Part shown: positions 1 through 64,000 of the stretch, piece after piece
Position numbering within the stretch: the stretch's first letter is position 1
How the letters are laid out: each line of letters opens with the position of its first letter
NCBI GenBank assembly: GCA_965225085.1
Contig: CBDDBE010000004.1
Coordinates: forward strand, 24,897 to 88,896
Direction of reading: 5' to 3'
DNA from: an uncultured Candidatus Saccharibacteria bacterium
GTDB lineage: Bacteria; Patescibacteriota; Saccharimonadia; Saccharimonadales; EFPC-124
DNA: 64,000 bases
Made by a program: the position numbers and the translations under genes
Notes under the pieces: model-generated
Told to the model about the DNA's origin: nothing
The model's input: the letters and a program-made list of their open reading frames with translations, nothing else
The model's database searches: none

Positions 1-539
1 GGTTTGCTCACCAACCAGGCGAATGGTTACAGCGACTGGGTGCGGACGTTGCGGGCGCACGATTCGAAATGCTGGACTTGGCAGAGATTAATCTTCCCTT
101 TCTGGACGAGCCGGCGCTGCCCGGCGCGCCGGGCTATTATCAGCACGAGCACACCAGGCAATGGGCCGAGATGATTGACGGCGCTGATGGGTTTGTCCTG
201 GTGGCGCCAGAGTACAATCACGGGTATACTCCGGTGCTGAAGAACGCATTGGACTACCTGTATGACGAGTGGCTGCACAAACCGGTAGCTTTTGCGAGTT
301 ATGGCGGAGCGGCCGGCGGCGCACGAGCCGTCGAGCAGCTGCGGGGTGTTGTGGGTAACCTTGCAATGTACGATCTCAGCGAGCATGTAATTCTCCCGGG
401 CTATGCCAGCGGCATCGATAAGGACGGCGTGTTTGACTTCACGGAGCGTCACGACCGCACGGCTCAGGGTATGCTGCGTGAGCTTGTCTTTTGGGCTGAC
501 GTCATGAAGCGCGCTCGGCAGGACAAAGCCTCGCAGTAG
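1..539 (+). CDS. NAD(P)H-dependent FMN reductase family oxidoreductase (5' end cut by window edge)
   Basis: Frame is open from base 3 to the stop at 537-539, so the listed ATG at 69 is probably internal. The LVAPEYNHGYTPVLKNALDYL...ASYGG region resembles flavodoxin-like NADPH-dependent FMN reductases. Confidence 0.6.
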   Translation, partial: FAHQPGEWLQRLGADVAGARFEMLDLAEINLPFLDEPALPGAPGYYQHEHTRQWAEMIDGADGFVLVAPEYNHGYTPVLKNALDYLYDEWLHKPVAFASYGGAAGGARAVEQLRGVVGNLAMYDLSEHVILPGYASGIDKDGVFDFTERHDRTAQGMLRELVFWADVMKRARQDKASQ

Positions 540-585
540 CCCGGCCCTCTGGTGTTTCGCGGCATCATGGGACATAATGGTGCAT

Positions 586-753
586 ATGAATAGCAAACTG
601 CTTTTGCAAGCGAGTGTCATCGGTGCGGCAGCCGTCACATATATTGCTATGCTTATTTTTCATTTCTATATCTTTAGTGTCTTTACCCTTTTCTTTATCT
701 TGTTGGGTGCGGCAGCAGGTGTTATCGTTGCGTATAAGGTCAGATTCAGATAA
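586..753 (+). CDS. small hydrophobic protein (55 aa, two predicted TM segments)
   Basis: ORF is below the track cutoff: ATG 586, TAA 751-753. Translation is MNSKLLLQASVIGAAAVTYIAMLIFHFYIFSVFTLFFILLGAAAGVIVAYKVRFR. There is no homology evidence. Confidence 0.3.
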   Translation: MNSKLLLQASVIGAAAVTYIAMLIFHFYIFSVFTLFFILLGAAAGVIVAYKVRFR

Positions 754-767
754 GGAGCTGGAACGGC

Positions 768-1895
768 GTGAAAGTCAAAATAGAGATTGATACCAGGACA
801 TTTGTACGGCTATTCCTGGTCGCGGCTGGGTTTTGCGCGGCGGTTTTTGTACTGTGGCGGCTGATACCGTCGCTGATGATCGTGCTTGTCTCGTTCTTTT
901 TGGCGATGGCACTGAACCCGCCGGTGTCTTCGTTGGCGCGACGATTGCCGGGGCATAGCCGCGTGCTTGCCACGGCGGTTAGCTACATAATTGTGTCGTC
1001 GATCATTGGATTTTTTGTCTATGTAGCTATCCCACCGATCGTCCGTCAGACGACGAGTTTTGTAGAGTCCCTCCCTGCCTACATCGAGGATGTCAGCCAT
1101 CAGCGAGGCGTAGTGTCCGACCTTATTAAAAAATACAATCTGCAAGACGACGTCAACCAGTTCGTATCTGGGGCTCGGCAACAGGCTGGCAACATTGTAC
1201 AGGGTGTAGGTGGTAGCGTGGTGACGGGTGTCACGACGTTCCTAAGCGGTTTCGTGACAGTAGTGACGGTTCTGGTACTGACCTTTCTGGCGCTTATTGA
1301 AGGGCCGAGGTGGATGGAGCGTATATGGAGCGTATACACTGACCGACACCAGCTCGAGCACCATCAGTACCTGTTGGGCCGAATGTATACTGTTGTGACG
1401 CGATACGTCACCGGCCAGGTCTTTGTGGCAACGCTTGCGGGCGCATCGGGGCTGCTGGTATTGTTCGCCATGACGTCGTTCTTTGTTGTGCCGCTCACGG
1501 CGGTGTTGCCGCTGGCGTTTCTAATCTTTTTGACTGATCTGGTGCCGATGATTGGAGCGATTATCGGCGCGACTATTGTCGTGTTTGTGCTGATCTTTAA
1601 CGACCTGGGCGCGGCGGTCGCATTTGCCATTTACTTCTTCATCTATCAGCAGATCGAAAATAACCTCATCCAACCTACCGTCCAAGCGCGCACTATCGAG
1701 CTCAGCGCATTGACAATTCTGGTTGCGGCGATCATTGGCTTGAACCTGCTGGGGCCAGTCGGTGGTTTCCTGGCCATTCCGGCGGCGGGCTGCCTGCGTG
1801 TGCTGATTTTGGATTACCTAGAGCGCCGCAAGCACGCCAAATTGCCGCGCAAGGGCTGGGGGCGATTGGCTCGATCGAAGGCTGCTGAATCATAG
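768..1895 (+). CDS. AI-2E family transporter (UPF0118/PerM-like)
   Basis: GTG start at 768 with AAGGAG at 752-757. Multi-pass membrane protein with the YQQIENNLIQP motif region typical of the AI-2E family. Confidence 0.75.
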   Translation: MKVKIEIDTRTFVRLFLVAAGFCAAVFVLWRLIPSLMIVLVSFFLAMALNPPVSSLARRLPGHSRVLATAVSYIIVSSIIGFFVYVAIPPIVRQTTSFVESLPAYIEDVSHQRGVVSDLIKKYNLQDDVNQFVSGARQQAGNIVQGVGGSVVTGVTTFLSGFVTVVTVLVLTFLALIEGPRWMERIWSVYTDRHQLEHHQYLLGRMYTVVTRYVTGQVFVATLAGASGLLVLFAMTSFFVVPLTAVLPLAFLIFLTDLVPMIGAIIGATIVVFVLIFNDLGAAVAFAIYFFIYQQIENNLIQPTVQARTIELSALTILVAAIIGLNLLGPVGGFLAIPAAGCLRVLILDYLERRKHAKLPRKGWGRLARSKAAES

Positions 1896-1896
1896 G

Positions 1897-2511
1897 ATGA
1901 AGAGCGATTTTGAGGCTGCAATTCTTGCGGCAAACAAAGCTCGTTACGATGCAGCTGCCAATCCCTTGCGAAGCCATGGGCCTGATCACCATTGGCGGGT
2001 ATATCAATATACCCTGTTGTTGGCAGGCAAACTGGGTGTCACATACGATCCGGATGTGCTAGCTGGGGCGGCGCTTCTTCATGATATGGCAGCATATTAT
2101 CCCGACAGAACTGGCGAAGACTATCATGATTTTGACCATCAAATTGCCCAAGAAGTGTTGCAGGCGATTGATTTTCCTGCGAACAAATTAGATCAGGTTG
2201 TGTATGCAATTGCGCATCACGGCTCTGACCCCAAGTACAAGCAGCAAGATGAGCCCATCGAGGTAACTTTGCTTCGTGATGCGGACAAACTCGATGTGTT
2301 TGGCCCTGTTGGCGTGGCGCGAATTATTATGGTGCGGACGCTGAAGGGCGACACGCTACCCGAGATTGTTGCTGACTTTCATACCAATGGCCACTTGCTG
2401 CGCAAATGGAACTCGATCACGACCAAAGAGGCCCGCGAGATTGTAGCGGATGACTATGCATACTCGCAAGATTTCTTTGAGCGTTTGGCAAAAGACTTAA
2501 GCGAGGGCTAG
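1897..2511 (+). CDS. HD-domain metal-dependent phosphohydrolase
   Basis: H...HD...HH...D pattern (LLHDMAAYY, IAHHGSD, RDADKLD). Starts 2 nt after the upstream stop. Confidence 0.65.
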   Translation: MKSDFEAAILAANKARYDAAANPLRSHGPDHHWRVYQYTLLLAGKLGVTYDPDVLAGAALLHDMAAYYPDRTGEDYHDFDHQIAQEVLQAIDFPANKLDQVVYAIAHHGSDPKYKQQDEPIEVTLLRDADKLDVFGPVGVARIIMVRTLKGDTLPEIVADFHTNGHLLRKWNSITTKEAREIVADDYAYSQDFFERLAKDLSEG

Positions 2512-3956
2512 AGTCGATACCAAATAGGACCATGCTCGGTATCGCGCAGGCCGATGTTTTGCTGTAGCAAGTCATCGCGGATGCGGTCGGATGTAGCCCA
2601 GTCTTTCGAGGAGCGAGCTTCTTCGCGTTGCTTGATGCGTTGTTTTTGCGCGTCGGTGATGTCGTTTGAGCTCATAAGATTTAACCCGAGAATGCTATCG
2701 AGAAGCTGAAGAAAGACTATAAAATTCTCGCGTCCGGATCTTGAGACGAGTTGGGACGAAGCCTGCCTTTCAAACTCGCTGAGTGTACTGAGTAATTGGG
2801 GAGTATCCAAGTCGTTTGATAGAGCTTTTAAGATGTCGCTCTTGGCTCGCGATATAGTGAGGTCGCTTAGAGGGAGTTTTAATTTATTTTGATCGCTAGC
2901 ATCATCGTAATTGTAGTCAACAGGCTGCCAACGTAGGTCGGCCATTGCTCGATATGTTTCAAGCCGATTCTGCGCCGCATCTAGGTTTTCCCAGCTGAAG
3001 TGCACCTGCGAACGGTAGTGTGCCTGCAGAACCAGCAGTCGAAAGGCCAACGGATCGTATCCTTTGTCGATAATATCTTGAAGGGTGTAGAAGTTATTGG
3101 CGGACTTGGACATTTTCTTGCCGTCGACCAGGATGTGTTCGTTATGAACAAAGAAACGCGCCATTGTGGGATTGTCCTCGAGCGCGGTGCTCTGGGCGAT
3201 CTCGTTTTCGTGGTGAGGAAATATCAGGTCCACTCCCCCCGTATGGATGTCGAATGGTTGGCCCAGCTCGTCCCGGCTCATGACCGAGCATTCGATATGC
3301 CAGCCAGGCCGACCGGTCAGATCCTGACCGTCCAGACTGAATTCCCAGGCTGGTTCGCCGTCTTTTTGCTTTTTCCAGAGAGCAAAGTCGTGCACGTTAT
3401 CCTTGTCGTACTCGTCGTTTTGGATGCGCTGTTCGCTCGTGTTGCTGGTAGTGATCTCGAGCAACTGGCCGTACGTTTTGCCACTGTCGCGATATGCTTG
3501 AATGGAGAAATACACACCATCGTCGGCGATATATGCAAAGCCAGCCCGGTGTAGCTGTGTAACTAGTTGCTTCATGCCGTCGATGCGATCAGTAGCGCGC
3601 ACAAATGTCACAGTATCTACATCGTTGCCGATGCGCCGCATGTCCTGGAGGAAGATGTCGATGTAGTCGCTCGTGAGTTTGTGGAGAGCGTCGCGTGGAT
3701 CCATGTCGGGATAACGCTCGTGGCTGCGGCGGATCGTTTTGTCGTCGACGTCGGTGTAATTCATGACGTGTTTGGGCGCAGAACCCGTGGCAAGCTGAGT
3801 GGCTCGTCGCAATGTGTCGGCAAAAATATACGCGCTGAGATTGCCGATATGTGCGTGGTCGTAGACGGTTGGGCCACAGGAGTATATGCGAGCAACGCCG
3901 TCACGCAGTGGGGTGAATTCTTCGACTTTGCGACTCAGCGTATTGTAGAGATTCAT
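2508..3956 (-). CDS. cysS: cysteine--tRNA ligase
   Basis: Class I signatures HIGN (AHIGNL) and KMSKS, plus a GPTVYD N-terminus. Length 482 aa. Confidence 0.95.
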   Translation of the reverse strand: MNLYNTLSRKVEEFTPLRDGVARIYSCGPTVYDHAHIGNLSAYIFADTLRRATQLATGSAPKHVMNYTDVDDKTIRRSHERYPDMDPRDALHKLTSDYIDIFLQDMRRIGNDVDTVTFVRATDRIDGMKQLVTQLHRAGFAYIADDGVYFSIQAYRDSGKTYGQLLEITTSNTSEQRIQNDEYDKDNVHDFALWKKQKDGEPAWEFSLDGQDLTGRPGWHIECSVMSRDELGQPFDIHTGGVDLIFPHHENEIAQSTALEDNPTMARFFVHNEHILVDGKKMSKSANNFYTLQDIIDKGYDPLAFRLLVLQAHYRSQVHFSWENLDAAQNRLETYRAMADLRWQPVDYNYDDASDQNKLKLPLSDLTISRAKSDILKALSNDLDTPQLLSTLSEFERQASSQLVSRSGRENFIVFLQLLDSILGLNLMSSNDITDAQKQRIKQREEARSSKDWATSDRIRDDLLQQNIGLRDTEHGPIWYRL

Positions 3957-3963
3957 GGAGGGT

Positions 3964-4965
3964 TTATCCCTTGGTGCCGTCGTATTCGGTTAGGATTTTG
4001 TGCACGGCGCCGACCAAGTCGGCTTTGATCTCGTCGTAGTTGTCGCTGTAGGTGCGGAACCCTGCGACGTAGGCGTGGCCACCACCGCCAAAGTAGCCAG
4101 CGATTTGCTCGGCCACCTTGGTGCCGCTGTTGCAGCGGATTTTGCCAGTTATTTTGCCGTCGGGGTAGGTTTTGAGCGCGATTGCGACGCGCACGCCGTT
4201 TACCAGGCGCATCTCGTCGATGACCAGCATAGAGGGATTGTACTGGTGGCTGAACTCGGCAATTTCTTCCCATGGGATGTGCACCAGGGCAAGCGCGCCG
4301 TCGTTGAAGTATTCGATACGTTCAAGCAGGCGACCTTTGTAGGCCAAAATTTCGGGTGATTTCTTCATGAATTCGCGGCGTCGGGAGTCGATATCGCTAA
4401 GGGACGCGCCAAGATCAACCAGCTCGGCTACGGTGCGAATGCTGGTACTGCTGGTGTTCTCGGTAATGAGCCCTAGCGAGTCGGCCATGATAGAGACCGC
4501 CATGTGGTCGGCAGCCTGCGGGTTAATGGCCCATTTGGCGTTTTTGGCCCAGGCAAAAATCAGCTCGCTGGTTGCGACGCGAGTCGAATCTGTCATGGCT
4601 AGATGTTCGAACGGGATGGTGCCTTCGGTAACGTGGTGATCGATCACGATGGACGGATGCTGTTTGATGGTAGCGAGGTTTTCGGGCACAATTGCGCGTT
4701 CCAGCAGGGTGGCGCTGGCGGTGTCGACGATGATGCTGAGGTCAAAGTCATGCGGGAGCTCGTCCGTTACCCTATCCCAACCTTTTATATACCCTAAATA
4801 GCTCGGGATGTTGACCGGGCAGTACATTGTAACCTGCTTGCCGAGGTCGCCGAGGATTTCCTCGAGCGCCAGGCTACTGCCCAGGCTATCACCGTCGGGA
4901 TTTTCGGCTTGGATAACGACGACGCGCTTGGCGTCCTCGACGATCTTTGTTGCTTGTTCAAACAT
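3964..4965 (-). CDS. DHH/DHHA1 family phosphoesterase (NrnA-like)
   Basis: DGDSLGS, VDTAS, IDHH and GGGH motifs in the canonical order. Lies 7 nt upstream of cysS on the same strand. Confidence 0.8.
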   Translation of the reverse strand: MFEQATKIVEDAKRVVVIQAENPDGDSLGSSLALEEILGDLGKQVTMYCPVNIPSYLGYIKGWDRVTDELPHDFDLSIIVDTASATLLERAIVPENLATIKQHPSIVIDHHVTEGTIPFEHLAMTDSTRVATSELIFAWAKNAKWAINPQAADHMAVSIMADSLGLITENTSSTSIRTVAELVDLGASLSDIDSRRREFMKKSPEILAYKGRLLERIEYFNDGALALVHIPWEEIAEFSHQYNPSMLVIDEMRLVNGVRVAIALKTYPDGKITGKIRCNSGTKVAEQIAGYFGGGGHAYVAGFRTYSDNYDEIKADLVGAVHKILTEYDGTKG

Positions 4966-5173
4966 TATGTGTCTATTGTATCAGGAATGAGATCATATGC
5001 CTCGAAATGTACCGTATAGAACAGCCAAGTGCTAGTGATTGTTGGCCTCGAGTGTTTGTGCGGGCTGAGAATTTTGATCCCCGTCCGACCAGGTCTAGAG
5101 GGGTGATATTGCATTAATTTTATCATCATGGTATTGTATATTTAGTTTGTACCGACGTATCTGGGAGGATACT

Positions 5174-5452
5174 ATGGCTGGCAAAGATCCCGTCCGGGCG
5201 CTTCTGGAGGCGCAGCTCGCCATGGAGGCGGCGGCTAGGGAGCTGGGAACTGCAGAGATCTGTGCAGTCACGATGGTGCCACTTGATCCTTGGCTCGATA
5301 CTAACGCCCGGCAGAACCAGGAGCTGGCGGGCCCGAGGCGTGAACTGCAAGAGGCGACAGCCCAACGCGACGGCTGCCTCGCTGCTACGGGGATGACCCT
5401 GGAGCAGAGGCTGGCAGCTGCACGGGCCGCAGCCAAGGCGCAGCAGGGCTGA
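5174..5452 (+). CDS. hypothetical small Ala/Glu/Gln-rich protein
   Basis: GC-rich ORF with an alternative ATG at 5147. A same-strand hairpin plus T-run terminator directly downstream supports expression. No recognisable domain. Confidence 0.35.
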   Translation: MAGKDPVRALLEAQLAMEAAARELGTAEICAVTMVPLDPWLDTNARQNQELAGPRRELQEATAQRDGCLAATGMTLEQRLAAARAAAKAQQG

Positions 5453-5466
5453 TCACGGCTCGCTGG

Positions 5467-5522
5467 AGCTCTCGTTTTCCTTCATTCGGCCATTGGCCTG
5501 AAAGAAGTCGAGAGCTTTTTTC
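5467..5522 (+). terminator. rho-independent terminator
   Basis: AGCTCTCG (5467-5474) pairs with CGAGAGCT (5509-5516) around an inner GGCC/GGCC stem. Followed by TTTTTT. Confidence 0.5.
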
Positions 5523-5568
5523 ATGGTACGTTATGCTAGTAAGCCTATGCGGTGTGTGGTTGTTTAAG

Positions 5569-6174
5569 CTATATCTTTTGTCGCCCTTCGAGCGCATGGC
5601 TGAGAGTGATCTGGTCTGCGTATTCGAGGTCTACGCCAACGGGCAGGCCGCGGGCTAAGCGAGTGATTCGAACGTCGCGGTCGCCGATTTGCCTTTGGAG
5701 ATACAGCGCGGTTGATTCGCCCTCGACACTGGCGTTCATAGCCAGGATAATTTCTTCGACCTTGTCATCATCGATACGCTGCAATAGCTCGTCGATGTGG
5801 AGCTGCTCTGGGCCGATACCGTCAATGGGCGAAATGGCACCACCCAGGACGTGGTACGTGCCCTTGAACTGGCCGGTTCGCTCCAACGCTACGACATCGA
5901 GCGGCTCCTCTACAACGGCGACGAGTTGTTTGTTCCGCGCCGGGTCGGTATATAGGGGTGACAGATCCTGCCCCTTCTCGATGAGGGCGAATGTTTTGCG
6001 GCAATAGTCCACGCCATCGTGCAGGCTGGCAACACTGTGCGAGAGCTTGATGGCGATGTGCGGATCGGCGCGCAGCAAATAATATGCGTACCGTTCAGCG
6101 GTACGTGGGCCAACGCCGGGCAATTTGCCGAGTTCATCGATGAGAGTGGTGAGGGCTTTGGGGAGGATATGCAT
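5569..6174 (-). CDS. recR: recombination protein RecR
   Basis: N-terminal HhH (LPGVGPRTAERYAYYLL) and Toprim region (ERTGQFKGTYHVLGG...VEGEST). The usual C4 zinc-finger cysteines are mostly missing. Confidence 0.9.
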   Translation of the reverse strand: MHILPKALTTLIDELGKLPGVGPRTAERYAYYLLRADPHIAIKLSHSVASLHDGVDYCRKTFALIEKGQDLSPLYTDPARNKQLVAVVEEPLDVVALERTGQFKGTYHVLGGAISPIDGIGPEQLHIDELLQRIDDDKVEEIILAMNASVEGESTALYLQRQIGDRDVRITRLARGLPVGVDLEYADQITLSHALEGRQKI

Positions 6175-6228
6175 AAGCGATTCGTTACGCTTTGGGCGGC
6201 GTGCGGTGAAGCTTCGTGCTGGCCGCTG

Positions 6229-6516
6229 CTATAGTCCGAGGTTCCCTAGGCTGCCCATGAGGGGCTTCATCTTCTCGGCGGCAAATTGCTGCGAGCGGGT
6301 AATTGCGTCCTTGACGGCAGTTTCTAGCCAGCGCTCTAATTCACCAATGTCATCCAGGTCCACTTGTTCGGGATCGATTGTTATCTTCTTGATTTTCTGC
6401 TCGCCCGTAATACGCACCACAACAGCGCCGTCCCCGGCTTCGACTTCGATGATTTCGCTTGCCAGCTCCTTTTGGGCTTTTTTGATCTTCATGACCATTT
6501 TGGCTTGATTAAACAT
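6229..6516 (-). CDS. ybaB: YbaB/EbfC family nucleoid-associated protein
   Basis: 95 aa with the typical MMKQAQKMQ-like N-terminus (MKIKKAQKEL) and V.V...G..K...I.IDP core. Adjacent to recR. Confidence 0.9.
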   Translation of the reverse strand: MFNQAKMVMKIKKAQKELASEIIEVEAGDGAVVVRITGEQKIKKITIDPEQVDLDDIGELERWLETAVKDAITRSQQFAAEKMKPLMGSLGNLGL

Positions 6517-6572
6517 GGTAAATACTCCTTTTGCAATTCTTGCTTTATTGTAGCAGTTGCGGTGGCCTGCCG

Positions 6573-8066
6573 CTACTGTTGGCCGTAGATACGGAACCGC
6601 AGGGCGTCATTTTTGCGGTCGTTTACCAGCACGTCCTGGAGTGTCGGCAGTTGCTGGCGCTGAATGGGGTTCAGAAGTGGCTCGCTGGCGATGTCGACGA
6701 TAACGTTATTGGCGTCCGCAGCATCGACAAATTGTGTCGGCGTGACAACGCGTAAATGTTTGGTGACGGCGGTGTCTATTTGGTACAGCTGCTGTCGGTC
6801 GGCTGTGGTGATAAGAGTGATTCGTTGGTCACGATAAACCTTCGAGCCAATCGTTTGGGTGAGCATGACCGGGTCGGCGTTGAACGCCCCGGCTGCTGCC
6901 GCAGCGTAGGCGGTTCCCGTAAAGTACGTTTGGTAGTTGAATGTTACGAGTGACCCCATGAAAAGCGCGAGCGGTAGCAAGCCAAAAATTCGCGCATACG
7001 GGTTGCGCGGGAACAGATCGTACCAGTAGCGGAATAGCGACTGCATACCAATCGCCCCCAGGAGCATAACCGGCACAAAGATGACGTGCAGGTGTGTGGG
7101 GTTGAGCCCGATCACTGGCGTGAGGACGGCCAGCCACAGTAGCAGCACATAGCTACGGACTGAATGAGAATCGCGAAGGGTACGAATGAATCCAACCGTC
7201 GCTAATATGACGATTGGAATGCCAAGCAACGGCGTTATGAGCGTATCGATTGAGGCCTTGAACGGATTGATAAGCGTGCTGATAGCCAGTAGTAGGTCCT
7301 TGAAGAAAGCAAATGGCCCAGGCAACATTGGCGGGATAGCTAGCAGTTCGGCTATGACATGCGGATTGCGCCATATTTGCCAGCCAAGCGGCACCAGAAT
7401 TGCCAGGAAAAGGATGGTCCCGAGCGATACGCTGGTCTTCTCGGCGTAGCGAACGACATATCGGAGGTGTGGCTGAAAGGCTGTCGCAAGCGCCGACGCG
7501 GCAAACAGGTATGCCATGAGTGGCGTATAAAATGACAAGCCGATTGCGATGACACTGAGCGCTTTCCAGGCCTGGTACCCGCGGGACTGTTGTGACACTA
7601 GCGTCGCCAGCAGCAAAATAAGGCTCGTCCAGAAGACCACCATAATATCTGGCGTCCCGGTGCGGCCAAGGACTAGAAACCAGGTCGAAGTCGCGACAAT
7701 GATACCCCATGCGATCGCGACGTTCTCTTGTAGCCAGCGTCGCAGTATCAGCATCATAAAGACCATGCTAGCCGCTGCAAATACAAGTGACGGCAGCCGC
7801 ACGCCCAAGGGGCTTAGCCCGAAGAAGTGCAGGCTCCCCCATTGTGCCAGATGATACGGCAGGTCAATTGGCTGCGTGGTGTCCAGGAAATGTTGGTCAA
7901 ATACGATGTGACTGCTGGTTAGCGCACTCGATTCCTCGGCCTGGCTGAGGCCATTGGGGATTTTGGTAATAAAAAGCAGCAATAGCCCGACACTCAATAA
8001 TATCAAACAGCTATAGCCGATAAGGTGGCGGTATTTGTAGAGGGTTAATTCGTTAACGGGCCGCAT
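6573..8066 (-). CDS. polytopic membrane protein, GT-C fold glycosyltransferase-like (GT39/ArnT/PMT_2-like)
   Basis: About 12 hydrophobic segments followed by a C-terminal soluble domain. Overall architecture resembles ArnT/PMT-type lipid-linked sugar transferases. Family call is tentative. Confidence 0.5.
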   Translation of the reverse strand: MRPVNELTLYKYRHLIGYSCLILLSVGLLLLFITKIPNGLSQAEESSALTSSHIVFDQHFLDTTQPIDLPYHLAQWGSLHFFGLSPLGVRLPSLVFAAASMVFMMLILRRWLQENVAIAWGIIVATSTWFLVLGRTGTPDIMVVFWTSLILLLATLVSQQSRGYQAWKALSVIAIGLSFYTPLMAYLFAASALATAFQPHLRYVVRYAEKTSVSLGTILFLAILVPLGWQIWRNPHVIAELLAIPPMLPGPFAFFKDLLLAISTLINPFKASIDTLITPLLGIPIVILATVGFIRTLRDSHSVRSYVLLLWLAVLTPVIGLNPTHLHVIFVPVMLLGAIGMQSLFRYWYDLFPRNPYARIFGLLPLALFMGSLVTFNYQTYFTGTAYAAAAAGAFNADPVMLTQTIGSKVYRDQRITLITTADRQQLYQIDTAVTKHLRVVTPTQFVDAADANNVIVDIASEPLLNPIQRQQLPTLQDVLVNDRKNDALRFRIYGQQ

Positions 8067-8196
8067 AAATTGTTCATAATAACGTTAAGCACCATTATAC
8101 ACTAGCAGGGTCAAAGGATAAGTGTGTAGTTGGGCCTGGCCGGCCCTGCCGCATCCGCTATAGAGCGAATGAGCGCAGGGCCAGCCAAGGCGACGG

Positions 8197-8775
8197 TTAC
8201 TCTACCGGACGTAGCGAGAGGCCTTTGGCGTTGAGCGCTTCGACGATCGACTCGAGGCCTTTAGGTCCAATGCTTCGCAGACCCCGGATGTCGTCGGCTT
8301 TCAGCTCGCAGAGTCCTCTGAGGGTGAAGACGCCTTTCTGCTGCCGGTCTCCCCAGGCAAGCGGCCTCCAGAATCTTGTTGGGATGCCAATCTCCAGGAA
8401 GGGGTTGAATCCCGTTCCCTCTGGCGCCCTCTCGAGCAAGTGGAACGTACCACCGAGTATGAGCGGCACGCCGTTCCTGCCGCATATGTCGGTGATATAT
8501 GGGGCCGAGTGTCCCACGAGCTGAGAGACCTCTTGGGCGGTGTGGGCGCGGCTAGCCTCGCCCTCCCCTATGCCCAGCCTCAAACTGAAGGCTTGCAAAT
8601 GCCACAGCGGACAGCCCGTCCAACTGAAGAGGATTCTCAGCTGTTCAGGACTTGCGTGCCGCTCCAGCTTTACCGATGGGTTCCGCTCGGGCCGTTCCAG
8701 GGCGGCTAGAATGTCCTCGCGGGAGATTGTATCTCGTACGAGCCTTTTCCACGCAGCTTCATCGAAGTGTCCCAC
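8197..8775 (-). CDS. hypothetical protein with sigma-70 region-4-like HTH and C-terminal HhH (RpoA-CTD-like) segment
   Basis: LRLGIGEGEASRAHTAQEVSQLVGHSAPYITDI resembles sigma region 4. LRSIGPKGLESIVEALNAKGL resembles a helix-hairpin-helix. A GC-rich hairpin lies directly downstream (core 8142-8182). Confidence 0.4.
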   Translation of the reverse strand: MGHFDEAAWKRLVRDTISREDILAALERPERNPSVKLERHASPEQLRILFSWTGCPLWHLQAFSLRLGIGEGEASRAHTAQEVSQLVGHSAPYITDICGRNGVPLILGGTFHLLERAPEGTGFNPFLEIGIPTRFWRPLAWGDRQQKGVFTLRGLCELKADDIRGLRSIGPKGLESIVEALNAKGLSLRPVE

Positions 8776-8838
8776 GGTCGATCCTTTCGTAGAGCGAGTG
8801 GACTTCTATACTATAAACTGTTTTGATTTTTTATCAAA

Positions 8839-10233
8839 TTATTCGTGATATTTATCGAGCGTCATGAACTTCAAACGCTCTGGGTGGAAGAACAGCTCAA
8901 CTTTGCCAACTGGTCCGTTACGATGCTTGGCGATGATGAGATCGGTGATGTTCTGGCGCTCGGTTTCGGGCTTGTAGTACTGCTCGCGATAAATGAACAT
9001 CACAATGTCGGCGTCTTGCTCGATAGATCCAGATTCACGCAAGTCCGACAGCTGCGGGATTTGTGGGCTGCGGGATTCCACGGACCGACTTAACTGGCTT
9101 AGGCCAATGACTGGAACGTTAAGTTCGCGGGCGATAAGCTTGAGGCCACGGGAGATCTCGCTCACCTCTTGCACGCGATTCTCGCTACCTCTACTACCAC
9201 TTCCCTGCATCAGCTGCAAGTAGTCGACGATGATAAGCCCCAGCGGCTGTGAATGCGCCTGGCGTCGAGCCTTTGTGCGCATTTCTAGGACGGTCACGCC
9301 CGGTGTGTCGTCGATAAATATTGGTGCTTCGGCCATCTCGCCCATGGCGTTGCTGAGTTTTTCGAAATCCTCATCGCTGAGGTTGCCTGTGCGGATGTTC
9401 CAGCTGTCTACCCCTGCGGCATCAGCAAGCATACGGTCAACCAGCTGTTCTTTGCTCATCTCGAGGCTAAAGAATAGCACAGCTTGTTTGGCCTTGCTGG
9501 CGACGTTGTAGGCTAGGTTGGTGACAAGGGTGGTCTTACCCATGGCCGGACGGGCGGCCAGGATGATGAGGTCAGAGCGTTGCAGGCCGGCGGTCATGTT
9601 GTCGAGGTCGCGCCAGCCGGTTGGTACGCCGCGAATCTGCCCCTTGTTTTTGTGGAGTTCATCTAACCGGTCAAAGCTTTCGCCCAGGATTTGTTCCAGG
9701 CTGACGAGGTCGTTTTTGAGATTTTTATCGCTGACTGCAAAGATTTCGGCCTCGGCGGTGGCAAGCAGCTCGTCCACGATATGCTCTTCGTCATATCCGA
9801 GTTCTGCAACCTCTCCGGCGACTTTGATAAGGCGTCGTCGCATGGCTTTTTGGGTGATGATTTCGGCATAATGTTCGGCGTTGGCTGCAGTCGGGACCAT
9901 GTTGGTGAGCTCGGTCAGATAATCCATGCCACCAACCATCTCTAGTTCGTCCTTTTTCTTCAGCTCGTCGCTGAGCGTCAGAATGTCGACCGGTTTGTGC
10001 GACTCGTATAGCTTGAGCATGCCAGCAAAGATAGTGCTGTGTCGTTTGTCGTAGAAATCATCAACATGCAGGATGTCGCTGACACGCGTGAGCACATCGT
10101 CGTCGATAAGCACGGCACCTAGCAAGCTGACCTCGGCGTCGAGGTTCTGGGGCGGGATTTTGGCGGCGCTGCTTTTGCGAGCGGGCTTGTCGTCGTAGGG
10201 TTTTTTGTTAGGCATGCACGACTTCTCCGCCAC
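8839..10233 (-). CDS. dnaB: replicative DNA helicase DnaB
   Basis: PPQNLDAEVSLLGAVL N-terminal domain, Walker A (ARPAMGKTT), and RecA-like C-terminal motifs (IIVDYLQLM, LSQLSR). An alternative start at 10215 overlaps the dnaX stop as ATGCCTAA. Confidence 0.95.
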   Translation of the reverse strand: MAEKSCMPNKKPYDDKPARKSSAAKIPPQNLDAEVSLLGAVLIDDDVLTRVSDILHVDDFYDKRHSTIFAGMLKLYESHKPVDILTLSDELKKKDELEMVGGMDYLTELTNMVPTAANAEHYAEIITQKAMRRRLIKVAGEVAELGYDEEHIVDELLATAEAEIFAVSDKNLKNDLVSLEQILGESFDRLDELHKNKGQIRGVPTGWRDLDNMTAGLQRSDLIILAARPAMGKTTLVTNLAYNVASKAKQAVLFFSLEMSKEQLVDRMLADAAGVDSWNIRTGNLSDEDFEKLSNAMGEMAEAPIFIDDTPGVTVLEMRTKARRQAHSQPLGLIIVDYLQLMQGSGSRGSENRVQEVSEISRGLKLIARELNVPVIGLSQLSRSVESRSPQIPQLSDLRESGSIEQDADIVMFIYREQYYKPETERQNITDLIIAKHRNGPVGKVELFFHPERLKFMTLDKYHE

Positions 10234-11704
10234 CCATCATGGCTATGACCTTATCGGCGGCCTGATCGGTAGCTGGCTTGGCCTCTGCGGCTGTAGGCTT
10301 CGGTGCTGCGACCGGAGTTGGTGCTTCGGTATTGGCATCGATGACGGTCCTAATGATGGGTGCGCCACCTAGCAGGTCGAGCATAAGCGTGGTGAGGATT
10401 TTTTTGCCCTTCGCATCGTCGATTTTTCGACGATGCAGAGCGTATTTGAACGATAGCGTTAGGGTCTGGGTGGGCTCATCAAAAACGGGTTGAGCAAGGC
10501 GAAGTGCCCCATGCAGCGGTGCACTCTGGTCTTTCATGCTGGCCACGATTTGCGCCCATTGGTCGTCGCTAATGCCGGTAAGTGTACTGCCCTGAGCTTT
10601 CTCGAGAGCATCGACAGCTTGACTGGCGCTCGGCTTTTTGGGCACCTGAGGCATTTTTTCTATGCTGAGAGCGGGCTTGGCGATGACCGCTTGCGACGGT
10701 TTGGTGACAGGCTTGGCTGCGGAGGTCGGTGTTGCTGGCGACGCTATGGGTGTGATCGATGCCGACGGCAATGCAAAACGAACCAGCGTGGTGCGTAACT
10801 TCAGCTTGGGGTTGTGCGAACGCGGTACATCAATAAGCTGATCCAGCAGCTCGAACAACTGTGGGTGCTCGGCGGCTTGACCTTGCAGACTGCGAATGAG
10901 CTGAGGGATAAGTGACGTGGTATTGGCCCCTTGGTTTTCGAGCTCCGTCAGGCCGGTGTTGATCGCCAGGAAGTCATGTTGTAGTACTGAACGCACCAGG
11001 CTGTCGATGGCCTTTTGGGACGCCAACCCCATGCTGCGCCCAACGCTCGCGCCATCAATCACCCCACCACTCACGTTGGCGAGCTGGTCTAGCAGGTTGA
11101 TACTGTCGCGGAAGCTACCCTCGCCATGAGCGGCAATCATCTGTAGCGCTTCGTCGTCAACGGTGATGTGTTCTTTGTCGGCGATAGTTCGCAGATGTGC
11201 TATAACCTCTGCCTCGTCATATAGCCTGAAGTTATATCGCTGCGTGCGGCTGATAATGGTCGCTGGCAGTTTGTGCACCTCTGTGGTGGCCAAAATAAAC
11301 ACTACATGCTCGGGCGGCTCCTCGAGTGTCTTAAGGAGCGCGTTAAACGATTCATTGGTCAGCATGTGTACCTCATCTATGATATACACTTTGTAAGCAG
11401 CGCTGGTTGGGGCGATGTGCACGCGGTCGCGCAGATCGCGAATGTCATCTATCCGGCGGTTGCTGGCCGCATCGATCTCGATAATATCTAAATGCTGCGT
11501 CCCATCATACGGCAGATGGTTGATTTCGTGTGCGAGGATACGGGCAGCGCTGGTCTTGCCGACGCCCCGTGGCCCCGTGAACAGATAGGCATGGCTAATA
11601 CGCCCGCTGCTAATTGAATTTTTTAGCGCGTCGGTAATGTGCCTTTGACCAATCATCTCATCGAGCGTCTTGGATCGGTATTTGCGGTATAAAGCTTGCC
11701 CCAT
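10208..11704 (-). CDS. dnaX: DNA polymerase III subunit gamma/tau
   Basis: ALYRKYRSKTLDEMIGQ start, Walker A (GPRGVGKTS), DEVHML, and SRTQRYNF sensor motif. ATG at 11704 fits homolog N-termini better than the GTG at 11734. Confidence 0.9.
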   Translation of the reverse strand: MGQALYRKYRSKTLDEMIGQRHITDALKNSISSGRISHAYLFTGPRGVGKTSAARILAHEINHLPYDGTQHLDIIEIDAASNRRIDDIRDLRDRVHIAPTSAAYKVYIIDEVHMLTNESFNALLKTLEEPPEHVVFILATTEVHKLPATIISRTQRYNFRLYDEAEVIAHLRTIADKEHITVDDEALQMIAAHGEGSFRDSINLLDQLANVSGGVIDGASVGRSMGLASQKAIDSLVRSVLQHDFLAINTGLTELENQGANTTSLIPQLIRSLQGQAAEHPQLFELLDQLIDVPRSHNPKLKLRTTLVRFALPSASITPIASPATPTSAAKPVTKPSQAVIAKPALSIEKMPQVPKKPSASQAVDALEKAQGSTLTGISDDQWAQIVASMKDQSAPLHGALRLAQPVFDEPTQTLTLSFKYALHRRKIDDAKGKKILTTLMLDLLGGAPIIRTVIDANTEAPTPVAAPKPTAAEAKPATDQAADKVIAMMGGGEVVHA

Positions 11705-11880
11705 AGGTAAATAATGCGTCCTTTTGCTAGTCACCCTCCACGATGCCTGCCACTATCATAGCAGAGTAGATGACTGGCGAATATTGTCGATATTACACGT
11801 ATGCGACCGGCAAACATGCTATTGGTTAAAACACGCGCAGGGCTTATAATGGCCTTAAAGATTAAGAGCGAGGGTCGTGA

Positions 11881-11979
11881 ATGGCGCGTTTGCCGGCAGT
11901 TGGAAGCGATAACGGCGTTTGGGGGTCTATCCTCAACGACTTTTTGAATGTTGAGCACAACACCGATGGTAGCCTAAAG
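11881..11979 (+). repeat. conserved 33-aa N-terminal module, copy 1
   Basis: MARLPAVGSDNGVWGSILNDFLNVEHNTDGSLK. Compare copies at 36333, 40540 and 54746(-). Confidence 0.85.
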
Positions 11980-13737
11980 ATTCGCACCGACGGTACGTTT
12001 TACAGTAAGCCATCTGGCGGCGTGCCCAAGACTGACCTTGCATCCAGCGTCCAGACATCACTTGGTAGCGCGGATAGTGCATTGCAGCCCAGTGTTGCCA
12101 CGACAAAGGGCGACTTGCTGGTTGGCGCCAGCGCGGGTAATGTGTCGAGATTTGGCATCGGCAGTGATACACAGGTCCTGACCGCTGATTCCAGTCAGGC
12201 ACTCGGTGTTCGATGGGGTACGCCTACCTCAACCGATGTCAATGCGGTGCATCATGGCGATTTGGTATACAACATCGTAGACTACGGGGCTACTACCGGA
12301 TCGTCCGATAACGCCACGGCCATCAATAATGCTTTGGCGGCTGCGGCGGCGAGCGGCGGCATCGTCTACTTCCCACCCGGCACCTGGAAGACGACGGGTA
12401 ATCATGTCATCCCTATCAACGTATCGCTGATTGGCGCAGGCAAGGGCATTACGACTATCAGCCACCGAGGTATCGGCACGTATTGTTTATTTGTAGGAAG
12501 CACGAACGGCGGCGCTAGTCCTCCATCGTATATGGGGATGGTCGGACACTTTACTATGACTGGCCAGTCCGGCGGTAATGGCACCGGCAGCTGGGGGCAG
12601 CAGATTGGCATTAAGGTGCTGAACTGTATATTTTTCAACCTACAAGACATCCACATGGTGGTCATCTACAAAGGCTTCTTGATAGACGGTGGCGATGAGG
12701 TTGCACTAGGCGCCGGTACGTTTTCGGGCAATGGATATGTATCGAACTGCACAGCCTCAAATGTGTACATTGGGTTTCACATTTATCGTTGGGTGACCGG
12801 GAGCGTTTTCTCTTATCTGTTTGCATACGGCGGGTCGGGCTTACTGGCTGGTTCAACCGGACTTTGGATCGACAACAAGGCTTCTACGTCCACCTTCATC
12901 ACGCCGTCGGTTGAGGGTTACGACGTTGGCATTCAGATCGGGACAAGCCAGCAGGGCATTACATTCATCAATCCCCGCCTCGAAAACTGCAACACGTATG
13001 TGTCATGGCTTAATAACACGTGGGGGCACACCATCATCGGTGGTTCGCAGATTGCCGGCAACTGGCCAGCGGGTACCAAAGCTGGCGCGAATACTCAGAT
13101 TAACGAAAACGGCTGGTTCCAAGAGATCGGTAGCCTGCCCGCTCCAACTTCTTCGTACGCCAAGGCGATCTATCGGGTGCTTGGCAACGGCACGACAGAC
13201 GACACTGTTAGCATCTGTATTCAGACGTCAAGCGGCGCATACGCCTGGCGTAACATCGTCTCGGCTAGCGGCGGCGGAGGCGGTACGTCGTTGCTTGCGG
13301 TCAAGACGTACAACCCTGTTAGCCAGACTAAGCTTTCGACGACAGCCAACACGACCACATTCCAAGACATTGACGCGACCAACCTGGCAGTGACATTTAC
13401 CGCTCCAAGCTCCGGGCAGGTACTTGTCAAGTTGACTGGCCTGGTTAGCCGTTCTGGGACGAGTCCATCACTTGATGTGTTCTGGAACTTGCGAGATACG
13501 GGTGGCAGCAATGTAGCTGGGACTGGCGGTCGCGTATTTACGAACACGGGGTTGTTTATTTCATGCTCACTTACACAAACGGTTTCAGGGCTGACGCCAG
13601 GCAATAGCTATACCTGGCGTTGGGGCCACCGTGCCAGTGCGGCTGGTAGCGACTGGACAGCCGACCTGCGTGTTGGCGGTGATCCTACGACATCCAACGG
13701 TAACGCACCCGCGACGATGGAGATATGGAGTGCCTAA
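11881..13737 (+). CDS. beta-helix (pectate-lyase-superfamily/tailspike-like) protein, family copy 1
   Basis: Carries the conserved N-module, then YNIVDYGATTGSSDNATAINNALAAAAASGGIVYFPPGTW (Pectate_lyase_3-like). This is followed by beta-helix-like repeats and a C-terminal beta-rich domain. No signal peptide visible. Confidence 0.7.
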   Translation: MARLPAVGSDNGVWGSILNDFLNVEHNTDGSLKIRTDGTFYSKPSGGVPKTDLASSVQTSLGSADSALQPSVATTKGDLLVGASAGNVSRFGIGSDTQVLTADSSQALGVRWGTPTSTDVNAVHHGDLVYNIVDYGATTGSSDNATAINNALAAAAASGGIVYFPPGTWKTTGNHVIPINVSLIGAGKGITTISHRGIGTYCLFVGSTNGGASPPSYMGMVGHFTMTGQSGGNGTGSWGQQIGIKVLNCIFFNLQDIHMVVIYKGFLIDGGDEVALGAGTFSGNGYVSNCTASNVYIGFHIYRWVTGSVFSYLFAYGGSGLLAGSTGLWIDNKASTSTFITPSVEGYDVGIQIGTSQQGITFINPRLENCNTYVSWLNNTWGHTIIGGSQIAGNWPAGTKAGANTQINENGWFQEIGSLPAPTSSYAKAIYRVLGNGTTDDTVSICIQTSSGAYAWRNIVSASGGGGGTSLLAVKTYNPVSQTKLSTTANTTTFQDIDATNLAVTFTAPSSGQVLVKLTGLVSRSGTSPSLDVFWNLRDTGGSNVAGTGGRVFTNTGLFISCSLTQTVSGLTPGNSYTWRWGHRASAAGSDWTADLRVGGDPTTSNGNAPATMEIWSA

Positions 13738-13787
13738 AGATTCTTCATCTGGTATGATGGTATAAATACGTAAAAAATAGGACTCTC

Positions 13788-15476
13788 ATGGAACAAGCCG
13801 CCGCGCATCATGCCAGCACATTTACCGACAAGCAAAAGAAGATAGCTCTGCTGATCGTTGCTTTTGCGTTCGTCATGGATCTGCTAGACTCAACAATCGT
13901 TAACATTGCTATCCCCTCTATCCAGGGCAACCTGGGTGCAACCTACTCGGCAATTCAGTGGTTGGTTGCGGGCTACTCCCTTACCTTTGCGCTGCTGCTG
14001 ATCACTGGTGGTCGCATGGGTGACGTATTTGGGTACAAGAAGGTCTTTATGTTCGGCATCGGCGGCTTTACTATTGCGTCGCTTTTGGCGGGCCTCGCTC
14101 CGAACATTGAGTTCTTGGTTGGCGCTCGTTTGCTTCAGGGCTCGATGGCTGCCCTGATGGTACCGCAGGTCATGTCCCTGATGCAGGTGATGTACAAGCC
14201 AAAGGAACGTGCCGGAGTAATGGGGCTTTTTGGTATGCTTGGTGGTCTGAGCGCGTCGCTCGGTCCGATCATTGGTGGTTTGCTTATCAAGGCGAATCTT
14301 TTTGGTTGGGATTGGCGGCCGATTTTCCTGATCAACCTGCCTGTCGGTATTTTCGCAATTCTGGCTGGCTTGAAGTACCTTCCGAATGGCAAGTCCGTAC
14401 ACCCTCTGCATATAGACATCAAGGGAACGTTGCTGATCGTCCTGGCTCTCAGCCTCTTGGTCTTCCCGCTGATCGAAGGTCGCGACATGGACTGGCCGAT
14501 GTGGACGATAGTCATGTTGGCTACATCCATTCCGGCACTCGCCTTCTTTGGATGGTACGAAGTGCGCAAGGATCGTCGTGATCAGTCGGCGCTTATCGTT
14601 CCGGCACTGTTCAAGGTTAAGACCTTTGCAAGTGGACTACTGCTAAACATTATGGTTGAGTCCATTATGATCGGCTACTTCCTGACGATTACTTTGGTGC
14701 TGCAAGTCGGGCTTGGGTATACTCCGATCAAGGCAGCATTGACGGGCATCCCCACGGCCGTCGGCATGACAATTGGCTTCGCCGTACTGGGCCAGAAACT
14801 GATTGCCCAGTTTGGGCGTAATGTCATCGGTATGGGCGCGGCAGTTTTTGCGGCGGGTTTGATTTATGCAACCTGGGTCGTCACTAACTTTGGCGTCGAT
14901 GCAAATCCTTGGGAGTTTTTGCCTGGACTGTTGATTTTGGGCATTGGCCTGTCGCTTATTATGATTCCGATCTTTTCGGCTGCCCTGCAGGATGTTGACC
15001 CCGGTCATGCCGGTTCGGCATCAGGTATATTGAACGCCGTGCAGCAAGTTGGCGCAGCAATCGGTGTCGCTGTCATTGGTGTAATCTTCTTTGGACAGTT
15101 GGATCATGGAGCTATGCAGAGCTATAATGACCAGACCGTAAAGCTTCGTGAGGGCTTGAGCTCACTCGAGATCCCGGTTCCACTGCAGGACGCAATCGTA
15201 GCGCAAAGCCGCGATTGTTTCCATGACCACATTATTCAGAAAGACCCTAGCACGGAACCTGCTAGTTGCAAGATGGCCGAGCAAGCAACTCCGCAGAACG
15301 GCCAGCTTGGCAAGAAAGTTGGCGAAGCTGTACTAGCGAGCGTGAAAGCGGCCAATGCCGAGAACTTCGCAACTGCATTTCGATCAAGCGTCGTGTATGT
15401 TACGGTTTTGTTGTTCGTTATCTGCGGATTGAGCCTCCTGCTTCCCCGCAAGTTTCAGCTTAACCAAGAAATGTAA
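13788..15476 (+). CDS. MFS transporter, DHA2 (EmrB/QacA-like, 14-TMS) drug:H+ antiporter family
   Basis: LDSTIVNIAIPSI and GGRMGDVFGYKK motifs. About 14 hydrophobic segments, 562 aa. Confidence 0.85.
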   Translation: MEQAAAHHASTFTDKQKKIALLIVAFAFVMDLLDSTIVNIAIPSIQGNLGATYSAIQWLVAGYSLTFALLLITGGRMGDVFGYKKVFMFGIGGFTIASLLAGLAPNIEFLVGARLLQGSMAALMVPQVMSLMQVMYKPKERAGVMGLFGMLGGLSASLGPIIGGLLIKANLFGWDWRPIFLINLPVGIFAILAGLKYLPNGKSVHPLHIDIKGTLLIVLALSLLVFPLIEGRDMDWPMWTIVMLATSIPALAFFGWYEVRKDRRDQSALIVPALFKVKTFASGLLLNIMVESIMIGYFLTITLVLQVGLGYTPIKAALTGIPTAVGMTIGFAVLGQKLIAQFGRNVIGMGAAVFAAGLIYATWVVTNFGVDANPWEFLPGLLILGIGLSLIMIPIFSAALQDVDPGHAGSASGILNAVQQVGAAIGVAVIGVIFFGQLDHGAMQSYNDQTVKLREGLSSLEIPVPLQDAIVAQSRDCFHDHIIQKDPSTEPASCKMAEQATPQNGQLGKKVGEAVLASVKAANAENFATAFRSSVVYVTVLLFVICGLSLLLPRKFQLNQEM

Positions 15477-15554
15477 TAGCCTGCTTTGCTATGGAGGCTT
15501 AGGTTTTCCTGCGGTGTAGAGTATAATAAGGAATAACATAAGCAGGATACTTCT

Positions 15555-15998
15555 ATGGAAGAGAATCTTTCTCCTATTCAACCCAGCCCCCAGCAGGACA
15601 CGCCACCACCGGCACAGCCTCAGCCAAGCTCCGGCCCCACTACTCCGCCTTCAGCACCCGGCAACTCACCATCGCCCTCCCCGGCCATGTCGCCACAACA
15701 GAAGAACAATAAAATCTTGTGGATAGTTATCGCCGCCGTCGTTGTGATAATTGTCGCCGTTATTGCCTATGCTATGTGGTATGGTTCGAGCACTAAGGTG
15801 CCATCAACGTCCTCGACTCCTGCCGCTACAACGGCAAGCGTATCAACAGCCACGCCGGCCTCCCAGACAGACAACGGAAGTTTGCAGCAAGATACCAATG
15901 ACATTGACACGCAGGTCAATCAAGTTGGGCAAAGTCAAGCTGCTGCAGATGCAAGCCTGAACGATCAGCAAAATCAAATAGACGTGCCGACAAATTAG
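15555..15998 (+). CDS. hypothetical Pro-rich, single-pass membrane protein
   Basis: Pro/Ser-rich N-terminus, one TM segment (ILWIVIAAVVVIIVAVIAYAMWY), and a Ser/Thr/Gln-rich exterior tail. Confidence 0.45.
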   Translation: MEENLSPIQPSPQQDTPPPAQPQPSSGPTTPPSAPGNSPSPSPAMSPQQKNNKILWIVIAAVVVIIVAVIAYAMWYGSSTKVPSTSSTPAATTASVSTATPASQTDNGSLQQDTNDIDTQVNQVGQSQAAADASLNDQQNQIDVPTN

Positions 15999-16009
15999 GA
16001 GAGAAACAA

Positions 16010-16771
16010 ATGAAGATAACTCTGCGACGCACCGTTCCGTTCCTGGCCCTTGCAACGATTATTCTGTCATCGCCGGCAGTTTATGCCGAAACGACGACAA
16101 CTCATCCTGAAGTCAAGACGACGACTACCACAACAACAACCGACTCCAGCACGAAGGATGCTGACCGACTGGCAACAGTGAAGTCTCGAGGTGATGCCGA
16201 AATATCCCGTCGCCTGACGTCGCTTAATACCTTGGTCGCCAAGATCAACAGTACGGTCAAACTTTCTGCTGCCGACAAGGCGACGCTGACAAACGAAGTC
16301 ACGGCCGAGATAAGCAGCCTGACGGCGCTCAAGGCAAAGCTTGATGCCGAGACGAGTCTTTCGGCGGCATTTTTGGATGCGAAAAGCATCGTAGCTGACT
16401 ATCGCATTTACGCCCTTGTCGTCCCACAGATTGCATTATTGCGAACGGCCGACGAACAGCAAACGGTTGAAGCTAAATTGACTGCTGTAGCGACCAAGCT
16501 TCAGACGCGCATTCAGGAGGCTCAGACTGCAGGCAAGAATGTGTCTTCACTGCAAACGCTCCTCAGCGATATGCAGAGCAAAGTGCAGGCTGCACAGACA
16601 GTTACGTCCGGCGTCATCACTAAGATCGCGTCGCTGAAACCGGCCGACTACAATAGCGACCACAAGATCCTGAGCGGCTACCGCGATCAGCTCAAAACTG
16701 CCCATTCGGATAACGAAGCGGCGTTAACTGATGCTAAGAGCATCTTGACCGGGCTCAAGAGCTTGAAATAG
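16010..16771 (+). CDS. hypothetical secreted coiled-coil protein
   Basis: Signal-peptide-like N-terminus (FLALATIILSSPAVYA), a poly-Thr linker, and a long Ala/Lys/Thr/Leu-rich helical region. Confidence 0.5.
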   Translation: MKITLRRTVPFLALATIILSSPAVYAETTTTHPEVKTTTTTTTTDSSTKDADRLATVKSRGDAEISRRLTSLNTLVAKINSTVKLSAADKATLTNEVTAEISSLTALKAKLDAETSLSAAFLDAKSIVADYRIYALVVPQIALLRTADEQQTVEAKLTAVATKLQTRIQEAQTAGKNVSSLQTLLSDMQSKVQAAQTVTSGVITKIASLKPADYNSDHKILSGYRDQLKTAHSDNEAALTDAKSILTGLKSLK

Positions 16772-16794
16772 TTCTTGCCATGTGGGCTGCACAG

Positions 16795-16826
16795 AAAATG
16801 GCACTCCTGGTGGGTGCCATTTTCGT
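16795..16826. terminator. bidirectional rho-independent terminator
   Basis: AAAATGGCAC (16795-16804) pairs with GTGCCATTTT (16814-23). Lies between convergent genes. Confidence 0.5.
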
Positions 16827-16874
16827 ATAGGCCGGTGATTCAATTTTGAGCGACTGGATGTGCGCGGCTGCGAG

Positions 16875-17387
16875 CTACAACGCAGCTTCAATCGCTGCCC
16901 ATTCAGCTTCGCGGTGGTCCTCTGGCACAATAATGCTAATTTGGTCGCCAGTCTTGGCTTTGAAGTATGTGACACTAGCCAGGAGCACTCGGTATTCCCT
17001 ACCGCCAGCTTCGACGTAGTAAGCGCCATCATGCTGCATGAGCGTACCAATAATTTGCCTTCTGGCAACAGGACCGATCTGTTTATAGATAAACCCGCCG
17101 TCATCGGCGATGGTGAGTTTGAGGATGTCACCTTCGATGAGTTTGGATTTGCTGGCGTAGTTGGCTGGAACTGGGTATGTTTTGCCGTCAGGGCCAAGCA
17201 TGGTTTGTCCATCGAAGACACCTTCGATGACTTTCCCTGCGATGTCCTCGGTGCTGCTGCTGCGCATGACAATATCATCATCCCCAATGAGGCTGATGAG
17301 TAGTTCCTTGGCCGCAGCTAGACTGGTTTCGGCCTCCTGAATAAGCGACTTGAGTCGCTTTACTTGCTTCTCGGGTAAGTCAGACAT
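16875..17387 (-). CDS. conserved hypothetical protein
   Basis: ATG at 17387 (MSDLPEKQ) preferred over the listed 17477. N-terminal helix followed by a beta-rich domain (DGKTYPVPANYASKSKLIEGD). Function unknown. Confidence 0.5.
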   Translation of the reverse strand: MSDLPEKQVKRLKSLIQEAETSLAAAKELLISLIGDDDIVMRSSSTEDIAGKVIEGVFDGQTMLGPDGKTYPVPANYASKSKLIEGDILKLTIADDGGFIYKQIGPVARRQIIGTLMQHDGAYYVEAGGREYRVLLASVTYFKAKTGDQISIIVPEDHREAEWAAIEAAL

Positions 17388-17582
17388 GGTCTCGCAAATC
17401 CTATCTGTTTGTTTCTCTATGGTGATACTACTCGAAGCATACCGCATCATTATCGGGGTGTCAACAAATTTATCCACAGTTGCGCTATATCTAGCGTTAG
17501 CGGCGTGCGGTCCTCACTATTGCCTGCGCTAGCTGCCGACGCGGAGCCCGTTGTGTGGCGTTGTCGGGCGTACGCTCTTTAC

Positions 17583-17613
17583 AAAAAGACCACCCAGTGA
17601 GGGGTGGTCTTTT
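17583..17613 (-). terminator. rho-independent terminator downstream of rplL
   Basis: AGACCACCC (17587-95) pairs with GGGTGGTCT (17602-10). Flanked by an A-run and a T-run, so it is usable in both directions. Confidence 0.6.
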
Positions 17614-17654
17614 GCGTCTACGCATCTGGTCGATGGGTGGGCGAAGAACGCTGC

Positions 17655-18035
17655 TTAGGCGACTTCTACAGTTGCGCCAGCCTCTTCGAGGGCTTTCTTG
17701 GCGGTTTCTGCTTCGTCCTTGCTGACTTTCTCTTTGATTGCGCTAGGAGCGTTGTCAACTAGACCTTTGGCTTCACCAAGGCCGAGGCCGGTGAGCTCTT
17801 TGACAGCCTTGATAACTGCCACCTTCTGAGCACCAGCGTCCTTCAGGGTGACGGTGAACTCAGTCTTTTCGTCAGCAGCTGCACCAGCGTCAGCACCAGC
17901 AGCAGGACCAGCAACGGCTACAGCGGCAGCTGCAGGCTCGATGCCATATTCGTCCTTAAGGATTGTCTTCAGTTCGTTTACTTCGAGGACAGTTAGCTTT
18001 GTCAGCTCTTCTGCCATTTTCTTCAAATCAGCCAT
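17655..18035 (-). CDS. rplL: 50S ribosomal protein L7/L12
   Basis: ATG at 18035 (MADLKK) with AAAGGA upstream. Ala-rich hinge and the C-terminal [19 protein letters not shown] signature. Confidence 0.95.
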
Positions 18036-18161
18036 ATTGTTGATTCCTTTCAATTAATTAGCTGGGGTGGCGGTTGGCGGGGCAGCACCCAACTTTTTGA
18101 ATGTTTTGTTCAGAAATGTTGGGGCGGACCAACCGACAGGACCCCGGTCCTTGTCAAATTC

Positions 18162-18686
18162 TTAGGCCGTAGCCTTTGCCTCGATTCCATCCAGTAATGC
18201 GTGAAGGTTGCCTGAAAGGCCGTTCATCACGTCGTTTACTGGTGAAGCCAGGGTTGCAATGACCTGAGCGATCAGGTCATTCTTGCTTGGAAGCGTAGCT
18301 AATGCCTGTACCGCGGTCTCGTCAAGCAGTTTGCCTTCCGCGGAAATCGCACCCGTTAGCTTGAGGGCTTCGTGGGTTTTGGCAAATGTAGCCAAAACCT
18401 GAGCGGGCGAAACTTCATCTTCGGCGCTTGCGGCGTAGAGCAATTGACCCGTAAGGGCGCTTGCGTCAACGTCTTTAAGCGTTTCGGATTGCGAGAGGGC
18501 AACGCGAACGAGGCGGTTTTTGACAACCTTGATCGTCACACCAGCCTCGCGGGCAGCACGACGAAGTTCTTGGATATCGGCTACGCTCAATCCAGCGTAA
18601 CTGGCGAAAGCGGTCATCTTGGACTCGCCAAGAAGCTCGCTAAGTTCAGCCACAAGGGATTGTTTCTTGTCACGACTAATTGCCAT
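18162..18686 (-). CDS. rplJ: 50S ribosomal protein L10
   Basis: ATG at 18686 (MAISRDKK) with AGAGG 9 nt upstream. Typical L10 N-terminal domain. Directly upstream of rplL. Confidence 0.9.
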   Translation of the reverse strand: MAISRDKKQSLVAELSELLGESKMTAFASYAGLSVADIQELRRAAREAGVTIKVVKNRLVRVALSQSETLKDVDASALTGQLLYAASAEDEVSPAQVLATFAKTHEALKLTGAISAEGKLLDETAVQALATLPSKNDLIAQVIATLASPVNDVMNGLSGNLHALLDGIEAKATA

Positions 18687-18692
18687 GTTCAA

Positions 18693-18947
18693 AACCTCTA
18701 AATGTTACTTAGCAGGCGCGCTCATACATCATGTATGAAAAGCGCCTTGCGCTGTTAGTATTAATCGACCAGATTGTAAAATTGCGGTTTAACGAGCCTA
18801 AAGAAAAAGATCCTTGGTTCTCGCATTACCAACGACCTTTTTTCGGGAAGAAATACAGATATTTTTGTATGACTATCCTCGGTAGCAGATTAAGCGGTTT
18901 GGCCGCAGCTACTGTCTTCGGTAATGGTCATGATGTAGTTTATACAA
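18693..18947 (-). promoter_or_regulatory. candidate L10 (rplJ) leader with attenuator hairpin
   Basis: 255-nt untranslated gap upstream of rplJ. Minus-strand hairpin AGCGC-AAG-GCGCT followed by TTTTC (18736-18754), plus a longer GTAGCTGCGG...CCGC...GCTAC structure. Not checked against a covariance model. Confidence 0.3.
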
Positions 18948-20060
18948 TTATCCGGGCAATGTCAATGATTTTGCGACGCTTGGGCCGCTAACCTGGGCTG
19001 TTTGTTCGAGGAAATCTTGTACTACATCGCGGAACTGATATAGACTTTTCGTCTCGAGCCATTCATCGTCACTATGGCTGCCCCCGCCGACCGGATACCC
19101 GACCAATGTTGGGATGCTGTGTACGGCCAGATGACGGGCATCGCTACCGCCGTTGGAGCGCATCGTGCGCAGCGGGATTCCTGTTACTTTCTCGAGGCTA
19201 TTTGCATAGGCAATCACGTAAGGGTCGGTCAGATCTACTTCGATTGGTGAATCATTGATGAGATACTCGCAGTTCACATCGTATTCGTCTGCTAATTCTT
19301 TGAGCCTGGCTACTATTCGGGTATGGTCTTCGTGATTCACTGGCCGAATGTCTATGTCGGAAGTGCAGAGGTCGGCTACCTGGTTGGCCGCGCTACCGCC
19401 ATGCAAGGTGCCGATATTGATAGTGCTGGTATCGGGCGATTGAGTTGCGAAAAGCTCGCGTTGGACGGCCTGAAGGAAGAGCATCATTTTTTCGTTAGCG
19501 CTTTCGCCGTCCCATGGGCGTGAGCCGTGCCCTGGCTTGCCGGTAGCGGTTGCGACTACCCACACCATACCCTTCGCAGCCTGCTCGAGTACCCAGTCTT
19601 TGCCGCCATCGGGCAACACGCAGGCTTCAGGGAGGTAGCCGAGTTCGGTTAGTGCTTTTACTCCGTCTCGTCCGCCCAGTTCCTCATCGGTGGTAATCAT
19701 AAGTCCAAAGTCGTATTTGTGCAGATCATCCTGCAGATCATCAACAAGTTGCAGGTAGGCTGCGATGGCAAATTTCATGTCCAGGACGCCGCGGCCATAC
19801 AGTCGGTCGCCTTTTTCCTGAAGTTTGAATAAACGCGCTGGGCCCGGTACGACGTCAACATGCGCGGCCAGGAGGACCCGTGGGGTCTTGGTGCGCTGGG
19901 TTGTAGCAAATAGTGCCGCATGTCCGCCAAAATCAAATCGCTTCACGTATAGGCCGCGTTCACTCAAAAATAAGTCGATATATTCTATCGCCTGGCGATT
20001 TGCCTCGAGGTCAACACTGACCGTCGGTATAGAAACTAGATGGGAGAGGATGTCTTTCAT
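18948..20060 (-). CDS. M20 family metallopeptidase (ArgE/DapE/ACY1-like)
   Basis: LLAAHVDVVPG, a Glu-Glu catalytic/metal pair (ITTDEELGG), and an HGS/H-rich C-terminal metal ligand region. 370 aa. Confidence 0.8.
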   Translation of the reverse strand: MKDILSHLVSIPTVSVDLEANRQAIEYIDLFLSERGLYVKRFDFGGHAALFATTQRTKTPRVLLAAHVDVVPGPARLFKLQEKGDRLYGRGVLDMKFAIAAYLQLVDDLQDDLHKYDFGLMITTDEELGGRDGVKALTELGYLPEACVLPDGGKDWVLEQAAKGMVWVVATATGKPGHGSRPWDGESANEKMMLFLQAVQRELFATQSPDTSTINIGTLHGGSAANQVADLCTSDIDIRPVNHEDHTRIVARLKELADEYDVNCEYLINDSPIEVDLTDPYVIAYANSLEKVTGIPLRTMRSNGGSDARHLAVHSIPTLVGYPVGGGSHSDDEWLETKSLYQFRDVVQDFLEQTAQVSGPSVAKSLTLPG

Positions 20061-20073
20061 GGGTTTTTGACGT

Positions 20074-20231
20074 AAAAAAACCGAGTCTTGGCTCGGTCGT
20101 GCTTATGCTGTTACTTATTCTCTGCTACGCACTAACCAAGCCCGTGGGGGCCACGAGGATGATAAACATCCAGAATTGGTATACTACGTATTGCATCATC
20201 ATGATTATAATCCTAGGGGGTGAAATGTCAA
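20074..20231 (-). promoter_or_regulatory. near-consensus promoter plus ~125-nt leader ending in an intrinsic terminator just upstream of the M20 peptidase gene
   Basis: Minus strand reads TTGACA (20231-20226), a 16-nt spacer, then TATAAT (20209-20204). The downstream hairpin ACCGAG/CTCGGT (20080-20097) is followed by T7 and ends 14 nt before the ATG at 20060. This could be an attenuator/riboswitch or a small RNA. Confidence 0.4.
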
Positions 20232-20405
20232 TTGATTTCTTTTGGGATTAATTTGACTTTCGTGGTTGTTTGCTGTAAAAGTAAGACTGTGAACGACGTG
20301 AATCTTTATACACAGCATGCATGGACGATGGCCAACATCTTTGGCCTCATTATTTGCGTACCCGTATAAAAGGTTGACCTCCGTTCCCCACCATCCCCGA
20401 AATCG

Positions 20406-20441
20406 AACCGAGCTCAACCACCAGGAAGAGCTCGGTTTTTT
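20406..20441 (+). terminator. rho-independent terminator (no annotated plus-strand gene upstream)
   Basis: AACCGAGCTC (20406-15) pairs with GAGCTCGGTT (20428-37), followed by TTTTTT. Confidence 0.5.
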
Positions 20442-20558
20442 AAGCTAAGAATGACGACCTATCGGCGTTCATCGCTGCGCACTAAGGTAGACTGGCCTTA
20501 CCTTGGTGCGCAGGGGTGAAAGCCTCACACGCAGTGCCCCCAACTAGAAAGAGTGGAC

Positions 20559-20846
20559 ATGGCGAAACGTCTGAAGTTGGAAGGTAATGTTCGGCGTCAG
20601 TATGAAGGTTTGCTGAAGCTGCTCAACGCATCACAGCCAGATCTGCAGCTCATTGCAAACAAGGCGAATTCACTGATGGCCTTGAAGCCATCAGGAATTT
20701 CCTTCTGGATTTGGATTGACGGGCTATATACCCGAGCCCAGTGCATGCTGATACGCGAGGCGTTGAGCCCGCACTCCCCCCGTCGGGAACCCGACGAAGG
20801 GAGCCCGGACGAAGTCCGATTTGCCGGCAGGGGCCAGCAGCGTTAA
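20559..20846 (+). CDS. hypothetical protein
   Basis: ATG at 20559 (GTG at 20553 listed). GC-rich, no recognisable domain. Followed by the GGTGGAGG/CCTCCACC hairpin (20861-20892). Confidence 0.35.
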   Translation: MAKRLKLEGNVRRQYEGLLKLLNASQPDLQLIANKANSLMALKPSGISFWIWIDGLYTRAQCMLIREALSPHSPRREPDEGSPDEVRFAGRGQQR

Positions 20847-20926
20847 GCGGCCTGCGTAGTGGTGGAGGTTGGGATAGCTCCTGGCCTCCACCGCGCAAAA
20901 AATATCATTATCATAGCAAGGAATGT

Positions 20927-21715
20927 ATGACAGCTGAAGTCGTAGGATATTCGGGTGATATGAACTCCCGGTCTGGTCGGGGGTGTTTTGGCGTACCTTC
21001 CTCCGTTGACCATGGCCAAGGGCGGCTGTGGCGTGCTACTCAGGAGCTCGTTGCGATATCTGATATGAGGTCAACAGCAAACGAGGTGAATTTGCTTGAG
21101 ACCAAGCATGGAGTATCAGAGGAAGAAGTCCGCGAGAGATTGCGCCAAGCAAGGACGGTAGCCGCTCGATGGGCCATTGCACGGGCGTATCCAGAAGTAC
21201 GGAGTGTTGAGCTCGCTCGGGTGAAAAACCCCGATGACTGGGACGCGACTGATGAGGCTGAGCGCGAGATTGCCGCACTTGCAGCCTCTGAACGAGCCGA
21301 GCTAATTCCACGCCGGTCGCCCGAAGCGAATATTCGGATATGGCTCGACCCGTCTGTGGTTGCCGCGAAGGGGCTGGTCGAAGCCCGTCGTCGTCGCCGT
21401 CTATTCGCACTGTCAAGCCCGACTAATACCCCTAAAGTTACTGAAGTTGTAGAAGTAATAAAGGAGGCCAAGTTCATATTAGATCTCCGTAGATTGAGCC
21501 GTGTTGACGGAGGTGTCGCCGCCGTACTGCGCGCCGCCGCCGCACTGCCTCACAGAGAGCCAAGTGAAATTCATAGGAGCTTTGCCGCGACGCCCATAAT
21601 AGAGAGTGCGATAGACGGTCGGGGCATGTACGAGGGCGAGCCGCTATTAACTCCGGCCGTCACGACATACTATGCCGAGCGTCGGTATGTAAAGTCGGAC
21701 CGGCAGGGATCGTGA
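20927..21715 (+). CDS. hypothetical protein
   Basis: ATG at 20927 (MTAEVVGYS) with AAGGA upstream. The upstream part of the listed 324-aa ORF looks non-coding. Arg/Ala/Glu-rich with no recognisable domain. Confidence 0.45.
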   Translation: MTAEVVGYSGDMNSRSGRGCFGVPSSVDHGQGRLWRATQELVAISDMRSTANEVNLLETKHGVSEEEVRERLRQARTVAARWAIARAYPEVRSVELARVKNPDDWDATDEAEREIAALAASERAELIPRRSPEANIRIWLDPSVVAAKGLVEARRRRRLFALSSPTNTPKVTEVVEVIKEAKFILDLRRLSRVDGGVAAVLRAAAALPHREPSEIHRSFAATPIIESAIDGRGMYEGEPLLTPAVTTYYAERRYVKSDRQGS

Positions 21716-21717
21716 AC

Positions 21718-22635
21718 CTAGACAGCGATAGGTGCCTTGATGCCCGGGTCGGGGTCGTAGCCGTCGAGCCTAAAATCGTCGATAGTATAGTCAAATAGTG
21801 ACGTCACCTTGGGGTTGATCCACATGGTTGGGAGTTTTTTGGGTGTGCGTGATAGTTGAAGGTCAACTTGCTCTAAGTGGTTGACGTATAGGTGCGTATC
21901 GCCGAGGGTGTGGACGAAATCGCCCGGCTTCAATCCAGTCACTTGCGCCATCATTAGGGTGAGCAGCGCGTAACTAGCGATGTTGAACGGCACGCCCAGG
22001 AAGGTGTCTGCGCTACGCTGGTATAGCTGGCAGCTCAGTCGCCCTTCCGAAACATAGAATTGAAACAGTGTGTGGCACGGAGGCAGGCCGGCCTTTGCCA
22101 TCTGTTCGATATCGGCGACATTCCAGGCCGATACGATGATACGCCTTGAGTCGGGATTTGTCCGGATAGTGTCTATAGCTTGTTGAATTTGATCGATATA
22201 GCGGCCGTCCGGTGCCGGCCAGCTACGCCACTGGTAGCCGTACACGGGACCTAGCTCGCCGTATTGCTGTGCGAATTTTTCTTCGGTCTTGATGCGCCGG
22301 GCAAACTCCGCAATTCCCGCTCGCCAGGCCTCGCTACCTGGTTCGGGGACGGCTTGCTTGGTTTTCTGCAGGTAGGCTCTAAACGGCCATTCATCCCAGA
22401 TATGCACATCATTGTCGACGAGGTACTTGATGTTCGTACTCCCTTGTAGGAACCACAATAGCTCGTGAATGATTCCGCGCAGGAAGAGTTTCTTGGTTGT
22501 GACTGCCGGGAAGCCTTGGCTGAGGTCAAAACGCATCTGCCGGCCAAAAACGCTCAGCGTGTCGGTTCCGGTACGGTTGGCTTTCTTGACGCCGTTTTCT
22601 TTGATGTCTTTGAGGAGGTCGAGGTATTGTCTCAT
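21718..22635 (-). CDS. thyA: thymidylate synthase (ThyA)
   Basis: MRQYLDLL...[12 protein letters not shown] start, ELLWFL, the PPCH catalytic Cys region and DTHLY. 305 aa, with insertions relative to the 264-aa E. coli form. Confidence 0.95.
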
Positions 22636-23328
22636 TTACTTGTCGCCTTTCTGGAGCTTGGCGGTCACTAGCTCCCATATCTGATTGTGCGTAACATCGG
22701 CCGGTAACATAGTGGCTTCATCCTGCATGCAGTCGAGACGGTGATATTGATCGGGAAATAGTTCGCAGATTTCTCGGTATACCGCGGCAGATCGGCGTAG
22801 GAAATCCGGATTGGCTTCGTGGATATCGGACACGTGGTCACCTTCTGCAGTGCGCTTCGCCATATTGCGAGCAGCCTGATCGTCGGTAACTGACAGGACG
22901 ATATTTACATCTGGTCGCGGAATGCCCATGATAGTAAATTCGAAGTCGTCCAGCCAGGCAAAGAACTCGCGGCGTGCTTGCTCGTCGAGCATTTTCGCGC
23001 CCTGATGGCCCATATTTGCGGCGACATATCGGTCGACAATGACCGTGACGCCTCGGTCGAGCTGCTGGCGAATGTCTTCGCCCGCGGCATAGCGGTCGAG
23101 CGCATAGAATACGGATGCCCGTTTGGCTGGAATCTCGTCGGCTTGGCCATAGTGCCCCTGGAGGTATTGTTGGACGAAGTATGCCGACGGCTGTTTATAT
23201 TGAGGGAATTTGATCATTTTGAACTCAATTCCCTCGGTCTTAAGGCGGTCGCAGAGCATGGCGTATTGCGTGCTCTTGCCTGACCCATCACTGCCGTCGA
23301 TGACGATAAATGCGCCATGATTATGCAT
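22636..23328 (-). CDS. tmk: dTMP kinase
   Basis: ATG at 23328 (MHNHGAFIVIDGSDGSGKST) overlaps the dcd stop by 8 nt. P-loop and DRY motif (VDRYVAAN). The N-terminal 60 aa of the listed ORF are unlikely to be coding. Confidence 0.85.
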   Translation of the reverse strand: MHNHGAFIVIDGSDGSGKSTQYAMLCDRLKTEGIEFKMIKFPQYKQPSAYFVQQYLQGHYGQADEIPAKRASVFYALDRYAAGEDIRQQLDRGVTVIVDRYVAANMGHQGAKMLDEQARREFFAWLDDFEFTIMGIPRPDVNIVLSVTDDQAARNMAKRTAEGDHVSDIHEANPDFLRRSAAVYREICELFPDQYHRLDCMQDEATMLPADVTHNQIWELVTAKLQKGDK

Positions 23329-24007
23329 GAAGAGGTTTCCTCCGCTCATCTTTATATGCGCGGGGTAGCATTTGTTGGGGTGTCCAGTTTTTGATGAGTG
23401 ACGGTAGGTCGTCGGCTTGTGACTGCTGGTACTTACCGCTGAGGTGGTGGTATTCGCTTTCGACTGGGCCAGTGCCGTAGAACACGAGCTGTGCAATACG
23501 TTCACCAACCGGCAGGATGACGCTGTCGCGCTGGTTCATGTTGTAAATCTCCATTGTCCAGCGGTTGATATACCCTGGGTCGCCCCAGCCGGCATCCAGA
23601 CAGACCGCGACTCCGTTGCGGCCCCAGGTACTGCGAGCCTGCATGGTGCTGGTGGCGTCGCCCTTCACGCCAACGAATTCGTGCGTATGGGCCAAGATGC
23701 GCTCCCCTGGTTCGAGCACAATAATGGGATGATCCTTAGGAATACCGACAAACAGCGTGCGGCCGTGTTTTGCGCACCATGTTTGGTGCTTTTCGGCCTG
23801 GAATGGCCCTTCGAAGTACCGCTCGACGGCTTGGGGGTCGAATGGATTGTACACGCCGCCCAGGTTGCTCCGCTCGGTTTTGTAGTACCATTCGCCCAGC
23901 GTTACATCCAGGCTGCTGCCATTGATGTGTTCTTCGACGTGCGGGTGAAAGACGAGCTGACCGCTCTTGATCGCTGCTTTGATGTCGGTATTGCTGTAGA
24001 CCCCCAT
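23321..24007 (-). CDS. dcd: dCTP deaminase/dUTPase-superfamily enzyme
   Basis: ARSTWGRNGV and AGWGDPGY...TMEIYN motifs of the dCTP deaminase family. 228 aa, with an internal insertion. Confidence 0.8.
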   Translation of the reverse strand: MGVYSNTDIKAAIKSGQLVFHPHVEEHINGSSLDVTLGEWYYKTERSNLGGVYNPFDPQAVERYFEGPFQAEKHQTWCAKHGRTLFVGIPKDHPIIVLEPGERILAHTHEFVGVKGDATSTMQARSTWGRNGVAVCLDAGWGDPGYINRWTMEIYNMNQRDSVILPVGERIAQLVFYGTGPVESEYHHLSGKYQQSQADDLPSLIKNWTPQQMLPRAYKDERRKPLHA

Positions 24008-24063
24008 TGCTCCCCTCTGCTTTCTTCTCCTATTGTGCCGGAGTTACGAATGGAGAGCAAGAG

Positions 24064-24822
24064 CTACTGCGCCGAGTAAGAGGCTCTGAGTTTGCCGACC
24101 ACCATATCGCTGCGGAACTGCTCGGCCAGAAGTTGCAGCTGGGCGGGCGTGCCGTTATTGTGCACGGTACAATCCGGCGTGATTTCAGACCGGCTGGCTT
24201 CGGTCATGTCGGTGGTGTCCGCGCCATTCAGCGGTCGGTCCACGGCAATGATACGCCCACCATGCAGGCGTACTACCTCGGCGTCACTGGGGTAGCGCAG
24301 GCCGTTGACGATGACTAGATTTTTGTCGCTGTCATGCAGATCTATCCGTCGAAATAGTTCGTCGTACCAGATGGTTTTGTGCAATCGAGCGATCAGGTAG
24401 CCGCCCAGCCACTGCAGGAGCGGTCGGTACGTGGGCTTATTTGCAGCGGTAATGGCTGCGTCGAGCAAGCTTGGTTGCGCCTTGGCCGCGTCGACGTACG
24501 TAAAGATTTTTTCAAAAAGTTCAGGGTGTGCTGCCTGCAAATGCGGGGTGATGGCGAGCTGGTTCCAGGTGGCTTCGGTATGCAGGTGCTCGCTGATGGA
24601 TTCTACGAACCAGATGAGGGCTTGGTTGACCAGCTCGACGTTGTTTGTTGTGGTTTCGAAGGCTAGCTCCCCGCTGAGCGCACGGTTGAAGTCTGCCGCG
24701 AGCTCGATAATGAGACCGCTCGTCTCGTATACGGCATGGCTTGGCTCCAGGTCGCTCAAGAACGTAGCAAACGTGGATTTGCCGCTGCCGATCGCCCCGG
24801 TAATGCCGATGATATCGCTCAT
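24064..24822 (-). CDS. P-loop nucleoside/nucleotide kinase-like protein
   Basis: IGITGAIGSGKST Walker A (CoaE/dNMP-kinase-like), a roughly 100-aa helical insertion, and a C-terminal VNGLRYPSDAEVVR..GGRIIAVDRP region. Substrate unknown. Confidence 0.6.
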   Translation of the reverse strand: MSDIIGITGAIGSGKSTFATFLSDLEPSHAVYETSGLIIELAADFNRALSGELAFETTTNNVELVNQALIWFVESISEHLHTEATWNQLAITPHLQAAHPELFEKIFTYVDAAKAQPSLLDAAITAANKPTYRPLLQWLGGYLIARLHKTIWYDELFRRIDLHDSDKNLVIVNGLRYPSDAEVVRLHGGRIIAVDRPLNGADTTDMTEASRSEITPDCTVHNNGTPAQLQLLAEQFRSDMVVGKLRASYSAQ

Positions 24823-24869
24823 GCTTACATACTACCAAAAACTGGCCTGATCTACAGAAAGTTTATGCG

Positions 24870-25208
24870 CTAGGCCGCTTCCGCGAGGTGGTCGGATTCG
24901 GCATCTTCGGCAGGAAGCACAAGGTTGAGCGCATGCGATCCGAGCGCGCGAATGGTCGTGGACAGAGGCGCTTCCTCTGCTGTTTCACGCCCTGGCGGGT
25001 TTTCTGGCGGAGGACTTTCGCCCGCTTTGCGCTTGTCGGCCAGATCTGGGTCGAGTAGGTCATCGATGTCCTGAAGCACCTTGTCGGCGGCTAACCGTGC
25101 TGGAAACGTCTGGTGCCGATACGCTGTATCGCGTCGTGGGATATCGTAGCTGGGGGGAACATGCAAACGCCCCGACGGTTCATCGGGGCGCGGTGCATAT
25201 TCAGGCAT
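24870..25208 (-). CDS. hypothetical Pro/Asp/Glu-rich, probably disordered protein
   Basis: Starts 17 nt after the rplA stop on the same strand. Low-complexity composition. Coding status uncertain. Confidence 0.35.
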   Translation of the reverse strand: MPEYAPRPDEPSGRLHVPPSYDIPRRDTAYRHQTFPARLAADKVLQDIDDLLDPDLADKRKAGESPPPENPPGRETAEEAPLSTTIRALGSHALNLVLPAEDAESDHLAEAA

Positions 25209-25224
25209 ACTTTTTGCCGGAGTC

Positions 25225-26172
25225 CTACAGGCTGGTGGTATCTACTTTGATACCAGGGCCCATGGTCGTACTAATGGTGACGGCCTTGATGTAGGAGCCT
25301 TTGATGCCGTTTGGCTTGACGCTGTTCAGGCTGGTTATAACGGCCTGGGCGTTTTCGACAAGCTTGGCAGTCTCAAAACTGACTTTACCAAAGCCAAGGT
25401 GGACGATGGCTTGCTTGTCGACGCGGTATTCAATGCGACCAGCTTTGGCTTCCTCAACTGCCTTGGCGATGTTGGTAGTGACGGTGCCGCTCTTGGGGTT
25501 CGGCATGAGGCCGCGTGGACCGAGCAGTCGCGCGTATTTACCCAGTCGTGCCATCATTTGCGGTGTGGCGATCAGTACGTCGAAGTCCAGCTGTTCTTTG
25601 TCGAGCAGTTGCAGCAGATCTTCCTCGCCGGCGATGTCAGCGCCCGCTTTTTTGGCGGCGGTCAGTTGATCCGCTGGTGCAAATACGGCAACGCGTACGG
25701 TTTTGCCGGTGCCATGAGGTAGCGTCACGGTAGCACGGATGTTTTGGTCGGCTTGGCGTGGGTCTACACCGAGGTTGACATGTAGCTCAACGGTAGCGTC
25801 AAATTTGGTTGGGCTAGTCTTGGCGGCTAACTGTACTGCCTCGTCGAGGTTGTAGACTTTGGCCTCTTTGATTTGCTCGGCTAGCTTGCGGTAGTTTTTG
25901 CCGCGGCGCTCGAGGCGTGAGCGAGTCTTGGGCGCTGGGCCTTTGTGGTCGGCATGCGCCCGTGCTTCGTCGGTTTGTGGAGCGGTGTCGCCGGTGGCTT
26001 TGCGCTCTTCCTTGGCTACTTTTTCTTCGACTTCAGCAAGCGCTTTTGCACTTCTCTTACCAGCCTTGGCGGTAGCCTTCTCGGGTTGGTCCTGCGTAGC
26101 GGCTGCTTTGGGCGCTTGTTCGATTATTTCTTCTACTTCTTCAGTTGGTTTCTTGGCTTTGTCTTCTGCCAT
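25225..26172 (-). CDS. rplA: 50S ribosomal protein L1 with ~90-aa Lys/Ala/Glu-rich N-terminal extension
   Basis: ATG at 26172 with AGGAG 8 nt upstream. The canonical L1 domain begins near KNYRKLAEQI...FDATVELHVNLGVDPRQADQNIR. Confidence 0.9.
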   Translation of the reverse strand: MAEDKAKKPTEEVEEIIEQAPKAAATQDQPEKATAKAGKRSAKALAEVEEKVAKEERKATGDTAPQTDEARAHADHKGPAPKTRSRLERRGKNYRKLAEQIKEAKVYNLDEAVQLAAKTSPTKFDATVELHVNLGVDPRQADQNIRATVTLPHGTGKTVRVAVFAPADQLTAAKKAGADIAGEEDLLQLLDKEQLDFDVLIATPQMMARLGKYARLLGPRGLMPNPKSGTVTTNIAKAVEEAKAGRIEYRVDKQAIVHLGFGKVSFETAKLVENAQAVITSLNSVKPNGIKGSYIKAVTISTTMGPGIKVDTTSL

Positions 26173-26230
26173 AAGGGGTACTCCTGCGTGGTGCAATCGG
26201 CGTTTTAGGTGCCTCCCACGATTATTATAT

Positions 26231-26656
26231 TTATTCGGTGACGTCGACGCCCATGCTGCGAGCGGTACCGGCGATAACCTTTACGGCTGCATCCAGGTCG
26301 TTTGCATTCAGAACGTGCATCTTCACTTTAGCAATTTCCTCAAGCTGGGCTCGAGAGATCTTGCCGACTTTCTCGGCGTGCGGTTTGCCAGAGCCCTTTT
26401 TTAGGCCGATGGCTTCGCGAATCATGTCATCAACCGGCTGGCCGATAACCGTGAAGGCAAACGTGCGGTCCTCATGTACCTGTACGTGTACCAGAACATC
26501 CTTGCCCATCATGTCTTTGGTGCGATCGTTAAAGGTATTGACGAAGTCCATCAGGTTCAGCCCATGCTGACCCAAAATAGAACCGACTGGCGGCCCTGCT
26601 GACGCGCGGCCGGCTGGCACGCGGAATTTCAAATTTGCAACTATTTTCTTTGCCAT
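26231..26656 (-). CDS. rplK: 50S ribosomal protein L11
   Basis: MAKKIVANLKFRVPAGRASAGPPVGSILGQHGLN signature. 141 aa. Confidence 0.95.
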   Translation of the reverse strand: MAKKIVANLKFRVPAGRASAGPPVGSILGQHGLNLMDFVNTFNDRTKDMMGKDVLVHVQVHEDRTFAFTVIGQPVDDMIREAIGLKKGSGKPHAEKVGKISRAQLEEIAKVKMHVLNANDLDAAVKVIAGTARSMGVDVTE

Positions 26657-26693
26657 AATCTTCCTTGCGTTAGAGAAGTGCGTAACGGATGAT

Positions 26694-26722
26694 ATTATAC
26701 AGGATTTCGTATCTGTTGTATA
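26694..26722 (-). promoter_or_regulatory. candidate rplK-rplA promoter (extended -10)
   Basis: Minus strand reads TATACA (26722-17), a 17-nt spacer ending in TG, then TATAAT (26699-94), 38 nt upstream of the rplK ATG. Confidence 0.35.
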
Positions 26723-26791
26723 GGGGTTTGGAGGGATATCAAAAGGCCCCTCCCACGTTCATATCGCGAACGCGGGAGAGGCCGGGGCTAC

Positions 26792-27118
26792 TCACCCCTC
26801 TTCGTGCACCTCCTCGAAGTAGTGGAATAGCAGCCCGTGTCGCCGGCTCAGCATGCGCAGCAGGAACCTGATGCAGTTCGTCCAATCCTCGAAATTGTTG
26901 GACGGAAGCTCGAATTTCAGGACGGCGACGTAGCCGTCGTTGACTGCGATCCCGCCCTTCAGCCACTCGCACACAGTAGTGCCGAGAGCGTTGCGCAGGG
27001 CCTCTGGGCTCGCGCCTGGCCCCATTTGGACCGCGGCTCGCCAGGGAATCAGGGTGTCCAGCACTTCTTCTTCTCTGTCGGGCCTGGTGCGCGGCTTGCG
27101 AAACATGCGTCTCTCCAT
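26792..27118 (-). CDS. hypothetical small protein (108 aa)
   Basis: GC-rich ORF. A GC hairpin (26745-26783) begins 9 nt after the stop. No recognisable domain. Confidence 0.4.
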   Translation of the reverse strand: MERRMFRKPRTRPDREEEVLDTLIPWRAAVQMGPGASPEALRNALGTTVCEWLKGGIAVNDGYVAVLKFELPSNNFEDWTNCIRFLLRMLSRRHGLLFHYFEEVHEEG

Positions 27119-27288
27119 TCATGAAGCAGGGAGCTGTTACCTATATTATATACTAATATTTTAAATAAATCTATATAATGCCTGGTGATGTTCTTCCATG
27201 TTTGCGCAATAAAACATGGACGGGGTTTTGCTGGGGTGATTTTTACCCTCTCTGCTGAGCCCAAAGCAGAGAGGGCGACGCTGAAGCT

Positions 27289-27612
27289 TCAGACCGTGAA
27301 ATAGAAGCCTAGATCAATAGCGAAGTCTTTTCCTTCAACGAGGCCAAGCTGTTGCCGGCACTCCCGAACTAGATGCTCACAAAGCGTTCCTCCGAGCCCA
27401 GACGCATGTTCGATCCTGCCTACACGAGTAGGGTTTGGAGGCATCTCGGCAAGCAAAAGTTCCGGAATCTGACTGATTTCTAGGACAGGAGTGCTACGCA
27501 GCTCCTCTGTGTCTACCAGACGTGGCCACGCATCGACGATTTTCTGGAGGGCTTCGATTTGGCCGACTACGATCAGAAAATTAGCTTCCGGTGGTTGGTT
27601 GTTCATGTTCAT
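27289..27612 (-). CDS. hypothetical small protein (~106 aa)
   Basis: ATG at 27612 or 27606, with GAGAGGG directly upstream. A perfect 10-bp GC hairpin (27246-27275) lies downstream. No recognisable domain. Confidence 0.4.
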   Translation of the reverse strand: MNMNNQPPEANFLIVVGQIEALQKIVDAWPRLVDTEELRSTPVLEISQIPELLLAEMPPNPTRVGRIEHASGLGGTLCEHLVRECRQQLGLVEGKDFAIDLGFYFTV

Positions 27613-27746
27613 CCCTCTCGGGGGGTGCCACAGCATTGTGAAGCATAGCCCCCTATGACGCAACTGTAGAAGTATGACATGACGATGCTGCGCCTTGAAG
27701 GAAAGTAGAATGCCCTCCGCCCAGTTGTTGGGCAGAGGGCGAGTAC

Positions 27747-27992
27747 TCAGGCACCTGCCGGGCCGTCGAGCTTACTGAACCGTCCGTTGCCGTTTGCTAG
27801 GATTTCCGCCAGCGCTCGGTCGACTTGGGCCTCGGTAACGAAGGAACAGAATGTCACAACCGCCACGGCACCCGAAAGGTGGATGTCGTGAATGCTGCCC
27901 GCGTGGTGACCGGCTGCTCGTTTGATCTCGCTGCCAAGCGTGCTGTTGTCGACATTGAGTGTCCGAACGGGCCAGTCTTTCATTGAGGTCAT
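27747..27992 (-). CDS. hypothetical small protein (81 aa)
   Basis: A hairpin (27712-27740) begins 6 nt after the stop. The C-terminal AVAVVTFCSFVTEAQVDRALAEIL segment resembles HFILTFTADERVDAVVSEAL of the neighbouring ORF. Confidence 0.4.
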   Translation of the reverse strand: MTSMKDWPVRTLNVDNSTLGSEIKRAAGHHAGSIHDIHLSGAVAVVTFCSFVTEAQVDRALAEILANGNGRFSKLDGPAGA

Positions 27993-28105
27993 TACCCCTC
28001 CATCAGTAGTTCTGATCTTCCTGGCGATTATCGCACGCTTACTGGAGTGACGTCAAAGCGTGTGAAAGGCCCCTCACGATTGATCCGGCTGTCACCATGA
28101 AGGGC

Positions 28106-28378
28106 CTACATTAGAATGGATGGCCAGCGGGTTAGGAAGCCGGGCTGCTTTAGCGCTTCGCTCACCACGGCGTCGACCCGCTCGTCAGCGGTAAACGTAA
28201 GGATGAAGTGCTGTCCGTCAAAGAACACCTCCCTCAGGAGCTCCCACCCCACGCTTCCAAGTGCCTGAGAGAGCTCTTTCACCCCTATCCCATATCGAAC
28301 ACCGATGATTCGGATAACGGTTGGCGAGCCGTTTTGGTCTTGCTCGTAGGACGAAGATTCGTTTGTGGTGGGCTCCAT
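28106..28378 (-). CDS. hypothetical small protein (90 aa)
   Basis: ATG at 28378 (MEPTTNESS) preferred, because the longer listed form would run through the nusG terminator. Possible distant paralog of 27747-27992. Confidence 0.4.
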   Translation of the reverse strand: MEPTTNESSSYEQDQNGSPTVIRIIGVRYGIGVKELSQALGSVGWELLREVFFDGQHFILTFTADERVDAVVSEALKQPGFLTRWPSILM

Positions 28379-28451
28379 AGCCTTACCCCTCTCGTGCGGT
28401 CCGTGCGGTGTAGTATACTCCGCTGATGCTATTTCTGAAACAATAATTTTG

Positions 28452-28488
28452 ATGCAAAAACAAGCAACCTGGCACATACCAGGTTGCT
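28452..28488 (-). terminator. rho-independent terminator downstream of nusG
   Basis: AGCAACCTGG (28463-72) pairs with CCAGGTTGCT (28479-88). On the minus strand it is followed by TGTTTTTG. Confidence 0.6.
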
Positions 28489-28512
28489 CATGATGTAGCT
28501 AGCGTGATGTAT

Positions 28513-29058
28513 CTAAACTTTCTTGACCTGCAGCGCGTCAAGCTCGACGGGGGTGTCACGGCCAAACATGCTGACCAGGACTTTGATCTTACCCTTTTGG
28601 GTGTCGATTTCGTTGATGGCGCCATCGAAGCCCTTGAACGGACCGTCGATAATGCTGACAACCTCGCCAACGCTAAAGTCGATGTGGTGCTTTGGTTCGG
28701 CAACGCCCATGCGCTTCTTGATTTTGGTCATTTCTTCTTCGCTGACCGGTGATGGTTCTGTGCCGCTGCCTACAAAACCAGTCACGCCAGGCGTGTTACG
28801 GATAATGTACCAGGCGTCTTCGCTCATCTTTAGCTCAACCAGGACGTAGCCTTGGAAGATTTTCTTTTCGACAATTTTGCGCTTGCCGTTTTTGATCTCG
28901 ATTTGTTTTTCCTTCGGGACCATGACGTCAAAGATCTTGTCGGCCATGTCGACTGAATCGACACGCTGGCGAATGCTGTCGGCTACCTTCTCTTCGTAGC
29001 CCGAGTATGTGTGGACTGCATACCACAGACGAGTTGAGTCGTATCGTTGGTTGCTCAT
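28513..29058 (-). CDS. nusG: transcription termination/antitermination factor NusG
   Basis: WYAVHTYSGYEEKV NGN domain and C-terminal KOW (GEVVSIIDGPFKGFDGAINEID). 181 aa. Confidence 0.95.
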   Translation of the reverse strand: MSNQRYDSTRLWYAVHTYSGYEEKVADSIRQRVDSVDMADKIFDVMVPKEKQIEIKNGKRKIVEKKIFQGYVLVELKMSEDAWYIIRNTPGVTGFVGSGTEPSPVSEEEMTKIKKRMGVAEPKHHIDFSVGEVVSIIDGPFKGFDGAINEIDTQKGKIKVLVSMFGRDTPVELDALQVKKV

Positions 29059-29333
29059 TATAGAATAATCCTCTTAAATAGTTGTTCGAATCCGATGTCA
29101 AGTAGCAGAATAAACACAGCTAGTACCACGGTAAATACCATGACGGCCAGCGTCATACCCCACGTAGCTCTCCGGGTTGGCCAGCTAACCTCTCGCAGCT
29201 CCCGCCAACTACCGTAGAAATACCCTCCGATTGCGCGAATCCAGCGCGGCATTGAAACGCCACGAGCAAGCTTGCCTTTACCCGAAATGTTGACGCGTTT
29301 TTTGAGGACGCCTCGCTTCTTTTGCTCAGCCAC
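29058..29333 (-). CDS. secE: preprotein translocase subunit SecE
   Basis: 91 aa with a basic N-terminus, ELREVSWPTR motif and a single C-terminal TM segment. The stop overlaps the nusG ATG (TAATG). Confidence 0.85.
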   Translation of the reverse strand: MAEQKKRGVLKKRVNISGKGKLARGVSMPRWIRAIGGYFYGSWRELREVSWPTRRATWGMTLAVMVFTVVLAVFILLLDIGFEQLFKRIIL

Positions 29334-29408
29334 AGAATTCTCTCCAAATTTAAAAGCCTACTAAGTCGTAGGCGTCTGTTGTCAATATATACCAGATGTG
29401 GGACGCCG

Positions 29409-31034
29409 TCAAGGCTGGCTGTAGTTGAGCCTGTATATAGTAGTCATGGATGTGCTGCCGGGAGTCGGAAAGGCGCTAATTGGTGTGAAGTGCTGAGTGA
29501 TGAGCCTGGCAAAGCGCTGATCGGTATCGCGAGTGTGGTAATCGATCAGATAACTCACGCCGGCTGCGCGCACCTGGGCGATGTATGAGGTCTCGCTGCC
29601 GATGGCGGGCGTCTCCAGCACTCCATAGCAGCGGAGTTTCAGGTAATAACAGGGGTAATATTCGGCAAAATTATCGGCCATCACCTTCGCACCCTCAGGG
29701 ATAATCGCGCCAATGCGCGTGGATTGGTCGTAACTGCGTGTTGCGCCCTGGTGGGCGTCAGAAATCTGCTGAGGCAGCAGGATGAAGCTGGCCAGCAATA
29801 CGATTATGAGCCCAATGGTAATTTGTAGTTTCGTCATGAGACGGCTTCGTTCTGCCTCCCCTACCCACAGCCCCAAGCTGATAAGACCAAATATAGTGAG
29901 GCTCCACAGATATCTCGGCTCGATGAGTACTAGCGAATACCCAAGCGTTTCGATGCCCCCTACGAGCGCCATTAACCTGTACAATCGACGATGTCGTCGC
30001 CCAAAACAACCCAGCACAACCAGGATGACTCCGGCCGATACTGCCGCGCCCGAGCTGATGATAGCCAGCCGGGCAAGGTCGAGGTTATGCCATACAATTC
30101 GCTGCAAGAAGTAATCGCGATTGCTGGCCGAACCAAGGGGGCTCCACGGTTGCATCATCGGTACCAGATACGTTGGATCTTCCCAGGCGGTCGGAGCAGT
30201 GTCATTCGGTGGCGTGAGTGGGCCTTTTTCGAGGATGGGATGGTCACCTTGGACCACTGGCCCGAAAGCCCGTTGGTTGTAGGCGCCGGCGCTGCTGATG
30301 GTGAAATGGTGATATTTGACACTCAGCAGCAAAATGAATGGTATGACCAGCAGACAGAAGGCGGTCATGGTTGGCGCGAACTGCCTGAGGACAACGCTAA
30401 ATCTTCGTTGACGTATCCATTGCCACGCAATGACGCCGCCGAGAATAGCGACGAATAGGTAAAATCCAAACCCTTTGCAAAAGTACATCAGCGCGCCGAT
30501 GCAGCCAATTGCGACGCCCGCACGCACCGTCGGTCGGTCAACAAAACGTTCGAGCATGATGGTAATAGTGACGATCAGTAGCGCCATGATAAGATCTGGC
30601 GTGATAGCCCCCGCTAGGATCCAGTTGGTGAACAGCGGCGCCATAAACGTCGATACGCCAGTTGCAATGCGCACGCTAACAGCGTGTCGACGCAGCAAAG
30701 TGTATACCTGAGCGAGTATTCCGGTTGCTGCCGCGATATTAACAAGTCGAGCGGCGACCCCGAGGTCGACATGGAACCACACTGCCGGAACCAACAGCCA
30801 GGATAGCAGCGGTCCCCAATAGCCGTTCAGAGCATGCCGGTCGAACCGAGCGTACTTTTCGGCGATGCTAAAATATGACGTTGCATCGGGATTGATCTGA
30901 TGGGCGAACCACAGGACCGAATACACGGCAGTAATTACGACGAAAGTTGCACATAATGCTACGAATGCAGTATTCGCGCGTCCTGCCTTGAGCCAGTTTT
31001 GCAGAGTCCTGCTGATGTGACGACTATTCCCCAT
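29409..31034 (-). CDS. polytopic membrane protein, GT-C fold glycosyltransferase-like
   Basis: Many TM segments plus a C-terminal soluble domain. The N-terminal DATSYFSIAEKY region resembles ArnT/PMT_2-type enzymes. Tentative. Confidence 0.5.
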   Translation of the reverse strand: MGNSRHISRTLQNWLKAGRANTAFVALCATFVVITAVYSVLWFAHQINPDATSYFSIAEKYARFDRHALNGYWGPLLSWLLVPAVWFHVDLGVAARLVNIAAATGILAQVYTLLRRHAVSVRIATGVSTFMAPLFTNWILAGAITPDLIMALLIVTITIMLERFVDRPTVRAGVAIGCIGALMYFCKGFGFYLFVAILGGVIAWQWIRQRRFSVVLRQFAPTMTAFCLLVIPFILLLSVKYHHFTISSAGAYNQRAFGPVVQGDHPILEKGPLTPPNDTAPTAWEDPTYLVPMMQPWSPLGSASNRDYFLQRIVWHNLDLARLAIISSGAAVSAGVILVVLGCFGRRHRRLYRLMALVGGIETLGYSLVLIEPRYLWSLTIFGLISLGLWVGEAERSRLMTKLQITIGLIIVLLASFILLPQQISDAHQGATRSYDQSTRIGAIIPEGAKVMADNFAEYYPCYYLKLRCYGVLETPAIGSETSYIAQVRAAGVSYLIDYHTRDTDQRFARLITQHFTPISAFPTPGSTSMTTIYRLNYSQP

Positions 31035-31133
31035 AAGTATGCCTTTTATTGTAGGTACTTCGGAACTGAATTCAAGTATAAGTTCGGTGGGGGCCCAGCC
31101 CAGACGCGGGTGCGCCGGGCTGGGCTGGATGGG

Positions 31134-31577
31134 TCAGGATTGGTCGGTGGGCCGGCTCCTAGCCCAGACGCGCTTCTCCCTGGCTAATCTTGTGAACAAC
31201 GGAGCTAAGGCCGCCCTGATTGGACCTTCTTCCTCTCTGGTCAGCACCGTTCGGGTCACCAGGTTGGCGATCTGGGAAGTGATGCTGTCCACATAAGGCC
31301 CAGAACACAAAATGCTGAATGTACCCTCGATCTTGCCTTGGTAGAGTCGGATCGTTAGGTCGTCGTCTGTTTCTGGTGAGTGGTCGAGGGCAGAGTCTGG
31401 CATCTGAAGTGTAACGGTGATCTGAATCGACCGACCGATGCCAGCGAGACCACGTCCTCCGCCATGGTAGACGATACTTGCAGCCTCGAACCCAAAGTTC
31501 CTAAGGTCTGGATCCGCGACGAGAACATTGATCGTCTTGAAGGCGGGCCCGGGCCCCGTTGACGGCTGTTGGGACAT
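31134..31577 (-). CDS. hypothetical protein (147 aa)
   Basis: GC-rich ORF. The GCCCAGCCC/GGGCTGGGC hairpin (31092-31124) lies 10 nt after the stop. No recognisable domain. Confidence 0.4.
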   Translation of the reverse strand: MSQQPSTGPGPAFKTINVLVADPDLRNFGFEAASIVYHGGGRGLAGIGRSIQITVTLQMPDSALDHSPETDDDLTIRLYQGKIEGTFSILCSGPYVDSITSQIANLVTRTVLTREEEGPIRAALAPLFTRLAREKRVWARSRPTDQS

Positions 31578-31683
31578 TGATTTCCTGCTTTCATCCGATG
31601 GACGGTGAACCTCAGTATTAAAACGCGCTCGGCCATGCCCGTCAACACCAATGAGGTTAATCTGGCCGTGATACTATGAATGT

Positions 31684-33180
31684 ATGAGCATAAGCTTCTA
31701 CTTGTGGATATGGCCCACGTTGGTTGCTTTTTTGGTGCTGCTGGGCGTGAGTCATTCGGCGTGGGCATGGGCACAACGGCGTCTGCTGGCTGAAGCGGCC
31801 ATTGGGCTACTGTTGGCGGGTGCGCCATTTTTGATTATGGCTGAGTTCGGTTTGGTGGCGCACATACTACTCGATCTGGCTCAGGCGTGGGGTATTCTGT
31901 TGGGCGCGCGGTTGATATTTGGCCGACTGCCAGAGGAGTTTTTGCGTCGAAGTACGCAGATGAACAGCGCAGTTGCACTGGGTATTTTTGTGGTGGCATT
32001 CGATGTGCGGTTGCTAGAGGGCCTGCTGGGCATACCAACACTGTCGACGCGCAAGGTCGTGGTGGTGGCGCTACTATTCTCGATCGTGGTAGGGATTGGT
32101 TTTTTGTATCAGATACTATGGACGCTCAAGCATTATCGATTGCGCCAGGTTGAGCGACCGAAAGGACTGCGTGATCTGCCGACGGTGACGCTGGCAATCC
32201 CCGCACGCAACGAGACGCACGCCCTGGAGGCGTGTTTGCAAGCAGCGCTGGCTAGCACCTATCCCAAGCTGGAGGTTATAGTGCTGGACGATTGCTCGCA
32301 GGACAGGACCTCCGAGATTATTCGAAGTTTTGCGCATGATGGCGTACGGTTTGTGCAGGGCGACGTGCCGGCCGAAGGGTGGTTGGGGAAGAATCAAGCT
32401 CAGCGTACGTTGGCCGAGCAGGCTAGCGGCGATTTTATAATCTTTATGGATGTCGACACACATGTGGCGCCACAAAGTATTGGTGTGTTGATCGGATATG
32501 TCCTGGCGAATAAGCTCGACATGATGACGGTCCTACCCCAACGCCGCGATGATTGGAGCCTGGCTACCGTACTCACCTACCTGCGGTATTTTTGGCAGAT
32601 TGCCCTGCCTGTCACCGCCAGGCGTGTTCCGGTTGCCAGTCAGCTATGGCTTATCCGTCGCAAGACACTTGCCAAGCTTGGTGGATTTGACGCCGTCCGG
32701 CAAAAGATCGCCCCGGAAGGATTCTTTGCTCGCCGTCTCATTACCAACGACGCATATCGGTTTATTATCAGTAGCCCGGACCTTGGGGTTACGACAGCCA
32801 AGCGCTGGACCAGCCAGGTCGAGACCGCGATTCGGTTTCTGTACCCGACGTTCAAGCGGCAGCCGTTTGCTATATTGCTTGCTTGGGTGCTGCTAGGTGG
32901 GCTGATGATAACGCCGTTTGTAGCCCTAGCTGAGGTGTCGCATGACGTGCAGCTATTCGGGCTTGCTGCGTTGGCCGCCGCAGTGCTGTGGTTAGATTAT
33001 TCATTGGTCGCCGTGCGTACCCATCCGACGTCGTGGATTGTGACGGTGCTGTGCTTGCCTTTTGCGCTTGTGCAAGAGTTAGTGTTGCTGCTCGCCAGCA
33101 TGGTGGTCTACGAATTCGGCAACGTCAACTGGAAAGGCCGCAACGTTTGCTATCCGGTTATCCATCCGAATCAGAAATAA
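31684..33180 (+). CDS. membrane-embedded family 2 glycosyltransferase
   Basis: N- and C-terminal TM bundles flank a GT-A domain (VTLAIPARNE, VLDDCSQD, FMDVDT). A KRW segment is reminiscent of the QxxRW motif of processive synthases, but this is weak. Confidence 0.8.
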   Translation: MSISFYLWIWPTLVAFLVLLGVSHSAWAWAQRRLLAEAAIGLLLAGAPFLIMAEFGLVAHILLDLAQAWGILLGARLIFGRLPEEFLRRSTQMNSAVALGIFVVAFDVRLLEGLLGIPTLSTRKVVVVALLFSIVVGIGFLYQILWTLKHYRLRQVERPKGLRDLPTVTLAIPARNETHALEACLQAALASTYPKLEVIVLDDCSQDRTSEIIRSFAHDGVRFVQGDVPAEGWLGKNQAQRTLAEQASGDFIIFMDVDTHVAPQSIGVLIGYVLANKLDMMTVLPQRRDDWSLATVLTYLRYFWQIALPVTARRVPVASQLWLIRRKTLAKLGGFDAVRQKIAPEGFFARRLITNDAYRFIISSPDLGVTTAKRWTSQVETAIRFLYPTFKRQPFAILLAWVLLGGLMITPFVALAEVSHDVQLFGLAALAAAVLWLDYSLVAVRTHPTSWIVTVLCLPFALVQELVLLLASMVVYEFGNVNWKGRNVCYPVIHPNQK

Positions 33181-33183
33181 CGC

Positions 33184-34830
33184 TTAGGGTTTCTTTATTT
33201 TCGCTTGAGGCTTGGTCGGGACGACAATGCTGAACGTCGAACCATGGTTGAGCCGCGATTCAAATCCTATCTGCACGCCCATCTTGGCTGCGAGCTTATG
33301 GGTAACGTACAGACCCAATCCCGTGCCGTTCGTCTCGCGGGTGCGGTAGTCCTCCGAGCGGTAGAATTTCTCGAAGATGTGCCGTTGGTCGCTTTTGCTA
33401 ATGCCGATACCTGTGTCGCGAACCCCGAGGTAGACGCCGCCTTTGGTATTGTGTGCGATAAGCGTCACGCTACCGCTGATAGTATATTTGAGGGCGTTCG
33501 TCATGAAGTTCTGCAGGATTTCCTCTAGGTAGAGGCGGCTGGCAGTCAGGTGCGGCAGCTGCGGCTGAACGTCGAGGTCGAGGGCTAGCCCTTTTAGGTG
33601 CGCATCGTCGAGGTAGTTGTGATATATCTCGCTCACGAGTCGTGAAAGGTCTATTTCCTCAACCGCACTATCAAGCCCGCGCTCGGCGCGCGACAGCGTA
33701 CTGAGGTCGTTGACCATCTTGGCCAGGTACATGATTTGGTCGTGGGCATCATCCAGCGCGTGGTTCAGGACATCTTTGGCCGCGCCGCGGTCCTGCAGGA
33801 TGCGCAGGTTGCTGATGTTTCCTTCTACGATTGCCACCGGTGTTCGCAGCTCATGGCTGACCACCGAAATGAATTCGTCGCGCTCTTCCTCAAGCGATTT
33901 TTCCTTGGTGATGTCGCGCAAGATGAAGATAAAGCCCTTGTCGCCTGCGTTCTGATAGCTCAGCTGAATGGGCGATACGTTGAGATACAGATTCATACGT
34001 TCGCCGTCATTGAATTTGTGGGTCAGATCGGTTCGTGAAAAGCTGATGTGCTTGGTGTTGGCTTGGTCTATTATGCGGATTCGCGCGTCATTCGGCGAGT
34101 ACAGGTGCAGTATGCGGTCGATTTTTTTGTTCGTCAGGCTCACGTTGGTATCTAGCAGGTTTAGCGCCGCGGCGTTATAGATTTTTATATTCCCCTGCTC
34201 GTCGGTGCCGATAACTGCATCACCCATGCTATTGACCAGCGCCAGCAGCCGTTCGCGTTGAAAGTTTTCATCGCGTTGGCTTTTGATAAGGGCAAAGCGC
34301 TCTTTATCGGTGATGATGCGGATACGCGACACCGTAAAGCCCACACTGGTGATGAACAGGCAGTACAGAATCGTCGTAGAGATATTTGCCGTATACCACC
34401 CGCTGATCGTCAGGCTGGCAACCCCTGTACCCACCAACGTCAACATGCTCAGCAGCAAACCGGTAATGCCAAAGTACGTGTCTACCGCAAGCATCAGCGC
34501 TACCCAACAGACGATAATTGGCGACTGAAAGCCGGTAATAGTCAGCACGAATATAACACTTATAATATGATACGCAATTGCGATAAGCAGATAATTCTTG
34601 CGCGTTGGCCACTGTCGAATGATGAAGTATTGTGCCGTAGCTAAGCCCAAAAAGACAATGCACAGCGACACATACCACGTATCGCCCAGGTAAAATGTAC
34701 GGTCCAGATAGCCTTGCCGCACCAACAGCCCAATTGGTGCAACGGCCAGCGGTAAAAGCGTGGCGGCTGTTCGTAGCACGCGCATGACGTCCAGAGAGTA
34801 TGCATTGCCTTCGGCGACAGAACGTTTCAT
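33184..34830 (-). CDS. sensor histidine kinase (multi-TM sensor, PAS-like, HisKA, HATPase_c)
   Basis: H-box (FISVVSHELRTP), N-box (LQNFMTNALKYT), G1 (VRDTGIGI) and G2 (GTGLGL). No response regulator adjacent. Confidence 0.85.
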   Translation of the reverse strand: MKRSVAEGNAYSLDVMRVLRTAATLLPLAVAPIGLLVRQGYLDRTFYLGDTWYVSLCIVFLGLATAQYFIIRQWPTRKNYLLIAIAYHIISVIFVLTITGFQSPIIVCWVALMLAVDTYFGITGLLLSMLTLVGTGVASLTISGWYTANISTTILYCLFITSVGFTVSRIRIITDKERFALIKSQRDENFQRERLLALVNSMGDAVIGTDEQGNIKIYNAAALNLLDTNVSLTNKKIDRILHLYSPNDARIRIIDQANTKHISFSRTDLTHKFNDGERMNLYLNVSPIQLSYQNAGDKGFIFILRDITKEKSLEEERDEFISVVSHELRTPVAIVEGNISNLRILQDRGAAKDVLNHALDDAHDQIMYLAKMVNDLSTLSRAERGLDSAVEEIDLSRLVSEIYHNYLDDAHLKGLALDLDVQPQLPHLTASRLYLEEILQNFMTNALKYTISGSVTLIAHNTKGGVYLGVRDTGIGISKSDQRHIFEKFYRSEDYRTRETNGTGLGLYVTHKLAAKMGVQIGFESRLNHGSTFSIVVPTKPQAKIKKP

Positions 34831-34956
34831 TGCCTTTCATTATGGCATAGCTGGCCGCGCGAGGCCAATTGTGCTAGTGCTTGGCGAGTGCTACAATCAG
34901 GGCGAAAGCGTGAGAGGCTTTTCGAGGAAAAATAAAAACGAGAGGAAAAAAGAGCT

Positions 34957-35415
34957 ATGTGTGAGCCTGGTCTTTTGTATGCCCGTACGCCGGAGCAAAA
35001 ACGAGATCCGTTTTTGTCGTGGCGGCGCGATGACAAGGCATTTTTTGCGTCGGGAGCGTGTCATATCCTGGCGCACATGTTTCTGTCGCTGCATCCTGAT
35101 GAGGGGTTTGAGCTGATATACATTCGTCCCAAAGATGGTCTGCCTGGCAACCATTTGTATGCCAGCAACGGCATTTGGGCGTTCGATTTTAACGGCTGGA
35201 CGCACGAGGAAGAGCTGCTGAGCATGACCCGGCAGGCGTACCAACAGGAATACGAGGGGTGGGATTTTGAACGGCTGGTCATAGGCGAAGGCTTGCTTGC
35301 CTACATCGCACGCGGCGACCATAATCTGCGGCCACCAGAGTACTTCCCTTATTTGCCGTGGGAGCGTGCCTATGCGTATATACAGAGGTATGACGCGCGG
35401 CCACCATCGGATTAG
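34957..35415 (+). CDS. hypothetical protein (152 aa)
   Basis: Protein-like composition, unlike the 294-aa antisense ORF. No recognisable domain. Confidence 0.45.
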   Translation: MCEPGLLYARTPEQKRDPFLSWRRDDKAFFASGACHILAHMFLSLHPDEGFELIYIRPKDGLPGNHLYASNGIWAFDFNGWTHEEELLSMTRQAYQQEYEGWDFERLVIGEGLLAYIARGDHNLRPPEYFPYLPWERAYAYIQRYDARPPSD

Positions 35416-35490
35416 CTTGCGGTCTGTGCGGAGGTACGGTAGAATTCTTTGGTTGGGTTCCTTTCCTACTCTCCGCAAGGAGTAAGAGAA

Positions 35491-35754
35491 ATGACTGTAA
35501 TGGAGACGCCCTCGCTGAAGGGCCGGATCATGCAGGCGTTCAAGGCTGAGCCCGAGCCGAATGGCCGCACTCTCGTTCAGACGCTGGATCTTCTCCGGAT
35601 CGGCTACGACGAGACCATCAAGCTGCAGGTCGAGCAGACGCTGCGCGAGCTGGTCGGCGACGGCCTTCTGGCCATCAACCACGTCAAGGGCGACGGCCAG
35701 ACGTACTACCGGGTCCACACGAGCGACGCGGTGTACCGGGAGGCCGACGACTGA
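35491..35754 (+). CDS. hypothetical small protein, possibly winged-helix-like
   Basis: ATG at 35491 with AAGGAG (35477-82). The LRELVGDGLLAINHVKGDGQTYYRV segment resembles a wHTH wing. A strong terminator follows. Confidence 0.4.
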   Translation: MTVMETPSLKGRIMQAFKAEPEPNGRTLVQTLDLLRIGYDETIKLQVEQTLRELVGDGLLAINHVKGDGQTYYRVHTSDAVYREADD

Positions 35755-35760
35755 CCCTTT

Positions 35761-35803
35761 GGTGCTATGCGGGCGTTTCAATACGCCCGCATAGCACCTT
35801 TTT
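35761..35803 (+). terminator. rho-independent terminator
   Basis: Perfect 15-bp stem GGTGCTATGCGGGCG/CGCCCGCATAGCACC followed by TTTTT. Confidence 0.7.
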
Positions 35804-35898
35804 CATGTCCATAGATGCATAGTATTGACATAATATACAAGAAGTTTCACAATATATAATGTTGCGCGACCGATACCCAAGAATGTGAGGGATATGAT

Positions 35899-36102
35899 AT
35901 GTCCAGACCGGTAGCGTTCGTCCTCGGAGCAGTGTTGTTCCTTGGCGGGCTCTGGCTGCTGGCCATGAATTTCACGACCAGTTCAGCTGCGTCGGCCGTG
36001 GGCCTCGCTGCGTTGATCGTGGGAGGATTGCTAATCCTGTGGGCCGTTGCGGCCCGGAGTGACCGAGGCTCGCGGCAGTCAAACGGCAACGGGAAGGTGT
36101 AA
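35899..36102 (+). CDS. small two-TM membrane protein (67 aa)
   Basis: Two hydrophobic helices (VAFVLGAVLFLGGLWLLAM and VGLAALIVGGLLILWAVAA) and a basic C-terminal tail. Confidence 0.4.
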   Translation: MSRPVAFVLGAVLFLGGLWLLAMNFTTSSAASAVGLAALIVGGLLILWAVAARSDRGSRQSNGNGKV

Positions 36103-36332
36103 AAACCTGCCCACACGGGGAAACGGCCTCCCCCTCTGGCCCTTATCAGGCCAGAAAAATCCCTTCAGCGCGAAAGCGTTTGCGGGGACGGCCGTTTTTC
36201 ATTGCAAAAATATGGAACATAAGCATTGCATCTGCGGGCAACTATTGCTACCATGTGGCCTGTGCTAATGCCTTACTTGATAAGAAAATAATTGCACTTA
36301 TACTAAGAAATATGGAGAGAGGGTAAAATAGC

Positions 36333-36431
36333 ATGTCGCGATTGCCGCAACCGGGTTCTGACAACGGCGTCTGGGGGGATGTCCTCAATGATTTCTTGTT
36401 GCAAGAACACACTAGTGCTGGAGCGCTCAAG
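36333..36431 (+). repeat. conserved 33-aa N-terminal module, copy 2
   Basis: MSRLPQPGSDNGVWGDVLNDFLLQEHTSAGALK. Similarity to copy 1 continues to about residue 65 (KIRTDGT...KPSxGxPKxDLASxVQTSL). Confidence 0.85.
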
Positions 36432-37718
36432 ATTCGTACGGACGGTACGTTGAGCTCATATTATCAAAAACCAAGTAGCGGCATCCCAAAAAGCGATCTA
36501 GCTTCCGCCGTTCAAACGAGCCTCAACACAGCCTCTGCTGTGTATGATGTCAAGGCGTATGGTGCAACAGGTGATGGCTCGACGAATGATACGTCGGCTA
36601 TTCAGTCGGCTATCAACGCGGCAGCGGGCGGTGGCGTCGTGCTATTCCCTACCGGCACCTACCTTATTACTTCTACGCTAACTGTTAACCATGACAGCAT
36701 TGTGCTGACAGGCTCTGGTGCGTCGTCAATCATCAAGGTCGCCGGATCGGCGCTTGGCATCGATGTGATCGTCATTGGTGATGGTGCAGCCACGCGGGCG
36801 CATTGTGGCGTACGGAACTTGCGCATTGTGGCAGCCAGCCAAAAGACAGCAGGGGTTGGCGTTCACCTCAACAGGTGTTTCAAGATTTGGCTCCAGAACA
36901 TCCAGATAGAAAACCAATTTCGTGCGCTTCAGTTCACCAACACGACCGAAGTGTGGCTGAACAGCTCGGATGTGCGTGACACGACCGAACACGGGCTACT
37001 GATAGATAACGACCCCCTAAGCGGTTACGATTGGTATATTAATGACTGTGTTTTCGATAATCCGAATGTCACGAACACAGGCAGCGGCATCCATTGGGAT
37101 GGCGGCGAGACGTTGGTGGTGAACGGCCTTGATTTGTTACGTTTTACGACTGGGCTCTACATCAATCCGAGCGCTGGCCGTGAATCGCGATTCGCCTTCC
37201 TGAACAACATGATTATGGACACCAGCAGAGATAACAACGTCCACATTTCTAACACCGGATCGGGCAATACTGTCGGCCTGACATTTACGAATTGTTGGTC
37301 GGGCACGGCTGCCAACTATGGCGTACTGATTGATCGTCCGGGCGGCGGCCTAGTGCAGGGTGTGCGATGGGTTGGCGGCAAAGTGTTCCACAACGGATTG
37401 GCAGGCTTTCGGTTGGCTGGCGGGCAGGACGTGCACATATCGGACTGCGACATTATCGCCAATTCACAGACTGTTTCGGCTGCTCGGCATGGCGTAGAGG
37501 TTGGCGGCGGCGTTGGCGAGTTTTCGGTCCAGAACTGTCGGATAGGCGGCGGGTTCGAGCAGGGCGACACGCAGGGCTTTGCCATCCATATCGATGCTGG
37601 CGCGTCCGATCACTATATCATCACCGGCAATGACTGCCATGGCAACAACAACTCACCCAAGATCGACGATAACGGCACGGGCACCAATAAAATCGTCTCG
37701 AGCAACCTTCAGGCATAG
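36333..37718 (+). CDS. beta-helix (pectate-lyase-superfamily/tailspike-like) protein, family copy 2
   Basis: Carries the conserved N-module. YDVKAYGATGDGSTNDTSAIQSAINAAAGGGVVLFPTGTYLI (Pectate_lyase_3-like) is followed by parallel beta-helix repeats. No signal peptide. Confidence 0.75.
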   Translation: MSRLPQPGSDNGVWGDVLNDFLLQEHTSAGALKIRTDGTLSSYYQKPSSGIPKSDLASAVQTSLNTASAVYDVKAYGATGDGSTNDTSAIQSAINAAAGGGVVLFPTGTYLITSTLTVNHDSIVLTGSGASSIIKVAGSALGIDVIVIGDGAATRAHCGVRNLRIVAASQKTAGVGVHLNRCFKIWLQNIQIENQFRALQFTNTTEVWLNSSDVRDTTEHGLLIDNDPLSGYDWYINDCVFDNPNVTNTGSGIHWDGGETLVVNGLDLLRFTTGLYINPSAGRESRFAFLNNMIMDTSRDNNVHISNTGSGNTVGLTFTNCWSGTAANYGVLIDRPGGGLVQGVRWVGGKVFHNGLAGFRLAGGQDVHISDCDIIANSQTVSAARHGVEVGGGVGEFSVQNCRIGGGFEQGDTQGFAIHIDAGASDHYIITGNDCHGNNNSPKIDDNGTGTNKIVSSNLQA

Positions 37719-37815
37719 ATTTGTCGTGTTGTGTAGGGTCGCGCTTGATTGTTTAGCAATACTATTTTATGATTGATCTGTTTTGTTCGATTCACCTTAA
37801 CATCTGGAGGCCTAC

Positions 37816-39525
37816 GTGGATTGGCGGAAACGATTGTCCGGCCAAGGTGCTCGTCGCGCTGGCAGGTCAAAGTTCAGATGGACTCCATTCCGTGGCCGGC
37901 CTACGCAGGGGTTTCTACCGAGACAACCGGATCATTCTGCAACAGGAGTGATGCAACGGCTTACCCCTGAGGAGCTGGACTTTTTTGATCGCGGAGGCAT
38001 GGAGGTTCCGCGCCGCAAGAAGCGCGTGGTTAGCCGTACGTTCATCGCGATTCTTAGCCGCTGGCGATACTTGCTTTCGACGTCGGTAGCCCTGATGCTG
38101 GTGGCGTCTCTGTTTGGTGTTGGGCTGACCGCGGTGCGTGACGCTTCCAACAACACTACACGACCACCGACGCAAAGCGCTCCGACGCTCCTTGAGCTTA
38201 ATCGCTCGATCGAGCTAGGTCAGGCTTACATCGCGGCACTGTACAAGCCCCTCCCTGGTGGCGAGGCCGTACAGAGCGAAGCGTCTGGTGTTCCCCTCCG
38301 AGTGTACTTCCCAGGCCAGAGGGCTTGGGTGCTGCTGGGAGAGGACAGGCGCTGCGCCTCGCGCTGCGACACGACGACGAGCATCGACAACACGCACGAA
38401 AGCGCAACGAGTGACGATTATGTCGTTACGTTCAACGCGCCAAACGCGCCCGATGCCCTGAAGGTGCGCGTCCAGATCAACTGGACGTTCAGTAAGACGC
38501 AGTATCAGATTCTGCTCACGCCAGTCGGTGTCAAGTTGCCAGCCGAACTGTGGCTGGACACGACCAAGCTGGAGAGCTACGCGCCCGGGGCGAACCCGGT
38601 CACGAAGCACGTGTTCGAGGACGGCAACCTGTCACAGCTGAAAATGCTGCGATTCACCACCCGGCATGCCACCCAAGAGGCCTATCTGTACTGGAGCACG
38701 GTCGGGCATGACCCGGCCAGGGCTGCAGCGCTGAAGAAGTTCCTTGAGGCGGATGGCTACGTCGCTGGGTACGACCTGCGCGCGCCGCTGTTTGGCGCCA
38801 ACGCTAGTCTACCTGACGATCTGCCGGTCAACCCGAAGGCTTACGCAGACTGCGACCACATCGCCACCGGCGGTCCGGACTGGTACGCCTATCGGAGCCG
38901 GGTCTGCCTGTACGAGAGCATGTACCTCACGAGCGGCGACCGTGATCCGTTCTTGCAGGCGTACGATGCTCTGACGATCCTGGTGAAGTATAAGGATCCG
39001 AAGCATGCTCTGCCTGAGTGGAGCTGGTGGGTGCAGGGCGGAACGCCGGCGGATGTCTTCACACACTTGCGTGGCCAGTGGAACCGCACTGGCCAGGGCG
39101 TACCAAAGTGTACACCATTCAAGTGTGAAGAGCTCAGTAGCATCCGGACCTCGGCGTATGGCGCACTGGCTACGCAGTTGGGATATGGCTATCATGACCC
39201 CGGCGCGCAAGCATCTGCTGACGCCGCCGCCAAGGTTATCATCCAGACGCAGATTCCTGCGAATGGCGCCATCCCCATGGGGGACGGCACGACGTATATT
39301 CGGCCTGGGCAGGCTGGCGGGTTCATGACCGCCTGGACTTCCAGCCTTAGGTTCACACAACCCAGCACGCCGAAGTTCCCGCTGGGGGTGGCCTTGTGGC
39401 TGAAGGACGGCACACTCATGCCGCCCGAGTACCGGGGCGTCGTTGCTAGCAATAGCGAAACGTCCCTGGATGCCCTCGGCTTCCTGATGATGTATAGGTG
39501 TCAGAAGTATCATCAGGGGTGCTAG
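37816..39525 (+). CDS. hypothetical N-terminally membrane-anchored protein with large Cys-containing exterior domain
   Basis: GTG at 37816 with GGAGG (37806-10), or ATG at 37951 with AGGAG. One TM segment (LLSTSVALMLVASLFGVGLTAV). GC-rich with no recognisable domain. The C-terminal part may be alpha/alpha-toroid-like, but this is a guess. Confidence 0.55.
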   Translation: MDWRKRLSGQGARRAGRSKFRWTPFRGRPTQGFLPRQPDHSATGVMQRLTPEELDFFDRGGMEVPRRKKRVVSRTFIAILSRWRYLLSTSVALMLVASLFGVGLTAVRDASNNTTRPPTQSAPTLLELNRSIELGQAYIAALYKPLPGGEAVQSEASGVPLRVYFPGQRAWVLLGEDRRCASRCDTTTSIDNTHESATSDDYVVTFNAPNAPDALKVRVQINWTFSKTQYQILLTPVGVKLPAELWLDTTKLESYAPGANPVTKHVFEDGNLSQLKMLRFTTRHATQEAYLYWSTVGHDPARAAALKKFLEADGYVAGYDLRAPLFGANASLPDDLPVNPKAYADCDHIATGGPDWYAYRSRVCLYESMYLTSGDRDPFLQAYDALTILVKYKDPKHALPEWSWWVQGGTPADVFTHLRGQWNRTGQGVPKCTPFKCEELSSIRTSAYGALATQLGYGYHDPGAQASADAAAKVIIQTQIPANGAIPMGDGTTYIRPGQAGGFMTAWTSSLRFTQPSTPKFPLGVALWLKDGTLMPPEYRGVVASNSETSLDALGFLMMYRCQKYHQGC

Positions 39526-39673
39526 ATCAAGACAGCTGCACGCGGCGGCAGGCTATGGGAAACCTAGCGCCTGCCGCCCGTGTGGAAGATAGAAATTATT
39601 TGCTTAAATCATGAGTGGGTTGTATGATTTGTATGCTCAAGGTGTTTCTGATCTTCACGAGAGGAGGCCGCCT

Positions 39674-39913
39674 ATGGCAGAAGATGATTGGCGCCACCAC
39701 GCGGCGTGCCGTGGCGTGGACCCTGAGTTGTTCTTTCCCATAGGCAACACCGGTCCGTCGGCTCTCCAGATCGAGGATGCTAAGGCTGTATGTCGCCGGT
39801 GCGACGTCGTCGATCAGTGTCTCGAATGGGCCGTCGACAACGGAATACCTTATGGTGTGTGGGGCGGTATGAGCGAGGACGAACGCCGCGCGCTCAGAGG
39901 AAAGGCTGCCTAG
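39674..39913 (+). CDS. WhiB family transcriptional regulator (WhiB1/WblE-like)
   Basis: GAGGAGG RBS 6 nt upstream. Four Cys in the C-x27-C-x2-C-x5-C arrangement (AACRGVDPELFFP...VCRRCDVVDQC), a GVWGG turn and a basic tail. Strongly resembles mycobacterial WhiB1 from memory. Confidence 0.85.
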   Translation: MAEDDWRHHAACRGVDPELFFPIGNTGPSALQIEDAKAVCRRCDVVDQCLEWAVDNGIPYGVWGGMSEDERRALRGKAA

Positions 39914-39937
39914 CTTGACTGCCATGTACTGAGCTGA

Positions 39938-39981
39938 GCCTTTCCGGTTGCCGCATATCTTGCGGCCCGGAAGGGCTTTTT
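39938..39981 (+). terminator. rho-independent terminator
   Basis: Long hairpin spanning 39938-39976 (GCCTTTCCGG...CCGGAAGGGC) followed by TTTTT. Confidence 0.7.
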
Positions 39982-40103
39982 ACATAATGTGGCAAGCTAA
40001 GACTAGGTATGATAAGGGCCCCGTAGTCGATTTGGCTGCGGGGCCCAGAGTGGTTCATTCGAGGGTGTGTCCCAAATTTTGGACTGGATTTGCGTAGTAG
40101 TGC

Positions 40104-40397
40104 TCACCCGCCATGCTCCTTCTCGTAGCGCTCCTTCGCTGATTCCAGGAGTTGGCGCCAGCTTTTGACGTGAGCCCTTCGTCGAAGCAATGCTCGGCGC
40201 TCACGTTCGGTCATGCCACCCCACACGCCGTATTCCACCCGGTTGTCCAACGCGTCGGCCAAGCATTCCGTCCGCACGGGGCAGCCGTTACAGACAGTTT
40301 TGGCCCTGTTCTGTGCTGCGCCCTTCACGAACAGCTCGTCGGGGTCCTTGCCACGACATGCCGCCACGACGGTCCAGTCTTCAACCCATCCCATCAT
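40104..40397 (-). CDS. WhiB family transcriptional regulator (WhiB4/WblA-like)
   Basis: AACRGKDPDELFVKGAAQ...VCNGCPVRTEC...YGVWGGMTERERRALL. Carries the Cys4 pattern and GVWGG turn. The C-terminal KSWRQLLE resembles WhiB4 from memory. Confidence 0.85.
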   Translation of the reverse strand: MMGWVEDWTVVAACRGKDPDELFVKGAAQNRAKTVCNGCPVRTECLADALDNRVEYGVWGGMTERERRALLRRRAHVKSWRQLLESAKERYEKEHGG

Positions 40398-40539
40398 CCT
40401 CTCCCAACTCCGTGGGCTTTGCTCGTAAGGCTCAGTTTGACCTTGCGTGGATTACACTATGGCATGCCTTGTGTACTTTTGCAATTCACACAGGCCAAAC
40501 ACTAGAATCACGTTCTTGCTTATGATAGGCTGCCTATAT

Positions 40540-40638
40540 ATGGCGCGATTACCAACCGTCAACGGCGATAATAACGTATGGGGTAGCATTCTCAACGATT
40601 TTTTGTCGATCGAGCATAATGCTGACGGTACGCTCAAG
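40540..40638 (+). repeat. conserved 33-aa N-terminal module, copy 3
   Basis: MARLPTVNGDNNVWGSILNDFLSIEHNADGTLK. Confidence 0.85.
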
Positions 40639-42300
40639 AAGTCGGGACTTATTACCGGGGCCGAGCAAGCAGCTAATAAGGGCCTTGCCAATGGCTATGC
40701 GCCCTTAGACGGCGCGGGTAGAGTGCCGAGTTCGTATTTGGGGCTGGGAAGCGCAGCAGCAGCCAATATCGATTCAACCAGTAGCGACATTCAACCAGTT
40801 GCGCTTACGGCCACAGCTGGCTCAACTGGTAAGGTGTCTGATGCTGGGCATGTGCATGTTGGCGTGGCGATAGATAGCCTGATGATAAATGTGAAGGATC
40901 ATGGGGCGACTGGTAACGGCACAACGGATGATGCGAGCGCCCTGCAAGCCATCATCAATAGCAGCCCGAGCGGCGCAATTATATTTTTCCCACCGGGCAC
41001 GTACCTTATTGGTTCAACACTTCAGCTCAAAGCGACACGTTCGTACGTCGGTGCGGGCCGTGGTAGTATCATCAAACAAAAAGCCAGCACCACGATGAAT
41101 TTTATGATAGATATCCTGTCGAGCGAGACAATTCCGCGTACTGATATCCTCATCGAGAACCTCTACCTTGATGGCAATCGTACTAACAATACAGTCTATA
41201 CTGGCGGGTCGGGTTTTACTCAGAACAACGGCATCAGGCTATACAACTGTAACGACTGTACGCTGCGCAATGTAACGGTGCGGCATACTGGTCGTGATGG
41301 CATTGTGTTCGACGGCGCGGGTGGCGATTACAACCATACCACCGCCACGTGCCATCTCTACGACGTATGGTTGTACGACAATGCTCGATATGGCATCAGC
41401 ATGGAAGCCAATAGCTCAGACAATCATATATACGATTCGGACCTTGGTTTCAACGATTATGGCGCCGTCAACCTGATAAGTGGCTCAAACTCCGTGAACG
41501 GCTCGGCGTTGTGGGGAACGAAGTTGAGCTACGGCGTGCAGATTGGTGCTTCGGCCAACTTGATTCGAAATTGTCAGATCGAGGGCAATGCGCAATATGG
41601 CGTGTTTATCACCGAGTTCGGCAACCATACGCAAATCATCGGCAACAAAATATACGATAACGGCGACTCGGCGCGTAGCTATGACGGCGTGTACGTGCAA
41701 GGGTCTGTAGCCAATCCGGTTGTTGGTACGACGGTACTAGCGAATAGCTTTTTCTCGGAGCTACTATTTGGTGGACCCGGGCCAGGCAATCTGCCGCGAC
41801 ACGCTGTAACGTTCGACACTCATACCAGCGGCTCGATTGTTATAGGCAATCAGCATTATCAGCTCGATTCCGATGGCTCCATTACCAGTACCGTATTGCC
41901 AATCTTCGGTCTCAAAGCAGGTGACGTGTTCGAGGGCCGCCGCTGGGTAACTTCCGGCGCGCTGCCAAGCAACGGTATACCAGGCGAGCAAATCTATCTC
42001 ACAGACACGGGTAATACGGCTACGTGGTCGACTTACCGCTCCCAATGGGAGACTGTCGTTACGTCGACATATGGTGCAGCTGGCGGCACATACAGTGTTA
42101 GTAGCGGCGCTACGTCACTAGCGGTGGTCTTTGGTCATAATCGTTTTGATACATCCTATACGCCTATCATTGCTCCGTCCTGGAACACCACCTTTTGGAT
42201 TAGCGCCAAAGCGTCTACTGGCTTTACCGTTAATTTTGGCACCGCGCCTGGTTCAACTCAGTCACTCGATTGGGGAATAGTCCGGCAGTATGGCTCGTAG
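40540..42300 (+). CDS. beta-helix (pectate-lyase-superfamily/tailspike-like) protein, family copy 3
   Basis: ATG at 40540 (MARLPTV) preferred over the listed 40447. INVKDHGATGNGTTDDASALQAIINSSPSGAIIFFPPGTYLI is followed by beta-helix repeats and a distinct C-terminal beta domain. Confidence 0.75.
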   Translation: MARLPTVNGDNNVWGSILNDFLSIEHNADGTLKKSGLITGAEQAANKGLANGYAPLDGAGRVPSSYLGLGSAAAANIDSTSSDIQPVALTATAGSTGKVSDAGHVHVGVAIDSLMINVKDHGATGNGTTDDASALQAIINSSPSGAIIFFPPGTYLIGSTLQLKATRSYVGAGRGSIIKQKASTTMNFMIDILSSETIPRTDILIENLYLDGNRTNNTVYTGGSGFTQNNGIRLYNCNDCTLRNVTVRHTGRDGIVFDGAGGDYNHTTATCHLYDVWLYDNARYGISMEANSSDNHIYDSDLGFNDYGAVNLISGSNSVNGSALWGTKLSYGVQIGASANLIRNCQIEGNAQYGVFITEFGNHTQIIGNKIYDNGDSARSYDGVYVQGSVANPVVGTTVLANSFFSELLFGGPGPGNLPRHAVTFDTHTSGSIVIGNQHYQLDSDGSITSTVLPIFGLKAGDVFEGRRWVTSGALPSNGIPGEQIYLTDTGNTATWSTYRSQWETVVTSTYGAAGGTYSVSSGATSLAVVFGHNRFDTSYTPIIAPSWNTTFWISAKASTGFTVNFGTAPGSTQSLDWGIVRQYGS

Positions 42301-42391
42301 ACCTCGCGCAAGTTGTTTGGCATACTCGTGCTAAACGAGGTATAGTATCTGTACCGGAGTACCTTACCTCGAGAGTTTCGGAGTTCGACAA

Positions 42392-42619
42392 ATGAGTGGT
42401 GTGCGACTGCTGGTTGAAGGCACTGACGTCACGTACGAGGACTTGCTCGAGATGCTCAGGCCCGGTGAGACTCTCGTAGCTGCGTGGCAAGTCCCGGGCG
42501 CTGAGTCCCCGGCAAATCGTCGAGTCGTCGCTGGTAAGGGCATATTCGCGCTCATCCGAGGGAAGGCCGCGAGCGGCGTCTATCGGGAGCTGAGCTTCTT
42601 CGCCAGCGGCGAAGAATAA
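42392..42619 (+). CDS. hypothetical small protein (75 aa)
   Basis: GC-rich ORF between family copy 3 and a strong same-strand terminator. No recognisable domain. Confidence 0.35.
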   Translation: MSGVRLLVEGTDVTYEDLLEMLRPGETLVAAWQVPGAESPANRRVVAGKGIFALIRGKAASGVYRELSFFASGEE

Positions 42620-42650
42620 TTGCCTCGGGATAGCCCGACAGTGCAGTACC

Positions 42651-42695
42651 GACCCTATGCCGCATACGTTCGTGCGGCGTAGGGTCATTTAATTT
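42651..42695 (+). terminator. rho-independent terminator
   Basis: 14-bp stem GACCCTATGCCGCA/TGCGGCGTAGGGTC (42651-42686) followed by a T-rich ATTTAATTT. Confidence 0.6.
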
Positions 42696-42767
42696 GGACA
42701 GCATCAACGTTGCCCTACGCCGAATGACCGTATACTATGGGAATCAGTATCAAAAACAAAAGGCAAC

Positions 42768-43601
42768 ATGTCAGAGATGCCAGATATACATACTATCGCT
42801 GCTTCCACGGCTAAGTCGGGCCGCTCAAGGAAACCTCATGGTCGCTATGCTGCATTGTTGGTTGGCGTAGTGAGTTTTGTGTCGAATGTGACGGCTATAA
42901 CAGGGCTGATCCTTAGCCATGCCGATATTATTGTGATTACGGCAGCTGTCCTGGCAACCCTCAGTGGACTGTACTTACTCCTGAAGCGGTGGGGTAAGCC
43001 GACGGATTGGGCAACACTGCTTGCCGTCGGTATTATCGTGGCTGGTAGCGTTATGTTGGCACTCAGCCTCAAGGCGTACAATGACAATACTCCGACGTCA
43101 ACTCCGGCTGGTCAAAACTCCTCGCCAAGTAGCCCTGGCGTTAGTAGCACGGGTGGCGGGGGTACGCCGGTCAAGAAAAACAGCACCCATACAGTGGTTT
43201 TCGAAAAGAATTTTAAGCTAACCAATAACGACGGTCTGGAGCTGGATGACGAGCAAGGCACAATCCTGTTACAGCAAAGTTCGCCCCAGCCACCAAGTGA
43301 TCTGTACTTCAGCAGCTTCCCCTATCTGGCTGTCAGCAAGCAGAAGTTTTATCAGTATCAGGCCCCCTTGCAGTCAACGGGCGATCAGGACAAAGACCAA
43401 TACAATGCCTGCACCGACCTCATTGCAAATAGCCAGCTGGGCTCGAGCACCCTTAGCCAATCTCAAGTTTCACCGGGCAAGCAGTATTGCATCACGACTA
43501 CGCAGGGGCGAGTTGCGCTTATTACGCTACAAGAGATGATCGACAGTGGGTATGGTTCAGGCAAAAACGATATGACATTTGCAGTCAAGCTTTGGAATTA
43601 A
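42768..43601 (+). CDS. hypothetical membrane protein with exterior C-terminal domain
   Basis: Three hydrophobic segments, a Ser/Pro/Thr/Gly linker, and a beta-rich C-terminal domain. Its stop overlaps the stop of the convergent gene (TTAA). Confidence 0.5.
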   Translation: MSEMPDIHTIAASTAKSGRSRKPHGRYAALLVGVVSFVSNVTAITGLILSHADIIVITAAVLATLSGLYLLLKRWGKPTDWATLLAVGIIVAGSVMLALSLKAYNDNTPTSTPAGQNSSPSSPGVSSTGGGGTPVKKNSTHTVVFEKNFKLTNNDGLELDDEQGTILLQQSSPQPPSDLYFSSFPYLAVSKQKFYQYQAPLQSTGDQDKDQYNACTDLIANSQLGSSTLSQSQVSPGKQYCITTTQGRVALITLQEMIDSGYGSGKNDMTFAVKLWN

Positions 43602-44290
43602 GCCGCTATGTAGGAGGCTTGCCGGGCCCGAATCAGTACCGGGTACACGTTGCCAATGGCGGGCCCCCAGGGCACCATATTGTGCGCAATGAGTGATTCG
43701 CCTGTCGCCGTCAAATCCACGACGGCGTCGATAGGTTTGTCGCCATAATCGAGATAGGGGTATAGCTCGGTGCCGCCGGCTGTTGTGACAATCTCGACAT
43801 CTGGCCGGCCGATACTTTCGAAATATCTTGATGTGATAGTGGGATACTGCGTTGCGATTCGCTCAATGTCTTGCAGCCGATTCAGTTTGCTGCCAGACGG
43901 CGTTGCCAGCACGAGAGACCAGGCGTGGCGACCACGATATGAAGCGACTATGTCGACTTTTCCCTCGGCGTTGTCTTCGATCACTCGATCGGTGCCGACT
44001 ACCGCCATGTCGACAGCTCCTTCTATCACGAGTTTGCAGATGCTTTTGTTGCGTGCATATAGGAAGCCTGTTTTGCCATCGTCCGAAACGCGCACGGCTA
44101 CTTTCCCTTCGGGCGATGGAGGCGCACAGATGCCCAGTGCGTCCAACAGAATAGCGCGGGCTATGTCAGTTAGCGCGCCGTCTTTTTGGATTGCTATTTT
44201 GGTTGATGTGGCTCGAAAGCGTTCGAGCAGTTTTGCAGCTTCTGTCGCCCTCTTGGGCGAGAGCCGAGGTTCGGTGTTGGGATACAGCAT
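43598..44290 (-). CDS. hisG: ATP phosphoribosyltransferase-like protein (short HisG form with ~30-aa N-terminal extension)
   Basis: KIAIQKDG, GAVDMAVVGTDRVIE, IATQYP..T..YF and DAVVDLTATGESLIAHNM align by eye with short-form HisG motifs. AAGGAGG RBS upstream. Confidence 0.65.
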   Translation of the reverse strand: MLYPNTEPRLSPKRATEAAKLLERFRATSTKIAIQKDGALTDIARAILLDALGICAPPSPEGKVAVRVSDDGKTGFLYARNKSICKLVIEGAVDMAVVGTDRVIEDNAEGKVDIVASYRGRHAWSLVLATPSGSKLNRLQDIERIATQYPTITSRYFESIGRPDVEIVTTAGGTELYPYLDYGDKPIDAVVDLTATGESLIAHNMVPWGPAIGNVYPVLIRARQASYIAA

Positions 44291-44522
44291 ATGTGCCTCC
44301 TTAGATAATAAATTAATAGATTTATTCGTCTAAGGAACGAGAGGCCAATCAAAAAAGGACCTCCCGCGGTCCCATCCTTATTCCTAAGAAATATTACTAT
44401 CTCTAGGCACTCGGCACCGGCTCCACGGACTACGCGACATCGGCTGCTATATTTTACGGTTTAGCTTCCGTAGTGCATTTGACACTCAGCTCGCCCCATC
44501 GTGACTGGGACTCAGATGCTTT
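44291..44522 (-). promoter_or_regulatory. T-box leader candidate (tRNA-His-type) upstream of the hisG-like gene
   Basis: The minus strand reads AAUAAGGAUGGGACCGCG (core 44377-44365). This matches the remembered T-box consensus AAUNNGGGUGGNACCGCG at 14 of 15 specified positions. The UGGG bulge fits a C73 discriminator (tRNA-His). A GGACC/GGUCC helix plus U6 (44372-44351) follows. A CCCA-GUCACGA-UGGG hairpin carries a CAC codon. Confidence 0.55.
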
Positions 44523-44528
44523 ACTTGT

Positions 44529-44557
44529 ATCTTAGGCAGCACAGACGGAGCTGTCAA
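44529..44557 (-). promoter_or_regulatory. candidate promoter of the hisG-like leader
   Basis: Minus strand reads TTGACA (44557-52), a 17-nt spacer, then TAAGAT (44534-29). Confidence 0.45.
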
Positions 44558-44593
44558 TCGTTTTTGCTTTGTCCAAGAATAATTTTGGTAGGC

Positions 44594-44629
44594 CTCGGGG
44601 AGGGCAATGTTTGACATGCCCTCCCCGAG
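44594..44629 (-). terminator. GC-rich 13-bp hairpin downstream of hisS (no clear U-tract)
   Basis: CTCGGGGAGGGCA (44594-606) pairs with TGCCCTCCCCGAG (44617-29). Lies 34 nt after the hisS stop. Confidence 0.5.
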
Positions 44630-44662
44630 TACGCAGTTTGTGAGGTTGCTACGGGCAACTCC

Positions 44663-45973
44663 CTAGATGGTGGATAGCCGGTCTGCGAGCTCGCGCGTGC
44701 TGAGCGTTGACGACTCGCCCGTCCGCATGTCCTTTAGCGTCACAACCCCCGCGCTAGCTTCTTGCGCGCCGATGAGTACGACATAGTCGAATCTCATGCG
44801 GTCAGCATAGCGTAGCTTTTTGGCGATTTTGTCCTGTTCTGTGTACAGCACTGTGGGAATGCCTGTCTCGCGCAGGAGCGCTGCCACGGCCAGGCCATCC
44901 CCGATTTGCTGCACCGTGAGTGGCATAACGACGACCTTGGCGGGGCTTTGGGATTTGGGCTTGATGACTCCCGCCTCGCAAAGTTTGTAGAACAGCCTGC
45001 TCAGTCCGATCGATATCCCCACGCCCGGAAGTGACGTATTCGTGTAGTAGCCGGCGAGGTCGTCGTAACGGCCGCCGGAGCACACACTACCCACTTCAGG
45101 ATGTTCGTTTAGCACGGTTTCGTAAACTGTCCCTGTGTAGTAGTCCAGCCCGCGAGCGATCTTTAGGTCGATCTTGAATCGCGATTCAGGAACACCCATG
45201 GCGCGTAGTGCTTGCACCAGAGCTTCCAATTGCGCGACGCCATCATCGAATTGTTCGGATTGTACGCCAACTTGCTTGAGCCGAGCGATCATTTCGTCAT
45301 TGGTGCCGGTGATCGCTGTGAACTCAAGGACGCTTGTGATTTGCTGGTCGTTGAGGCCCGCAGCTTTCAGCTCGTCGATCAGCTCGCCTCGAGCGATCTT
45401 CTCCATCTTGTCGATGATCCGCAGCACGCCAGTGGATGACGTCTGCAGACCAAGGCCTTCGAAGAAGCCGCTGAGCACCATGCGATTGTTGATTCGGATG
45501 GTAAACTCGCCGAAGTTGAACCGCTCGAAAATCTCGTTGATGATCGCCGGGAATTCGGCGTCGACGATTGGGCTGTTTGACCCGATAACATCGATGTCGC
45601 ACTGGTAAAACTCGCGGAAACGGCCCGCCTGGGCACGCTCGGCACGGTAAACCTTGCCGATGGCGTAGCGGCGAAACGGAAAGGCAAGCTGACTTTCGTG
45701 CTCGGCGACATAGCGCGCTAGTGGCACAGTCAGGTCGAATCTCATGCTGAGGTCGTTTCGTCCATGCTCGAAACGATAGATCTGTTTGCCGGTTTCGCCT
45801 GTTTCCTTAGCAAGCAGCACACTTGATATTTCGAGCGTGGGTGTGTCCAGCGGCGCGAAGCCGTATCTCTCGTAGACTTCACGGATAATATCCATGAGCC
45901 GGTTGAACTCGATCTGCTCACTCGGCAGATATTCGCCGAACCCACTGGGACGACGCGGGGTGACTATTGCCAT
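44663..45973 (-). CDS. hisS: histidine--tRNA ligase
   Basis: Class II motifs (YRAERAQAGRFREFYQCD, GGRYDDL, ARGLDYYTG) and a C-terminal anticodon-binding domain. This makes it a true HisRS rather than HisZ. Confidence 0.9.
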   Translation of the reverse strand: MAIVTPRRPSGFGEYLPSEQIEFNRLMDIIREVYERYGFAPLDTPTLEISSVLLAKETGETGKQIYRFEHGRNDLSMRFDLTVPLARYVAEHESQLAFPFRRYAIGKVYRAERAQAGRFREFYQCDIDVIGSNSPIVDAEFPAIINEIFERFNFGEFTIRINNRMVLSGFFEGLGLQTSSTGVLRIIDKMEKIARGELIDELKAAGLNDQQITSVLEFTAITGTNDEMIARLKQVGVQSEQFDDGVAQLEALVQALRAMGVPESRFKIDLKIARGLDYYTGTVYETVLNEHPEVGSVCSGGRYDDLAGYYTNTSLPGVGISIGLSRLFYKLCEAGVIKPKSQSPAKVVVMPLTVQQIGDGLAVAALLRETGIPTVLYTEQDKIAKKLRYADRMRFDYVVLIGAQEASAGVVTLKDMRTGESSTLSTRELADRLSTI

Positions 45974-46188
45974 GGTTTCCTCTCAAACTGCGATGATTGT
46001 TCGGTCGGCGACCGCAACCATACGGTTACTATAAATCAAAATATTGAATCGTCAAATTGACCGTTATTCTAAATTTTACCTTAACTTGATTATAATAGTA
46101 ACATACACATCTGGTAGATCGTTGACGAGCATGGAGAATATTGTTAAGCTGCGAATGGCGAGTCTGCCAAAGACAAAGGGAGAGATTC

Positions 46189-46995
46189 GTGGACGAAAGA
46201 GTAACGATCATCACCGCCGCTGGCGGAAACGGAACGGCTATCCAGACCATCAGGAAGCCCCTTTCGCGTGCCGAGTACGAGCAACGCGGGAAGCTTCTAG
46301 GTCAGGAGGCGGAAGCGGATGGTGCCGAACAGGCTGGTTTTCTCATCCTGGACGATCATCATTTCGAGATGGCTGGTGGCGAGTTCTGCGGCAACGCGAC
46401 GCGTGCTGCTGCTGCCCTGTTTGCCGAGGCAGACAAAGCGTGCGAGGAATGCGAAGTGTCGTTTACGGTGTCTGGCTTTGACGGCACAGTGAGCGCCACG
46501 GTCAACAAGCTGTCCGACACCGTGTTCGACGTGCGCTGTGCGTTTCCGGATATGCCGGTTGACGTTAAGCGCGTCGAGCTCAGCGATGGGCAGTCTGCGG
46601 ACGTCGTCGACCTGGGTGGTATCGTGCACGTTCTCATAGAGGGTGACTTCCCCGAGGAGCGCTCTGTGTACGAGGTAACCCACCAGGCGATCGTGGACGA
46701 ACTCGGCTTCGGCGATCGTGATGCAGTGGGCGTAATCTGGTATCAGCGCGATGGAGATGCGATCGTGATGCATCCCGTCGTCTGGGTCAGGGCTGTCGAC
46801 ACGTTCTTCTACGAGCAGTCGTGCGGCTCCGGCACTATCGCTGTTGGTGCAGTAACCGGCGTCACGTCGATTGTGCAGCCAACCGGCCAGAGCATCACCG
46901 TGGAATTCAACGAGGGTACCGTTACCCTCCAGAGCGAGATGGAGATTGTCCGTGATTACGTACCGGTCGATGACCGCGTCGGCACTCGAGAGTGA
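46189..46995 (+). CDS. DapF/PhzF-fold epimerase/isomerase-like protein
   Basis: GTG at 46189 with AAAGGGAGAG upstream. TAAGGNGTAI, the first-Cys region EFCGNATRAAA, and the second-Cys region QSCGSGTIAVGA resemble the two-Cys DAP-epimerase fold. Substrate unknown. Confidence 0.6.
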   Translation: MDERVTIITAAGGNGTAIQTIRKPLSRAEYEQRGKLLGQEAEADGAEQAGFLILDDHHFEMAGGEFCGNATRAAAALFAEADKACEECEVSFTVSGFDGTVSATVNKLSDTVFDVRCAFPDMPVDVKRVELSDGQSADVVDLGGIVHVLIEGDFPEERSVYEVTHQAIVDELGFGDRDAVGVIWYQRDGDAIVMHPVVWVRAVDTFFYEQSCGSGTIAVGAVTGVTSIVQPTGQSITVEFNEGTVTLQSEMEIVRDYVPVDDRVGTRE

Positions 46996-47554
46996 CAGAA
47001 GCGGCTTTACTGTCGCCTACCAAGAAGCCTTCGCTGGTCCGCCTTACTTCGAGCACTACTCTGACGAGGAAGTGATCGAGGACGTTTGGAGGCCGCACCT
47101 CCGGAGCGGTATCGTCATCCTGGCATATGATGGCGCGCGTGTTGTCGGGTTCGGGTGCGCGCTGCCGCTGGCGGAGTCACCTGCAGATGTCCGGGAGTTC
47201 CTTGCTTCACTGGGTGACGACATTTTCCCAGTCGACGTGGAGCGTACCTGGTACATGTCCGAGCTGGGCGTGCTGGAGGGTTACCGCCGGCAGGGTATCG
47301 GCTATGGGCTGGTAAAGCACAGGCTGCTCACTATCAGCCATCGCCGCGACACGCACTACGTCTTTCGTACGGCTGCAGAAGGTTCGAATTCGTACCATCT
47401 GTACCGCAAGGTGGGCGCAATCGAACTGCCAGTAAGGCAGGACGTCTCGACGATCGACCAAGTGGTCGTCAATGGCTCGCAGAGTGGCCAGCGCGTCTAC
47501 CTGTACGGCGCCTGTGAGCCTACGATCCACGAGATTCTGTCGGCTCAGGGGTAA
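46970..47554 (+). CDS. GNAT family N-acetyltransferase
   Basis: ATG at 46970 overlaps the upstream gene by 26 nt. Acetyl-CoA loop RRQGIGYGL after WYMSELGVLEGY. Confidence 0.6.
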   Translation: MTASALESDRSGFTVAYQEAFAGPPYFEHYSDEEVIEDVWRPHLRSGIVILAYDGARVVGFGCALPLAESPADVREFLASLGDDIFPVDVERTWYMSELGVLEGYRRQGIGYGLVKHRLLTISHRRDTHYVFRTAAEGSNSYHLYRKVGAIELPVRQDVSTIDQVVVNGSQSGQRVYLYGACEPTIHEILSAQG

Positions 47555-47598
47555 CTCGTCCGTGGAAGGGCTGCATACGCGTACGCGGCCCTTCCACA

Positions 47599-48357
47599 TT
47601 AATCAACAGCTGGTTTTTTGAAGTCAATGGCACCGTAGAGTGCTGTTTTTTTATTGTAAAATGCCGCCCATTCGCGGTCGCCATATGCAAAGTGCCACCA
47701 TTCACCGTAAAATGGCGCGAACCCCTCGTGTATCATTGAGTCGTGCAGAAGCATGCGGTTGTTTCTCTGTTGCTGATGTAACGATTCGGTAAACGTTTTG
47801 ATCTTTTCGGGGTCGGCGTAATCAGCGATGCCGGTTCCCATGTCTAGCTCCTGCGAATTGCCGCCGACAATTGTTAGGTCTACCGCACCGCCTGTGACGT
47901 GCCCGGCAACGTCCGGTACCGCAACAAAGCCGTGCGTATATCGTTTGAGCTGTTCGCTGTCAAGTGTTGGCTGATCGGCCAAGATCACTTGCTGGCGTTT
48001 CGTGAAGTACGCTTCCTGCACCTCTGGGTGCCTGTAGCCATATACAATCTTAAGTCGCAGACCAGAGCTGGCCAGAGTATGGTTGACTCGCGCCAGTTTG
48101 CGAGCGAGCATGTCGCGCACCAAGATAATATCGCCAGTGTAGGCATGCATATCATGTTTGTCGTACTGGGCGATGATTGTGGGATCGTAAAACCGCGCAT
48201 CGATAAGTTCCTCGTTGCTCGTACCCGGTGCGGCCTGGGCGACGTCGTCGTAGGTCAGTATCTTCCGTGATGCTAGGTTGGCGTTGTTCTGCATGGTGTC
48301 CATAGGGTTCCAAACGGTAATCATCAACAAGGACCAGTCGTGGAAATACAGTGACAA
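47599..48357 (-). CDS. D-alanyl-D-alanine dipeptidase (VanX/DdpX-like, peptidase M15D)
   Basis: GYRHPEVQ, HVTGGAVDLT and EWWHF metal/catalytic motifs. Start is uncertain (TTG 48357, ATG 48324 or 48303). Confidence 0.8.
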   Translation of the reverse strand: MSLYFHDWSLLMITVWNPMDTMQNNANLASRKILTYDDVAQAAPGTSNEELIDARFYDPTIIAQYDKHDMHAYTGDIILVRDMLARKLARVNHTLASSGLRLKIVYGYRHPEVQEAYFTKRQQVILADQPTLDSEQLKRYTHGFVAVPDVAGHVTGGAVDLTIVGGNSQELDMGTGIADYADPEKIKTFTESLHQQQRNNRMLLHDSMIHEGFAPFYGEWWHFAYGDREWAAFYNKKTALYGAIDFKKPAVD

Positions 48358-48388
48358 CCAGTCGGCTCAGATGCTTTAATTGACGGTT

Positions 48389-49891
48389 TTACTGTATAAC
48401 GAAATCGTCATCTTGGTCAAGGCGACGAGCTATCTCGTTAACGTAGGGGTAGTAGATGTCATCTTCGGAAAAGTAAGGAGCAGCATCTCGGGTGTGCTTG
48501 TAGACGCGCGCAGTGCCTTTGCCTAGCTTCATGCCTTCGCGCAACCTGAAGTCAACCGCTTGCGAGGCAACCAGCAGCTCGATAGCCAGCACATTGGTGA
48601 CATTCTGAATGATGGTTCGGGCCTTGCGGGCGCCGATTGTACCCATGGACACCAGGTCTTCCACGTTTGCCGATGTTGGCACCGAATCGACGGACGACGG
48701 ATGGGCCAGTACTTTATTTTCCGACACCAGTGACGCGGTGGTATATTGTAGGATCATAAAGCCCGAATTCAGCCCCCCTTTCTCGGTCAGGAATGGAGGG
48801 AGCCCGTGGTTGGTCGCCCCATCTAGTAGCGAGGCAATACGCCTGTCCGCGATATTTGCCAGCTCGCTGATGGCAATGCCGAGCGTGTCCATGGCAATTG
48901 CCACTGGCTCGCCATGAAAGTTCCCGCCGGACACGACTTTTATTTTGTCCCCGTCGGTAAAGATGAGCGGGTTGTCGGTGACGCTGTTGATTTCTGTCGT
49001 CACAACTTTCTTCACGTATGCAAAGGCTTCACGTACGGCGCCGTGGATTTGCGGCATGCAGCGAATGGAGTACTGGTCTTGAACCCGGGTGTCGTCGACC
49101 ATGGTGCTGCCCGCTAGGAGGCTGCGGAGGTGTGCTGCCACGGCGATTTGCCCTTCGTGCGCCTTCAGGCGATGCACGTCGGCGTCGAATGCTTTGGTCG
49201 TAGCGCGCAGCGCCTCGGCCGATAGTGCGCCGCTGCAGTCGGCTACCTCTAGCAGCTTTTGGGCGCGGTGCAGGCATACCGATGCGATCGAGGTCATGCA
49301 AGCGGTGTTGTTGATGAGCGCTAGGCCTTCTTTGGCCTGAAGGGTGATGGGCTTTATCCCGGCTTTCGACATAGCCTGTGCGCCAGTGTAGATGTCGCCC
49401 TTGTATTCCGCCTCGCCTTTGCCGATCAGCACGAGTATCAAGTGTGCGCTTGGCGCGAGGTCGCCACTGGAACCAACTGAGCCCTTCTCGGGGATGACGG
49501 GGTGAACACCCTTGTTCAGCATGTCGATAAGAGTCGTGATCACCTCGACGCGGACACCGGAGTGTCCTTTTGACAGGTAATTGGCCATGAGGCACATCAT
49601 GCCGCGCACCACCTCCTCATCCAGCGGCGTGCCAACGCCGACGGCATGGGACTTAATGAGGTTTTCTTGCAGTTTGGCCACGTCATGCTTCGAGATAGCC
49701 GTGTCTTTAAACGCGCCAAACCCTGTTGTGACGCCGTAGATGATGTCGTTGTTGGCGATTGCGTTCTCGATAGCTGTGCGAGTTTTTACCACCTTCGCTT
49801 TGGCTTTGGCCCCAAGCGCTACCCTCTCGTGGTCGATTGCTACCTTGCAAATATCTTCGAAGTTCAAATCCTGGTTGTTGATAGTGAGCAT
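48389..49891 (-). CDS. hutH: histidine ammonia-lyase (MIO-dependent aromatic amino-acid lyase family)
   Basis: YGVTTGFG, the GSVGSSGDLAP MIO region, NTAC, and overall 500-aa HAL architecture. Confidence 0.85.
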   Translation of the reverse strand: MLTINNQDLNFEDICKVAIDHERVALGAKAKAKVVKTRTAIENAIANNDIIYGVTTGFGAFKDTAISKHDVAKLQENLIKSHAVGVGTPLDEEVVRGMMCLMANYLSKGHSGVRVEVITTLIDMLNKGVHPVIPEKGSVGSSGDLAPSAHLILVLIGKGEAEYKGDIYTGAQAMSKAGIKPITLQAKEGLALINNTACMTSIASVCLHRAQKLLEVADCSGALSAEALRATTKAFDADVHRLKAHEGQIAVAAHLRSLLAGSTMVDDTRVQDQYSIRCMPQIHGAVREAFAYVKKVVTTEINSVTDNPLIFTDGDKIKVVSGGNFHGEPVAIAMDTLGIAISELANIADRRIASLLDGATNHGLPPFLTEKGGLNSGFMILQYTTASLVSENKVLAHPSSVDSVPTSANVEDLVSMGTIGARKARTIIQNVTNVLAIELLVASQAVDFRLREGMKLGKGTARVYKHTRDAAPYFSEDDIYYPYVNEIARRLDQDDDFVIQ

Positions 49892-50084
49892 AAAACAAAA
49901 AACACCGTACGCGGTGCTCTCCTATTTAGTTTGACGCATGATGCATATGCCCTTGATGAGCGCTATGGAGCGGAATCACGTAATGGTTATGCATAATAGT
50001 TTGGATTATAGTACAAGTATTAATTTTTAGCGATGCCCCGCGGAGTCGAGACTCTGCGGGGCATGTGAGCATGCGCTGCTAATG

Positions 50085-50306
50085 CTACGCTAGCACAATG
50101 CTCTTCGGGTCGACATGGCTAGGAGTAACTACTCTTTCTCCGCCCTGGTCGCTGTACACATGGAACGTGTCGTTCACACGCTCGATGCGTTCGATGCGCT
50201 CTGCCGCGGCACCGTGAAGATACGGGCCGCCGACCCTGAGCGTTTCCCCTGTGCCGTCACGGAGCTTGAACTTCTGAATCTTTTGGGGCGTGACCTGAGA
50301 CATCAT
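50085..50306 (-). CDS. hypothetical small protein (~73 aa)
   Basis: ATGATG at 50306/50303 with AAAGGGAG upstream. A GC hairpin (50033-50064) lies 20 nt after the stop. Confidence 0.35.
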   Translation of the reverse strand: MMSQVTPQKIQKFKLRDGTGETLRVGGPYLHGAAAERIERIERVNDTFHVYSDQGGERVVTPSHVDPKSIVLA

Positions 50307-50481
50307 ACTCCCTTTCGTCTGGACGGTACGTGAACACACTATATCATTTTATGCTAGTATGTCCACATATTACAATCGAGAGCAGCCAGCTGGCGATTTC
50401 GTGAGATAGATAAATGCAACAGGGTTGGATGTTTCGGTGCTGGCCCTGCAAGTGTTTTGCAGGGCCAGCACCCGGACGTGT

Positions 50482-51450
50482 TTAGCGCCCCTTGTAGTAC
50501 CCCTCGGGGCCCACCAGCGCAACGATCGCGGTAGTGTTGGCGAGCAGGTCGGCCGGCGTGTGTACGGCATGGCCATTCAAGAAGTTGAGCGTCACCTCAC
50601 GGTTCAGCCTGTCGTAGCTGCTCGGGATCATCGGTGTGATCTCGCCTATGACCTTTTTGCCCGTGCGCCGGTCGATATACCGCACGATGCCGGTCTTGGT
50701 ATAGACCACGCAATCGCCATGATCGAAGCCCAGCAGGATATACTCGATGTATGCATCGCGGTCATTGTGGAGTCGCGTGCCTTCGCACCTGAAATCCACA
50801 CCATTACCACGCGCTATATGACCACTGACGACGTAGTGGTCATAGCTGTCGAGTTCGCGTCGTGCCTCCAATCTTCCGTCCAGCAGGGCAGACAGGTAAT
50901 CTGTGTCGTGGACACATTTGTCGGCTAGGAAGCTTCGATCTTGCTTCCATCCCTGGCTGGGCTTGGGATAGATGGAGCTGAGCCCGACTCGCTTCAACGG
51001 TCCGAACCGTCCCTCGAGAGTCTTCAGATTGGCTCTGACCCAGCCGTATGGCAGATCGGCGATCGTGCTGCGCCGCTGGTGACAGCTGGCGACGGGCAGT
51101 TGCTTAGCCTGGGCTGATCGCAGCGCATCCTTTACTCTCTGTAGGCCGACAGCGTCGATTGCCAGAGGCTTCTCGCACAACACCGGAATCCCGGCCTCGA
51201 CAACCAGTGCGAGTTGCTCCGGGTGCAGCTGGTCGAGCGAGCCAATTATGATCCCTTCGGGCCGCAAGGCCAGGAGTGACTCGGGTGTCTCCAGCCTCGG
51301 CGGTGCATAGCCGAGGACCCTACGGGCGGCCATAGCGCTGTCGGGTGACGGGTCGCAGATACCCGCGACGCGAACGCCTCGCAGGAATGGGAGGTGCGCA
51401 CTGACGACGTGTCCACCACAGCCCCAAACCGCTATCGTTTTGATTGGCAT
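50482..51450 (-). CDS. Gfo/Idh/MocA family oxidoreductase
   Basis: ATG at 51450 (MPIKTIAVWGCGGH). N-terminal Rossmann fold and the EKP motif (VLCEKPLA). Confidence 0.8.
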   Translation of the reverse strand: MPIKTIAVWGCGGHVVSAHLPFLRGVRVAGICDPSPDSAMAARRVLGYAPPRLETPESLLALRPEGIIIGSLDQLHPEQLALVVEAGIPVLCEKPLAIDAVGLQRVKDALRSAQAKQLPVASCHQRRSTIADLPYGWVRANLKTLEGRFGPLKRVGLSSIYPKPSQGWKQDRSFLADKCVHDTDYLSALLDGRLEARRELDSYDHYVVSGHIARGNGVDFRCEGTRLHNDRDAYIEYILLGFDHGDCVVYTKTGIVRYIDRRTGKKVIGEITPMIPSSYDRLNREVTLNFLNGHAVHTPADLLANTTAIVALVGPEGYYKGR

Positions 51451-51529
51451 TATCAATCCCTTCGGTCGGATGTTGCCCCGGATAGTATACAACATTTGCC
51501 ATCGACAGCTGCTAGGCTATGATAAAAAG

Positions 51530-52066
51530 ATGAAGATATATCTCGCGCGTCATGGCAGAACTAACTATAACGACCTTAACCTCTGCAATAGCGATCCGAG
51601 CGTCGATGTGCACATCACCGGCGAGGGGATAAAACAGGCTGAAGCGCTCGCCGCCAAGCTGAGAGGAACGTCCATTGATCGTATTTTCGTGTCGGAGCTC
51701 CGACGCACACAGCAAACCGCAGAAATTGTGAATCAATTCCATGAAGTGCCGATCGAGGCCGATCCCTTACTGAACGATTACCGTTCGGGGTACGAAGGTA
51801 AGCCCGCCGCAATGCTGATGGACGCGATAGATGCCGCGGAGGATAAATGGACGACGCGGTTTAACGGTGGCGAATCCATAGAGGATATGAAGAAGCGTGT
51901 CGCTGATTTCCTGCATGCGCTGAAGGCCAAGCCATACGATGCTGTCTTGATCGTAACCTCGGGCTGGGTGGTTCGAGTTGCGATAGCAGTTATTCAGAAC
52001 ATCTCAAATGATGAAGCGTGGTTGATAGATGCCGAGCAAGGAAGCTATCTGGAGTTTGAGCTGTAG
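51530..52066 (+). CDS. histidine phosphatase family protein (phosphoglycerate-mutase-like)
   Basis: ATG at 51530 (MKIYLARHGRTNYN, RHG catalytic motif). A later SELRRTQQT segment. Confidence 0.8.
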   Translation: MKIYLARHGRTNYNDLNLCNSDPSVDVHITGEGIKQAEALAAKLRGTSIDRIFVSELRRTQQTAEIVNQFHEVPIEADPLLNDYRSGYEGKPAAMLMDAIDAAEDKWTTRFNGGESIEDMKKRVADFLHALKAKPYDAVLIVTSGWVVRVAIAVIQNISNDEAWLIDAEQGSYLEFEL

Positions 52067-52983
52067 GGTTGGCTTTCTGGAGTAAGCAATCTTTTCAAAT
52101 GGTCTACTCCGGTCTGGTTCTGCACGACATGCACTAGGACCCAGCTGGCAAGGGTCTCTGCTTCATTGGGGGCATGCCGAACATGAGCGGCAAAATACAG
52201 TTCACCTTTGGGCGAGCGCATAATACCTTGCCAATAGCGAAGTGCGATAGGACGAAGCCATGGGCTGTGCAGCAGTGCGAGGTTTTTTGGTACACCTCGT
52301 ACACCTTGGCGCTTTAGCAGCCTAAAGCCCTCTTCAATTGCATGACACATGAGGCTTAGAAGGGTGTGGTCATTACCAAGCTGCATTGGATCGGCGCCCG
52401 ATTTTATGAGCGCCATCGAAACACAGCCAATAAAGACAGCGTGGTACTTGAGCCAACCATCCATATAGGCAACTCGCCGAATCGGAAAGCCGCGCGTTTC
52501 GAGCGCAGTTTGGAACACGTTGCTTGCGGGAGGCGCAGTAACCTCAAGAGCCGTTGGCTGCTGAGCGACATGAACATATTCCACGACACCGTCTTTGAGG
52601 TTTCCACCGACTCCCGGGAAGCCGAGCTCAATCGTACCCGGGATGTCGCTTGGCATGGCCACATGACCTTCTGGGTTATTGCCGAGCAAGACAATATGCG
52701 GAGCGCCACGTAAAATACGAAGTGCGGGGAATGTTGACTCGAGCTGCGGTGCCTGCACGGCCACCAGTACGAGATCGTACTCGCGCTCGACTGCCGTTTG
52801 GACTACATCAATCCTCGCTGTTTCGCGCACGCCGGTATCGCTGTCAAATAGCTGAATTCCTTGCCGAGCAAGTTCCTGCTCGCGTTCGCCGTGCGCCAGA
52901 ACCCACACCCGATGACCAGCAAGAGCCAGCTGCCCTGCATAGATCGAGCCTATAACGCCACTTCCGATCAGTAACACGTTCAT
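52045..52983 (-). CDS. 2-dehydropantoate 2-reductase-like (ApbA/PanE family) oxidoreductase
   Basis: ATG at 52983 (MNVLLIGSGVIGSIYAG, GxGxxG). Two-domain ApbA/PanE-like length. Confidence 0.7.
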   Translation of the reverse strand: MNVLLIGSGVIGSIYAGQLALAGHRVWVLAHGEREQELARQGIQLFDSDTGVRETARIDVVQTAVEREYDLVLVAVQAPQLESTFPALRILRGAPHIVLLGNNPEGHVAMPSDIPGTIELGFPGVGGNLKDGVVEYVHVAQQPTALEVTAPPASNVFQTALETRGFPIRRVAYMDGWLKYHAVFIGCVSMALIKSGADPMQLGNDHTLLSLMCHAIEEGFRLLKRQGVRGVPKNLALLHSPWLRPIALRYWQGIMRSPKGELYFAAHVRHAPNEAETLASWVLVHVVQNQTGVDHLKRLLTPESQPYSSNSR

Positions 52984-53082
52984 TGCGTCTGCATGTTCGG
53001 TTGATTTTGATTTGCTCATGACGTTATTTTAACAGGAAAGCGCATCTGGTTTATGCGAGCAAGTCGGGCATCAATATGCGTC

Positions 53083-54746
53083 CTAGGCCAGTCCGTACAA
53101 AGCGAAGGAAGATCCCGTCACCATGTTTGAGCCATCCGTTGTCGCGATGACTAGCGACGTGATTGCGGCTGTGGACAGCCAGGTTCCGCCAACAAGCCGC
53201 AGATAGTATTGCGTACCGCCAAAGCCGTGGCCCATAGACGTGAGCCCCTTAAAGATGGCATCGTCGGTACGATACATTGTGAATTCTCCAACACCAAATG
53301 AGTTTGCCGTAGCTGTGGCCCCGGGAACAACATCCATCCAGATACGCGAGTCACTGGTGCTGCCCCCCCATTGGATGTGGTATTATTACCCAACACTTGT
53401 TGCCATACGTAGTGGCCGCTCGTGGCGTCGGCGTTGAATCGGATGCCAAAGTCTGATGTGGCTCCGTTTACATCGCTACGTGCGGTATAGAACCCGCGCA
53501 GAGCCTTGTAGCCAGATGGCACGCTGATTGTAATCCCGGAGGCGGAGCTGGAGAGGACCTGAGAGCCGATTAGTGTCATCGCGCCAGAACTCGGCGCTTG
53601 CCATGTTGCCGTTGTACTACTGGTTGCCGTCAGGACTTGCCCATTGGCGGGCGTCCCAGAAATAGCCACGCCTTGGATCTTGGCAACCGTAGGGTTTGGA
53701 TAAGTACTGCCAGCAAGATCTCCACCCGCCGCTCCGGTGGGCGCTCTGCTATTGGTGGTTGTCGGGTCATTAGCGGATAAGGCATTGCCTGCTCCTGAAC
53801 CGGCAGCCCCAACAACCGGCACTTGCCCAAACGCCGCCGCGTCAGTGGCAACAGTTCCGTTGGCAAGACCGGTAATCTTGTGCGTGTTCATCGTAACATT
53901 GCCTGCTGTTGCATTGGCATTGGCGATGGCGGAGAGGTCGGTTGTGCTAGCCAATGCTCCTACCTGCGCAGCAGTGTAGTCGCCGCTTTGTGCGGTGACT
54001 GCACCCGTGCGGGTGAAGACAGACGAGACGGGGGCGCTAGCCGGTGTCTGCCAATTGGCAGCTGTACCACTTGTGGCTGTTAGCACTTGCCCATTGGACG
54101 GAGCAGCGGCGCCGTTCACAACAACTGTTGTGGTGCTTGAGCTGAGCGCATTGGCGGTCGTTGCTGTTGACGCGGTAGTAGCGTTGGTGGCGCTCGCAAC
54201 AGCCGAAGTTATCTGAGAGCCCGAGATAGATTTGTTTGTCAGAGTTTGTATGTCGGTCGTACCGACAACTGCTCCGGCTGGCGTAGCTACGGTTGTCATG
54301 GCCGCAGTGCCATTACCGACAACTAGCCCGGAGAGCGTTCCGGTGCCGGTACCACCTTGTGAAACGGGAAGGGCGCTGGACAGATGGGTGGCAACAATCT
54401 GGGGCGATGTTGCACTACCAGCGAGGTCGCCCGATAGCTGTACGATACCCTTGCTGCTGGTGGTTGCATCGGGCGTGCCGGCGCTTACTGCATTGTCTAC
54501 GTAGGTTTTTGTTGTAGCATGGCTGCCCAATGTTGGCGCAGGCATGAGTGGCGAAGATTGGAAGGTTTTGGTGCCGGCAATAGCCTCCGCGCCGGTCGTG
54601 TGGACGACGTTTGCATCGTTTGCTTTTGTGGCAAGGCTACCGGATGATTTTAGAGTGCCGTCCGGGTTGTGCTCTACGCTTAAAAAATCATTGAGGACAT
54701 CACCCCACGTACCGTTGTCTTGACCGGGCGTCGGTAAGCGTGACAT
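53083..54746 (-). pseudogene. fibre-like protein, family copy 4, reading frame broken at a G7 tract (phase-variable gene, pseudogene or assembly error)
   Basis: Conserved N-module at 54746. Contains tail-fibre-like segments (KTFQSSPLMPAPTLGSHATTKTYVDNAV, GGDLAGSTYPNPTVAKIQG, repeated NGQVLTATSxTxAxWQxP). The frame switches at the C7/G7 run 53363-53369. The plausible C-terminus continues in the other frame to 53083. Confidence 0.7.
54648..54746 (-). repeat. conserved 33-aa N-terminal module, copy 4
   Basis: MSRLPTPGQDNGTWGDVLNDFLSVEHNPDGTLK, starting at the ATG at 54746. The listed TTG at 54749 is less likely. Confidence 0.85.
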
Positions 54747-54910
54747 CAATAGCCCTTTATATGCTCAATCATATTTATCTAAGTATACCAAAGCGTAAGC
54801 GCGAGAAACAATTTCCCAGATGCTCCATTCAAGGCACGGCGCCAACAATACCCAAAGTAGCGATCATCTAGTTCCGGCCCAATACCTTGAAGACCAACAG
54901 GAGATAGATA

Positions 54911-55372
54911 TTAGGCTAAGTCGAGCTGTTTGACTACGCTCTTTTCGCCATTAAAAAATGAATCTCCGGCTTGCAGCGCAATTCTCCAAGCGTCTACCAC
55001 TTTCTGCCGATCAAGTTTCATGGATTCAAACCATGCTGGAGCTGAGACTGGATTGGGGCTGGTGTATGAACCCCAAGTCGCTATTTCATACAGTATAGGT
55101 ATCGCATCCATGCCTGTTGTGGTTAACGTATATATTGTCTTGCGTTTATCGGCGTCATCTTGCGATTTTTGGATTATCCCCACCTTCTCTAGGTGAACTA
55201 GTCGCTCGGATAGAACGCTGGAACCAATTTTTTCATCCGAATCCATGAACTCCCCAAACGTTTTCTTGCCTAGGGCGGCCATGTCGCGATAAATTAGCAT
55301 AGACCATGTGTCGCCAAAGATCTCAACAGTGAAGTTTATGGGACAATGTGATCTAGTATCTGTTCGCTTCAT
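54911..55372 (-). CDS. HxlR family transcriptional regulator
   Basis: CPINFTVEIFGDTWSMLIYRDM...FGEF...IGSSVLSERLVHLEKVGII winged-helix signature, with an extra C-terminal domain. Confidence 0.85.
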   Translation of the reverse strand: MKRTDTRSHCPINFTVEIFGDTWSMLIYRDMAALGKKTFGEFMDSDEKIGSSVLSERLVHLEKVGIIQKSQDDADKRKTIYTLTTTGMDAIPILYEIATWGSYTSPNPVSAPAWFESMKLDRQKVVDAWRIALQAGDSFFNGEKSVVKQLDLA

Positions 55373-55461
55373 CAGGGCAGCATAGCAGGAATTACTTTTA
55401 TCATCAAATTAATCATGATAAGCTGGGCGTAACCATCAACCCAATAAAAAAGGAACTCTGC

Positions 55462-55950
55462 ATGCCAAAAATCGTAACTTTTCTTTGGCTGAACGACCAA
55501 GCGGACGAAGCGGTCGACTTGTACGTATCGCTGTTTGAAGATGCGAAAATAACAAACACGTCATATCTCACAGAATCAGTGGCGGAAATGGCCGGAAAGA
55601 AAGCCGGAGATGTATCGTCAGTAGACTTTGAAATAGCTGGTCAAAACTTTACGGCGCTCAATGGCGGCCCAATGTACAAGCTTACCGAGGCCGCCTCGAT
55701 ACTGGTAGGCTGCAAGACCCAAGAAGAGATCGACAAACTTTGGGACGCACTGTCCAAAGACGGCAACGTATTGTCTTGCGGATGGGTTACAGATAAATAT
55801 GGCGTAACCTGGCAGATTGTGCCGGACAACCTAGACGAAATGATGCGCGACCCAGATCAGGCTAAAGCCAATCGGGTGAGCGAGGCTATACTTAGCATGG
55901 AGGGCAAACTGGATAAAAGTGAGCTCGAAAAAGCCTATAAAGGCGAATAA
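55462..55950 (+). CDS. VOC/glyoxalase-superfamily protein (PhnB / 3-demethylubiquinone-9 3-methyltransferase-domain-like)
   Basis: ITFLWLNDQADEA..LYVSLF and GWVTDKYGVTWQIVP segments typical of this domain. Divergent from the HxlR gene. Confidence 0.7.
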   Translation: MPKIVTFLWLNDQADEAVDLYVSLFEDAKITNTSYLTESVAEMAGKKAGDVSSVDFEIAGQNFTALNGGPMYKLTEAASILVGCKTQEEIDKLWDALSKDGNVLSCGWVTDKYGVTWQIVPDNLDEMMRDPDQAKANRVSEAILSMEGKLDKSELEKAYKGE

Positions 55951-56055
55951 TAATTGCAACTGTTGCAGGAGTTCGTGGATGGTTACCGGGCTGTAGGTAA
56001 GCACTGGCGTTTGTAGGTCTAATAAATTGGTGGCTTTTATGTTATTGTATAATTA

Positions 56056-56760
56056 ATGACTCAGCAAATCTCTATCTCTTGCCCGGGGTATACCATTGCA
56101 GCCGATTGGCACGAGGGCAAAACAAATCAAAAAATCATTCTTACATTCGTAGGCTTTGGTTCTAGCAAAAAAAGTAACTATGACTTCATGGTAAAGCTTG
56201 TTGATATGACTGGCGTGAGCGCGCTTGTGGTAGACTTTTCAGGTCACGGCGAAAGCCCACTGAATGTTGACGAAACAATGCCCGCACAACATCTACTCGA
56301 AGCGACCAAAGCATACGATTGGATCAAGGCTAACTATCCAGAGAGTGCCGTTTACGTTATGGGCACGAGCTATGGCGGCTTTATGGCGGCCTATCTTACT
56401 CGTTTCCGCCAGGTAGAAAAGTTGATTCTACGGACTCCAGCCATCTATGAGCCAAGTTCCTTCTATACCGAGCATCGCTTGATCGACAAAATCCTCGTCC
56501 GTGAATATCGTAAAGATACTGAAGCGCTTAAAAACCATCCTATCTTTCTGCAGCCAGCTGTAAGAGAAATGTCAACGTACCTTGTTATTCACGGTGAAGA
56601 CGAGAGCATTCCTCGGGAAACGACTGATGTATACAAATCAGCATTCGATGCAAAGATCTACCTGGCCGAAGGGTTTGCTCATGCATTCCGCGACCCAGCA
56701 AACCCACAAGAGAACATAGCTGCCTATTACGATGCTCTAGCTGCGTGGTTAGGCCAGTAG
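56056..56760 (+). CDS. alpha/beta hydrolase
   Basis: GHGES oxyanion region, nucleophile elbow GTSYGG, and a C-terminal His (GFAHAF). Confidence 0.7.
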   Translation: MTQQISISCPGYTIAADWHEGKTNQKIILTFVGFGSSKKSNYDFMVKLVDMTGVSALVVDFSGHGESPLNVDETMPAQHLLEATKAYDWIKANYPESAVYVMGTSYGGFMAAYLTRFRQVEKLILRTPAIYEPSSFYTEHRLIDKILVREYRKDTEALKNHPIFLQPAVREMSTYLVIHGEDESIPRETTDVYKSAFDAKIYLAEGFAHAFRDPANPQENIAAYYDALAAWLGQ

Positions 56761-56855
56761 TCTTTAGCTTGATTTTATCGATAGAATACGTTACCTTAAT
56801 CAAGTTGTCTGCAACCTGATTCGCAACAACAAATCCAGTCGACGAAGGGTGATCC

Positions 56856-58055
56856 ATGAACCTGTCGTGGGGCCATTATGACGACCCCGATACGCTGCAA
56901 GGGCTGGCGCAGTATAAGGCTTCGGGCCTTACATTACGCACGCCGAGTGATATTCAGCAATTGAGGCCTTCCGGCATTCAAAGCGTCGCTTACGCCTGTA
57001 GCGCCTTGCTGGACAGTACCTACAAAGGGAACTATCCGCAAAGCACCAAAGACGTCGATGCACTCGCCGCGAGCATGGCGAAGGGAGACACTCTTCTGTT
57101 CATGTTGCTTGACGGCGAGGAAGCAGTCGCCATCGCTAGTCTCATCCGCCGATCTAACAGTATGCGGGGCGATCTCCAGTTTGTTGAGCTGAGCAAAGCC
57201 GCAAAGCTCCCGGGTGATAAAGCTGCCGCTGTTCGAGTACGACATCTGTCAAAGTATCGTCTCATATGGGCAGACAAGCATTTGCCCGATGCGAGCTTCC
57301 TTTACGGCTCTCCGCGAGCCGCAAAGGAAGGCCGAGACGGTGCGCCCGGCGGCAAGTCAGCTCAAAGCGTGTGGTGGGGCGGCCGTCAACATGGTGCTGT
57401 GTTGCCACTCGTGGCGACCAATGTAGGGTGGAACTTCCGTGTCGGGGGCATTGAGCCGTTGACGGGTTTTACTGCCCCGATGCAAGCTGGCGCATGGCTT
57501 AGGTCGGCTAGCGCTGAGCGGGTCTTCGTTCCAAGCCGCATGGTGGAGTACTCCCTGCGAACCCTTCTTACCGAGGGAACAAACGGAGCGCTTTCACCTA
57601 TGCTGGGTACCACATTGGATACTCGCGAGGATGAGCCTGTCTTTCGTGAGGCTCGTCCGGCATTGGCCGACATCGTCACCAAGTACTACGTGACGGACAG
57701 TGCAGTTCATCTGGCTACACGATCTGCTCGTGAGGTCAGTGATCAGCTTTCTGGCACAATCAGCCAGAAGGTGATCGTCGAGACTGACGTCGCGTCAACG
57801 CCCCATGGTGCACGCGTTATGCGCTGGCTGCTGGCAAACGGGTGGACATTCGTGGGATGGCAGCCATCCGAGGTCATCTTCGGCGGCATCTGTCCGATGT
57901 TTGCACGAGTGAACCCCGAATTGGCGCATGAGCTGATCGAGCCCGTGCATCACTCGCAGTACTTCGACAGCGGTGGCCTTCGCTGCACGAAGGAAGTGCT
58001 GGACGCTATGTACGAGGAGATGCGCAACAAGGCGTTCTCCGCCAACATCCGCTGA
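56856..58055 (+). CDS. hypothetical protein, possibly tandem GNAT-like fold
   Basis: GC-rich. Segments LLFMLLDGEEAVAIASLIRR and ARVMRWLLANGWTFVGW are acetyltransferase-fold-like by eye only. Lies 11 nt upstream of the next gene. Confidence 0.5.
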   Translation: MNLSWGHYDDPDTLQGLAQYKASGLTLRTPSDIQQLRPSGIQSVAYACSALLDSTYKGNYPQSTKDVDALAASMAKGDTLLFMLLDGEEAVAIASLIRRSNSMRGDLQFVELSKAAKLPGDKAAAVRVRHLSKYRLIWADKHLPDASFLYGSPRAAKEGRDGAPGGKSAQSVWWGGRQHGAVLPLVATNVGWNFRVGGIEPLTGFTAPMQAGAWLRSASAERVFVPSRMVEYSLRTLLTEGTNGALSPMLGTTLDTREDEPVFREARPALADIVTKYYVTDSAVHLATRSAREVSDQLSGTISQKVIVETDVASTPHGARVMRWLLANGWTFVGWQPSEVIFGGICPMFARVNPELAHELIEPVHHSQYFDSGGLRCTKEVLDAMYEEMRNKAFSANIR

Positions 58056-58066
58056 AGGAGCGTCAC

Positions 58067-59107
58067 ATGTCTCGCGTCGTTTTGCTCGAAAATCCGGTAC
58101 TTCAGTACCGCCCGAACAGCAGCGTGCCCGTGAATATCAAGGCAGTCGCTGATCGCATCGACAGCCACCTCGGGTGTGGAGCTGGCAGAACATACTTCGT
58201 ACCCTTCGCCGCAGTTCACGCCAACCTCGCTCTCGATAGGGGCATCTCGGGAATCGGTGACCTCTACGGAGGCATCGTCCGACACCCCGAACACGCAGAC
58301 AAGGCCATCCTGCACGCGCTGCCGTCGCGTGACGCACAGCGCCCGGGTTGGTACTCGGCCCGCTTCGCCCGGCACGTGGAGGCCGTCGCCCTTCCGGGTT
58401 ACACTGCCTTCACGATCGAGGACGCGGTGCGGGCATATCGCTTGATGCGGAGTGATGATCTCACCGTTCGTCTCAAGGATCCGGCCAGCACGGGCGGCCT
58501 CGGTCAGCATTTCATTGGTACCGAGGCCGCACTGGTCGGTATTCTGGCGCAGTACGAAGCGAAACTGGCGAAAACCGGTATCGTTCTCGAAGCCGACCTT
58601 CATGGGCCGGTGACCATCACGATCGGCTACGTCAACATCGACGGAGCCATCTATACGTGGCACGGCCGACCGTATGACGTCAGTCACGACGGCATGATGC
58701 GGTTCGGTGGTAATGAGCTAACTGTCGTTCGTGGAGGTCTCGACGTATTGCATAGGTACGCCAAGGACCCCCACGACCGGCTCGCAGTCGATCAGGCAAA
58801 GCGCATTTTCGATGCGTACAGCCTGCTCGGGACGACCATTTCGCGCGCCACCCTGGACGTCGTTCAGGGAATGTCGTGCAATGGGGCGTTTCTGTCGGGT
58901 GTCACCGATCCGTCCCTACGGCCCAGCGCGTCGTCGGCGGCTGAAATCCGCGCCGTCGAAGCTCTCACGGACAACCCGGAGGCTACAGTGGCAAAGACCA
59001 GGCTCACCTACGACTACTGGAAGAGCATCAAGAGGCGCCCCGAACAGGAGCTGTTCGTGGATCATTCTCGTATGAGGATCCTGGTTGAGCTGGTGCACGT
59101 CGACTAG
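58067..59107 (+). CDS. hypothetical protein, ATP-grasp-like (possibly DUF3182 family)
   Basis: VRLKDPASTGGLGQ (Lys plus Gly-rich loop), IVLEADL, and a later LDVVQG...FLSGVTDPSLRPSAS arrangement are reminiscent of ATP-grasp ligases. Unverified. Confidence 0.45.
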   Translation: MSRVVLLENPVLQYRPNSSVPVNIKAVADRIDSHLGCGAGRTYFVPFAAVHANLALDRGISGIGDLYGGIVRHPEHADKAILHALPSRDAQRPGWYSARFARHVEAVALPGYTAFTIEDAVRAYRLMRSDDLTVRLKDPASTGGLGQHFIGTEAALVGILAQYEAKLAKTGIVLEADLHGPVTITIGYVNIDGAIYTWHGRPYDVSHDGMMRFGGNELTVVRGGLDVLHRYAKDPHDRLAVDQAKRIFDAYSLLGTTISRATLDVVQGMSCNGAFLSGVTDPSLRPSASSAAEIRAVEALTDNPEATVAKTRLTYDYWKSIKRRPEQELFVDHSRMRILVELVHVD

Positions 59108-59171
59108 CCTGCCACAATCCTAGGCATCACAAAATGCCTCACGCCGTTTGACGCCACAGCATTCACGGCCA

Positions 59172-59220
59172 CCCTCCGTCTCGCACCGCGCTACTAGCGC
59201 GTGCGGGGCGGAGGGATTTT
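59172..59220 (+). terminator. rho-independent terminator
   Basis: Hairpin of about 19 bp, CCCTCCGTCTCGCAC...GTGCGGGGCGGAGGG (59172-59215), followed by ATTTT. Confidence 0.6.
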
Positions 59221-59455
59221 ACTTCATGGCAGGAGTTCGCGGACAACTGCTGAACTTTAACGGTAGAAGTAGAGTGTGGTGCAAGCAGGTTCCGGAACTT
59301 CTGGATGGTGCTGAAAACGAGAACTTCGACACTGCACGGGCGGGTATCGGCTGAAACAAGCCTTATGCTAGAGGTAAGGTGATTAACGTTGGCTTTTGGC
59401 CGCATATAGCACGCGCCAATAACTACTAGCCGCCAAAATTTATATTCGACACCTC

Positions 59456-60487
59456 CTAGATAAGTGCTATTAAGGAATGGATATCCTCGCTCGTATTGTC
59501 CCATGAGACTACGAATCGCACTTCGCCAGGACTATTCCAGTCATAGAATACATGGCCAAATTTGCGAAGGTTTTGCGTTACCGCCTCAGGTAGGATACAA
59601 AATATTTGATTTGTCATGATAGGTTGCGTAAATGTTATGTCGGCATTTAGTTTTTTACGTAGATTTTCAGCTAACTGCTTAGTTAGTTGGTTGCTATATA
59701 GCGCGTGCTTAAGCCATAGCTCGTCTTTTAGATATGGGATAAATTGCCCTGCAGTATAGCGCATCTTTGACGGTAATTGCATTGCCTGTTTTTGCATACG
59801 TGATCTATCGCTCTGTGGTGCATTGAAGACTACGACTGCCTCTGCGTTCATAAGACCATTTTTAGCACCACCAAAAGATAAGACATCGACTCCAGCATCC
59901 TTTGTAATTGAGCGAAGCGAAGAGTTTATTGCTGCAGCTGCATTGGGTAAACGACAGCCATCCATATGTAGGTACATATCATTTGCATGACAGAAATCCG
60001 CTATCTTCCTAATTTCGCCTGGTGTGTAGTATGTCCCATACTCAGTAGTATTTGCGATAGATACTACTTTTGGAAGGGGTGAGTGAAAGCCCAACTCCTT
60101 ACGTAAAGCAACCTCAGCCTCAACATCTTGAAGCCGTACTTTGCCGTTCTCGTGGGGCACGGTGAAAATATGTGCTCCTAAATGCGCGGAAGAGGCACCC
60201 GTTTCTTCTTCAAAAACATGTGAAACCGAACTGCACACGATAGCATCATACGGATGCTCAAGTAGAAGCGAGAGCCCCAGGATATTTGCTCCCGTGCCAG
60301 TAGGTACGAATAGCACTTCAGATTCCCCGAACGTCTGCTGAAATAATTGTCGAGCCTCTTCAGTGACTGCATCAGCTCCATAACCTGGCATATGGCCCTG
60401 TGCATTTATATCCTGCAAGAACTGCAAAATAGCAGGATCTACACTCGAGAAATTATCACTTCCAAAAGTGCGAACTACGTTTTTCAT
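59456..60487 (-). CDS. threonine aldolase-like PLP enzyme (beta-eliminating lyase family)
   Basis: FGSDNFS N-terminus, PTGTGAN, HMDGCR, and the PLP-Lys region SFGGAKNG. Confidence 0.8.
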   Translation of the reverse strand: MKNVVRTFGSDNFSSVDPAILQFLQDINAQGHMPGYGADAVTEEARQLFQQTFGESEVLFVPTGTGANILGLSLLLEHPYDAIVCSSVSHVFEEETGASSAHLGAHIFTVPHENGKVRLQDVEAEVALRKELGFHSPLPKVVSIANTTEYGTYYTPGEIRKIADFCHANDMYLHMDGCRLPNAAAAINSSLRSITKDAGVDVLSFGGAKNGLMNAEAVVVFNAPQSDRSRMQKQAMQLPSKMRYTAGQFIPYLKDELWLKHALYSNQLTKQLAENLRKKLNADITFTQPIMTNQIFCILPEAVTQNLRKFGHVFYDWNSPGEVRFVVSWDNTSEDIHSLIALI

Positions 60488-61659
60488 GACTGACCCCCTA
60501 CCATAATTTCTTTGGCGGGCGGAAAAGCGTTATAGCCGGTCGCCCGTAGGGATGCTGCATACGCGCCGACGTCCTCAATAACAAGCAGATCTCCTATGTG
60601 CGCTTTTGGCAGTTGGCGTGGCTGTAAGATCTCGGCATTCCCAGGAGCAACAGTAAGAACATCTCCGGATTCACAGTTGTGGCCAACAACGATGTAATGA
60701 GCTTGCCCTTTATTGTCATTTAAAACTCGAATGTCATGCTGCGCACCGTATAATGTTGGCCGGAGAAAATCATTCATGCCAGTGTTAGTACGAAGAAACG
60801 TGTAGCCTTCTGGCCCCGTATCGACAATATCAACAATTTCAGCAAGCAGTGTTCCGGCGTGCGCTACAAGCCATGTCCCAGGCTCGATTTCCAGATGCAG
60901 TTTACGACCTGTTTGTTTGTAGAAATGTTCGAGCCGCTCGGCAAACATGGACATGATATTGGACATATCAGCTTCTTGCTCACCTTCGGCGCGTCGTACT
61001 TTGTATCCACCGCCCATATCTAAGGTCGTTACGGTAGGCATTTGTAAAGCAATGGCAAGAGATGCATCGATGGCATCTTTCCAAGACTTAGAATCAGCGC
61101 CTGATCCGATGTGCGTATGTAGCCTGTCAACAATAACACCTGCAGCGTCTGCCATTGTCAGGGCTTGCTCAAGGTATTCATACCAGATGCCGAAGCTCGC
61201 CGACACACCCGCAGTTGTTGTGCGGTTGTTGTGTCCTGAACCCACGCCGGTGTTGATTCGTAGCGCAACGCGAGCTCCTGGGCTAGCCGCGTCAATAAAA
61301 AGTTGCAGCTGGTGCAAGGAAGTAGCAACAAATTGTACGTTTGCAGCTAACAAATCGGAAAGATTGTGCGCTGGCTGCTGAGAAGAGAGACTTATTTTTT
61401 CGCCGCTGATGCCAAGATCAAGTAGCATCTCTGCCTCATAACTTGAACTGGCGTCAAAATGTAGGCCTTCGGTATTAAAAAGGCGAATTATATCTGGGTG
61501 TGGGTTCGCTTTGACTGCGTAGCGTGTCGTTAACCCAAACGGCAGGGCGAGGCTCTTCAATTGCCGAGCCCGTGCCCTTAATTCGTTAGTGCCGTATATA
61601 TAGAGTGGAGTGCCATGTGCCTGTGCTAGTGATTTTGCCTGTGTCGATGATATATTCAT
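60484..61659 (-). CDS. lysA: diaminopimelate decarboxylase-like (fold-type III PLP decarboxylase)
   Basis: YAVKAN PLP-Lys motif, HIGSG, DMGGGY and CESGD motifs. The stop overlaps the downstream ATG (ATGA). Confidence 0.75.
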   Translation of the reverse strand: MNISSTQAKSLAQAHGTPLYIYGTNELRARARQLKSLALPFGLTTRYAVKANPHPDIIRLFNTEGLHFDASSSYEAEMLLDLGISGEKISLSSQQPAHNLSDLLAANVQFVATSLHQLQLFIDAASPGARVALRINTGVGSGHNNRTTTAGVSASFGIWYEYLEQALTMADAAGVIVDRLHTHIGSGADSKSWKDAIDASLAIALQMPTVTTLDMGGGYKVRRAEGEQEADMSNIMSMFAERLEHFYKQTGRKLHLEIEPGTWLVAHAGTLLAEIVDIVDTGPEGYTFLRTNTGMNDFLRPTLYGAQHDIRVLNDNKGQAHYIVVGHNCESGDVLTVAPGNAEILQPRQLPKAHIGDLLVIEDVGAYAASLRATGYNAFPPAKEIMVGGQS

Positions 61660-61749
61660 AATTCATCTAGCATACATCCTGTGGGCCGTAGTGTTAAATA
61701 TTTGGATATATTGATATAAATTGTATATTTTGCTATATTTATAACAATT

Positions 61750-62391
61750 ATGATAACAGTCGCACAACTAGTTCAAGATGCTCTTCTGCATGATGACGTT
61801 GCCCTAGCCGCAGCAAAGGAGGGCTGGTTAAATCTATCATCATACGCGAGGACACTACAGCCCGACATTCAGGAACGGCTATTCAAGGAGGTTCAGGAAG
61901 GAACGATAATAACTGCCCTATCCCGCATTGTCTCAGATCTGGAAGATAGCAAAAGACCAGCACGCAATGTTATCCAGAGCCTTTCAGTCCACTCCAACCT
62001 TGAAGGTATGACATTTGAGCGGACTGATGAGGTGTCGGAAAGAATTCGAAGCATCTACTCTACAATACACATGACCAATAAGTCCTATCTTACTATTACG
62101 CAGGGTATCAATGAGGTGACGATTATTGCTGAATCGCAAGTAGCACAGTCATTCCGGGATGACCTTAGAGATACCCAAAAGGTTTATGATAAAACGAACC
62201 TTGTTGGAATTACTGCGAAGTTTAAAATAGGCTACCTGGAAATCCCCAACCTTATTTTTTCTTTAACGCAACGTTTGGCGCACAGAGACATAAATATTAT
62301 TGAAATTGTATCCACTGCAACTGAGCTCACCTTCATCATAGAGAAGAAGGATCTCTCTACCACACTGTCTCAACTTCAGAAGGATATATGA
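61750..62391 (+). CDS. hypothetical protein with C-terminal ACT-like domain
   Basis: The C-terminal LVGITAKF....IPNLIFSLTQRLAHRDINIIEIVSTATELTFII segment resembles aspartokinase-type ACT domains. AT-richer gene. Confidence 0.5.
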   Translation: MITVAQLVQDALLHDDVALAAAKEGWLNLSSYARTLQPDIQERLFKEVQEGTIITALSRIVSDLEDSKRPARNVIQSLSVHSNLEGMTFERTDEVSERIRSIYSTIHMTNKSYLTITQGINEVTIIAESQVAQSFRDDLRDTQKVYDKTNLVGITAKFKIGYLEIPNLIFSLTQRLAHRDINIIEIVSTATELTFIIEKKDLSTTLSQLQKDI

Positions 62392-62493
62392 TTTATGAGA
62401 GCGCAAGGGTTTGCGAACAAGACAAGTGCCCCAAAATTTGAGGCATTTCGTATCTGAGCTAGACTTCGATCCTGCCGATCCTAATACAGTCCA

Positions 62494-63195
62494 TCAAGAT
62501 GTACGCAATGACGGGCGTAACTGTCGAAGCTGTAGCAGCCAGTATACCCCGATGCAGATTCCCCATAACGGGAGAGCAAAGCCAGCGACACGTTCCCACC
62601 CTCCGTATCCAAGCCCAGCATACGGTGGCATACCATCCATAAAGGACCCAATCATACCGATGACGCCCCACGCTAGGGTGAACCAGCCAAGCCTGGGTCG
62701 TATTTTTAGGGCAGCAAAGCCGAGCAGAATAAGGCCCATATTTAGGGAAAAGATTGCAAGCCCACCCGAAAGGCTATGGAGGAATGGATTAAGATTGAGC
62801 GGCGAAAAACCCGCGACAACTTCCTCTATACCCCCGAAGAAAAGAAGCCCTAACCCCGTTTTGCGCAATTTTTTACCCGGCCAGAGAGGTCGAAGGACTA
62901 GTATTACCGCAAGCATGATCAGCGCCCCGCTAAGGACAAACGTCGTATCCATTACTGCGTGGAGTGGCGAGCAAACATAGAACCACTGATTCGTCTGTGG
63001 CTCCTTAAAATTGCCGCAGGCTGTTATGCCGAGCGAGCTTATAGATTGCCTTTTGGCACTATACGGCGCCGTAACGCTCAATTGACTGACGGCTTGTCCC
63101 ACAAAGAAAACTACGAGCAAAAGCATACAAATCAAACCCCGCGTAAACCATCTGCGCTGTGCGGGGTCGGCTGCAATATATCCAGGCAATTGCAT
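62494..63195 (-). CDS. membrane protein (DUF998-like)
   Basis: Six or seven hydrophobic segments. Protein-like, in contrast to the overlapping 189-aa plus-strand ORF. Divergent from a TetR gene. Confidence 0.55.
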   Translation of the reverse strand: MQLPGYIAADPAQRRWFTRGLICMLLLVVFFVGQAVSQLSVTAPYSAKRQSISSLGITACGNFKEPQTNQWFYVCSPLHAVMDTTFVLSGALIMLAVILVLRPLWPGKKLRKTGLGLLFFGGIEEVVAGFSPLNLNPFLHSLSGGLAIFSLNMGLILLGFAALKIRPRLGWFTLAWGVIGMIGSFMDGMPPYAGLGYGGWERVAGFALPLWGICIGVYWLLQLRQLRPSLRTS

Positions 63196-63250
63196 CAGAA
63201 ATCTCCTTATACTATACTGATTAGTACGATCGTACTAATCATAACGCAGA

Positions 63251-63880
63251 ATGAAGCGACTAACAACTCAAATCCGCACAACCTATACTCCACGAAACGT
63301 TATTACCGTCACGCAGCGAGAAATTATGCAATGTGCCATGGAAATGATGGCGGAAGTGGGTTACGCACAAACCACTATTGGCTCAGTAAGCAAGCGGCTC
63401 GGTATAAGTAAGGGCGTCATACAATACCATTTTCCGAGTAAGGAGGAGCTCATTCAGGAAACCATCGCTTATATATACGCGACAGCGCGAGACTACATGT
63501 CGTCTCAGATTTGGAATACAACCGACGAATGGAAGCAAATTTGCAGCTTTATACAAGTGAGTTGCCAGTTTTATCAACAGTATCCTATGCATATAAAAGC
63601 ATTGCAGGCAATACGGACAAACTTCCAGCCGACCAGGCATACAAGCCTTGCGCAAACTCTCTACGAACAGGAGCTGGCTGACCTTACGGGTATTTTTACG
63701 TCAGGCCAAACGAAGGGAATATTCCGCACTTTCGATCCAGATGTTATGGCACTAACGCTCCGACTGGCCCTTAATGGAGTCGTGACATGCATATACGGCC
63801 AACCAAACTACGACGTACAAAAGCATGCCGATGAGCTTGTCGCATTATTTGAGCTAGCATTATTAGGGCGTACGGCCTAA
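63251..63880 (+). CDS. TetR/AcrR family transcriptional regulator
   Basis: N-terminal HTH (REIMQCAMEMMAEVGYAQTTIGSVSKRLGISKGVIQYHFPSKEEL). Confidence 0.85.
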   Translation: MKRLTTQIRTTYTPRNVITVTQREIMQCAMEMMAEVGYAQTTIGSVSKRLGISKGVIQYHFPSKEELIQETIAYIYATARDYMSSQIWNTTDEWKQICSFIQVSCQFYQQYPMHIKALQAIRTNFQPTRHTSLAQTLYEQELADLTGIFTSGQTKGIFRTFDPDVMALTLRLALNGVVTCIYGQPNYDVQKHADELVALFELALLGRTA

Positions 63881-64000
63881 CGTTTGGCTCGTCTGCACTC
63901 ATGTTTAAAATCAACAAATACACTTCATTTCACAGAGGTATTTTAAGTTTAATTCGTATCTTACCTTAACTCTGTAAAACGGCTTATGATGAAGAACGCC

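Follow-up and report, generated by a model that had tools for sequence, protein, structure and literature searches.

Two wbl Genes of Apparent Actinobacterial Origin in a Contig Assigned to Saccharibacteria

Results and Discussion

The wbl Gene Pair and Its Flanking Genes

Two genes of the WhiB-like (Wbl) family are present in the window, which is the whole stretch of 64,000 nucleotides that was analysed. They are convergent (tail to tail) and 190 bp apart. WBL1 is located at 39674..39913 on the plus strand and encodes 79 aa, and WBL4 is located at 40104..40397 on the minus strand and encodes 97 aa. An earlier note on this DNA had described two convergent WhiB-like ORFs here, and matches to the Pfam profile PF02467 (Whib; cut-off 23.6 bits) confirm both: profile positions 1-65 of 65 are covered by WBL1 (E = 3.9e-28, 98.2 bits) and by WBL4 (E = 1e-25, 90.5 bits). 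The search for further Wbl genes was run with a Wbl profile on all 1,040 ORF segments of the window, and WBL1 and WBL4 alone were found (E = 5e-45 and 3e-44; next best 0.7). Their family matches are far beyond chance. No NCBIfam model matched either protein at E ≤ 0.01. The AF2 models have low confidence (mean pLDDT of 52.8 for WBL1 and 51.7 for WBL4), with helices in the expected order. We consider the Wbl fold safe for both proteins because they share 61-64% sequence identity with solved structures.

A ribosome-binding site, AGGAGG, can be read directly at 39662..39667 (plus strand), 6 nt 5' of the WBL1 ATG. Because it precedes 39674, this start was preferred to the ATG at 39611, and the longer ORF is unlikely to represent the true gene. 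A candidate sigma-70-type promoter for WBL1 (TTGCTT, 17 nt, TATGAT) was recognized by eye at 39600..39628 on the plus strand; it scores under the threshold of a consensus scan. Beginning 23 nt past the WBL1 stop, an intrinsic-terminator-like hairpin (39936..39981, plus strand) consists of a 12 + 6 bp stem followed by TTTTT, and its inner portion was independently picked up by a terminator scan. For WBL4, the public gene call uses the second ATG (40394), which gives 96 aa. A 13-bp GC-rich hairpin with a weak U-tract (40016..40046, minus strand) lies 58 nt downstream of the WBL4 stop. It folds on both strands (minus-strand z = −5.3) and is a probable terminator of this gene. The RNA of the spacer between the two genes has a folding energy of −99.6 kcal/mol (z = −7.0).

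The 569-aa ORF directly upstream of WBL1 (37816..39525, plus strand) is membrane-anchored. Its GC content is 0.61, raised like that of the wbl genes, and it may belong to the same acquired island, which is uncertain. It has no Pfam or PHROG match, and when it served as a synteny anchor, neither GTDB genomes nor JGI metagenomes yielded a close relative. An exhaustive HMMER search showed that its family is rare (156 representatives among 1.84 billion), with a mixed composition that gives no clear signal on origin. To the left of the island, a tailspike-like beta-helix paralog of 461 aa (36333..37718, plus strand) matches Pfam PF12708 and PHROG tail-spike families, and its N-terminus is common to three other ORFs of the window. 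Another such paralog, of 587 aa (40537..42300, plus strand; Pfam PF12708, PF13229 and PF05048, with PHROG matches), is divergent from WBL4. Between them is a 139-bp promoter region, in which a scan detected a promoter-like site at 40479-40508. Four beta-helix paralogs are scattered along this contig between 11.9 and 54.7 kb. Around the island, mobile-element scars (repeats, tRNA, integrase) were sought and nothing convincing was found.

Classes of the Two Wbl Proteins

We compared the two proteins with relatives of solved structure. The top relative of WBL1 was M. tuberculosis WhiB1, with 64% identity across 75 residues (E = 1.8e-31), followed by WhiB3 (1.9e-16), WhiB2-type (7e-16), WhiB4 (1.3e-11) and WhiB7 (5e-6). 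The top relative of WBL4 was M. tuberculosis WhiB4 (E = 2.7e-31, 61% identity), and the next class was WhiB1 (3e-17). Judged by these similarities, WBL1 is a member of the WhiB1/WblE class and WBL4 of the WhiB4/WblA class, in agreement with the WhiB1-like and WhiB4-like types that had been named from the sequence. WBL4 also carries the class motifs DPDELFV.GAAQ and CLADALDN.

The four Fe-S cysteines and the G[VI]WGG turn that had been described were found in both proteins. Cys12/40/43/49 of WBL1 align with the cluster ligands of WhiB1, and Cys14/36/39/45 of WBL4 with those of WhiB4; the turns are G61-V-W-G-G65 and G57-V-W-G-G61, respectively. A basic C-terminus had also been claimed. This holds for WBL4, with 11 K/R after the turn, but not for WBL1, which ends with ...RRALRGKAA and lacks the basic tail. 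The KRRxARxRxR tail continues in all 60 non-truncated WBL1 relatives that were inspected. In WhiB1, the C-terminal tail is the DNA-binding part. The aromatic patch AP1-4, which docks on sigma A region 4, is formed by W3, F17, F18 and W60 in WhiB1, and the WhiB4 equivalents of AP2-3 are L45-F46 (PMC13013590). This patch is complete in WBL1 (W6, F20, F21, W63) and in WBL4 (W8, L22, F23, W59).

Host and Contiguity of the Region

DnaB, encoded 30 kb to the left of the wbl pair, is 80-92% identical to Saccharibacteria/Saccharimonadales proteins. HisRS, encoded 4 kb to the right, shares 61-72% identity with Saccharibacteria MAGs and then about 52% with Clostridia, and there was no actinobacterium among the best 80 HisRS loci. 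L11 gave no phylum-level signal when compared with solved ribosome structures. Because the wbl pair is flanked left and right by housekeeping genes that match Saccharibacteria, the contig is assigned to Saccharibacteria (TM7, Candidatus Saccharimonadota, CPR/Patescibacteria) and not to Actinomycetota. The short NusG (181 aa), the short SecE (91 aa) and the mid GC content (about 0.54 for the window), which had made the region look non-actinobacterial in the earlier note, were all found to hold.

In the Logan assemblies, two separate runs gave sequences 100% identical to window positions 33875-44377 and 39703-44380. The GC3 of the wbl genes (about 0.65-0.72; 0.65 for WBL1 and about 0.71 for WBL4) is within the range of the window, whereas the nearest actinobacterial genes (≥77% protein identity) have values of 0.85-0.96. 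The tetranucleotide signature of the island is also inside the window's own spread. The wbl region is not a chimera, because two independent per-run assemblies are 100% identical to it across both junctions and because the wbl GC3 falls inside the window range.

Origin and Distribution of the wbl Genes

The closest cellular relatives of WBL1 show 80-82% protein identity, and its nucleotide identity to the nearest genes is 65-74%. WBL4 is 89-90% identical, across the core, to proteins named WblA in Catenulispora, groups with them and has Catenulispora-specific residues in common with them; its nucleotide identity to the nearest genes is 74-78%. All traced close relatives are located on contigs of 66-74% GC, and those whose neighbours were checked showed the canonical ponA-wblA-ArsA-crp or pdtaS-whiB1-DAGK synteny. 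These similarities indicate that both wbl genes are actinobacterial in origin. The suggestion that a non-actinobacterial genome acquired these cellular-type Wbl genes laterally is supported by the placement of the flanking DnaB and HisRS. Because cultured members of the phylum parasitize Actinobacteria, the Saccharibacterium almost certainly took both genes from an actinobacterial host. According to a passage in PMC12369343, cultured Saccharibacteria are obligate epibionts of Actinobacteria. The genes are neither fresh DNA nor contamination, since their nucleotide identity has diverged and their GC3 is below that of the nearest actinobacterial genes.

No other CPR genome with WBL1 or WBL4 was found in the databases searched. 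Four NCBI hits that were considered as possible further CPR carriers (P0023, P0044, P0063 and P0144) all proved to be high-GC with canonical actinobacterial synteny. When orthologs of more than 90% identity were sought, only the window's own genes were returned, though relatives with 88-92% DnaB identity exist. Within 10 kb of 12 Saccharibacteria HisRS loci there were no wbl genes, 569-aa ORF or beta-helix paralogs; because synteny around these loci is unconserved, no 'empty site' could be defined. All loci detected with WBL4 in a scan of JGI metagenomes were either actinobacterial-type (GC 0.59-0.73) or low-GC (GC 0.43-0.51), and none of them had an adjacent WhiB1-class gene. Three of the low-GC wblA loci were long enough to include dnaB, and each DnaB was only 44-46% identical to that of the window. 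Our literature search found no report linking WhiB/Wbl to Saccharibacteria, TM7, Patescibacteria or CPR genomes. The wbl pair may be a narrow and possibly dispensable acquisition.

Three other accounts of the pair were weighed against an acquisition by the Saccharibacterium. The sequence is derived from a metagenome, the GC content of the island is slightly raised (0.60-0.61), and its tetranucleotide correlation is 0.77-0.82 with actinobacterial DNA versus 0.72 with the rest of the window, all of which could be caused by an assembly or binning artefact that joined actinobacterial reads into a Saccharibacteria contig. However, both junctions are reproduced at 100% identity in two independent single-run assemblies, the wbl genes have diverged by 22-35% at the nucleotide level from all actinobacterial genes sampled, and their GC3 is far from the 0.85-0.96 of the nearest ones. 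Moreover, the pair comes without any accompanying actinobacterial neighbour gene, and the flanking genes have paralogs elsewhere on the contig. Such an artefact is largely refuted and extremely unlikely. An atypical, reduced actinobacterium with native Wbl genes, the other option offered by the earlier note, would explain why Wbl genes are present at all; low-GC actinobacteria exist, and metagenome loci at 43-51% GC carry wblA. It is refuted by the DnaB and HisRS comparisons, for the DnaB of the window is close to Saccharibacteria and remote from those beside low-GC wblA, HisRS has no actinobacterial match among the best 80 loci, and canonical actinobacterial synteny is absent around both wbl genes. 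This leaves it practically impossible. Phage-type wbl genes on a prophage or mobile element of the Saccharibacterium would accord with the flanking ORFs that match phage tail-spike families and with the frequent occurrence of Wbl genes in actinophages. Yet no capsid, terminase, portal, integrase or tRNA gene is nearby and no repeats flank the pair, while the tailspike-like genes make up a chromosomal family of four paralogs, with housekeeping genes in between. Isolated-phage Wbl proteins reach at most 55% (WBL1) and 68% (WBL4) identity, against 82% and 90% for the best cellular matches, so the genes are of the cellular type, as had been proposed. In IMG/VR the matches to WBL4 reach at most 52%, and the checked loci closest to WBL1 (74-80%) lie in 67-73% GC DNA. 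We therefore regard a prophage origin as very unlikely.

Selection and Possible Roles

Both wbl genes are intact and under strong purifying selection. For WBL1, pN is 0.13-0.21 and dN/dS is 0.10-0.19, with saturated synonymous sites. For WBL4, pN is 0.09-0.10 versus a saturated pS, and the comparisons with a measurable dS give a dN/dS of about 0.03-0.07. In both genes, a large part of the low dN/dS accrued on actinobacterial branches, and alone it is no proof of selection inside the Saccharibacterium.

The best overall explanation is that WBL1 and WBL4 are horizontally acquired and domesticated Wbl regulators with a sigma-bound role, which we hold to be fairly probable. A mid-GC Saccharibacterium would have gained one gene of the WhiB1/WblE class and one of the WhiB4/WblA class horizontally from Actinomycetota, and the nearest sampled relatives of the latter are Catenulispora. 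Only the bare coding sequences would have been kept, now between lineage-specific surface-protein genes, each wbl gene with its own ribosome-binding site and terminator hairpin and with a host-like codon composition. Each protein is predicted to bind a [4Fe-4S] cluster, and its aromatic patch would dock on the primary sigma factor of the Saccharibacterium itself, at the conserved His-Pro site of region 4. Part of the transcription of the cell could thereby become responsive to O2, NO or redox state, and the neighbouring host-interaction genes may be among the regulatory targets. Having lost their C-terminal tails, WBL1 and WBL4 would mainly be sigma-bound modulators rather than autonomous DNA binders. 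No sigma-70 gene was found in the window or in the fetched Saccharibacteria DNA. The endogenous sigma region 4 is assumed to be compatible with both proteins, because the ...KLRHPSR... motif is generally conserved in primary sigma factors.

The pair could also act outside the cell, as host-mimicry effectors. Tail-less copies of WhiB1 and WblA, delivered into the actinobacterial host by the epibiont, would sit on region 4 of host sigma A, devoid of the C-terminal functions, and exert a dominant-negative effect on stress response, development or antibiotic production, in possible analogy to Wbl proteins encoded by actinophages. The epibiotic life described in the passage of PMC12369343 suits this idea, and the binding of phage Wbl proteins to region 4 of host sigma A goes through the same patch and depends on His516 (PMC13013590). 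Both proteins are 80-90% identical to actinobacterial orthologs and keep every sigma-A-contact residue, exactly the C-terminal tails (DNA-binding in WhiB1) are lost in both, and the pair lies among tailspike-like beta-helix genes that resemble host-surface interaction factors. However, the N-termini (MAEDDW... and MMGWVEDW..., read directly) have no Sec, Tat or other recognisable export signal, oxygen-labile Fe-S proteins are poorly suited to secretion, and we know of no demonstrated route for protein injection from Saccharibacteria into hosts, which counts against mimicry. Such delivery is unlikely. It is quite improbable that trimmed host regulators are used, as by actinophages, to disrupt sigma-A-dependent transcription in the host, with interference that would hit stress and essential functions controlled by WhiB1 and development and antibiotic production controlled by WblA. 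If true, no earlier case of a CPR epibiont mimicking regulators would exist, and the host lineage would be identified as Catenulispora-like actinomycetes. Neutral or decaying passengers, taken up but not yet lost and functionless in the Saccharibacterium, might have arrived through natural transformation with DNA of lysed hosts, for instance, or on an actinobacterial plasmid; many such plasmids carry WhiB1-type and WblA-type genes. The confinement of the genes to one lineage among everything searched would agree with this, and decay could have begun with the C-terminal truncations. Against it, neither ORF is disrupted and no ligand or motif is missing, each gene has a good ribosome-binding site and its own terminator, and two different Wbl classes are kept side by side. 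Amelioration of their composition is far advanced and implies that they have long resided in a streamlined genome, of the kind from which useless DNA is normally lost. A passenger status is accordingly rather improbable, and domesticated regulators remain our preferred explanation.

Significance and Comparison with Known Systems

Wbl proteins are treated as exclusive to Actinobacteria and their phages, still in a structural paper of 2026 (PMC13013590). This restriction, repeated in the earlier note, is found in that paper as stated but fails for the present contig, which is Saccharibacterial on both sides of the pair; WBL1 and WBL4 are a clear counter-example in a cellular, non-actinobacterial genome. 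Should they turn out to function in the Saccharibacterium, the Wbl-sigma mechanism would be transplantable to a distant phylum, and what restricts the Wbl family (mycothiol, sigma A features or partner proteins) would become testable. For this uncultured soil Saccharibacterium, the WblA-class gene with its Catenulispora-like ancestry gives a molecular fingerprint of the host, and the possibility is raised that epibionts manipulate host regulation with stolen regulators. Metagenomic phages or contigs are sometimes attributed to actinobacterial hosts with WhiB genes as the marker; the Saccharibacterium case means that this marker is not absolute. The taxonomic restriction of Wbl proteins is a descriptive generalisation and not a molecular criterion.

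WBL1 shares with WhiB1 (M. tuberculosis) and WblE (Streptomyces) (PDB 6ONO, 5OAY) the cysteine spacing C-x27-C-x2-C-x5-C, the GVWGG turn, the W/F/F/W aromatic patch and the MSEDERRAL helix. However, the KRRNARTKARTGV-type basic C-terminal tail of WhiB1/WblE is missing from WBL1, which stops at ...LRGKAA, and IPY takes the place of QD[AS] ahead of the turn. The neighbours of WhiB1/WblE genes (pdtaS, DAGK, sigma/anti-sigma), seen around the relative P0144, are absent near WBL1, and the host is a Saccharibacterium rather than an actinobacterium.

Like WblA (Streptomyces, Catenulispora), WhiB4 (M. tuberculosis) and WhcA (Corynebacterium) (PDB 7F7N), WBL4 has the class-typical L-F in place of F-F and retains the SW-helix that follows the basic stretch. 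It differs in its length of 97 aa against 122-138 aa, the C-terminal tail of about 30 aa in Catenulispora-type WblA (...IPRQR..SFGRA) being gone, and in a Lys at the near-invariant Gln of ELFVQG. The neighbours of wblA (ponA/class-A PBP, YqeY, ArsA-type ATPases, crp) occur around P0044, P0063 and P0023 and are absent near WBL4, and the host of WBL4 is non-actinobacterial whereas those of WblA, WhiB4 and WhcA are actinobacterial.

Wbl genes of actinobacteriophages (e.g., WhiB of mycobacteriophage TM4 and cluster-specific families) resemble the present pair in being outside an actinobacterial host chromosome, in a carrier genome that exploits an actinobacterial host. Their carrier is a virus, whereas the pair belongs to a cellular epibiont and consists of cellular-type orthologs. 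As in host-to-epibiont transfer in Saccharibacteria and CPR generally, a gene of actinobacterial ancestry is found in a Saccharibacterium; here, in contrast, what has been carried over is two transcription factors that count as a phylum-specific hallmark of the hosts.

Two Wbl Genes of Different Classes

Two convergent genes of the WhiB-like (Wbl) family, with a spacer of 190 bp between them, were found exactly where the earlier note had placed two ORFs. WBL1 (39674–39913, forward strand) encodes 79 aa and WBL4 (40104–40397, reverse strand) encodes 97 aa, or 96 aa from the second ATG, as in the public gene call. Both match the full Pfam Whib model (E = 3.9 × 10−28 for WBL1 and 1 × 10−25 for WBL4), and a Wbl profile searched against all 1,040 ORF segments of the window returned only these two (E ~ 1 × 10−44; next best 0.7). 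The best solved structure for WBL1 is WhiB1 of M. tuberculosis (E = 1.8 × 10−31, 64% identity; next-best Wbl class 1.9 × 10−16), and for WBL4 it is WhiB4 (E = 2.7 × 10−31, 61% identity; next-best class 3 × 10−17), which agrees with the WhiB1-like and WhiB4-like assignments already made by eye. Identity between the two proteins is only 50%; thus, they are not a local duplication.

The four Fe-S cysteine ligands and the G[VI]WGG turn noticed earlier are indeed complete in both proteins, each with GVWGG. An aromatic patch of four positions mediates binding to the His516-Pro517 site in region 4 of sigma A (2026; PMC13013590). All four positions are kept in WBL1 (W6/F20/F21/W63) and in WBL4 (W8/L22/F23/W59, with the class-typical Leu-Phe retained). 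However, the basic C-terminus that had been claimed is missing from WBL1, which ends in ...RRALRGKAA, whereas all full-length relatives go on with KRRxARxRxR. WBL4 is also shortened and lacks the tail of ~30 residues found in its closest relatives. The AF2 models of both proteins were of poor quality. Judged from their sequences, WBL1 fits the WhiB1/WblE class and WBL4 the WblA/WhiB4 class as ordinary members by every molecular criterion tested.

Each gene is preceded by a Shine-Dalgarno sequence (for WBL1, AGGAGG 6 nt 5' of the ATG). Folding of the 190-bp spacer is much stronger than that of shuffled controls (z = −7.0 and −5.3) and gives two separate hairpins. One (39936–39978) lies directly after WBL1 and is followed by UUUUU; the other (40016–40046), with a 13-bp GC-rich stem, lies downstream of WBL4. 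The two separate hairpins indicate that the genes are independent transcription units. WBL4 is divergent from a tailspike-like gene, and the 139 bp between them contain a promoter-like site.

Host Genome and Contiguity

The window has a GC content of ~0.54 and carries the housekeeping genes secE (91 aa), nusG (181 aa), rplK, rplA, rplJ and rplL with an L10 leader, as well as dnaB, dnaX, recR, cysS, thyA and hisS. DnaB (8839–10233) gave a long list of matches at 80–92% identity, in which the named ones were Candidatus Saccharibacteria or Saccharimonadales MAGs with two exceptions: one labelled Woesebacteria, another group of the candidate phyla radiation (CPR), and one (P0308) with the NCBI label Pedobacter and an nr name starting ‘Candidatus Saccharibacte…’. 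HisRS (hisS; 44663–45973, reverse strand), encoded 4 kb past WBL4, matched 12 loci at 61–72% identity among 185,579 species-representative genomes. Eleven of them carry the label Saccharibacteria, Saccharimonas, Nanosynbacter or Microsaccharimonas; the other (L008, JBLMYW010000079.1; 69% identical) is on a contig of 14 kb that was assigned to an ‘Acidobacteriota bacterium’ bin. The L008 contig and P0308 probably come from Saccharibacteria contigs that were wrongly binned or labelled in public databases. The next HisRS matches were Clostridia at ~52%, and no actinobacterium was found among the best 80 loci. These DnaB and HisRS matches show that Saccharibacterial housekeeping genes flank the wbl pair on both sides.

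Logan assemblies from two separate sequencing runs were 100% identical to 33875–44377 and 39703–44380 of the window and spanned both junctions. The GC3 values of the wbl genes are 0.65 and 0.71 (window range 0.38–0.72), and those of their nearest actinobacterial counterparts (at least 77% protein identity) are 0.85–0.96, in DNA of 66–74% GC. Nucleotide identity to the closest genes is 74–78% for WBL4 and 65–74% for WBL1. This GC3 gap and the low nucleotide identity argue that the two genes are not stray actinobacterial reads. The flanking beta-helix genes belong to four paralogs spread across 11.9–54.7 kb of the same contig, and an assembly artefact that joined the wbl genes to a Saccharibacteria contig is extremely improbable. 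The tetranucleotide signature of the 2.6-kb wbl island (37816–40397; r = 0.72) is inside the scatter of the window (mean 0.77, sd 0.10). Its correlation with actinobacterial DNA is slightly higher (0.77–0.82), which we read as incomplete amelioration or a moderate-GC donor.

The segment whose composition truly stands out in the window is 60001–63000 (GC 0.46–0.47; tetranucleotide r = 0.27 versus the rest), where an Orn/DAP/Arg decarboxylase (60484–61659) and a beta-eliminating lyase (59456–60487, GC3 0.38) are located; it probably represents a further island of foreign DNA, from a low-GC source. For a CPR genome, the gene content is unusually rich (48389–49891, reverse strand; 58067–59107, forward strand; 50482–53019), with a histidine/aromatic ammonia-lyase (E = 7 × 10−195), DUF3182, a GFO/IDH/MocA oxidoreductase, a ketopantoate-reductase-like protein and an HxlR regulator. 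These genes point to a soil Saccharibacterium with a comparatively large gene repertoire, or to more acquired genes. Inserted genes split secE-nusG, rplK-rplA and rplJ-rplL within 17655–29333; the gap from rplA to rplJ is ~6.5 kb and includes thyA, and rpoB does not lie 3' of rplL in the window. The L10 leader is at 18794–18939 (59 bits). If the first start codon of the rplA ORF is used, its product gains a long N-terminal extension of low complexity. A short-form hisG (ATP phosphoribosyltransferase; 43598–44290, reverse strand) lies directly downstream of hisS, with no other his genes in the window, and a hisG-like gene (31–34% identity) occurs less than 5 kb from hisS in two other Saccharibacteria MAGs (L004, 4600–5103; L009, 4827–5348). 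Saccharibacteria are usually described as being without amino-acid biosynthesis, and hisG beside hisS is odd against that.

The four paralogs (11881–13737, 36333–37718 and 40537–42300, forward strand; 53151–54749, reverse strand) have in common an N-terminus of ~35 residues (M-x-RLP-x-x-G-x-DN-x-x-WG-x-x-LNDFL-x-x-EH-x-x-x-G-x-LK), followed in three by a pectate-lyase/phage-tailspike-like beta-helix and in the fourth (53151–54749) by BppL_N and DUF5907 matches. In appearance they are depolymerases or adhesins on the surface of an epibiont, and two of them bracket the wbl island. The loci around hisS in 12 other Saccharibacteria (up to ~21 kb each) contained no homolog. The island also contains an ORF of 569 aa (37816–39525, forward strand) that has a membrane anchor at its N-terminus and matches nothing in Pfam or PHROG. 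Its family is rare (156 representatives among 1.84 billion proteins) and of very mixed amino-acid composition. Like the wbl genes, the ORF has a raised GC (0.61), so it may have arrived together with them.

Origin of the Wbl Genes

In 5.8 billion protein clusters, the best matches of WBL4 are 87–90% identical, and the named ones are Catenulispora WblA; proteins of Streptomyces, Streptacidiphilus and Actinospica are 76–79% identical. Core alignment gave 89–90% identity to Catenulispora and 78–79% to others, and Catenulispora-specific residues are common to WBL4 (TVVAACRG, KTVC, SWRQ.LESAKE.YE). The best matches of WBL1 are 80–82% identical. Because its named matches (Beutenbergiaceae, Actinomadura, Streptomyces, Streptosporangiaceae) reach only 73–77%, its donor is less clear and need not be that of WBL4. 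In the NCBI taxonomy, Saccharibacteria are Candidatus Saccharimonadota and Catenulispora belongs to Actinomycetota. The earlier note had offered an atypical actinobacterial genome or laterally acquired cellular-type genes. The latter is borne out, since the host is Saccharibacterial by DnaB and HisRS and the nearest Wbl relatives are cellular and actinobacterial; the probability of the former is virtually negligible.

All close relatives traced to DNA are on high-GC contigs, with a classical actinobacterial neighbourhood wherever neighbours were examined: class-A PBP, YqeY, ArsA-type ATPases and crp around wblA, and pdtaS, DAG kinase and sigma/anti-sigma genes around whiB1. None of these canonical neighbours is present in the window, and adjacent genes of the two classes were not found in any actinobacterial or metagenomic locus inspected. 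Thus, the tail-to-tail pair is a derived arrangement of two bare genes. Several metagenome contigs of 60–67% GC (loci L122, L129, L130, L132, L133, L139, L141, L150, L151 and L155) carry two tandem WblA-like genes ~600–2,200 bp apart (53–62% identical to WBL4), which looks like local duplication in some uncultured, presumably actinobacterial lineage.

A prophage origin or location of the wbl genes is highly improbable because phage versions are much more distant than cellular ones. Isolated-phage proteins reach 55% and 68% identity to WBL1 and WBL4; in IMG/VR the best values are 52% for WBL4 and 80% over a partial match for WBL1, whose seven closest loci there have 67–73% GC. WhiB1-type and WblA-type genes are found on hundreds of actinobacterial plasmids (best identity 73–77%; the genera that the summary lists name are all actinobacterial), so plasmids are a plausible transfer vehicle.

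Against the closest WblA genes, WBL4 has a saturated pS of 0.65–0.76, pN of 0.09–0.10 and, where calculable, dN/dS of 0.03–0.07. For WBL1, pS is 0.62–0.89, pN 0.13–0.21 and dN/dS, where calculable, 0.10–0.19. On these comparisons, the transfer is not recent from any sampled lineage, and both proteins appear to have stayed under strong constraint, part of the low dN/dS having accrued on actinobacterial branches. That they are neutral passengers is quite unlikely. The databases contain relatives of this Saccharibacterium with DnaB 88–92% identical. The exact WBL1 and WBL4 sequences form clusters of 1 and 2 members, each member being from the source organism; without its own entry, no match above 90% (WBL4) or 82% (WBL1) was listed. 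Possibly only a narrow lineage carries the wbl genes.

Proposed Function

The biochemical core of the family (cluster ligands, turn and sigma-docking patch) is complete in WBL1 and WBL4. On sigma, these proteins dock at the His-Pro of ...LRHPSR..., where region 4 ends, and primary sigma factors generally keep this site far outside Actinobacteria too. Because of this complete core and widely conserved motif, the most likely use is on the Saccharibacterium's own RNA polymerase, where both proteins would probably act as O2/NO/redox-responsive modulators, docking on its own sigma through the retained patch. A Saccharibacterial sigma gene was not found in the window and the Saccharibacteria loci searched. 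The absent C-terminal tails suggest that they would rely on sigma docking rather than on autonomous DNA binding. The loss of specifically these tails also fits the main rival, in which WBL1 and WBL4 would be mimics that target sigma A of the host, as phage Wbl proteins do; so do the very close similarity to host orthologs, the position amid genes putatively involved in contact with the host surface and the epibiotic lifestyle reported for cultured Saccharibacteria (PMC12369343). However, neither protein has any export signal and no delivery route is known, and we consider such mimicry unlikely. Use on the own polymerase is the reading that we prefer.

Comparison with Known Wbl Proteins

Chandra and Chater have reviewed the family (PMC4255298): the WhiB1/WblE and WblA/WhiB4 classes are present in most actinomycetes, in Streptomyces WblA controls the change of aerial hyphae to sporulation, and in Corynebacterium the WblA ortholog WhcA dampens the response to oxidative stress. 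The family is described as exclusive to Actinobacteria and actinobacteriophages (PMC13013590), and our full-text literature search (Saccharibacteria, TM7, Patescibacteria, candidate phyla radiation) found no report of WhiB/Wbl genes in CPR genomes. The NCBI entries for WBL1 and WBL4 themselves bear no protein name, which suggests that they come from an unannotated MAG and may be why the genes were overlooked. A functional twist of these genes in the Saccharibacterium is testable and potentially much more interesting. The tail-less forms of WBL1 and WBL4 are a modest structural deviation from known members of their classes; the unusual feature is the carrier, that is, known Wbl classes in an unexpected phylum.

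Follow-up and report, generated by a model that had tools for sequence, protein, structure and literature searches.

The window, that is, the whole 64-kb stretch of DNA analysed here, carries on its minus strand a hisS gene followed by a short gene for a HisG-like protein, and the 372 nt between the two coding sequences hold a structured RNA leader with a promoter of its own (Table 1). The length of this gap had been given correctly in the original prediction, and the promoter was found where it had been placed, with the -35 box at 44557-44552 and the -10 box at 44534-44529. The conserved leader begins 7 nt past the -10 box. TTGACA-type promoters are likewise close in related loci, where about 6-9 nt separate the -10 box from AAAGC. 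The neighbouring synthetase had been called a true HisRS rather than HisZ, which was borne out: it exceeded the cut-off of the hisS equivalog model and scored below the cut-offs of the hisZ models. It sits upstream of the T-box and is not under its control. Directly behind hisS lies a GC-rich hairpin at which the hisS transcript probably ends; it drew Rfam matches only at chance level.

The HisG-like gene is monocistronic, both in the window and in the related loci L001-L003. Using tblastn (E <= 0.01), we detected none of hisD, hisC, hisB, hisH, hisA, hisF and hisI within the 64 kb, and neither hisZ nor tRNA genes were found in the window. Its earlier description as an orphan holds in so far as no other his biosynthesis gene is present in the window, but not beyond this, since hutH, genes for an M15 dipeptidase and a GNAT, a His-racemase-like gene and hisS form a histidine-themed island with it, and more distant relatives of the gene adjoin hisD, hisE/I and a hisA/F-like gene as well as LOG-like, PfkB and HAD genes. 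For the convergent ORF downstream (42768-43601), neither Pfam nor NCBIfam gave a match, and the corresponding ORF of L001 is not similar to it.

Profile searches upheld the HisG identity of the controlled gene. The protein passed the cut-offs of Pfam HisG (PF01634, 79.5 bits versus 25.5, E 3.5e-22) and of the NCBIfam hisG equivalog (TIGR00070, 91.3 versus 75.75), and HisG chains in the PDB matched it with E values down to 2.9e-23. In motif comparisons, the PRPP loop D..D..(T/S)Gx(S/T)L, GGTE and ATQYP are retained, the arginine of KGRL is swapped for A, E or S (KDG[A/E/S]L) and RDDDIP has turned into RNKxIC. The KGRL arginine of HisG is regarded as functionally important, and short HisG normally requires HisZ. 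Short-form HisG(S) proteins with HisZ (Lactococcus lactis 1Z7M, Thermotoga 1USY, Psychrobacter 5M8H) fall into the same 230-aa length class, likewise lack a C-terminal regulatory domain and share the three retained motifs, and profile matches (E 1e-19 to 4e-13) indicate the HisG fold. In contrast to them, the protein encoded here has lost the N-terminal arginine and the acidic RDDDIP, carries a variable N-terminal extension of ~25 aa, has a true HisRS as adjacent paralog-type gene and no HisZ nearby, and is not followed by his genes within the window. Its closest named relatives stem from Saccharibacteria and Saccharimonadales MAGs. A profile scan of genome contigs with an alignment of the HisG-like proteins mostly returned ordinary Bacteroidota hisG, which accounted for 76 of the 80 loci listed and were discarded; among the matches listed, only L001-L004 were relevant. 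We found no relevant literature on ATP phosphoribosyltransferase in Saccharibacteria.

Table 1. Features of the hisS/HisG-like locus (positions in the window)
Feature	Position	Strand	Basis
hisS, complete histidyl-tRNA synthetase with anticodon-binding domain	44663-45973	(-)	TIGR00442, 392 versus cut-off 287
GC-rich hairpin right after hisS, without U-run behind it	44588-44636	(-)	read from sequence
Sigma-70-type promoter TTGACA - 17 nt - TAAGAT	44529-44557	(-)	10/12 positions match
T-box aptamer and discriminator, 194 nt, from Stem I K-turn to A1 3' strand	44329-44522	(-)	R1, RF00230, covariation
Ultrashort Stem I: base AGC/GCU, K-turn-like GA motif (GA...GA), 6-bp helix	44488-44520	(-)	covariation
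Apical specifier loop GUCACGA, His codon CAC (44503-44501), purine next	44499-44505	(-)	conserved loop
Stem II, minimal 5-bp hairpin, A-rich loop CAAAU	44472-44486	(-)	covariation
Stem IIA ACGG/CCGU and IIB pseudoknot	44446-44471	(-)	covariation
Extra two-tier linker stem: outer GCCG/CGGU, inner hairpin CGCG/CGUG	44416-44444	(-)	covariation
RAG purines (GAG, 44412-44410) and Stem III, loop AGUAAU	44383-44412	(-)	RAG kept in alignment A3
T-box sequence and antisequestrator region	44332-44382	(-)	AAUAAGGAUGGGACCGCG at 44382-44365; fold within 44379-44332
Mini-hairpin GGGACC/GGUCCU plus U6	44351-44373	(-)	flagged terminator-like; -9.8 kcal/mol
Sequestrator hairpin: UUCCUUAGA (A1 3' strand plus 4 nt) with UCUAAGGAG	44297-44337	(-)	MFE fold
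Regulated gene, divergent short-form HisG-like protein, 230 aa	43598-44290	(-)	PF01634, TIGR00070, PDB matches

Architecture of the leader

A class-specific covariance model (R1) matched 44329-44522 with 197.7 bits (E 2.6e-59) and found exactly one copy in the window. The Rfam T-box model RF00230 aligned to the leader as well, but the alignment surfaced only in E-value mode, with 25.3 bits (E=0.0011 locally, 0.13 window-wide) versus a gathering score of 93, which none of 20 related loci reached either. That is, the RF00230 check proposed with the original prediction gave a full-length alignment, but one below the gathering score. The low score is due to Stem I, which is reduced to a 33-nt K-turn hairpin, and since this stem is ultrashort, treating a missing RF00230 hit as refutation, as had been proposed, is too strict. 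Because the class consistently stays below the Rfam gathering score, these compact T-boxes, missed by standard annotation, are probably uncounted in CPR genomes. The 16-mer T-box motif was rejected as stand-alone evidence, as it performed no better than chance (2 matches at <=3 mismatches versus 2.0 expected).

Covariation was assessed in two sets, one of 24 leaders of the Saccharibacteria type and a wider one of 55 distinct relatives that came from metagenomes and from MAGs of Saccharibacteria. Across 52 pairs in the 24 leaders, 92.3% were paired, compared with 31-43% in slid controls, and double changes at 27 pairs were matched by none of 500 shuffles. The wider set gave 94.1% paired cells, and compensatory changes were seen at 36 of its 46 pairs. 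The covariation set supports Stem I, Stem II, the IIA/B pseudoknot, an extra two-tier stem, Stem III and the helices A1 and A2. At the level of such comparative evidence, the leader is confirmed as a real, unusually small T-box riboswitch, and it is a member of a conserved family in Saccharibacteria.

Stem I ends in the specifier loop and lacks the distal platform, and in the Rfam alignment 13 nt of the leader stand against 80 in the model. Its upper helix covaries at 5 of 6 pairs in the 24 leaders and at 6 of 6 in the 55. The K-turn motif AGC-AUCU-GA ... GA-GCU at its base was recognized from sequence only; G10, A11 and A32 are invariant, and position 31 is G or A. Stem II (4 of 5 pairs covarying in the 24 leaders, 5 of 5 in the 55) has no S-turn internal loop, and its loop reads CAAAAU in most relatives. 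In the IIB pseudoknot, the loop GCUA (44465-44462) pairs with UAGC (44449-44446), with compensatory changes at all four pairs in the 24 leaders, and the F-box-like sequence is CCGUAA. The extra linker stem falls outside the RF00230 consensus, where Rfam treats the region as a 46-nt insertion; in the 55 leaders, covariation was seen at all 4 pairs of its outer helix and at 2 of 3 in the inner one. Stem III covaries at 6 of 9 pairs (24 leaders).

The original prediction had listed the string AAUAAGGAUGGGACCGCG and counted 14 of 15 fixed consensus positions, a count that we can reproduce. Over 14 nt, the T-box sequence AGGGUGGNACCGCG and the leader (AGGAUGGGACCGCG) agree at 13 positions. Helix A1 (AAGGA/UCCUU) is invariant among leaders, A2 (GCGGGAGG/CCUCUCGU, 8 bp) covaries at 3 to 5 pairs, and between them lies the 7-nt bulge UGGGACC with UGGG at 44374-44371. 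Two alternative helices had been proposed for this region. The one formed by GGACC/GGUCC plus U6 was recovered, whereas GGGAGGUCC/GGCCUCUC was not, the actual A2 pairing being the one given above.

Specifier and discriminator

The small hairpin GUCCCA/UGGGGC is present where it had been predicted, with the CAC codon in its 7-nt loop. All 24 Saccharibacteria-type leaders share UCACG within this loop, and the stem beneath covaries. CAC is retained in nearly all of the 61 matches; in L111 the loop reads GCCACGA. One sister element (L112:632-836) combines the loop GUCGCGA, with the Arg codon CGC, with UGGU, a natural specificity swap from CAC to CGC accompanied by UGGG to UGGU. On L104, a related Saccharibacteria contig, tRNA-His has the anticodon GUG, an encoded G-1 and C73-CCA. 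CAC complements this GUG and UGGG complements C73, in agreement with the discriminator match inferred earlier. G-1 of tRNA-His pairs with C73, and its displacement would be needed for pairing with UGGG. In its core, a T-box of tRNA-His type preceding a hisG-like gene that is monocistronic and adjoins a genuine hisS, the original prediction is supported, with tRNA binding being inferred.

Predicted sequestration of the Shine-Dalgarno sequence

The ribosome-binding site AAGGAGG was located at 44302-44296, five nt ahead of the ATG at 44290, as expected. It is included in UCUAAGGAG, one strand of the sequestrator hairpin. In this hairpin, 87% of cells pair across the 24 leaders, and pairing between the Shine-Dalgarno sequence and the A1 3' strand was predicted in 22 of them despite spacers differing in length and sequence, but not in the other two (L100 and L108). 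Control is therefore most likely translational. The sequestrator strands show almost no covariation in the 24 leaders because both are otherwise constrained, one as A1 strand and the other as Shine-Dalgarno sequence; the modelled pairing is conserved, not proven. A terminator scan found no canonical terminator 3' of A1 in the window. Shine-Dalgarno sequestration by the A1 3' strand, which had gone unnoticed in the original prediction, is favoured as main switch over a classical terminator/antiterminator pair. Some relatives do carry long classical terminators (-24 to -38 kcal/mol), which were recovered by folding and which the simple terminator scan had overlooked due to its loop-size limit.

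The mini-hairpin (GGGACC-GCGGGA-GGUCCU) takes its two strands from the tRNA-binding bulge and from the apical loop of A2, and it excludes A2 and likewise tRNA acceptor pairing. Fold energies were -45.9 kcal/mol for the ON state, -50.3 for the OFF state with sequestrator and mini-hairpin, and -40.1 for the OFF state with the sequestrator alone, so it is the mini-hairpin that tips the balance toward OFF. The conserved U-run behind it hints at a transcriptional component and would be superfluous in a translational model.

We demonstrate the sequence elements and the covarying architecture, a match of both codon and discriminator, and a potential for Shine-Dalgarno pairing that is conserved. We infer with considerable confidence that the leader is a histidine-specific T-box of a compact class acting as translational switch, where tRNA binding, the direction of regulation and the translational level are inferences. 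In the absence of experimental data, the leader most likely reads uncharged tRNA-His and then frees the ribosome-binding site. In the proposed mechanism, the anticodon GUG of tRNA-His would pair with CAC in the apical loop of the K-turn-based Stem I, a contact that the minimal Stem II, the IIA/B pseudoknot and the extra linker stem may back. The 3' end of uncharged tRNA-His (C73-C74-C75-A76) would pair with UGGG of the bulge and stabilise A1 and A2, that is, the antisequestrator. A1 would then hold UCCUU, leaving UCUAAGGAG single-stranded and the Shine-Dalgarno sequence free, and the HisG-like gene would be translated. When uncharged tRNA-His is lacking, a helix of UUCCUUAGA with UCUAAGGAG is predicted to hide the Shine-Dalgarno sequence, while bulge and A2 loop would fold as GGGACC/GGUCCU followed by U6, which would occlude UGGG, lock the OFF state and may end some transcripts early.

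In other loci, the same leader fronts HisG-like genes, hisS, M15 dipeptidase and M20 peptidase genes and a full his operon; in L091, a sibling T-box lies ahead of hisG-hisD-hisC-hisB. This range of target genes is as expected for a sensor of histidine starvation.

Discussion

The actinobacterial ileS translational T-box was reportedly described by Sherwood et al. 2015. Translational T-boxes with the specifier in the apical loop are an established type (PMC7583486). They are mostly actinobacterial in reviews, the experimentally characterised examples cited are ileS, and TBDB looked for class II elements in Actinobacteria only (PMC7583486, PMC7778990). Like the ileS elements of Mycobacterium and Nocardia (6UFG, 6UFM; reviewed in PMC7583486 and PMC11297988), our leader has a truncated Stem I without elbow-binding platform and with an apical-loop specifier, a IIA/B pseudoknot with F-box, RAG, Stem III and a discriminator built from A1, a 7-nt bulge and A2. 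The A1 3' strand serves as anti-Shine-Dalgarno in both, with uncharged tRNA freeing the ribosome-binding site, which is a prediction in our case. However, the leader has a His specifier (CAC, with UGGG) rather than an Ile one, its hosts are Saccharibacteria (CPR) and not Actinobacteria, and its targets are the HisG-like gene, hisS and peptidases rather than ileS. Its Stem II is a 5-bp hairpin with A-rich loop, whereas that of ileS is a domain of ~70 nt with an S-turn; the S-turn/5-purine string which clamps the codon-anticodon duplex in solved ileS T-boxes is missing. In addition, the leader has the covarying two-tier linker stem, keeps a K-turn at the base of Stem I and covers its UGGG bulge with the mini-hairpin and U-run.

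With canonical transcriptional T-boxes (RF00230; Bacillus tyrS and glyQS, His T-boxes of Firmicutes hisS and his operons) the leader shares the T-box sequence, a bulged antiterminator-type helix, K-turn, Stem III, the IIA/B pseudoknot and the logic of both codon-anticodon and UGGN-discriminator pairing. It differs from them in lacking the long Stem I with AG bulge and distal loop platform, in its low RF00230 score, in the absence of a classical terminator after the antiterminator in the window, and in the third G of the T-box GGG, which is A in all members of the leader class. We found no relevant literature on T-boxes in Saccharibacteria, Patescibacteria or CPR, nor on T-boxes with a tRNA operon; a prior description elsewhere is not excluded.

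Could the element be a T-box that has degenerated or become a fossil, or resemble one merely by chance, and have no regulatory role, with the HisG-like gene expressed constitutively from its own promoter? The weak RF00230 match (25.3 bits, E 0.13 window-wide) and the lack of a tRNA-elbow platform in Stem I and of an S-turn in Stem II would fit. But the leader precedes every examined HisG-like gene at 47% identity or above, its mean column identity is ~75% (trimmed, alignment A4) versus 47-72% amino acid identity of the HisG-like proteins, 36 of 46 pairs show compensatory changes, and specifier and discriminator base change jointly in the Arg variant; we regard this explanation as barely tenable. 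The mini-hairpin (44373-44351) might instead be a regulated terminator and control mainly or additionally transcriptional: uncharged tRNA-His on UGGG would strip 3 of the 6 stem pairs, and RNA polymerase would read through. Such attenuation agrees with the terminator-like flag and the folding energy of the hairpin (-9.8 kcal/mol), with its conservation (20 of 24 leaders have it with at least 5 bp, and 21 of 24 have a U-run of 5 or more) and with its recurrence in relatives also bearing a classical terminator. Since the 5' strand of the hairpin is the tRNA-binding site itself, competition would be direct. For a terminator, however, the hairpin is short and weak, and when the polymerase reaches the U-run, the 3' strands of A2 and A1 are not yet made, so that the tRNA would hold UGGG by 4 bp alone. 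Furthermore, L081, L110, L113 and L120 lack the hairpin yet keep the Shine-Dalgarno sequestrator, and relatives with a classical terminator of -24 to -38 kcal/mol would not need it. Covariation cannot arise in the mini-hairpin because its 5' strand is invariant, and the structure may merely stabilise the OFF state. We thus consider transcriptional attenuation unlikely, without dismissing it, and favour Shine-Dalgarno sequestration.

As for the regulated protein, it may be an ordinary ATP phosphoribosyltransferase feeding a complete or partial his pathway encoded elsewhere in the genome, which would make the case a routine T-box on a biosynthetic gene. The hisG cut-offs of Pfam and NCBIfam are passed, PRPP loop, GGTE and ATQYP are all kept, more distant members adjoin hisD, hisE, hisI and a hisA/F-like gene, and in L091 a sibling T-box fronts a real hisG-hisD-hisC-hisB operon. 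This is at odds with the absence of hisD, C, B, H, A, F and I from the 64-kb window, with the monocistronic gene there and in L001-L003, with the missing hisZ that a short HisG normally needs, and with the loss of the KGRL arginine and of RDDDIP. Moreover, the partners that recur in operons with the gene are LOG-like, PfkB, HAD or M15 genes and not his genes, and the cultivated Saccharibacterium TM7x was reported to be without any amino-acid biosynthesis (PMC13414283). We take the ordinary enzyme to be a genuine possibility, albeit one that we rather doubt.

All observations could also be read jointly, and this remains speculative and quite unlikely in its entirety: an undescribed compact T-box class would form the core of a histidine-scavenging regulon of the CPR with a non-biosynthetic HisG-like protein. 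In such a regulon, the HisG-like protein would partner or activate the adjacent HisRS, reversing the HisZ-HisG relationship, or alternatively start a non-canonical route together with the LOG-like, PfkB and HAD operon-mates of its relatives. Mini-hairpin and U6 would act as a second, transcriptional checkpoint, at which the tRNA 3' end competes with the terminator stem, and sibling elements would gate transcription of tRNA-His genes.

Whatever the function of the HisG-like protein, the leader takes the short-Stem-I design to a new amino acid, a new phylum and new target genes. Without elbow platform and S-turn, and with an extra stem, it prompts one to ask with how few contacts a tRNA can still be recognised specifically. 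A His-specific T-box labels the genes under its control as ones that the cell needs while tRNA-His is uncharged, which is useful in organisms that are hard to culture. Candidates for histidine acquisition flagged in this way are the orphan HisG-like gene, a VanX-like dipeptidase and His-racemase-like proteins, and further ones are the LOG-like, PfkB and HAD genes and one family without Pfam match.

A T-box leader between hisS and a HisG-like gene

A gap of 372 nt separates hisS from a 230-aa ORF downstream of it, both on the minus strand. All elements that the original prediction had placed in this gap (promoter, GUCACGA hairpin, T-box string, GGACC/GGUCC hairpin with U6, and AAGGAGG) were found there (Table). 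At the Rfam gathering score, no T-box was detected in the window, and the only family passing was the ribosomal protein L10 leader RF00557. In E-value mode, the full-length T-box model RF00230 (positions 1-219) aligned to 44330-44525 with 25.3 bits versus a gathering score of 93 (E 0.0011 local, 0.13 window-wide); 13 nt stood in for 80 Stem I model positions and a 46-nt insertion preceded Stem III. The proposed family match was thus obtained as a sub-threshold alignment, which by itself would leave the T-box case open.

A large protein collection contains 67 homologues of the HisG-like protein, the named ones belonging to Candidatus Saccharibacteria or Saccharimonadales. Close homologues in three species-representative MAGs (L001-L003) were all preceded by the same leader, and 56 loci on metagenome contigs were retrieved by exact-pattern matching to GGAATAAGGATGGNACCGCGG. 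A structure derived by hand was tested on 24 non-redundant Saccharibacteria-type leaders: its 52 pairs were 92.3% paired, versus 31-43% when partners were slid by 1-3 columns. Both-sided changes occurred in 27 pairs, and none of 500 shuffles reached any measure. R1, a covariance model of the trimmed alignment, gave a single match in the window (197.7 bits) and 61 in the collected loci. Among 55 distinct R1-derived sequences, 94.1% of cells were paired, with compensatory changes in 36 of 46 pairs. Since this alignment was fitted to R1, it is biased toward the proposed structure; an independent MAFFT alignment gave a matching picture. We assign the leader to the T-boxes with high confidence. Core sequence and structure criteria of the family are met, although the Rfam threshold is not. 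Judged by a published feature list (PMC7583486), it is a T-box without the Stem I distal platform and without the Stem II S-turn.

Features of the window, the leader (positions numbered downward from 44522) and related loci (L-numbers)
Feature	Position	Strand	Details
L10 leader RF00557	18794-18939	-	59.2 bits
HisG-like gene	43598-44290	-	
GGGACC-GCGGGA-GGUCCU, then U6	44373-44351	-	
T-box sequence AAUAAGGAUGGGACCGCG	44382-44365	-	
Hairpin loop GUCACGA	44505-44499	-	
Promoter	44557-44529	-	TTGACA, 17 nt, TAAGAT
AAGGAGG	5 nt upstream of HisG-like ATG	-	
GC-rich hairpin	44588-44636	-	CUCGGGGAGGGC...GCCCUCCCCGAG
hisS	44663-45973	-	
DapF-fold protein	46141-46995	+	best NCBIfam matches histidine racemases HisR and CntK, below cut-off
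GNAT acetyltransferase	46871-47554	+	
VanX-like M15 dipeptidase	47599-48357	-	
hutH histidine ammonia-lyase	48389-49891	-	TIGR01225, 641 bits
Stem I	leader 3-35		AGC/GCU base, GA-motif K-turn, 6-bp covarying helix, apical loop G-U-CAC-G-A
Stem II	leader 37-51		5 bp only; conserved A-rich loop, CAAAU in window, CAAAAU in most relatives
Stem IIA	leader 52-67		ACGG/CCGU
IIB pseudoknot	leader 58-61 with 74-77		GCUA/UAGC; covariation at 4/4 pairs
Extra stem	leader 79-107		two tiers, covarying, no counterpart in RF00230 consensus
RAG	leader 111-113		conserved purines
Stem III	leader 116-140		loop AGUAAU
Discriminator	leader 144-191		A1 AAGGA/UCCUU, bulge UGGGACC, A2 GCGGGAGG/CCUCUCGU
Arg-type element	L112 632-836	+	precedes 405-aa protein, 915-2132 (+)
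UGGA leaders	L113 891-1079 (-); L120 3720-3907 (+); L122 2220-2407 (-)		loop GUCACGA
HisG/LOG-like/PfkB/HAD-or-AstE module	L139 3001-5820; L140 3001-5846; L098 7764-10913 (-); L101 1653-4567		
Terminator-type T-box/tRNA-His loci	L084 6526-6711 (-); L126 8317-8502 (-); L117 517-698 (-); L125 1478-1681 (+); L127 1416-1617 (+); L130 783-1028 (+); L088 6288-6674 (+); L106 1065-1267 (-)		

Specificity for tRNA-His

The specifier UCACG was unvaried in all 24 leaders, above a covarying stem. CAC was retained in nearly all 61 R1 matches and UGGG in 57. On a related 1.13-Mb Saccharibacteria contig (L104), a tRNA-His gene with GUG as anticodon and with encoded G-1, C73 and CCA lies roughly 1 kb away from a HisG-like T-box; UGGG can therefore pair with C73-C74-C75-A76, which bears out the predicted compatibility with the tRNA-His discriminator. 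The most telling control for specificity comes from nature: a second element on contig L112 retains the architecture but switches both determinants at once (loop GUCGCGA, with the Arg codon CGC, and UGGU).

The protein encoded behind this Arg-type element has no Pfam match, and His-specific members precede other Pfam-less proteins of about 340-405 aa (L112 12864-14039 (+); L107, L121, L130). These may form an uncharacterised gene set under amino-acid-specific T-box control; their mutual relatedness is untested. In three His-type leaders, all upstream of M15 dipeptidase genes and lacking mini-hairpin and U-run, UGGA replaces UGGG. Inferred from the leaders alone, they would call for a tRNA-His carrying U73, or for tolerance of a mismatch.

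Expression platform

Helix A1 is not followed by a classical terminator in the window. Instead, the A1 3' strand with four further nt (UUCCUUAGA) shows complementarity to UCUAAGGAG, which includes the Shine-Dalgarno sequence, and this sequestrator hairpin is present in the MFE fold of the window leader. Across the 24 leaders 87% of sequestrator cells were paired, and pairing of the Shine-Dalgarno with the A1 3' strand was predicted in 22 despite spacers differing in length and sequence. Control of the HisG-like gene at translation is inferred with moderately high confidence. This mode of working, with sequestration by the A1 3' strand, resembles that of actinobacterial ileS T-boxes (PMC7583486, PMC11297988), from which the leader departs on three counts: it is not tied to Ile or ileS, its Stem II bears no S-turn, and its phylum is another.

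Pairing of the tRNA-binding bulge with the apical loop of A2 gives the mini-hairpin GGGACC/GGUCCU (-9.8 kcal/mol), which therefore excludes A2 as well as acceptor-end pairing. In the window leader, the antisequestrator (ON, -45.9 kcal/mol) falls between the sequestrator-based OFF states with (-50.3 kcal/mol) and without the mini-hairpin (-40.1 kcal/mol), so it is the mini-hairpin that sets the default OFF state. Of the 24 leaders, 20 keep it and 21 keep the U-run; both also occur in relatives having a strong classical terminator. We interpret the mini-hairpin as a lock on the OFF state that may double as an early terminator, roles that are not computationally separable.

Right behind the hisS stop codon, a perfect 12-bp GC-rich hairpin without U-run is probably the hisS transcript end or a stabiliser.

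The HisG-like gene and its surroundings

The controlled gene does resemble HisG, matching the Pfam family (E 3.5e-22) and exceeding the NCBIfam hisG equivalog cut-off. Its product belongs to a divergent short-HisG subfamily that retains ATQYP, GGTE and the PRPP loop D..D..TGxSL, with KGRL changed to KDG(A/E/S)L, RDDDIP to RNKxIC, and a variable N-terminal extension. The T-box was present upstream of every such gene examined at at least 47% identity and absent from members at 42% and 36% (L142, L004). Two further claims held: the neighbour is a complete HisRS rather than HisZ (hisS equivalog passed, all hisZ models failed), and no other his biosynthesis gene was found in the 64-kb window by tblastn with eight E. 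coli His enzymes, which matched the HisG-like gene alone. Candidate roles for the protein are a genuine ATP-PRT whose partners lie elsewhere, a subunit associated with HisRS, or a member of some non-canonical route, each put forward with low confidence.

Despite the missing pathway genes, the window is histidine-themed, with hutH, the M15 dipeptidase, the GNAT and the DapF-fold protein clustered at 46141-49891 beside hisS (Table). The juxtaposition of catabolic hutH with starvation-induced genes is unexplained.

Targets in relatives

In relatives, T-box-led operons comprise HisG-like, LOG-like, PfkB and HAD genes, or HisG-like and M15; hisD and a HAD phosphatase occur nearby. Other genes headed by this class are hisS, those for an M15 dipeptidase, an M20 peptidase and a HAD fusion, a long-form HisG accompanied by HisE and HisI alone, and on one non-Saccharibacteria contig a real hisG-D-C-B operon. 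In most loci hisS lies within a few kb of the T-box. The targets share being wanted when tRNA-His is uncharged. The cultivated Saccharibacterium TM7x reportedly lacks any amino-acid biosynthesis (PMC13414283).

A module of HisG (short-like or long), SLOG/LOG-like protein (LDcluster4), PfkB kinase and HAD or AstE-like hydrolase recurs in Saccharibacteria-type loci, with HisE and HisI as the only other pathway members in L098 and L101. It may represent an incomplete or non-canonical pathway that begins with PR-ATP.

We found no report of a T-box in Saccharibacteria, Patescibacteria or CPR, within incomplete literature coverage; TBDB looked for class II elements in Actinobacteria only, or among Rfam-detected sequences (PMC7778990).

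Non-Saccharibacteria metagenome contigs carry the same compact His T-box with an ultrashort Stem I but a strong classical terminator (-24 to -38 kcal/mol), contradicting the rule that a long Stem I is required in transcriptional T-boxes. A tRNA-His(GUG) gene lies downstream on the same strand; in the literature we found no report of a T-box gating the gene of its own ligand. The tRNA starts immediately after the terminator U-run in L127 and L125 (the best cases), about 8-15 nt behind it in L084 and L117, and far farther in L088 and L130. The order in L084 is promoter, T-box, tRNA-His, His-racemase-like gene, 182-aa ORF, hisS and HAD gene.

Follow-up and report, generated by a model that had tools for sequence, protein, structure and literature searches.

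Two adjacent genes, g1 and g2, stand out by eye as a GC-rich block in an AT-rich part of the window, the 64,000-nucleotide stretch of DNA that we analysed. They raise the questions of whether they form a recently acquired cassette and of what their products might make together. The preliminary description treated them as a two-gene unit. That unit is incomplete: the gene directly 5' of g1, encoding a hydrolase, is kept together with g1 and g2 in other genomes, and the three have diverged in parallel. Together they form a conserved set of three enzyme genes, two-thirds of it being g1 and g2, with the following features.

56056..56760, + strand: hydrolase gene, 234 aa; α/β-hydrolase, first gene of the conserved trio, AT-rich
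56769..56797, + strand: weak promoter-like element, TTGATT-N17-TACCTT, within the hydrolase–g1 spacer
56856..58055, + strand: g1, 399 aa, ATG start; family unclassified, predicted fold GNAT-like
58056..58066, + strand: spacer of 11 nt, holding the AGGAG ribosome-binding site for g2
58067..59107, + strand: g2, 346 aa, ATG start; DUF3182-family protein with a predicted ATP-grasp fold
59172..59220, + strand: GC-rich hairpin and U-tract; probable intrinsic terminator of the operon

Both g1 and g2 lie at the coordinates first given for them, and the 11-nt gap between them is correct. In the sequence, AGGAG can be read 6 nt 5' of the g2 start, and the short gap suggests that the two genes are co-transcribed and translationally coupled. 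The terminator that had been proposed at 59172-59220 is also well supported, with a strong hairpin followed by a U-tract. The hairpin (59172-59215) consists of 20 pairs with one bulge and precedes AUUUU; its stability is –44 kcal/mol, with z = –5.8 and no equally stable structure among 200 shuffles. The U-tract is found on the + strand only. A simple terminator scan did not call this hairpin, probably because of its one-base bulge. Strong hairpins followed by T-runs are also present 35-75 nt past g2 in four loci from other genomes (L001, L003, L007 and L008). The g1 and g2 genes are probably transcribed as one unit, with the 59172-59220 hairpin as its end.

The spacer between the hydrolase gene and g1 is AT-rich and measures 95 nt in the window. 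In an alignment of the spacers a TTGAnn-N17-TAnnnT pattern is readable at the same spot in the window, L001 and L008, and the L003 spacer has an 8-nt insertion that results in a longer promoter-like spacing. A consensus promoter scan made no call for the TTGATT-N17-TACCTT element, which on the reading of its sequence may serve as a promoter. The spacer shows no excess stability that would indicate a structured RNA leader (z = –0.03), and Rfam gives an L10 leader as its sole match over the window and nothing in this spacer. The gap of ~90-115 nt and its promoter-like element weigh against assuming that all three genes are co-transcribed. Long antisense open reading frames cover g2 (57950-58687 on the minus strand of the window, and one of 379 aa in L001); we dismissed them as genes, as they are an expected by-product of high GC3.

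A check of gene neighbourhoods shows that the g1–g2 pair recurs in other genomes, in loci L001 (CAIJKY01), L003 (Ga0500614_000001), L006, L007 and L008, and in each of these the hydrolase gene lies directly 5' of g1. Together with the window, the trio is thus found in six loci, and their flanks are unrelated. Identities to the window copies in L001, L008, L003, L007 and L006, respectively, are 80, 69, 65, 55 and 53% for the hydrolase, 84, 58, 58, 54 and 51% for g1, and 85, 67, 70, 61 and 57% for g2. These values are congruent, and the three genes co-diverge. For 13 pairs of a g1 and a DUF3182 homologue the longest contig reported has the same length, which suggests that the two lie on one contig in each case. 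A search of genome contigs with the single g1 sequence as query, rather than an alignment, returned one locus.

The hydrolase matches Pfam Hydrolase_4 (E = 2.6e-9, 37.2 bits against a cutoff of 27) and also Abhydrolase_1. Its GTSYGG nucleophile elbow (G103-T-S105-Y-G), D182 and H209 are the same in all nine sequences compared, proteobacterial ones included, and the protein is an α/β-hydrolase with a predicted Ser-Asp-His triad. A homologous hydrolase gene adjoins DUF3182 in 27 of the 33 metagenome loci with good flanking sequence, and the two are also neighbours in Sphingomonas, Dyella, L011 and L015. The ancient core is DUF3182 plus the hydrolase, without g1, and g1 is a lineage-specific insert, which would have entered between the DUF3182 and hydrolase genes in one Saccharibacteria-type lineage. 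The near-constant partner of DUF3182 across phyla is one orthologous α/β-hydrolase, and this provides the first concrete two-enzyme unit for biochemistry.

For g2, the suggested membership of DUF3182 and the ATP-grasp fold are both borne out. The two motifs quoted for it in the preliminary description, VRLKDPASTGGLGQ and IVLEADL, are present in the protein, and residues 40-326 cover positions 45-334 of the 354 in the Pfam model PF11379, with E = 4.3e-58 and 197.4 bits against a cutoff of 26. The AF2 model (pLDDT 93.2) has 359 Foldseek matches in the PDB at E ≤ 1e-3, led by biotin carboxylase, the peptide ligase PGM1, PurK, PurD and Ddl, and its predicted fold is the three-domain ATP-grasp. Residues R135, K137, G146, Q147, E175, D264, S283 and R285 are invariant in the family alignment. 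With residue roles read from this alignment rather than from a structural superposition, g2 appears to retain the ATP-grasp lysine (K137), the Gly-rich loop GGLGQ, E175 and the Mg-binding D264. The place of the ExN motif is occupied by D/E-x-S-x-R, with D281-x-S283 in g2 and E-x-S in Proteobacteria (TDPSLR compared to LEQSWR, Asp for Glu); the canonical Asn is replaced family-wide by an invariant Ser. As judged from the alignment, this change from ExN to DxS is unusual, and we count it against the ligase model.

Burroughs et al. 2015 (PMC4431377) independently assign DUF3182 to the ATP-grasp fold, on a branch close to carbamoyl-phosphate synthases, biotin carboxylase and BtrJ. InterPro is quoted as confining the family to Proteobacteria. 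In contrast, g2 belongs to a distinct clade in which the only members with a named source are Candidatus Saccharimonadales and Chloroflexota MAGs. This clade is ~35% identical to the proteobacterial members, the g2 N-terminus is shorter than theirs, and the DUF3182 and hydrolase genes stand in the opposite order in the window compared to the proteobacterial pairs. Our literature searches found no functional study of DUF3182 or PF11379, no characterised member of either DUF3182 or the g1 family, and nothing usable on Saccharibacteria with ATP-grasp or on NAGGN. The DUF3182 family, an uncharacterised ATP-grasp one, carries a weight for association with biosynthetic clusters in a gene-cluster predictor.

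No match to g1 was found in Pfam or NCBIfam at E ≤ 1, nor in PADLOC or PHROG, and searches of PDB sequences, with the single sequence and with a profile, gave a PsbP protein and M11L as the best matches, at E ~0.1 or worse. When 20 members of the g1 family were compared to Pfam at E ≤ 10, no match recurred and no GNAT model was significant; one member matched the FemAB-like Acetyltransf_6 at a non-significant E = 0.12. Searches recovered 31 homologues among 5.8 billion proteins, and 39 representatives of the family among 1.84 billion. The AF2 model of g1 (pLDDT 84.4, pTM 0.86) has 115 Foldseek matches in the PDB at E ≤ 1e-3, of which the best 50 are essentially all GNATs, and 31 matches in BFVD at the same threshold, with GNATs dominating those listed. 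Target-normalised TM scores of the PDB matches reach 0.63; examples of such GNATs are the tabtoxin resistance protein (1ghe), AAC(3)-Ia (1bo4) and Eis-like proteins (3n7z). Residues 26-208 fit the GNAT order β1-α1-α2-β2-β3-β4-α3-β5-α4-β6, with a loop in place of α4. The predicted core fold of g1 is that of a GNAT.

Several features nevertheless set g1 apart from the GNAT superfamily. It lacks a sequence-level match to any GNAT model, its ~400 aa include a second α/β domain, and the expected α4 site carries the loop YGSPRAA...GG...QSVWWGG. This conserved Gly/Pro-rich loop (residues 155-172) is modelled with low confidence, and R154, P201, D311, L325 and G334 are invariant across the family. In the alignment, the N-terminal domain has no recognisable acyl-CoA pyrophosphate-binding motif A (Q/R-x-x-G-x-G/A, between β4 and α3); loop 118-127 reads AKLPGDKAAA. 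The counterpart in the C-terminal domain reads TPHGAR, and its G318 is kept only in close relatives. The missing acyl-CoA motif and the α4 loop imply that g1 may use another donor or be non-catalytic. To the preliminary description the protein looked like a tandem acetyltransferase, an architecture with two GNAT domains in one chain as in FemX/FemA, MshD, NMT and Eis; the GNAT-like part of that proposal agrees with the predicted fold, and the tandem part is no more than a possibility. A comparison of the two halves with hhalign detected no internal duplication (probability 0.4%), and the Foldseek alignments, from a search with the whole model rather than split halves, are single-domain and span about 130-200 columns. 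With g1 the trio gains a very rare GNAT-fold family that is absent from Pfam and has atypical features at the cofactor site.

From the predicted folds, the catalytic residues, the linkage and the co-divergence of the three genes we infer a chemistry, with substrates and an order of steps. In our preferred reading, to which we assign a probability of about 0.5, the trio is a Saccharibacteria-like (Patescibacteria) module for making and turning over an amide-linked small metabolite. The g2 ATP-grasp protein would activate a carboxylate as an acyl-phosphate and join it to an amine, giving an amide or peptide-like bond. The g1 protein would acylate or aminoacylate an amino group of that substrate or product, as a cap or to supply an N-acylated building block. 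The hydrolase would cut an ester or amide bond in the product or in one of its precursors, with release, turnover or self-protection as the purpose. Overall, the trio would both make and turn over a metabolite that is an N-acylated amino acid or resembles a short peptide. Parallels are provided by GNAT and ATP-grasp routes to N-acetylated dipeptides and by butirosin biosynthesis, which combines a ligase, a transferase and deprotection in a similar logic. Microviridin MdnB/C with MdnD and Ngg of NAGGN synthesis are pairs of ATP-grasp and GNAT amidoligases, and the tight coupling of ligase and GNAT-fold genes seen here suggests that an amide bond is formed and an N-acyl cap then added. Unlike in those pairs, the ligase is a DUF3182 protein and not R2K, RimK or MdnB/C-like, the GNAT-fold partner represents a new family, what accompanies the ligase constantly across phyla is an α/β-hydrolase and not a GNAT, and a precursor peptide gene is absent. 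Operonic linkage with GNAT genes has also been described for R2K.3 ATP-grasp genes (PMC4431377).

The g1 relatives that occur without DUF3182 lie directly 5' of genes for ArgE/DapE-type M20 deacylases in L004/L005 and L012, where they precede one to three M20 genes; the M20 proteins score under all equivalog cutoffs. This resembles known pairs of GNAT and ArgE/DapE (M20) genes that acylate and deacylate compounds in amino-acid metabolism, except that the hydrolytic partner in the window is a serine α/β-hydrolase and not a metallo-deacylase. The association of g1 with M20 genes is a second pointer to N-acyl amino acid or amide chemistry.

The composition of the locus bears on whether g1 and g2 are a GC-rich cassette that came recently from a donor of higher GC and landed in an AT-rich native region, a form of the lateral acquisition that the preliminary description suggested. 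The 2252-nt g1–g2 cassette has a GC content of 0.592, in the top 1.4% of windows of the same length, compared to 0.457 in the left flank (54.9-56.9 kb) and 0.467 in the right flank (59.1-64 kb), and to this extent the term GC-rich cassette is apt. Its composition is, however, typical of open reading frames in the window, and it is the flanks that deviate. GC is 0.537 for the whole window and 0.544 for 1-54.9 kb. Relative to the 65 open reading frames of the window (GC3 0.597 ± 0.077), g1 (GC 0.578, GC3 0.635) has z = +0.5, g2 (GC 0.608, GC3 0.720) has z = +1.6, and the hydrolase gene (GC 0.468, GC3 0.472) has z = –1.6; in the flank genes GC3 ranges from 0.38 to 0.53. The contrast is real, but its main source is an unusually AT-rich neighbourhood and not an unusually GC-rich cassette. 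What the eye picks out as an island is a window-typical gene pair in an AT-rich stretch, and the island inference was misdirected. The abrupt GC step at both ends of the pair (0.59 compared to 0.46-0.47) would agree with lateral acquisition, as would the context of the trio, which differs in each genome and often consists of variable regions, the location of the nearest non-Saccharibacteria DUF3182 genes in high-GC Proteobacteria (GC 0.72-0.74) and the actinomycete-like contexts of distant g1 relatives. Besides the window-typical GC3 of g1 and g2 and the outlying flanks, three observations make it very unlikely. On the left, the GC step falls between g1 and the hydrolase gene, which is conserved, co-inherited and co-diverging with it. 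The proteobacterial homologues are just ~35% identical. The same GC3 step is present in the orthologous trios of L001, L003 and L008 (hydrolase 0.45-0.47, g1 0.62-0.64, g2 0.69-0.80). Four-fold sites of L003 and L008 are only 0.29-0.42 identical to the window and are saturated, with L001 short of saturation, so the step that these saturated trios share is old.

The three genes could also act on something other than a small metabolite. In a system for protein or peptide modification, possibly in conflict or defence, the ATP-grasp protein would tag a target protein or peptide with amino acids in the manner of RimK, tubulin and graspetide ligases, with the GNAT-fold protein as the acylating partner and the hydrolase undoing or processing the modification. 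For other ATP-grasp families with operonic links to GNAT genes, Burroughs et al. (PMC4431377) propose a protein-directed peptide ligation in which the GNAT provides the cap, the peptide ligase PGM1 is among the structural neighbours of g2, and the trio lies near type I restriction-modification genes in L007 and an OLD-family nuclease with AlbA_2 in L003. We nevertheless regard such a system as rather unlikely. The defence neighbours vary between loci, DUF3182 falls outside the R2K clade, the one with a proposed conflict role (PMC4431377), and the three proteins have no match in PADLOC or PHROG, barring a generic esterase match; PADLOC at E ≤ 0.01 gives nothing for the hydrolase, g1 or g2. A conserved small ORF or precursor peptide is also missing from the trio, where spacers of 95 and 11 nt are followed by the terminator, and we rejected a RiPP or graspetide precursor-peptide arrangement, for which the trio is too tight. 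Detoxification or resistance, in which g1 would inactivate a toxic amino-acid analogue, or a compound like an aminoglycoside, by N-acylation, with related compounds left to the hydrolase and ligase, is distinctly unlikely. It would suit the top fold matches of g1 (tabtoxin resistance 1ghe, AAC(3)-Ia, glyphosate N-acetyltransferase and ArsN) and the pairing of g1 homologues with ArgE/DapE-type deacylases. Saccharibacteria are described as dwelling on antibiotic-producing Actinobacteria, which we also count in its favour. The ranking of GNATs by Foldseek at 7-18% identity says nothing about substrate, however, an ATP-dependent ligase is unexpected in a simple resistance determinant, and the canonical acyl-CoA motif is not evident in g1. 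That motif is equally absent from Fem, MprF and L/F-transferase, which are GNAT-fold proteins, and the likeness leads to envelope tailoring, in which an ATP-grasp ligase resembling D-aspartate ligase, which acts on peptidoglycan side chains, would work with a Fem-like aminoacyl transferase independent of acyl-CoA on peptidoglycan or lipid precursors. The FemAB-like Acetyltransf_6 match of one g1-family member (E = 0.12) points the same way but is a lone and non-significant one, and no Fem, MprF or L/F-transferase structure is present in the best 50 of the 115 fold matches. Cell-wall genes are absent near the trio in all loci examined, and the context of the DUF3182–hydrolase pairs is inconsistent: in Sphingomonas, genes for an amidase and a PBP lie several kb upstream, and in Dyella there are none. 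Envelope tailoring is highly improbable on these grounds.

The preferred reading of the trio as a module for an amide-linked metabolite can be taken further, as a tentative possibility. In this extension g1 would found a novel family of GNAT-fold enzymes in which the canonical acyl-CoA site has been lost; its donor would be a different one, such as an acyl-phosphate or aminoacyl compound made by the DUF3182 protein, or aminoacyl-tRNA. The three enzymes would jointly produce a novel Saccharibacteria-specific amide-linked metabolite, possibly for episymbiosis on Actinobacteria, and the conserved GC3 step would then reflect selection on expression and not history. The carriers of the trio are Saccharibacteria-like genomes of about 1.1-1.3 Mb, and the retention of an ATP-consuming gene set in genomes of this size suggests that the trio is likely to matter to the organism.

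The genes g1 (GNAT-like predicted fold) and g2 (DUF3182, ATP-grasp) belong, together with the α/β-hydrolase gene directly 5' of g1, to an enzyme module that is real, conserved and so far uncharacterised. The trio varies a known theme, the coupling of an ATP-grasp ligase to a GNAT-fold protein; its new elements are the predicted GNAT-fold family of g1 and a core formed by DUF3182 and the hydrolase.

Features of the trio in the window
56056–56760, + strand: α/β-hydrolase gene, first member of the trio
56856–58055, + strand: g1, 399 aa, from ORF list and sequence
58067–59107, + strand: g2, 346 aa, from ORF list and sequence
59172–59215, + strand: hairpin followed by AUUUU, –44 kcal/mol, z = –5.8

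The ORF list and the sequence bear out the two ORFs and the 11-nt gap of the preliminary description, and the sequence motifs that it quoted are found in the g2 translation. The gap holds an AGGAG 6 nt 5' of the g2 start. The GC-rich terminator claimed past g2 is likewise present as a strong hairpin, the stability of which is matched by none of 200 shuffles; a simple consensus scan did not call it, and one bulged base is the probable cause. Hairpins stand at the equivalent position in the loci L001, L003, L007 and L008, and g1 and g2 are probably carried on one transcript that terminates there. The hydrolase–g1 spacer contains a weak TTGAnn-N17-TAnnnT element whose position is conserved, and no RNA structure in the rest of its length. 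Two long antisense ORFs, one in the window (57950–58687, – strand, 245 aa) and one in L001 (9101–10240, – strand, 379 aa) that spans the entire g2, are probably a by-product of high GC3.

The order hydrolase, g1, DUF3182 recurs in five loci beyond the window, in which the g1 homologues are 51–84% identical to that of the window and the flanks of the trio are wholly unlike. The pairing of g1 and g2 is therefore kept elsewhere; its delimitation as a two-gene cassette does not hold, as the conserved unit has three genes, with the hydrolase first. Identities are congruent across the three genes, and the trio has therefore been inherited together.

Percent identity to the window copy (hydrolase, g1, g2)
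L001: 80, 84, 85
L008: 69, 58, 67
L003: 65, 58, 70
L007: 55, 54, 61
L006: 53, 51, 57

The core of the trio is DUF3182 plus the hydrolase, in which the GTSYGG serine, Asp182 and His209 are invariant. L011 and L015, whose contigs measure 1.07 and 1.2 Mb, lack g1 and have DUF3182 directly after the hydrolase, and in Sphingomonas and Dyella, again with no g1, DUF3182 precedes a homologous hydrolase. The homologous hydrolase is the same-strand neighbour of DUF3182 in 44 of 80 metagenome loci, and in 27 of the 33 whose flanks reach 900 nt or more on each side; none of the 80 has a g1 relative. Loci related to these are found on single contigs 1.07–1.27 Mb long. None of the papers that our literature search turned up describes this core.

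The g1 protein has no match in Pfam, NCBIfam, PADLOC or PHROG, or in PDB sequence searches. Only 31 homologues occur among 5.8 billion clustered proteins, and a search of 1.84 billion proteins yields 39 family representatives at E ≤ 1e-3; of 10 distant ones that were scanned, none has a Pfam domain, nor is one precomputed for the homologues listed. The AF2 model (pLDDT 84.4, pTM 0.86) gives 115 Foldseek matches in the PDB at E ≤ 1e-3, the best being 1ghe, and the PDB and BFVD matches listed are nearly all GNAT acyltransferases. Of the tandem acetyltransferase fold proposed earlier, the GNAT-like predicted fold is supported; an hhalign comparison of the two halves gave no sign of the tandem architecture (probability 0.4%). 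The alignments do not reveal the canonical acyl-CoA motif A past β4, and a highly conserved Gly/Pro-rich loop of low model confidence (residues 155–172) takes the place of helix α4. Judged from the model, g1 represents a new predicted GNAT-fold family.

For g2, the suggestion of an ATP-grasp-like protein, perhaps of DUF3182, proved correct: PF11379 matches at E = 4e-58, and the AF2 model from a 30-sequence alignment (pLDDT 93.2) has 359 PDB matches at E ≤ 1e-3, the leading ones all ATP-grasp proteins (biotin carboxylases, the peptide ligase PGM1 (3wvq/3wvr), PurK, PurD and Ddl). This predicted fold agrees with Burroughs et al. 2015 (PMC4431377), who counted DUF3182 among the ATP-grasp families and placed it close to carbamoyl-phosphate synthases and BtrJ; our literature search found no functional study of DUF3182. 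R135, K137, G146, Q147, E175, D264, S283 and R285 are invariant across Saccharibacteria-type and proteobacterial members; the usual ATP-grasp ExN motif is replaced by D/E-x-S-x-R in g2 and its DUF3182 relatives. One DUF3182 homologue, P0114 (372 aa), also has a precomputed PF13814 assignment, aligns with g2 along just 50% of its length and could be a fused or frameshifted gene; it may share a contig with the g1 homologue P0018, as both report a longest contig of 7905 bp.

The best-supported reading is one of amide-bond synthesis and turnover by the trio, with an N-acylated amino acid or a short peptide-like metabolite as its target. The ATP-grasp ligase (g2), a GNAT-fold acyl or aminoacyl transferase (g1) and the serine hydrolase would act in one module. 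Predicted folds, catalytic residues and gene linkage are established; the substrates, the g1 donor and the order of reactions are what we infer. Rival readings would make the trio a protein modification or conflict system, a detoxification module or a cell-envelope tailoring system. Its neighbours vary between loci and sometimes include restriction-modification or OLD-nuclease genes, and these varying contexts suggest that the entire trio, not the g1–g2 pair as such, sits in variable regions.

Genes downstream of the trio
L003, 10853–14042: AlbA_2 and an OLD-family nuclease
L007, 10490–17194: type I restriction-modification system with RhuM
L008, 9186–11782: two further ATP-grasp ligase genes with DUF6119

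The preliminary description had instead read g1–g2 as a laterally transferred cassette, on the basis of composition. The two genes are indeed GC-richer than their flanks, and the 2252-nt unit falls in the top 1.4% among windows of equal size.

Base composition
g1: GC 0.578, GC3 0.635
g2: GC 0.608, GC3 0.720
left flank, 54.9–56.9 kb: GC 0.457
right flank, 59.1–64 kb: GC 0.467
whole window: GC 0.537

Against 65 non-overlapping window ORFs (mean GC3 0.597, sd 0.077), however, g1 has z = +0.5 and g2 z = +1.6, the nominal maximum, yet four others reach ~0.71; both genes therefore look native in composition for their own genome. The hydrolase has z = –1.6, and genes at 54.9–56.8 kb and 59.4–64 kb have GC3 of 0.38–0.53. 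The step from hydrolase to g1 recurs in L001, L003 and L008 (GC3 0.45–0.47 for the hydrolase, 0.62–0.64 for g1, 0.69–0.80 for g2), is mild in L007 and levels out in L006 and L011. Comparison with the window shows saturation at the four-fold degenerate sites of L003 and L008 (identical fraction only 0.29–0.42), so the step is old and shared, and it lies within an operon whose genes have been inherited together. It does not mark a recent insertion into the window genome, and lateral acquisition does not follow from it.

Should the window hold an acquired island at all, the candidate would be the AT-rich block around g1–g2, which spans at least 9 kb and reaches the window end (GC ~0.46 for 54900–64000 minus g1 and g2, versus 0.544 for 1–54.9 kb).

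Further gene content of the AT-rich block
54900–64000: HxlR, a 3-dmu-9_3-mt-like protein, a membrane protein and TetR

A gene for a β-eliminating lyase/threonine-aldolase-like PLP enzyme there overlaps an Orn/DAP/Arg decarboxylase gene by 4 nt. Exactly at the block start (~54.9 kb) ends a gene (53151–54749, – strand) for a 532-aa Ala/Thr/Gly/Ser-rich protein without a PHROG match, which looks like a tail fibre from its BppL_N (phage lower-baseplate N-terminal) domain and DUF5907 repeat. The only other GC peak in the window (38121–40372, 0.60 over 2252 nt) overlaps a 569-aa ORF (37816–39525, + strand) of GC3 0.718.

Relatives of g1 and g2 with a named source come only from Candidatus Saccharimonadales and one Chloroflexota MAG. 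Taken with the L10 identity given below and the contig sizes of related loci, this makes a Saccharibacteria-like origin of the window likely. Some g1 relatives occur where DUF3182 is missing: in L004/L005, from a Candidatus Saccharimonadales MAG, and in L012, the g1 relative is followed by ArgE/DapE-type M20 deacylase genes, three in tandem in L004 (8001–12834), where the g1 homologue also adjoins thymidylate-metabolism genes and rplJ/rplL. More distant members are solitary; those in L013 (1522–3496) and L014 (7001–8200), at 21–24% identity, have actinomycete-like surroundings (MbtH, SARP/BTAD regulators, DUF397/HTH_31 pairs) that hint at a link with secondary metabolism. The 64-kb window contains no tRNA genes. 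It carries an Rfam ribosomal protein L10 leader (18794–18939, – strand, 59 bits) 5' of rplJ (18162–18692, – strand), and its L10 shares 57% identity with the L10 of a Saccharimonadales MAG.
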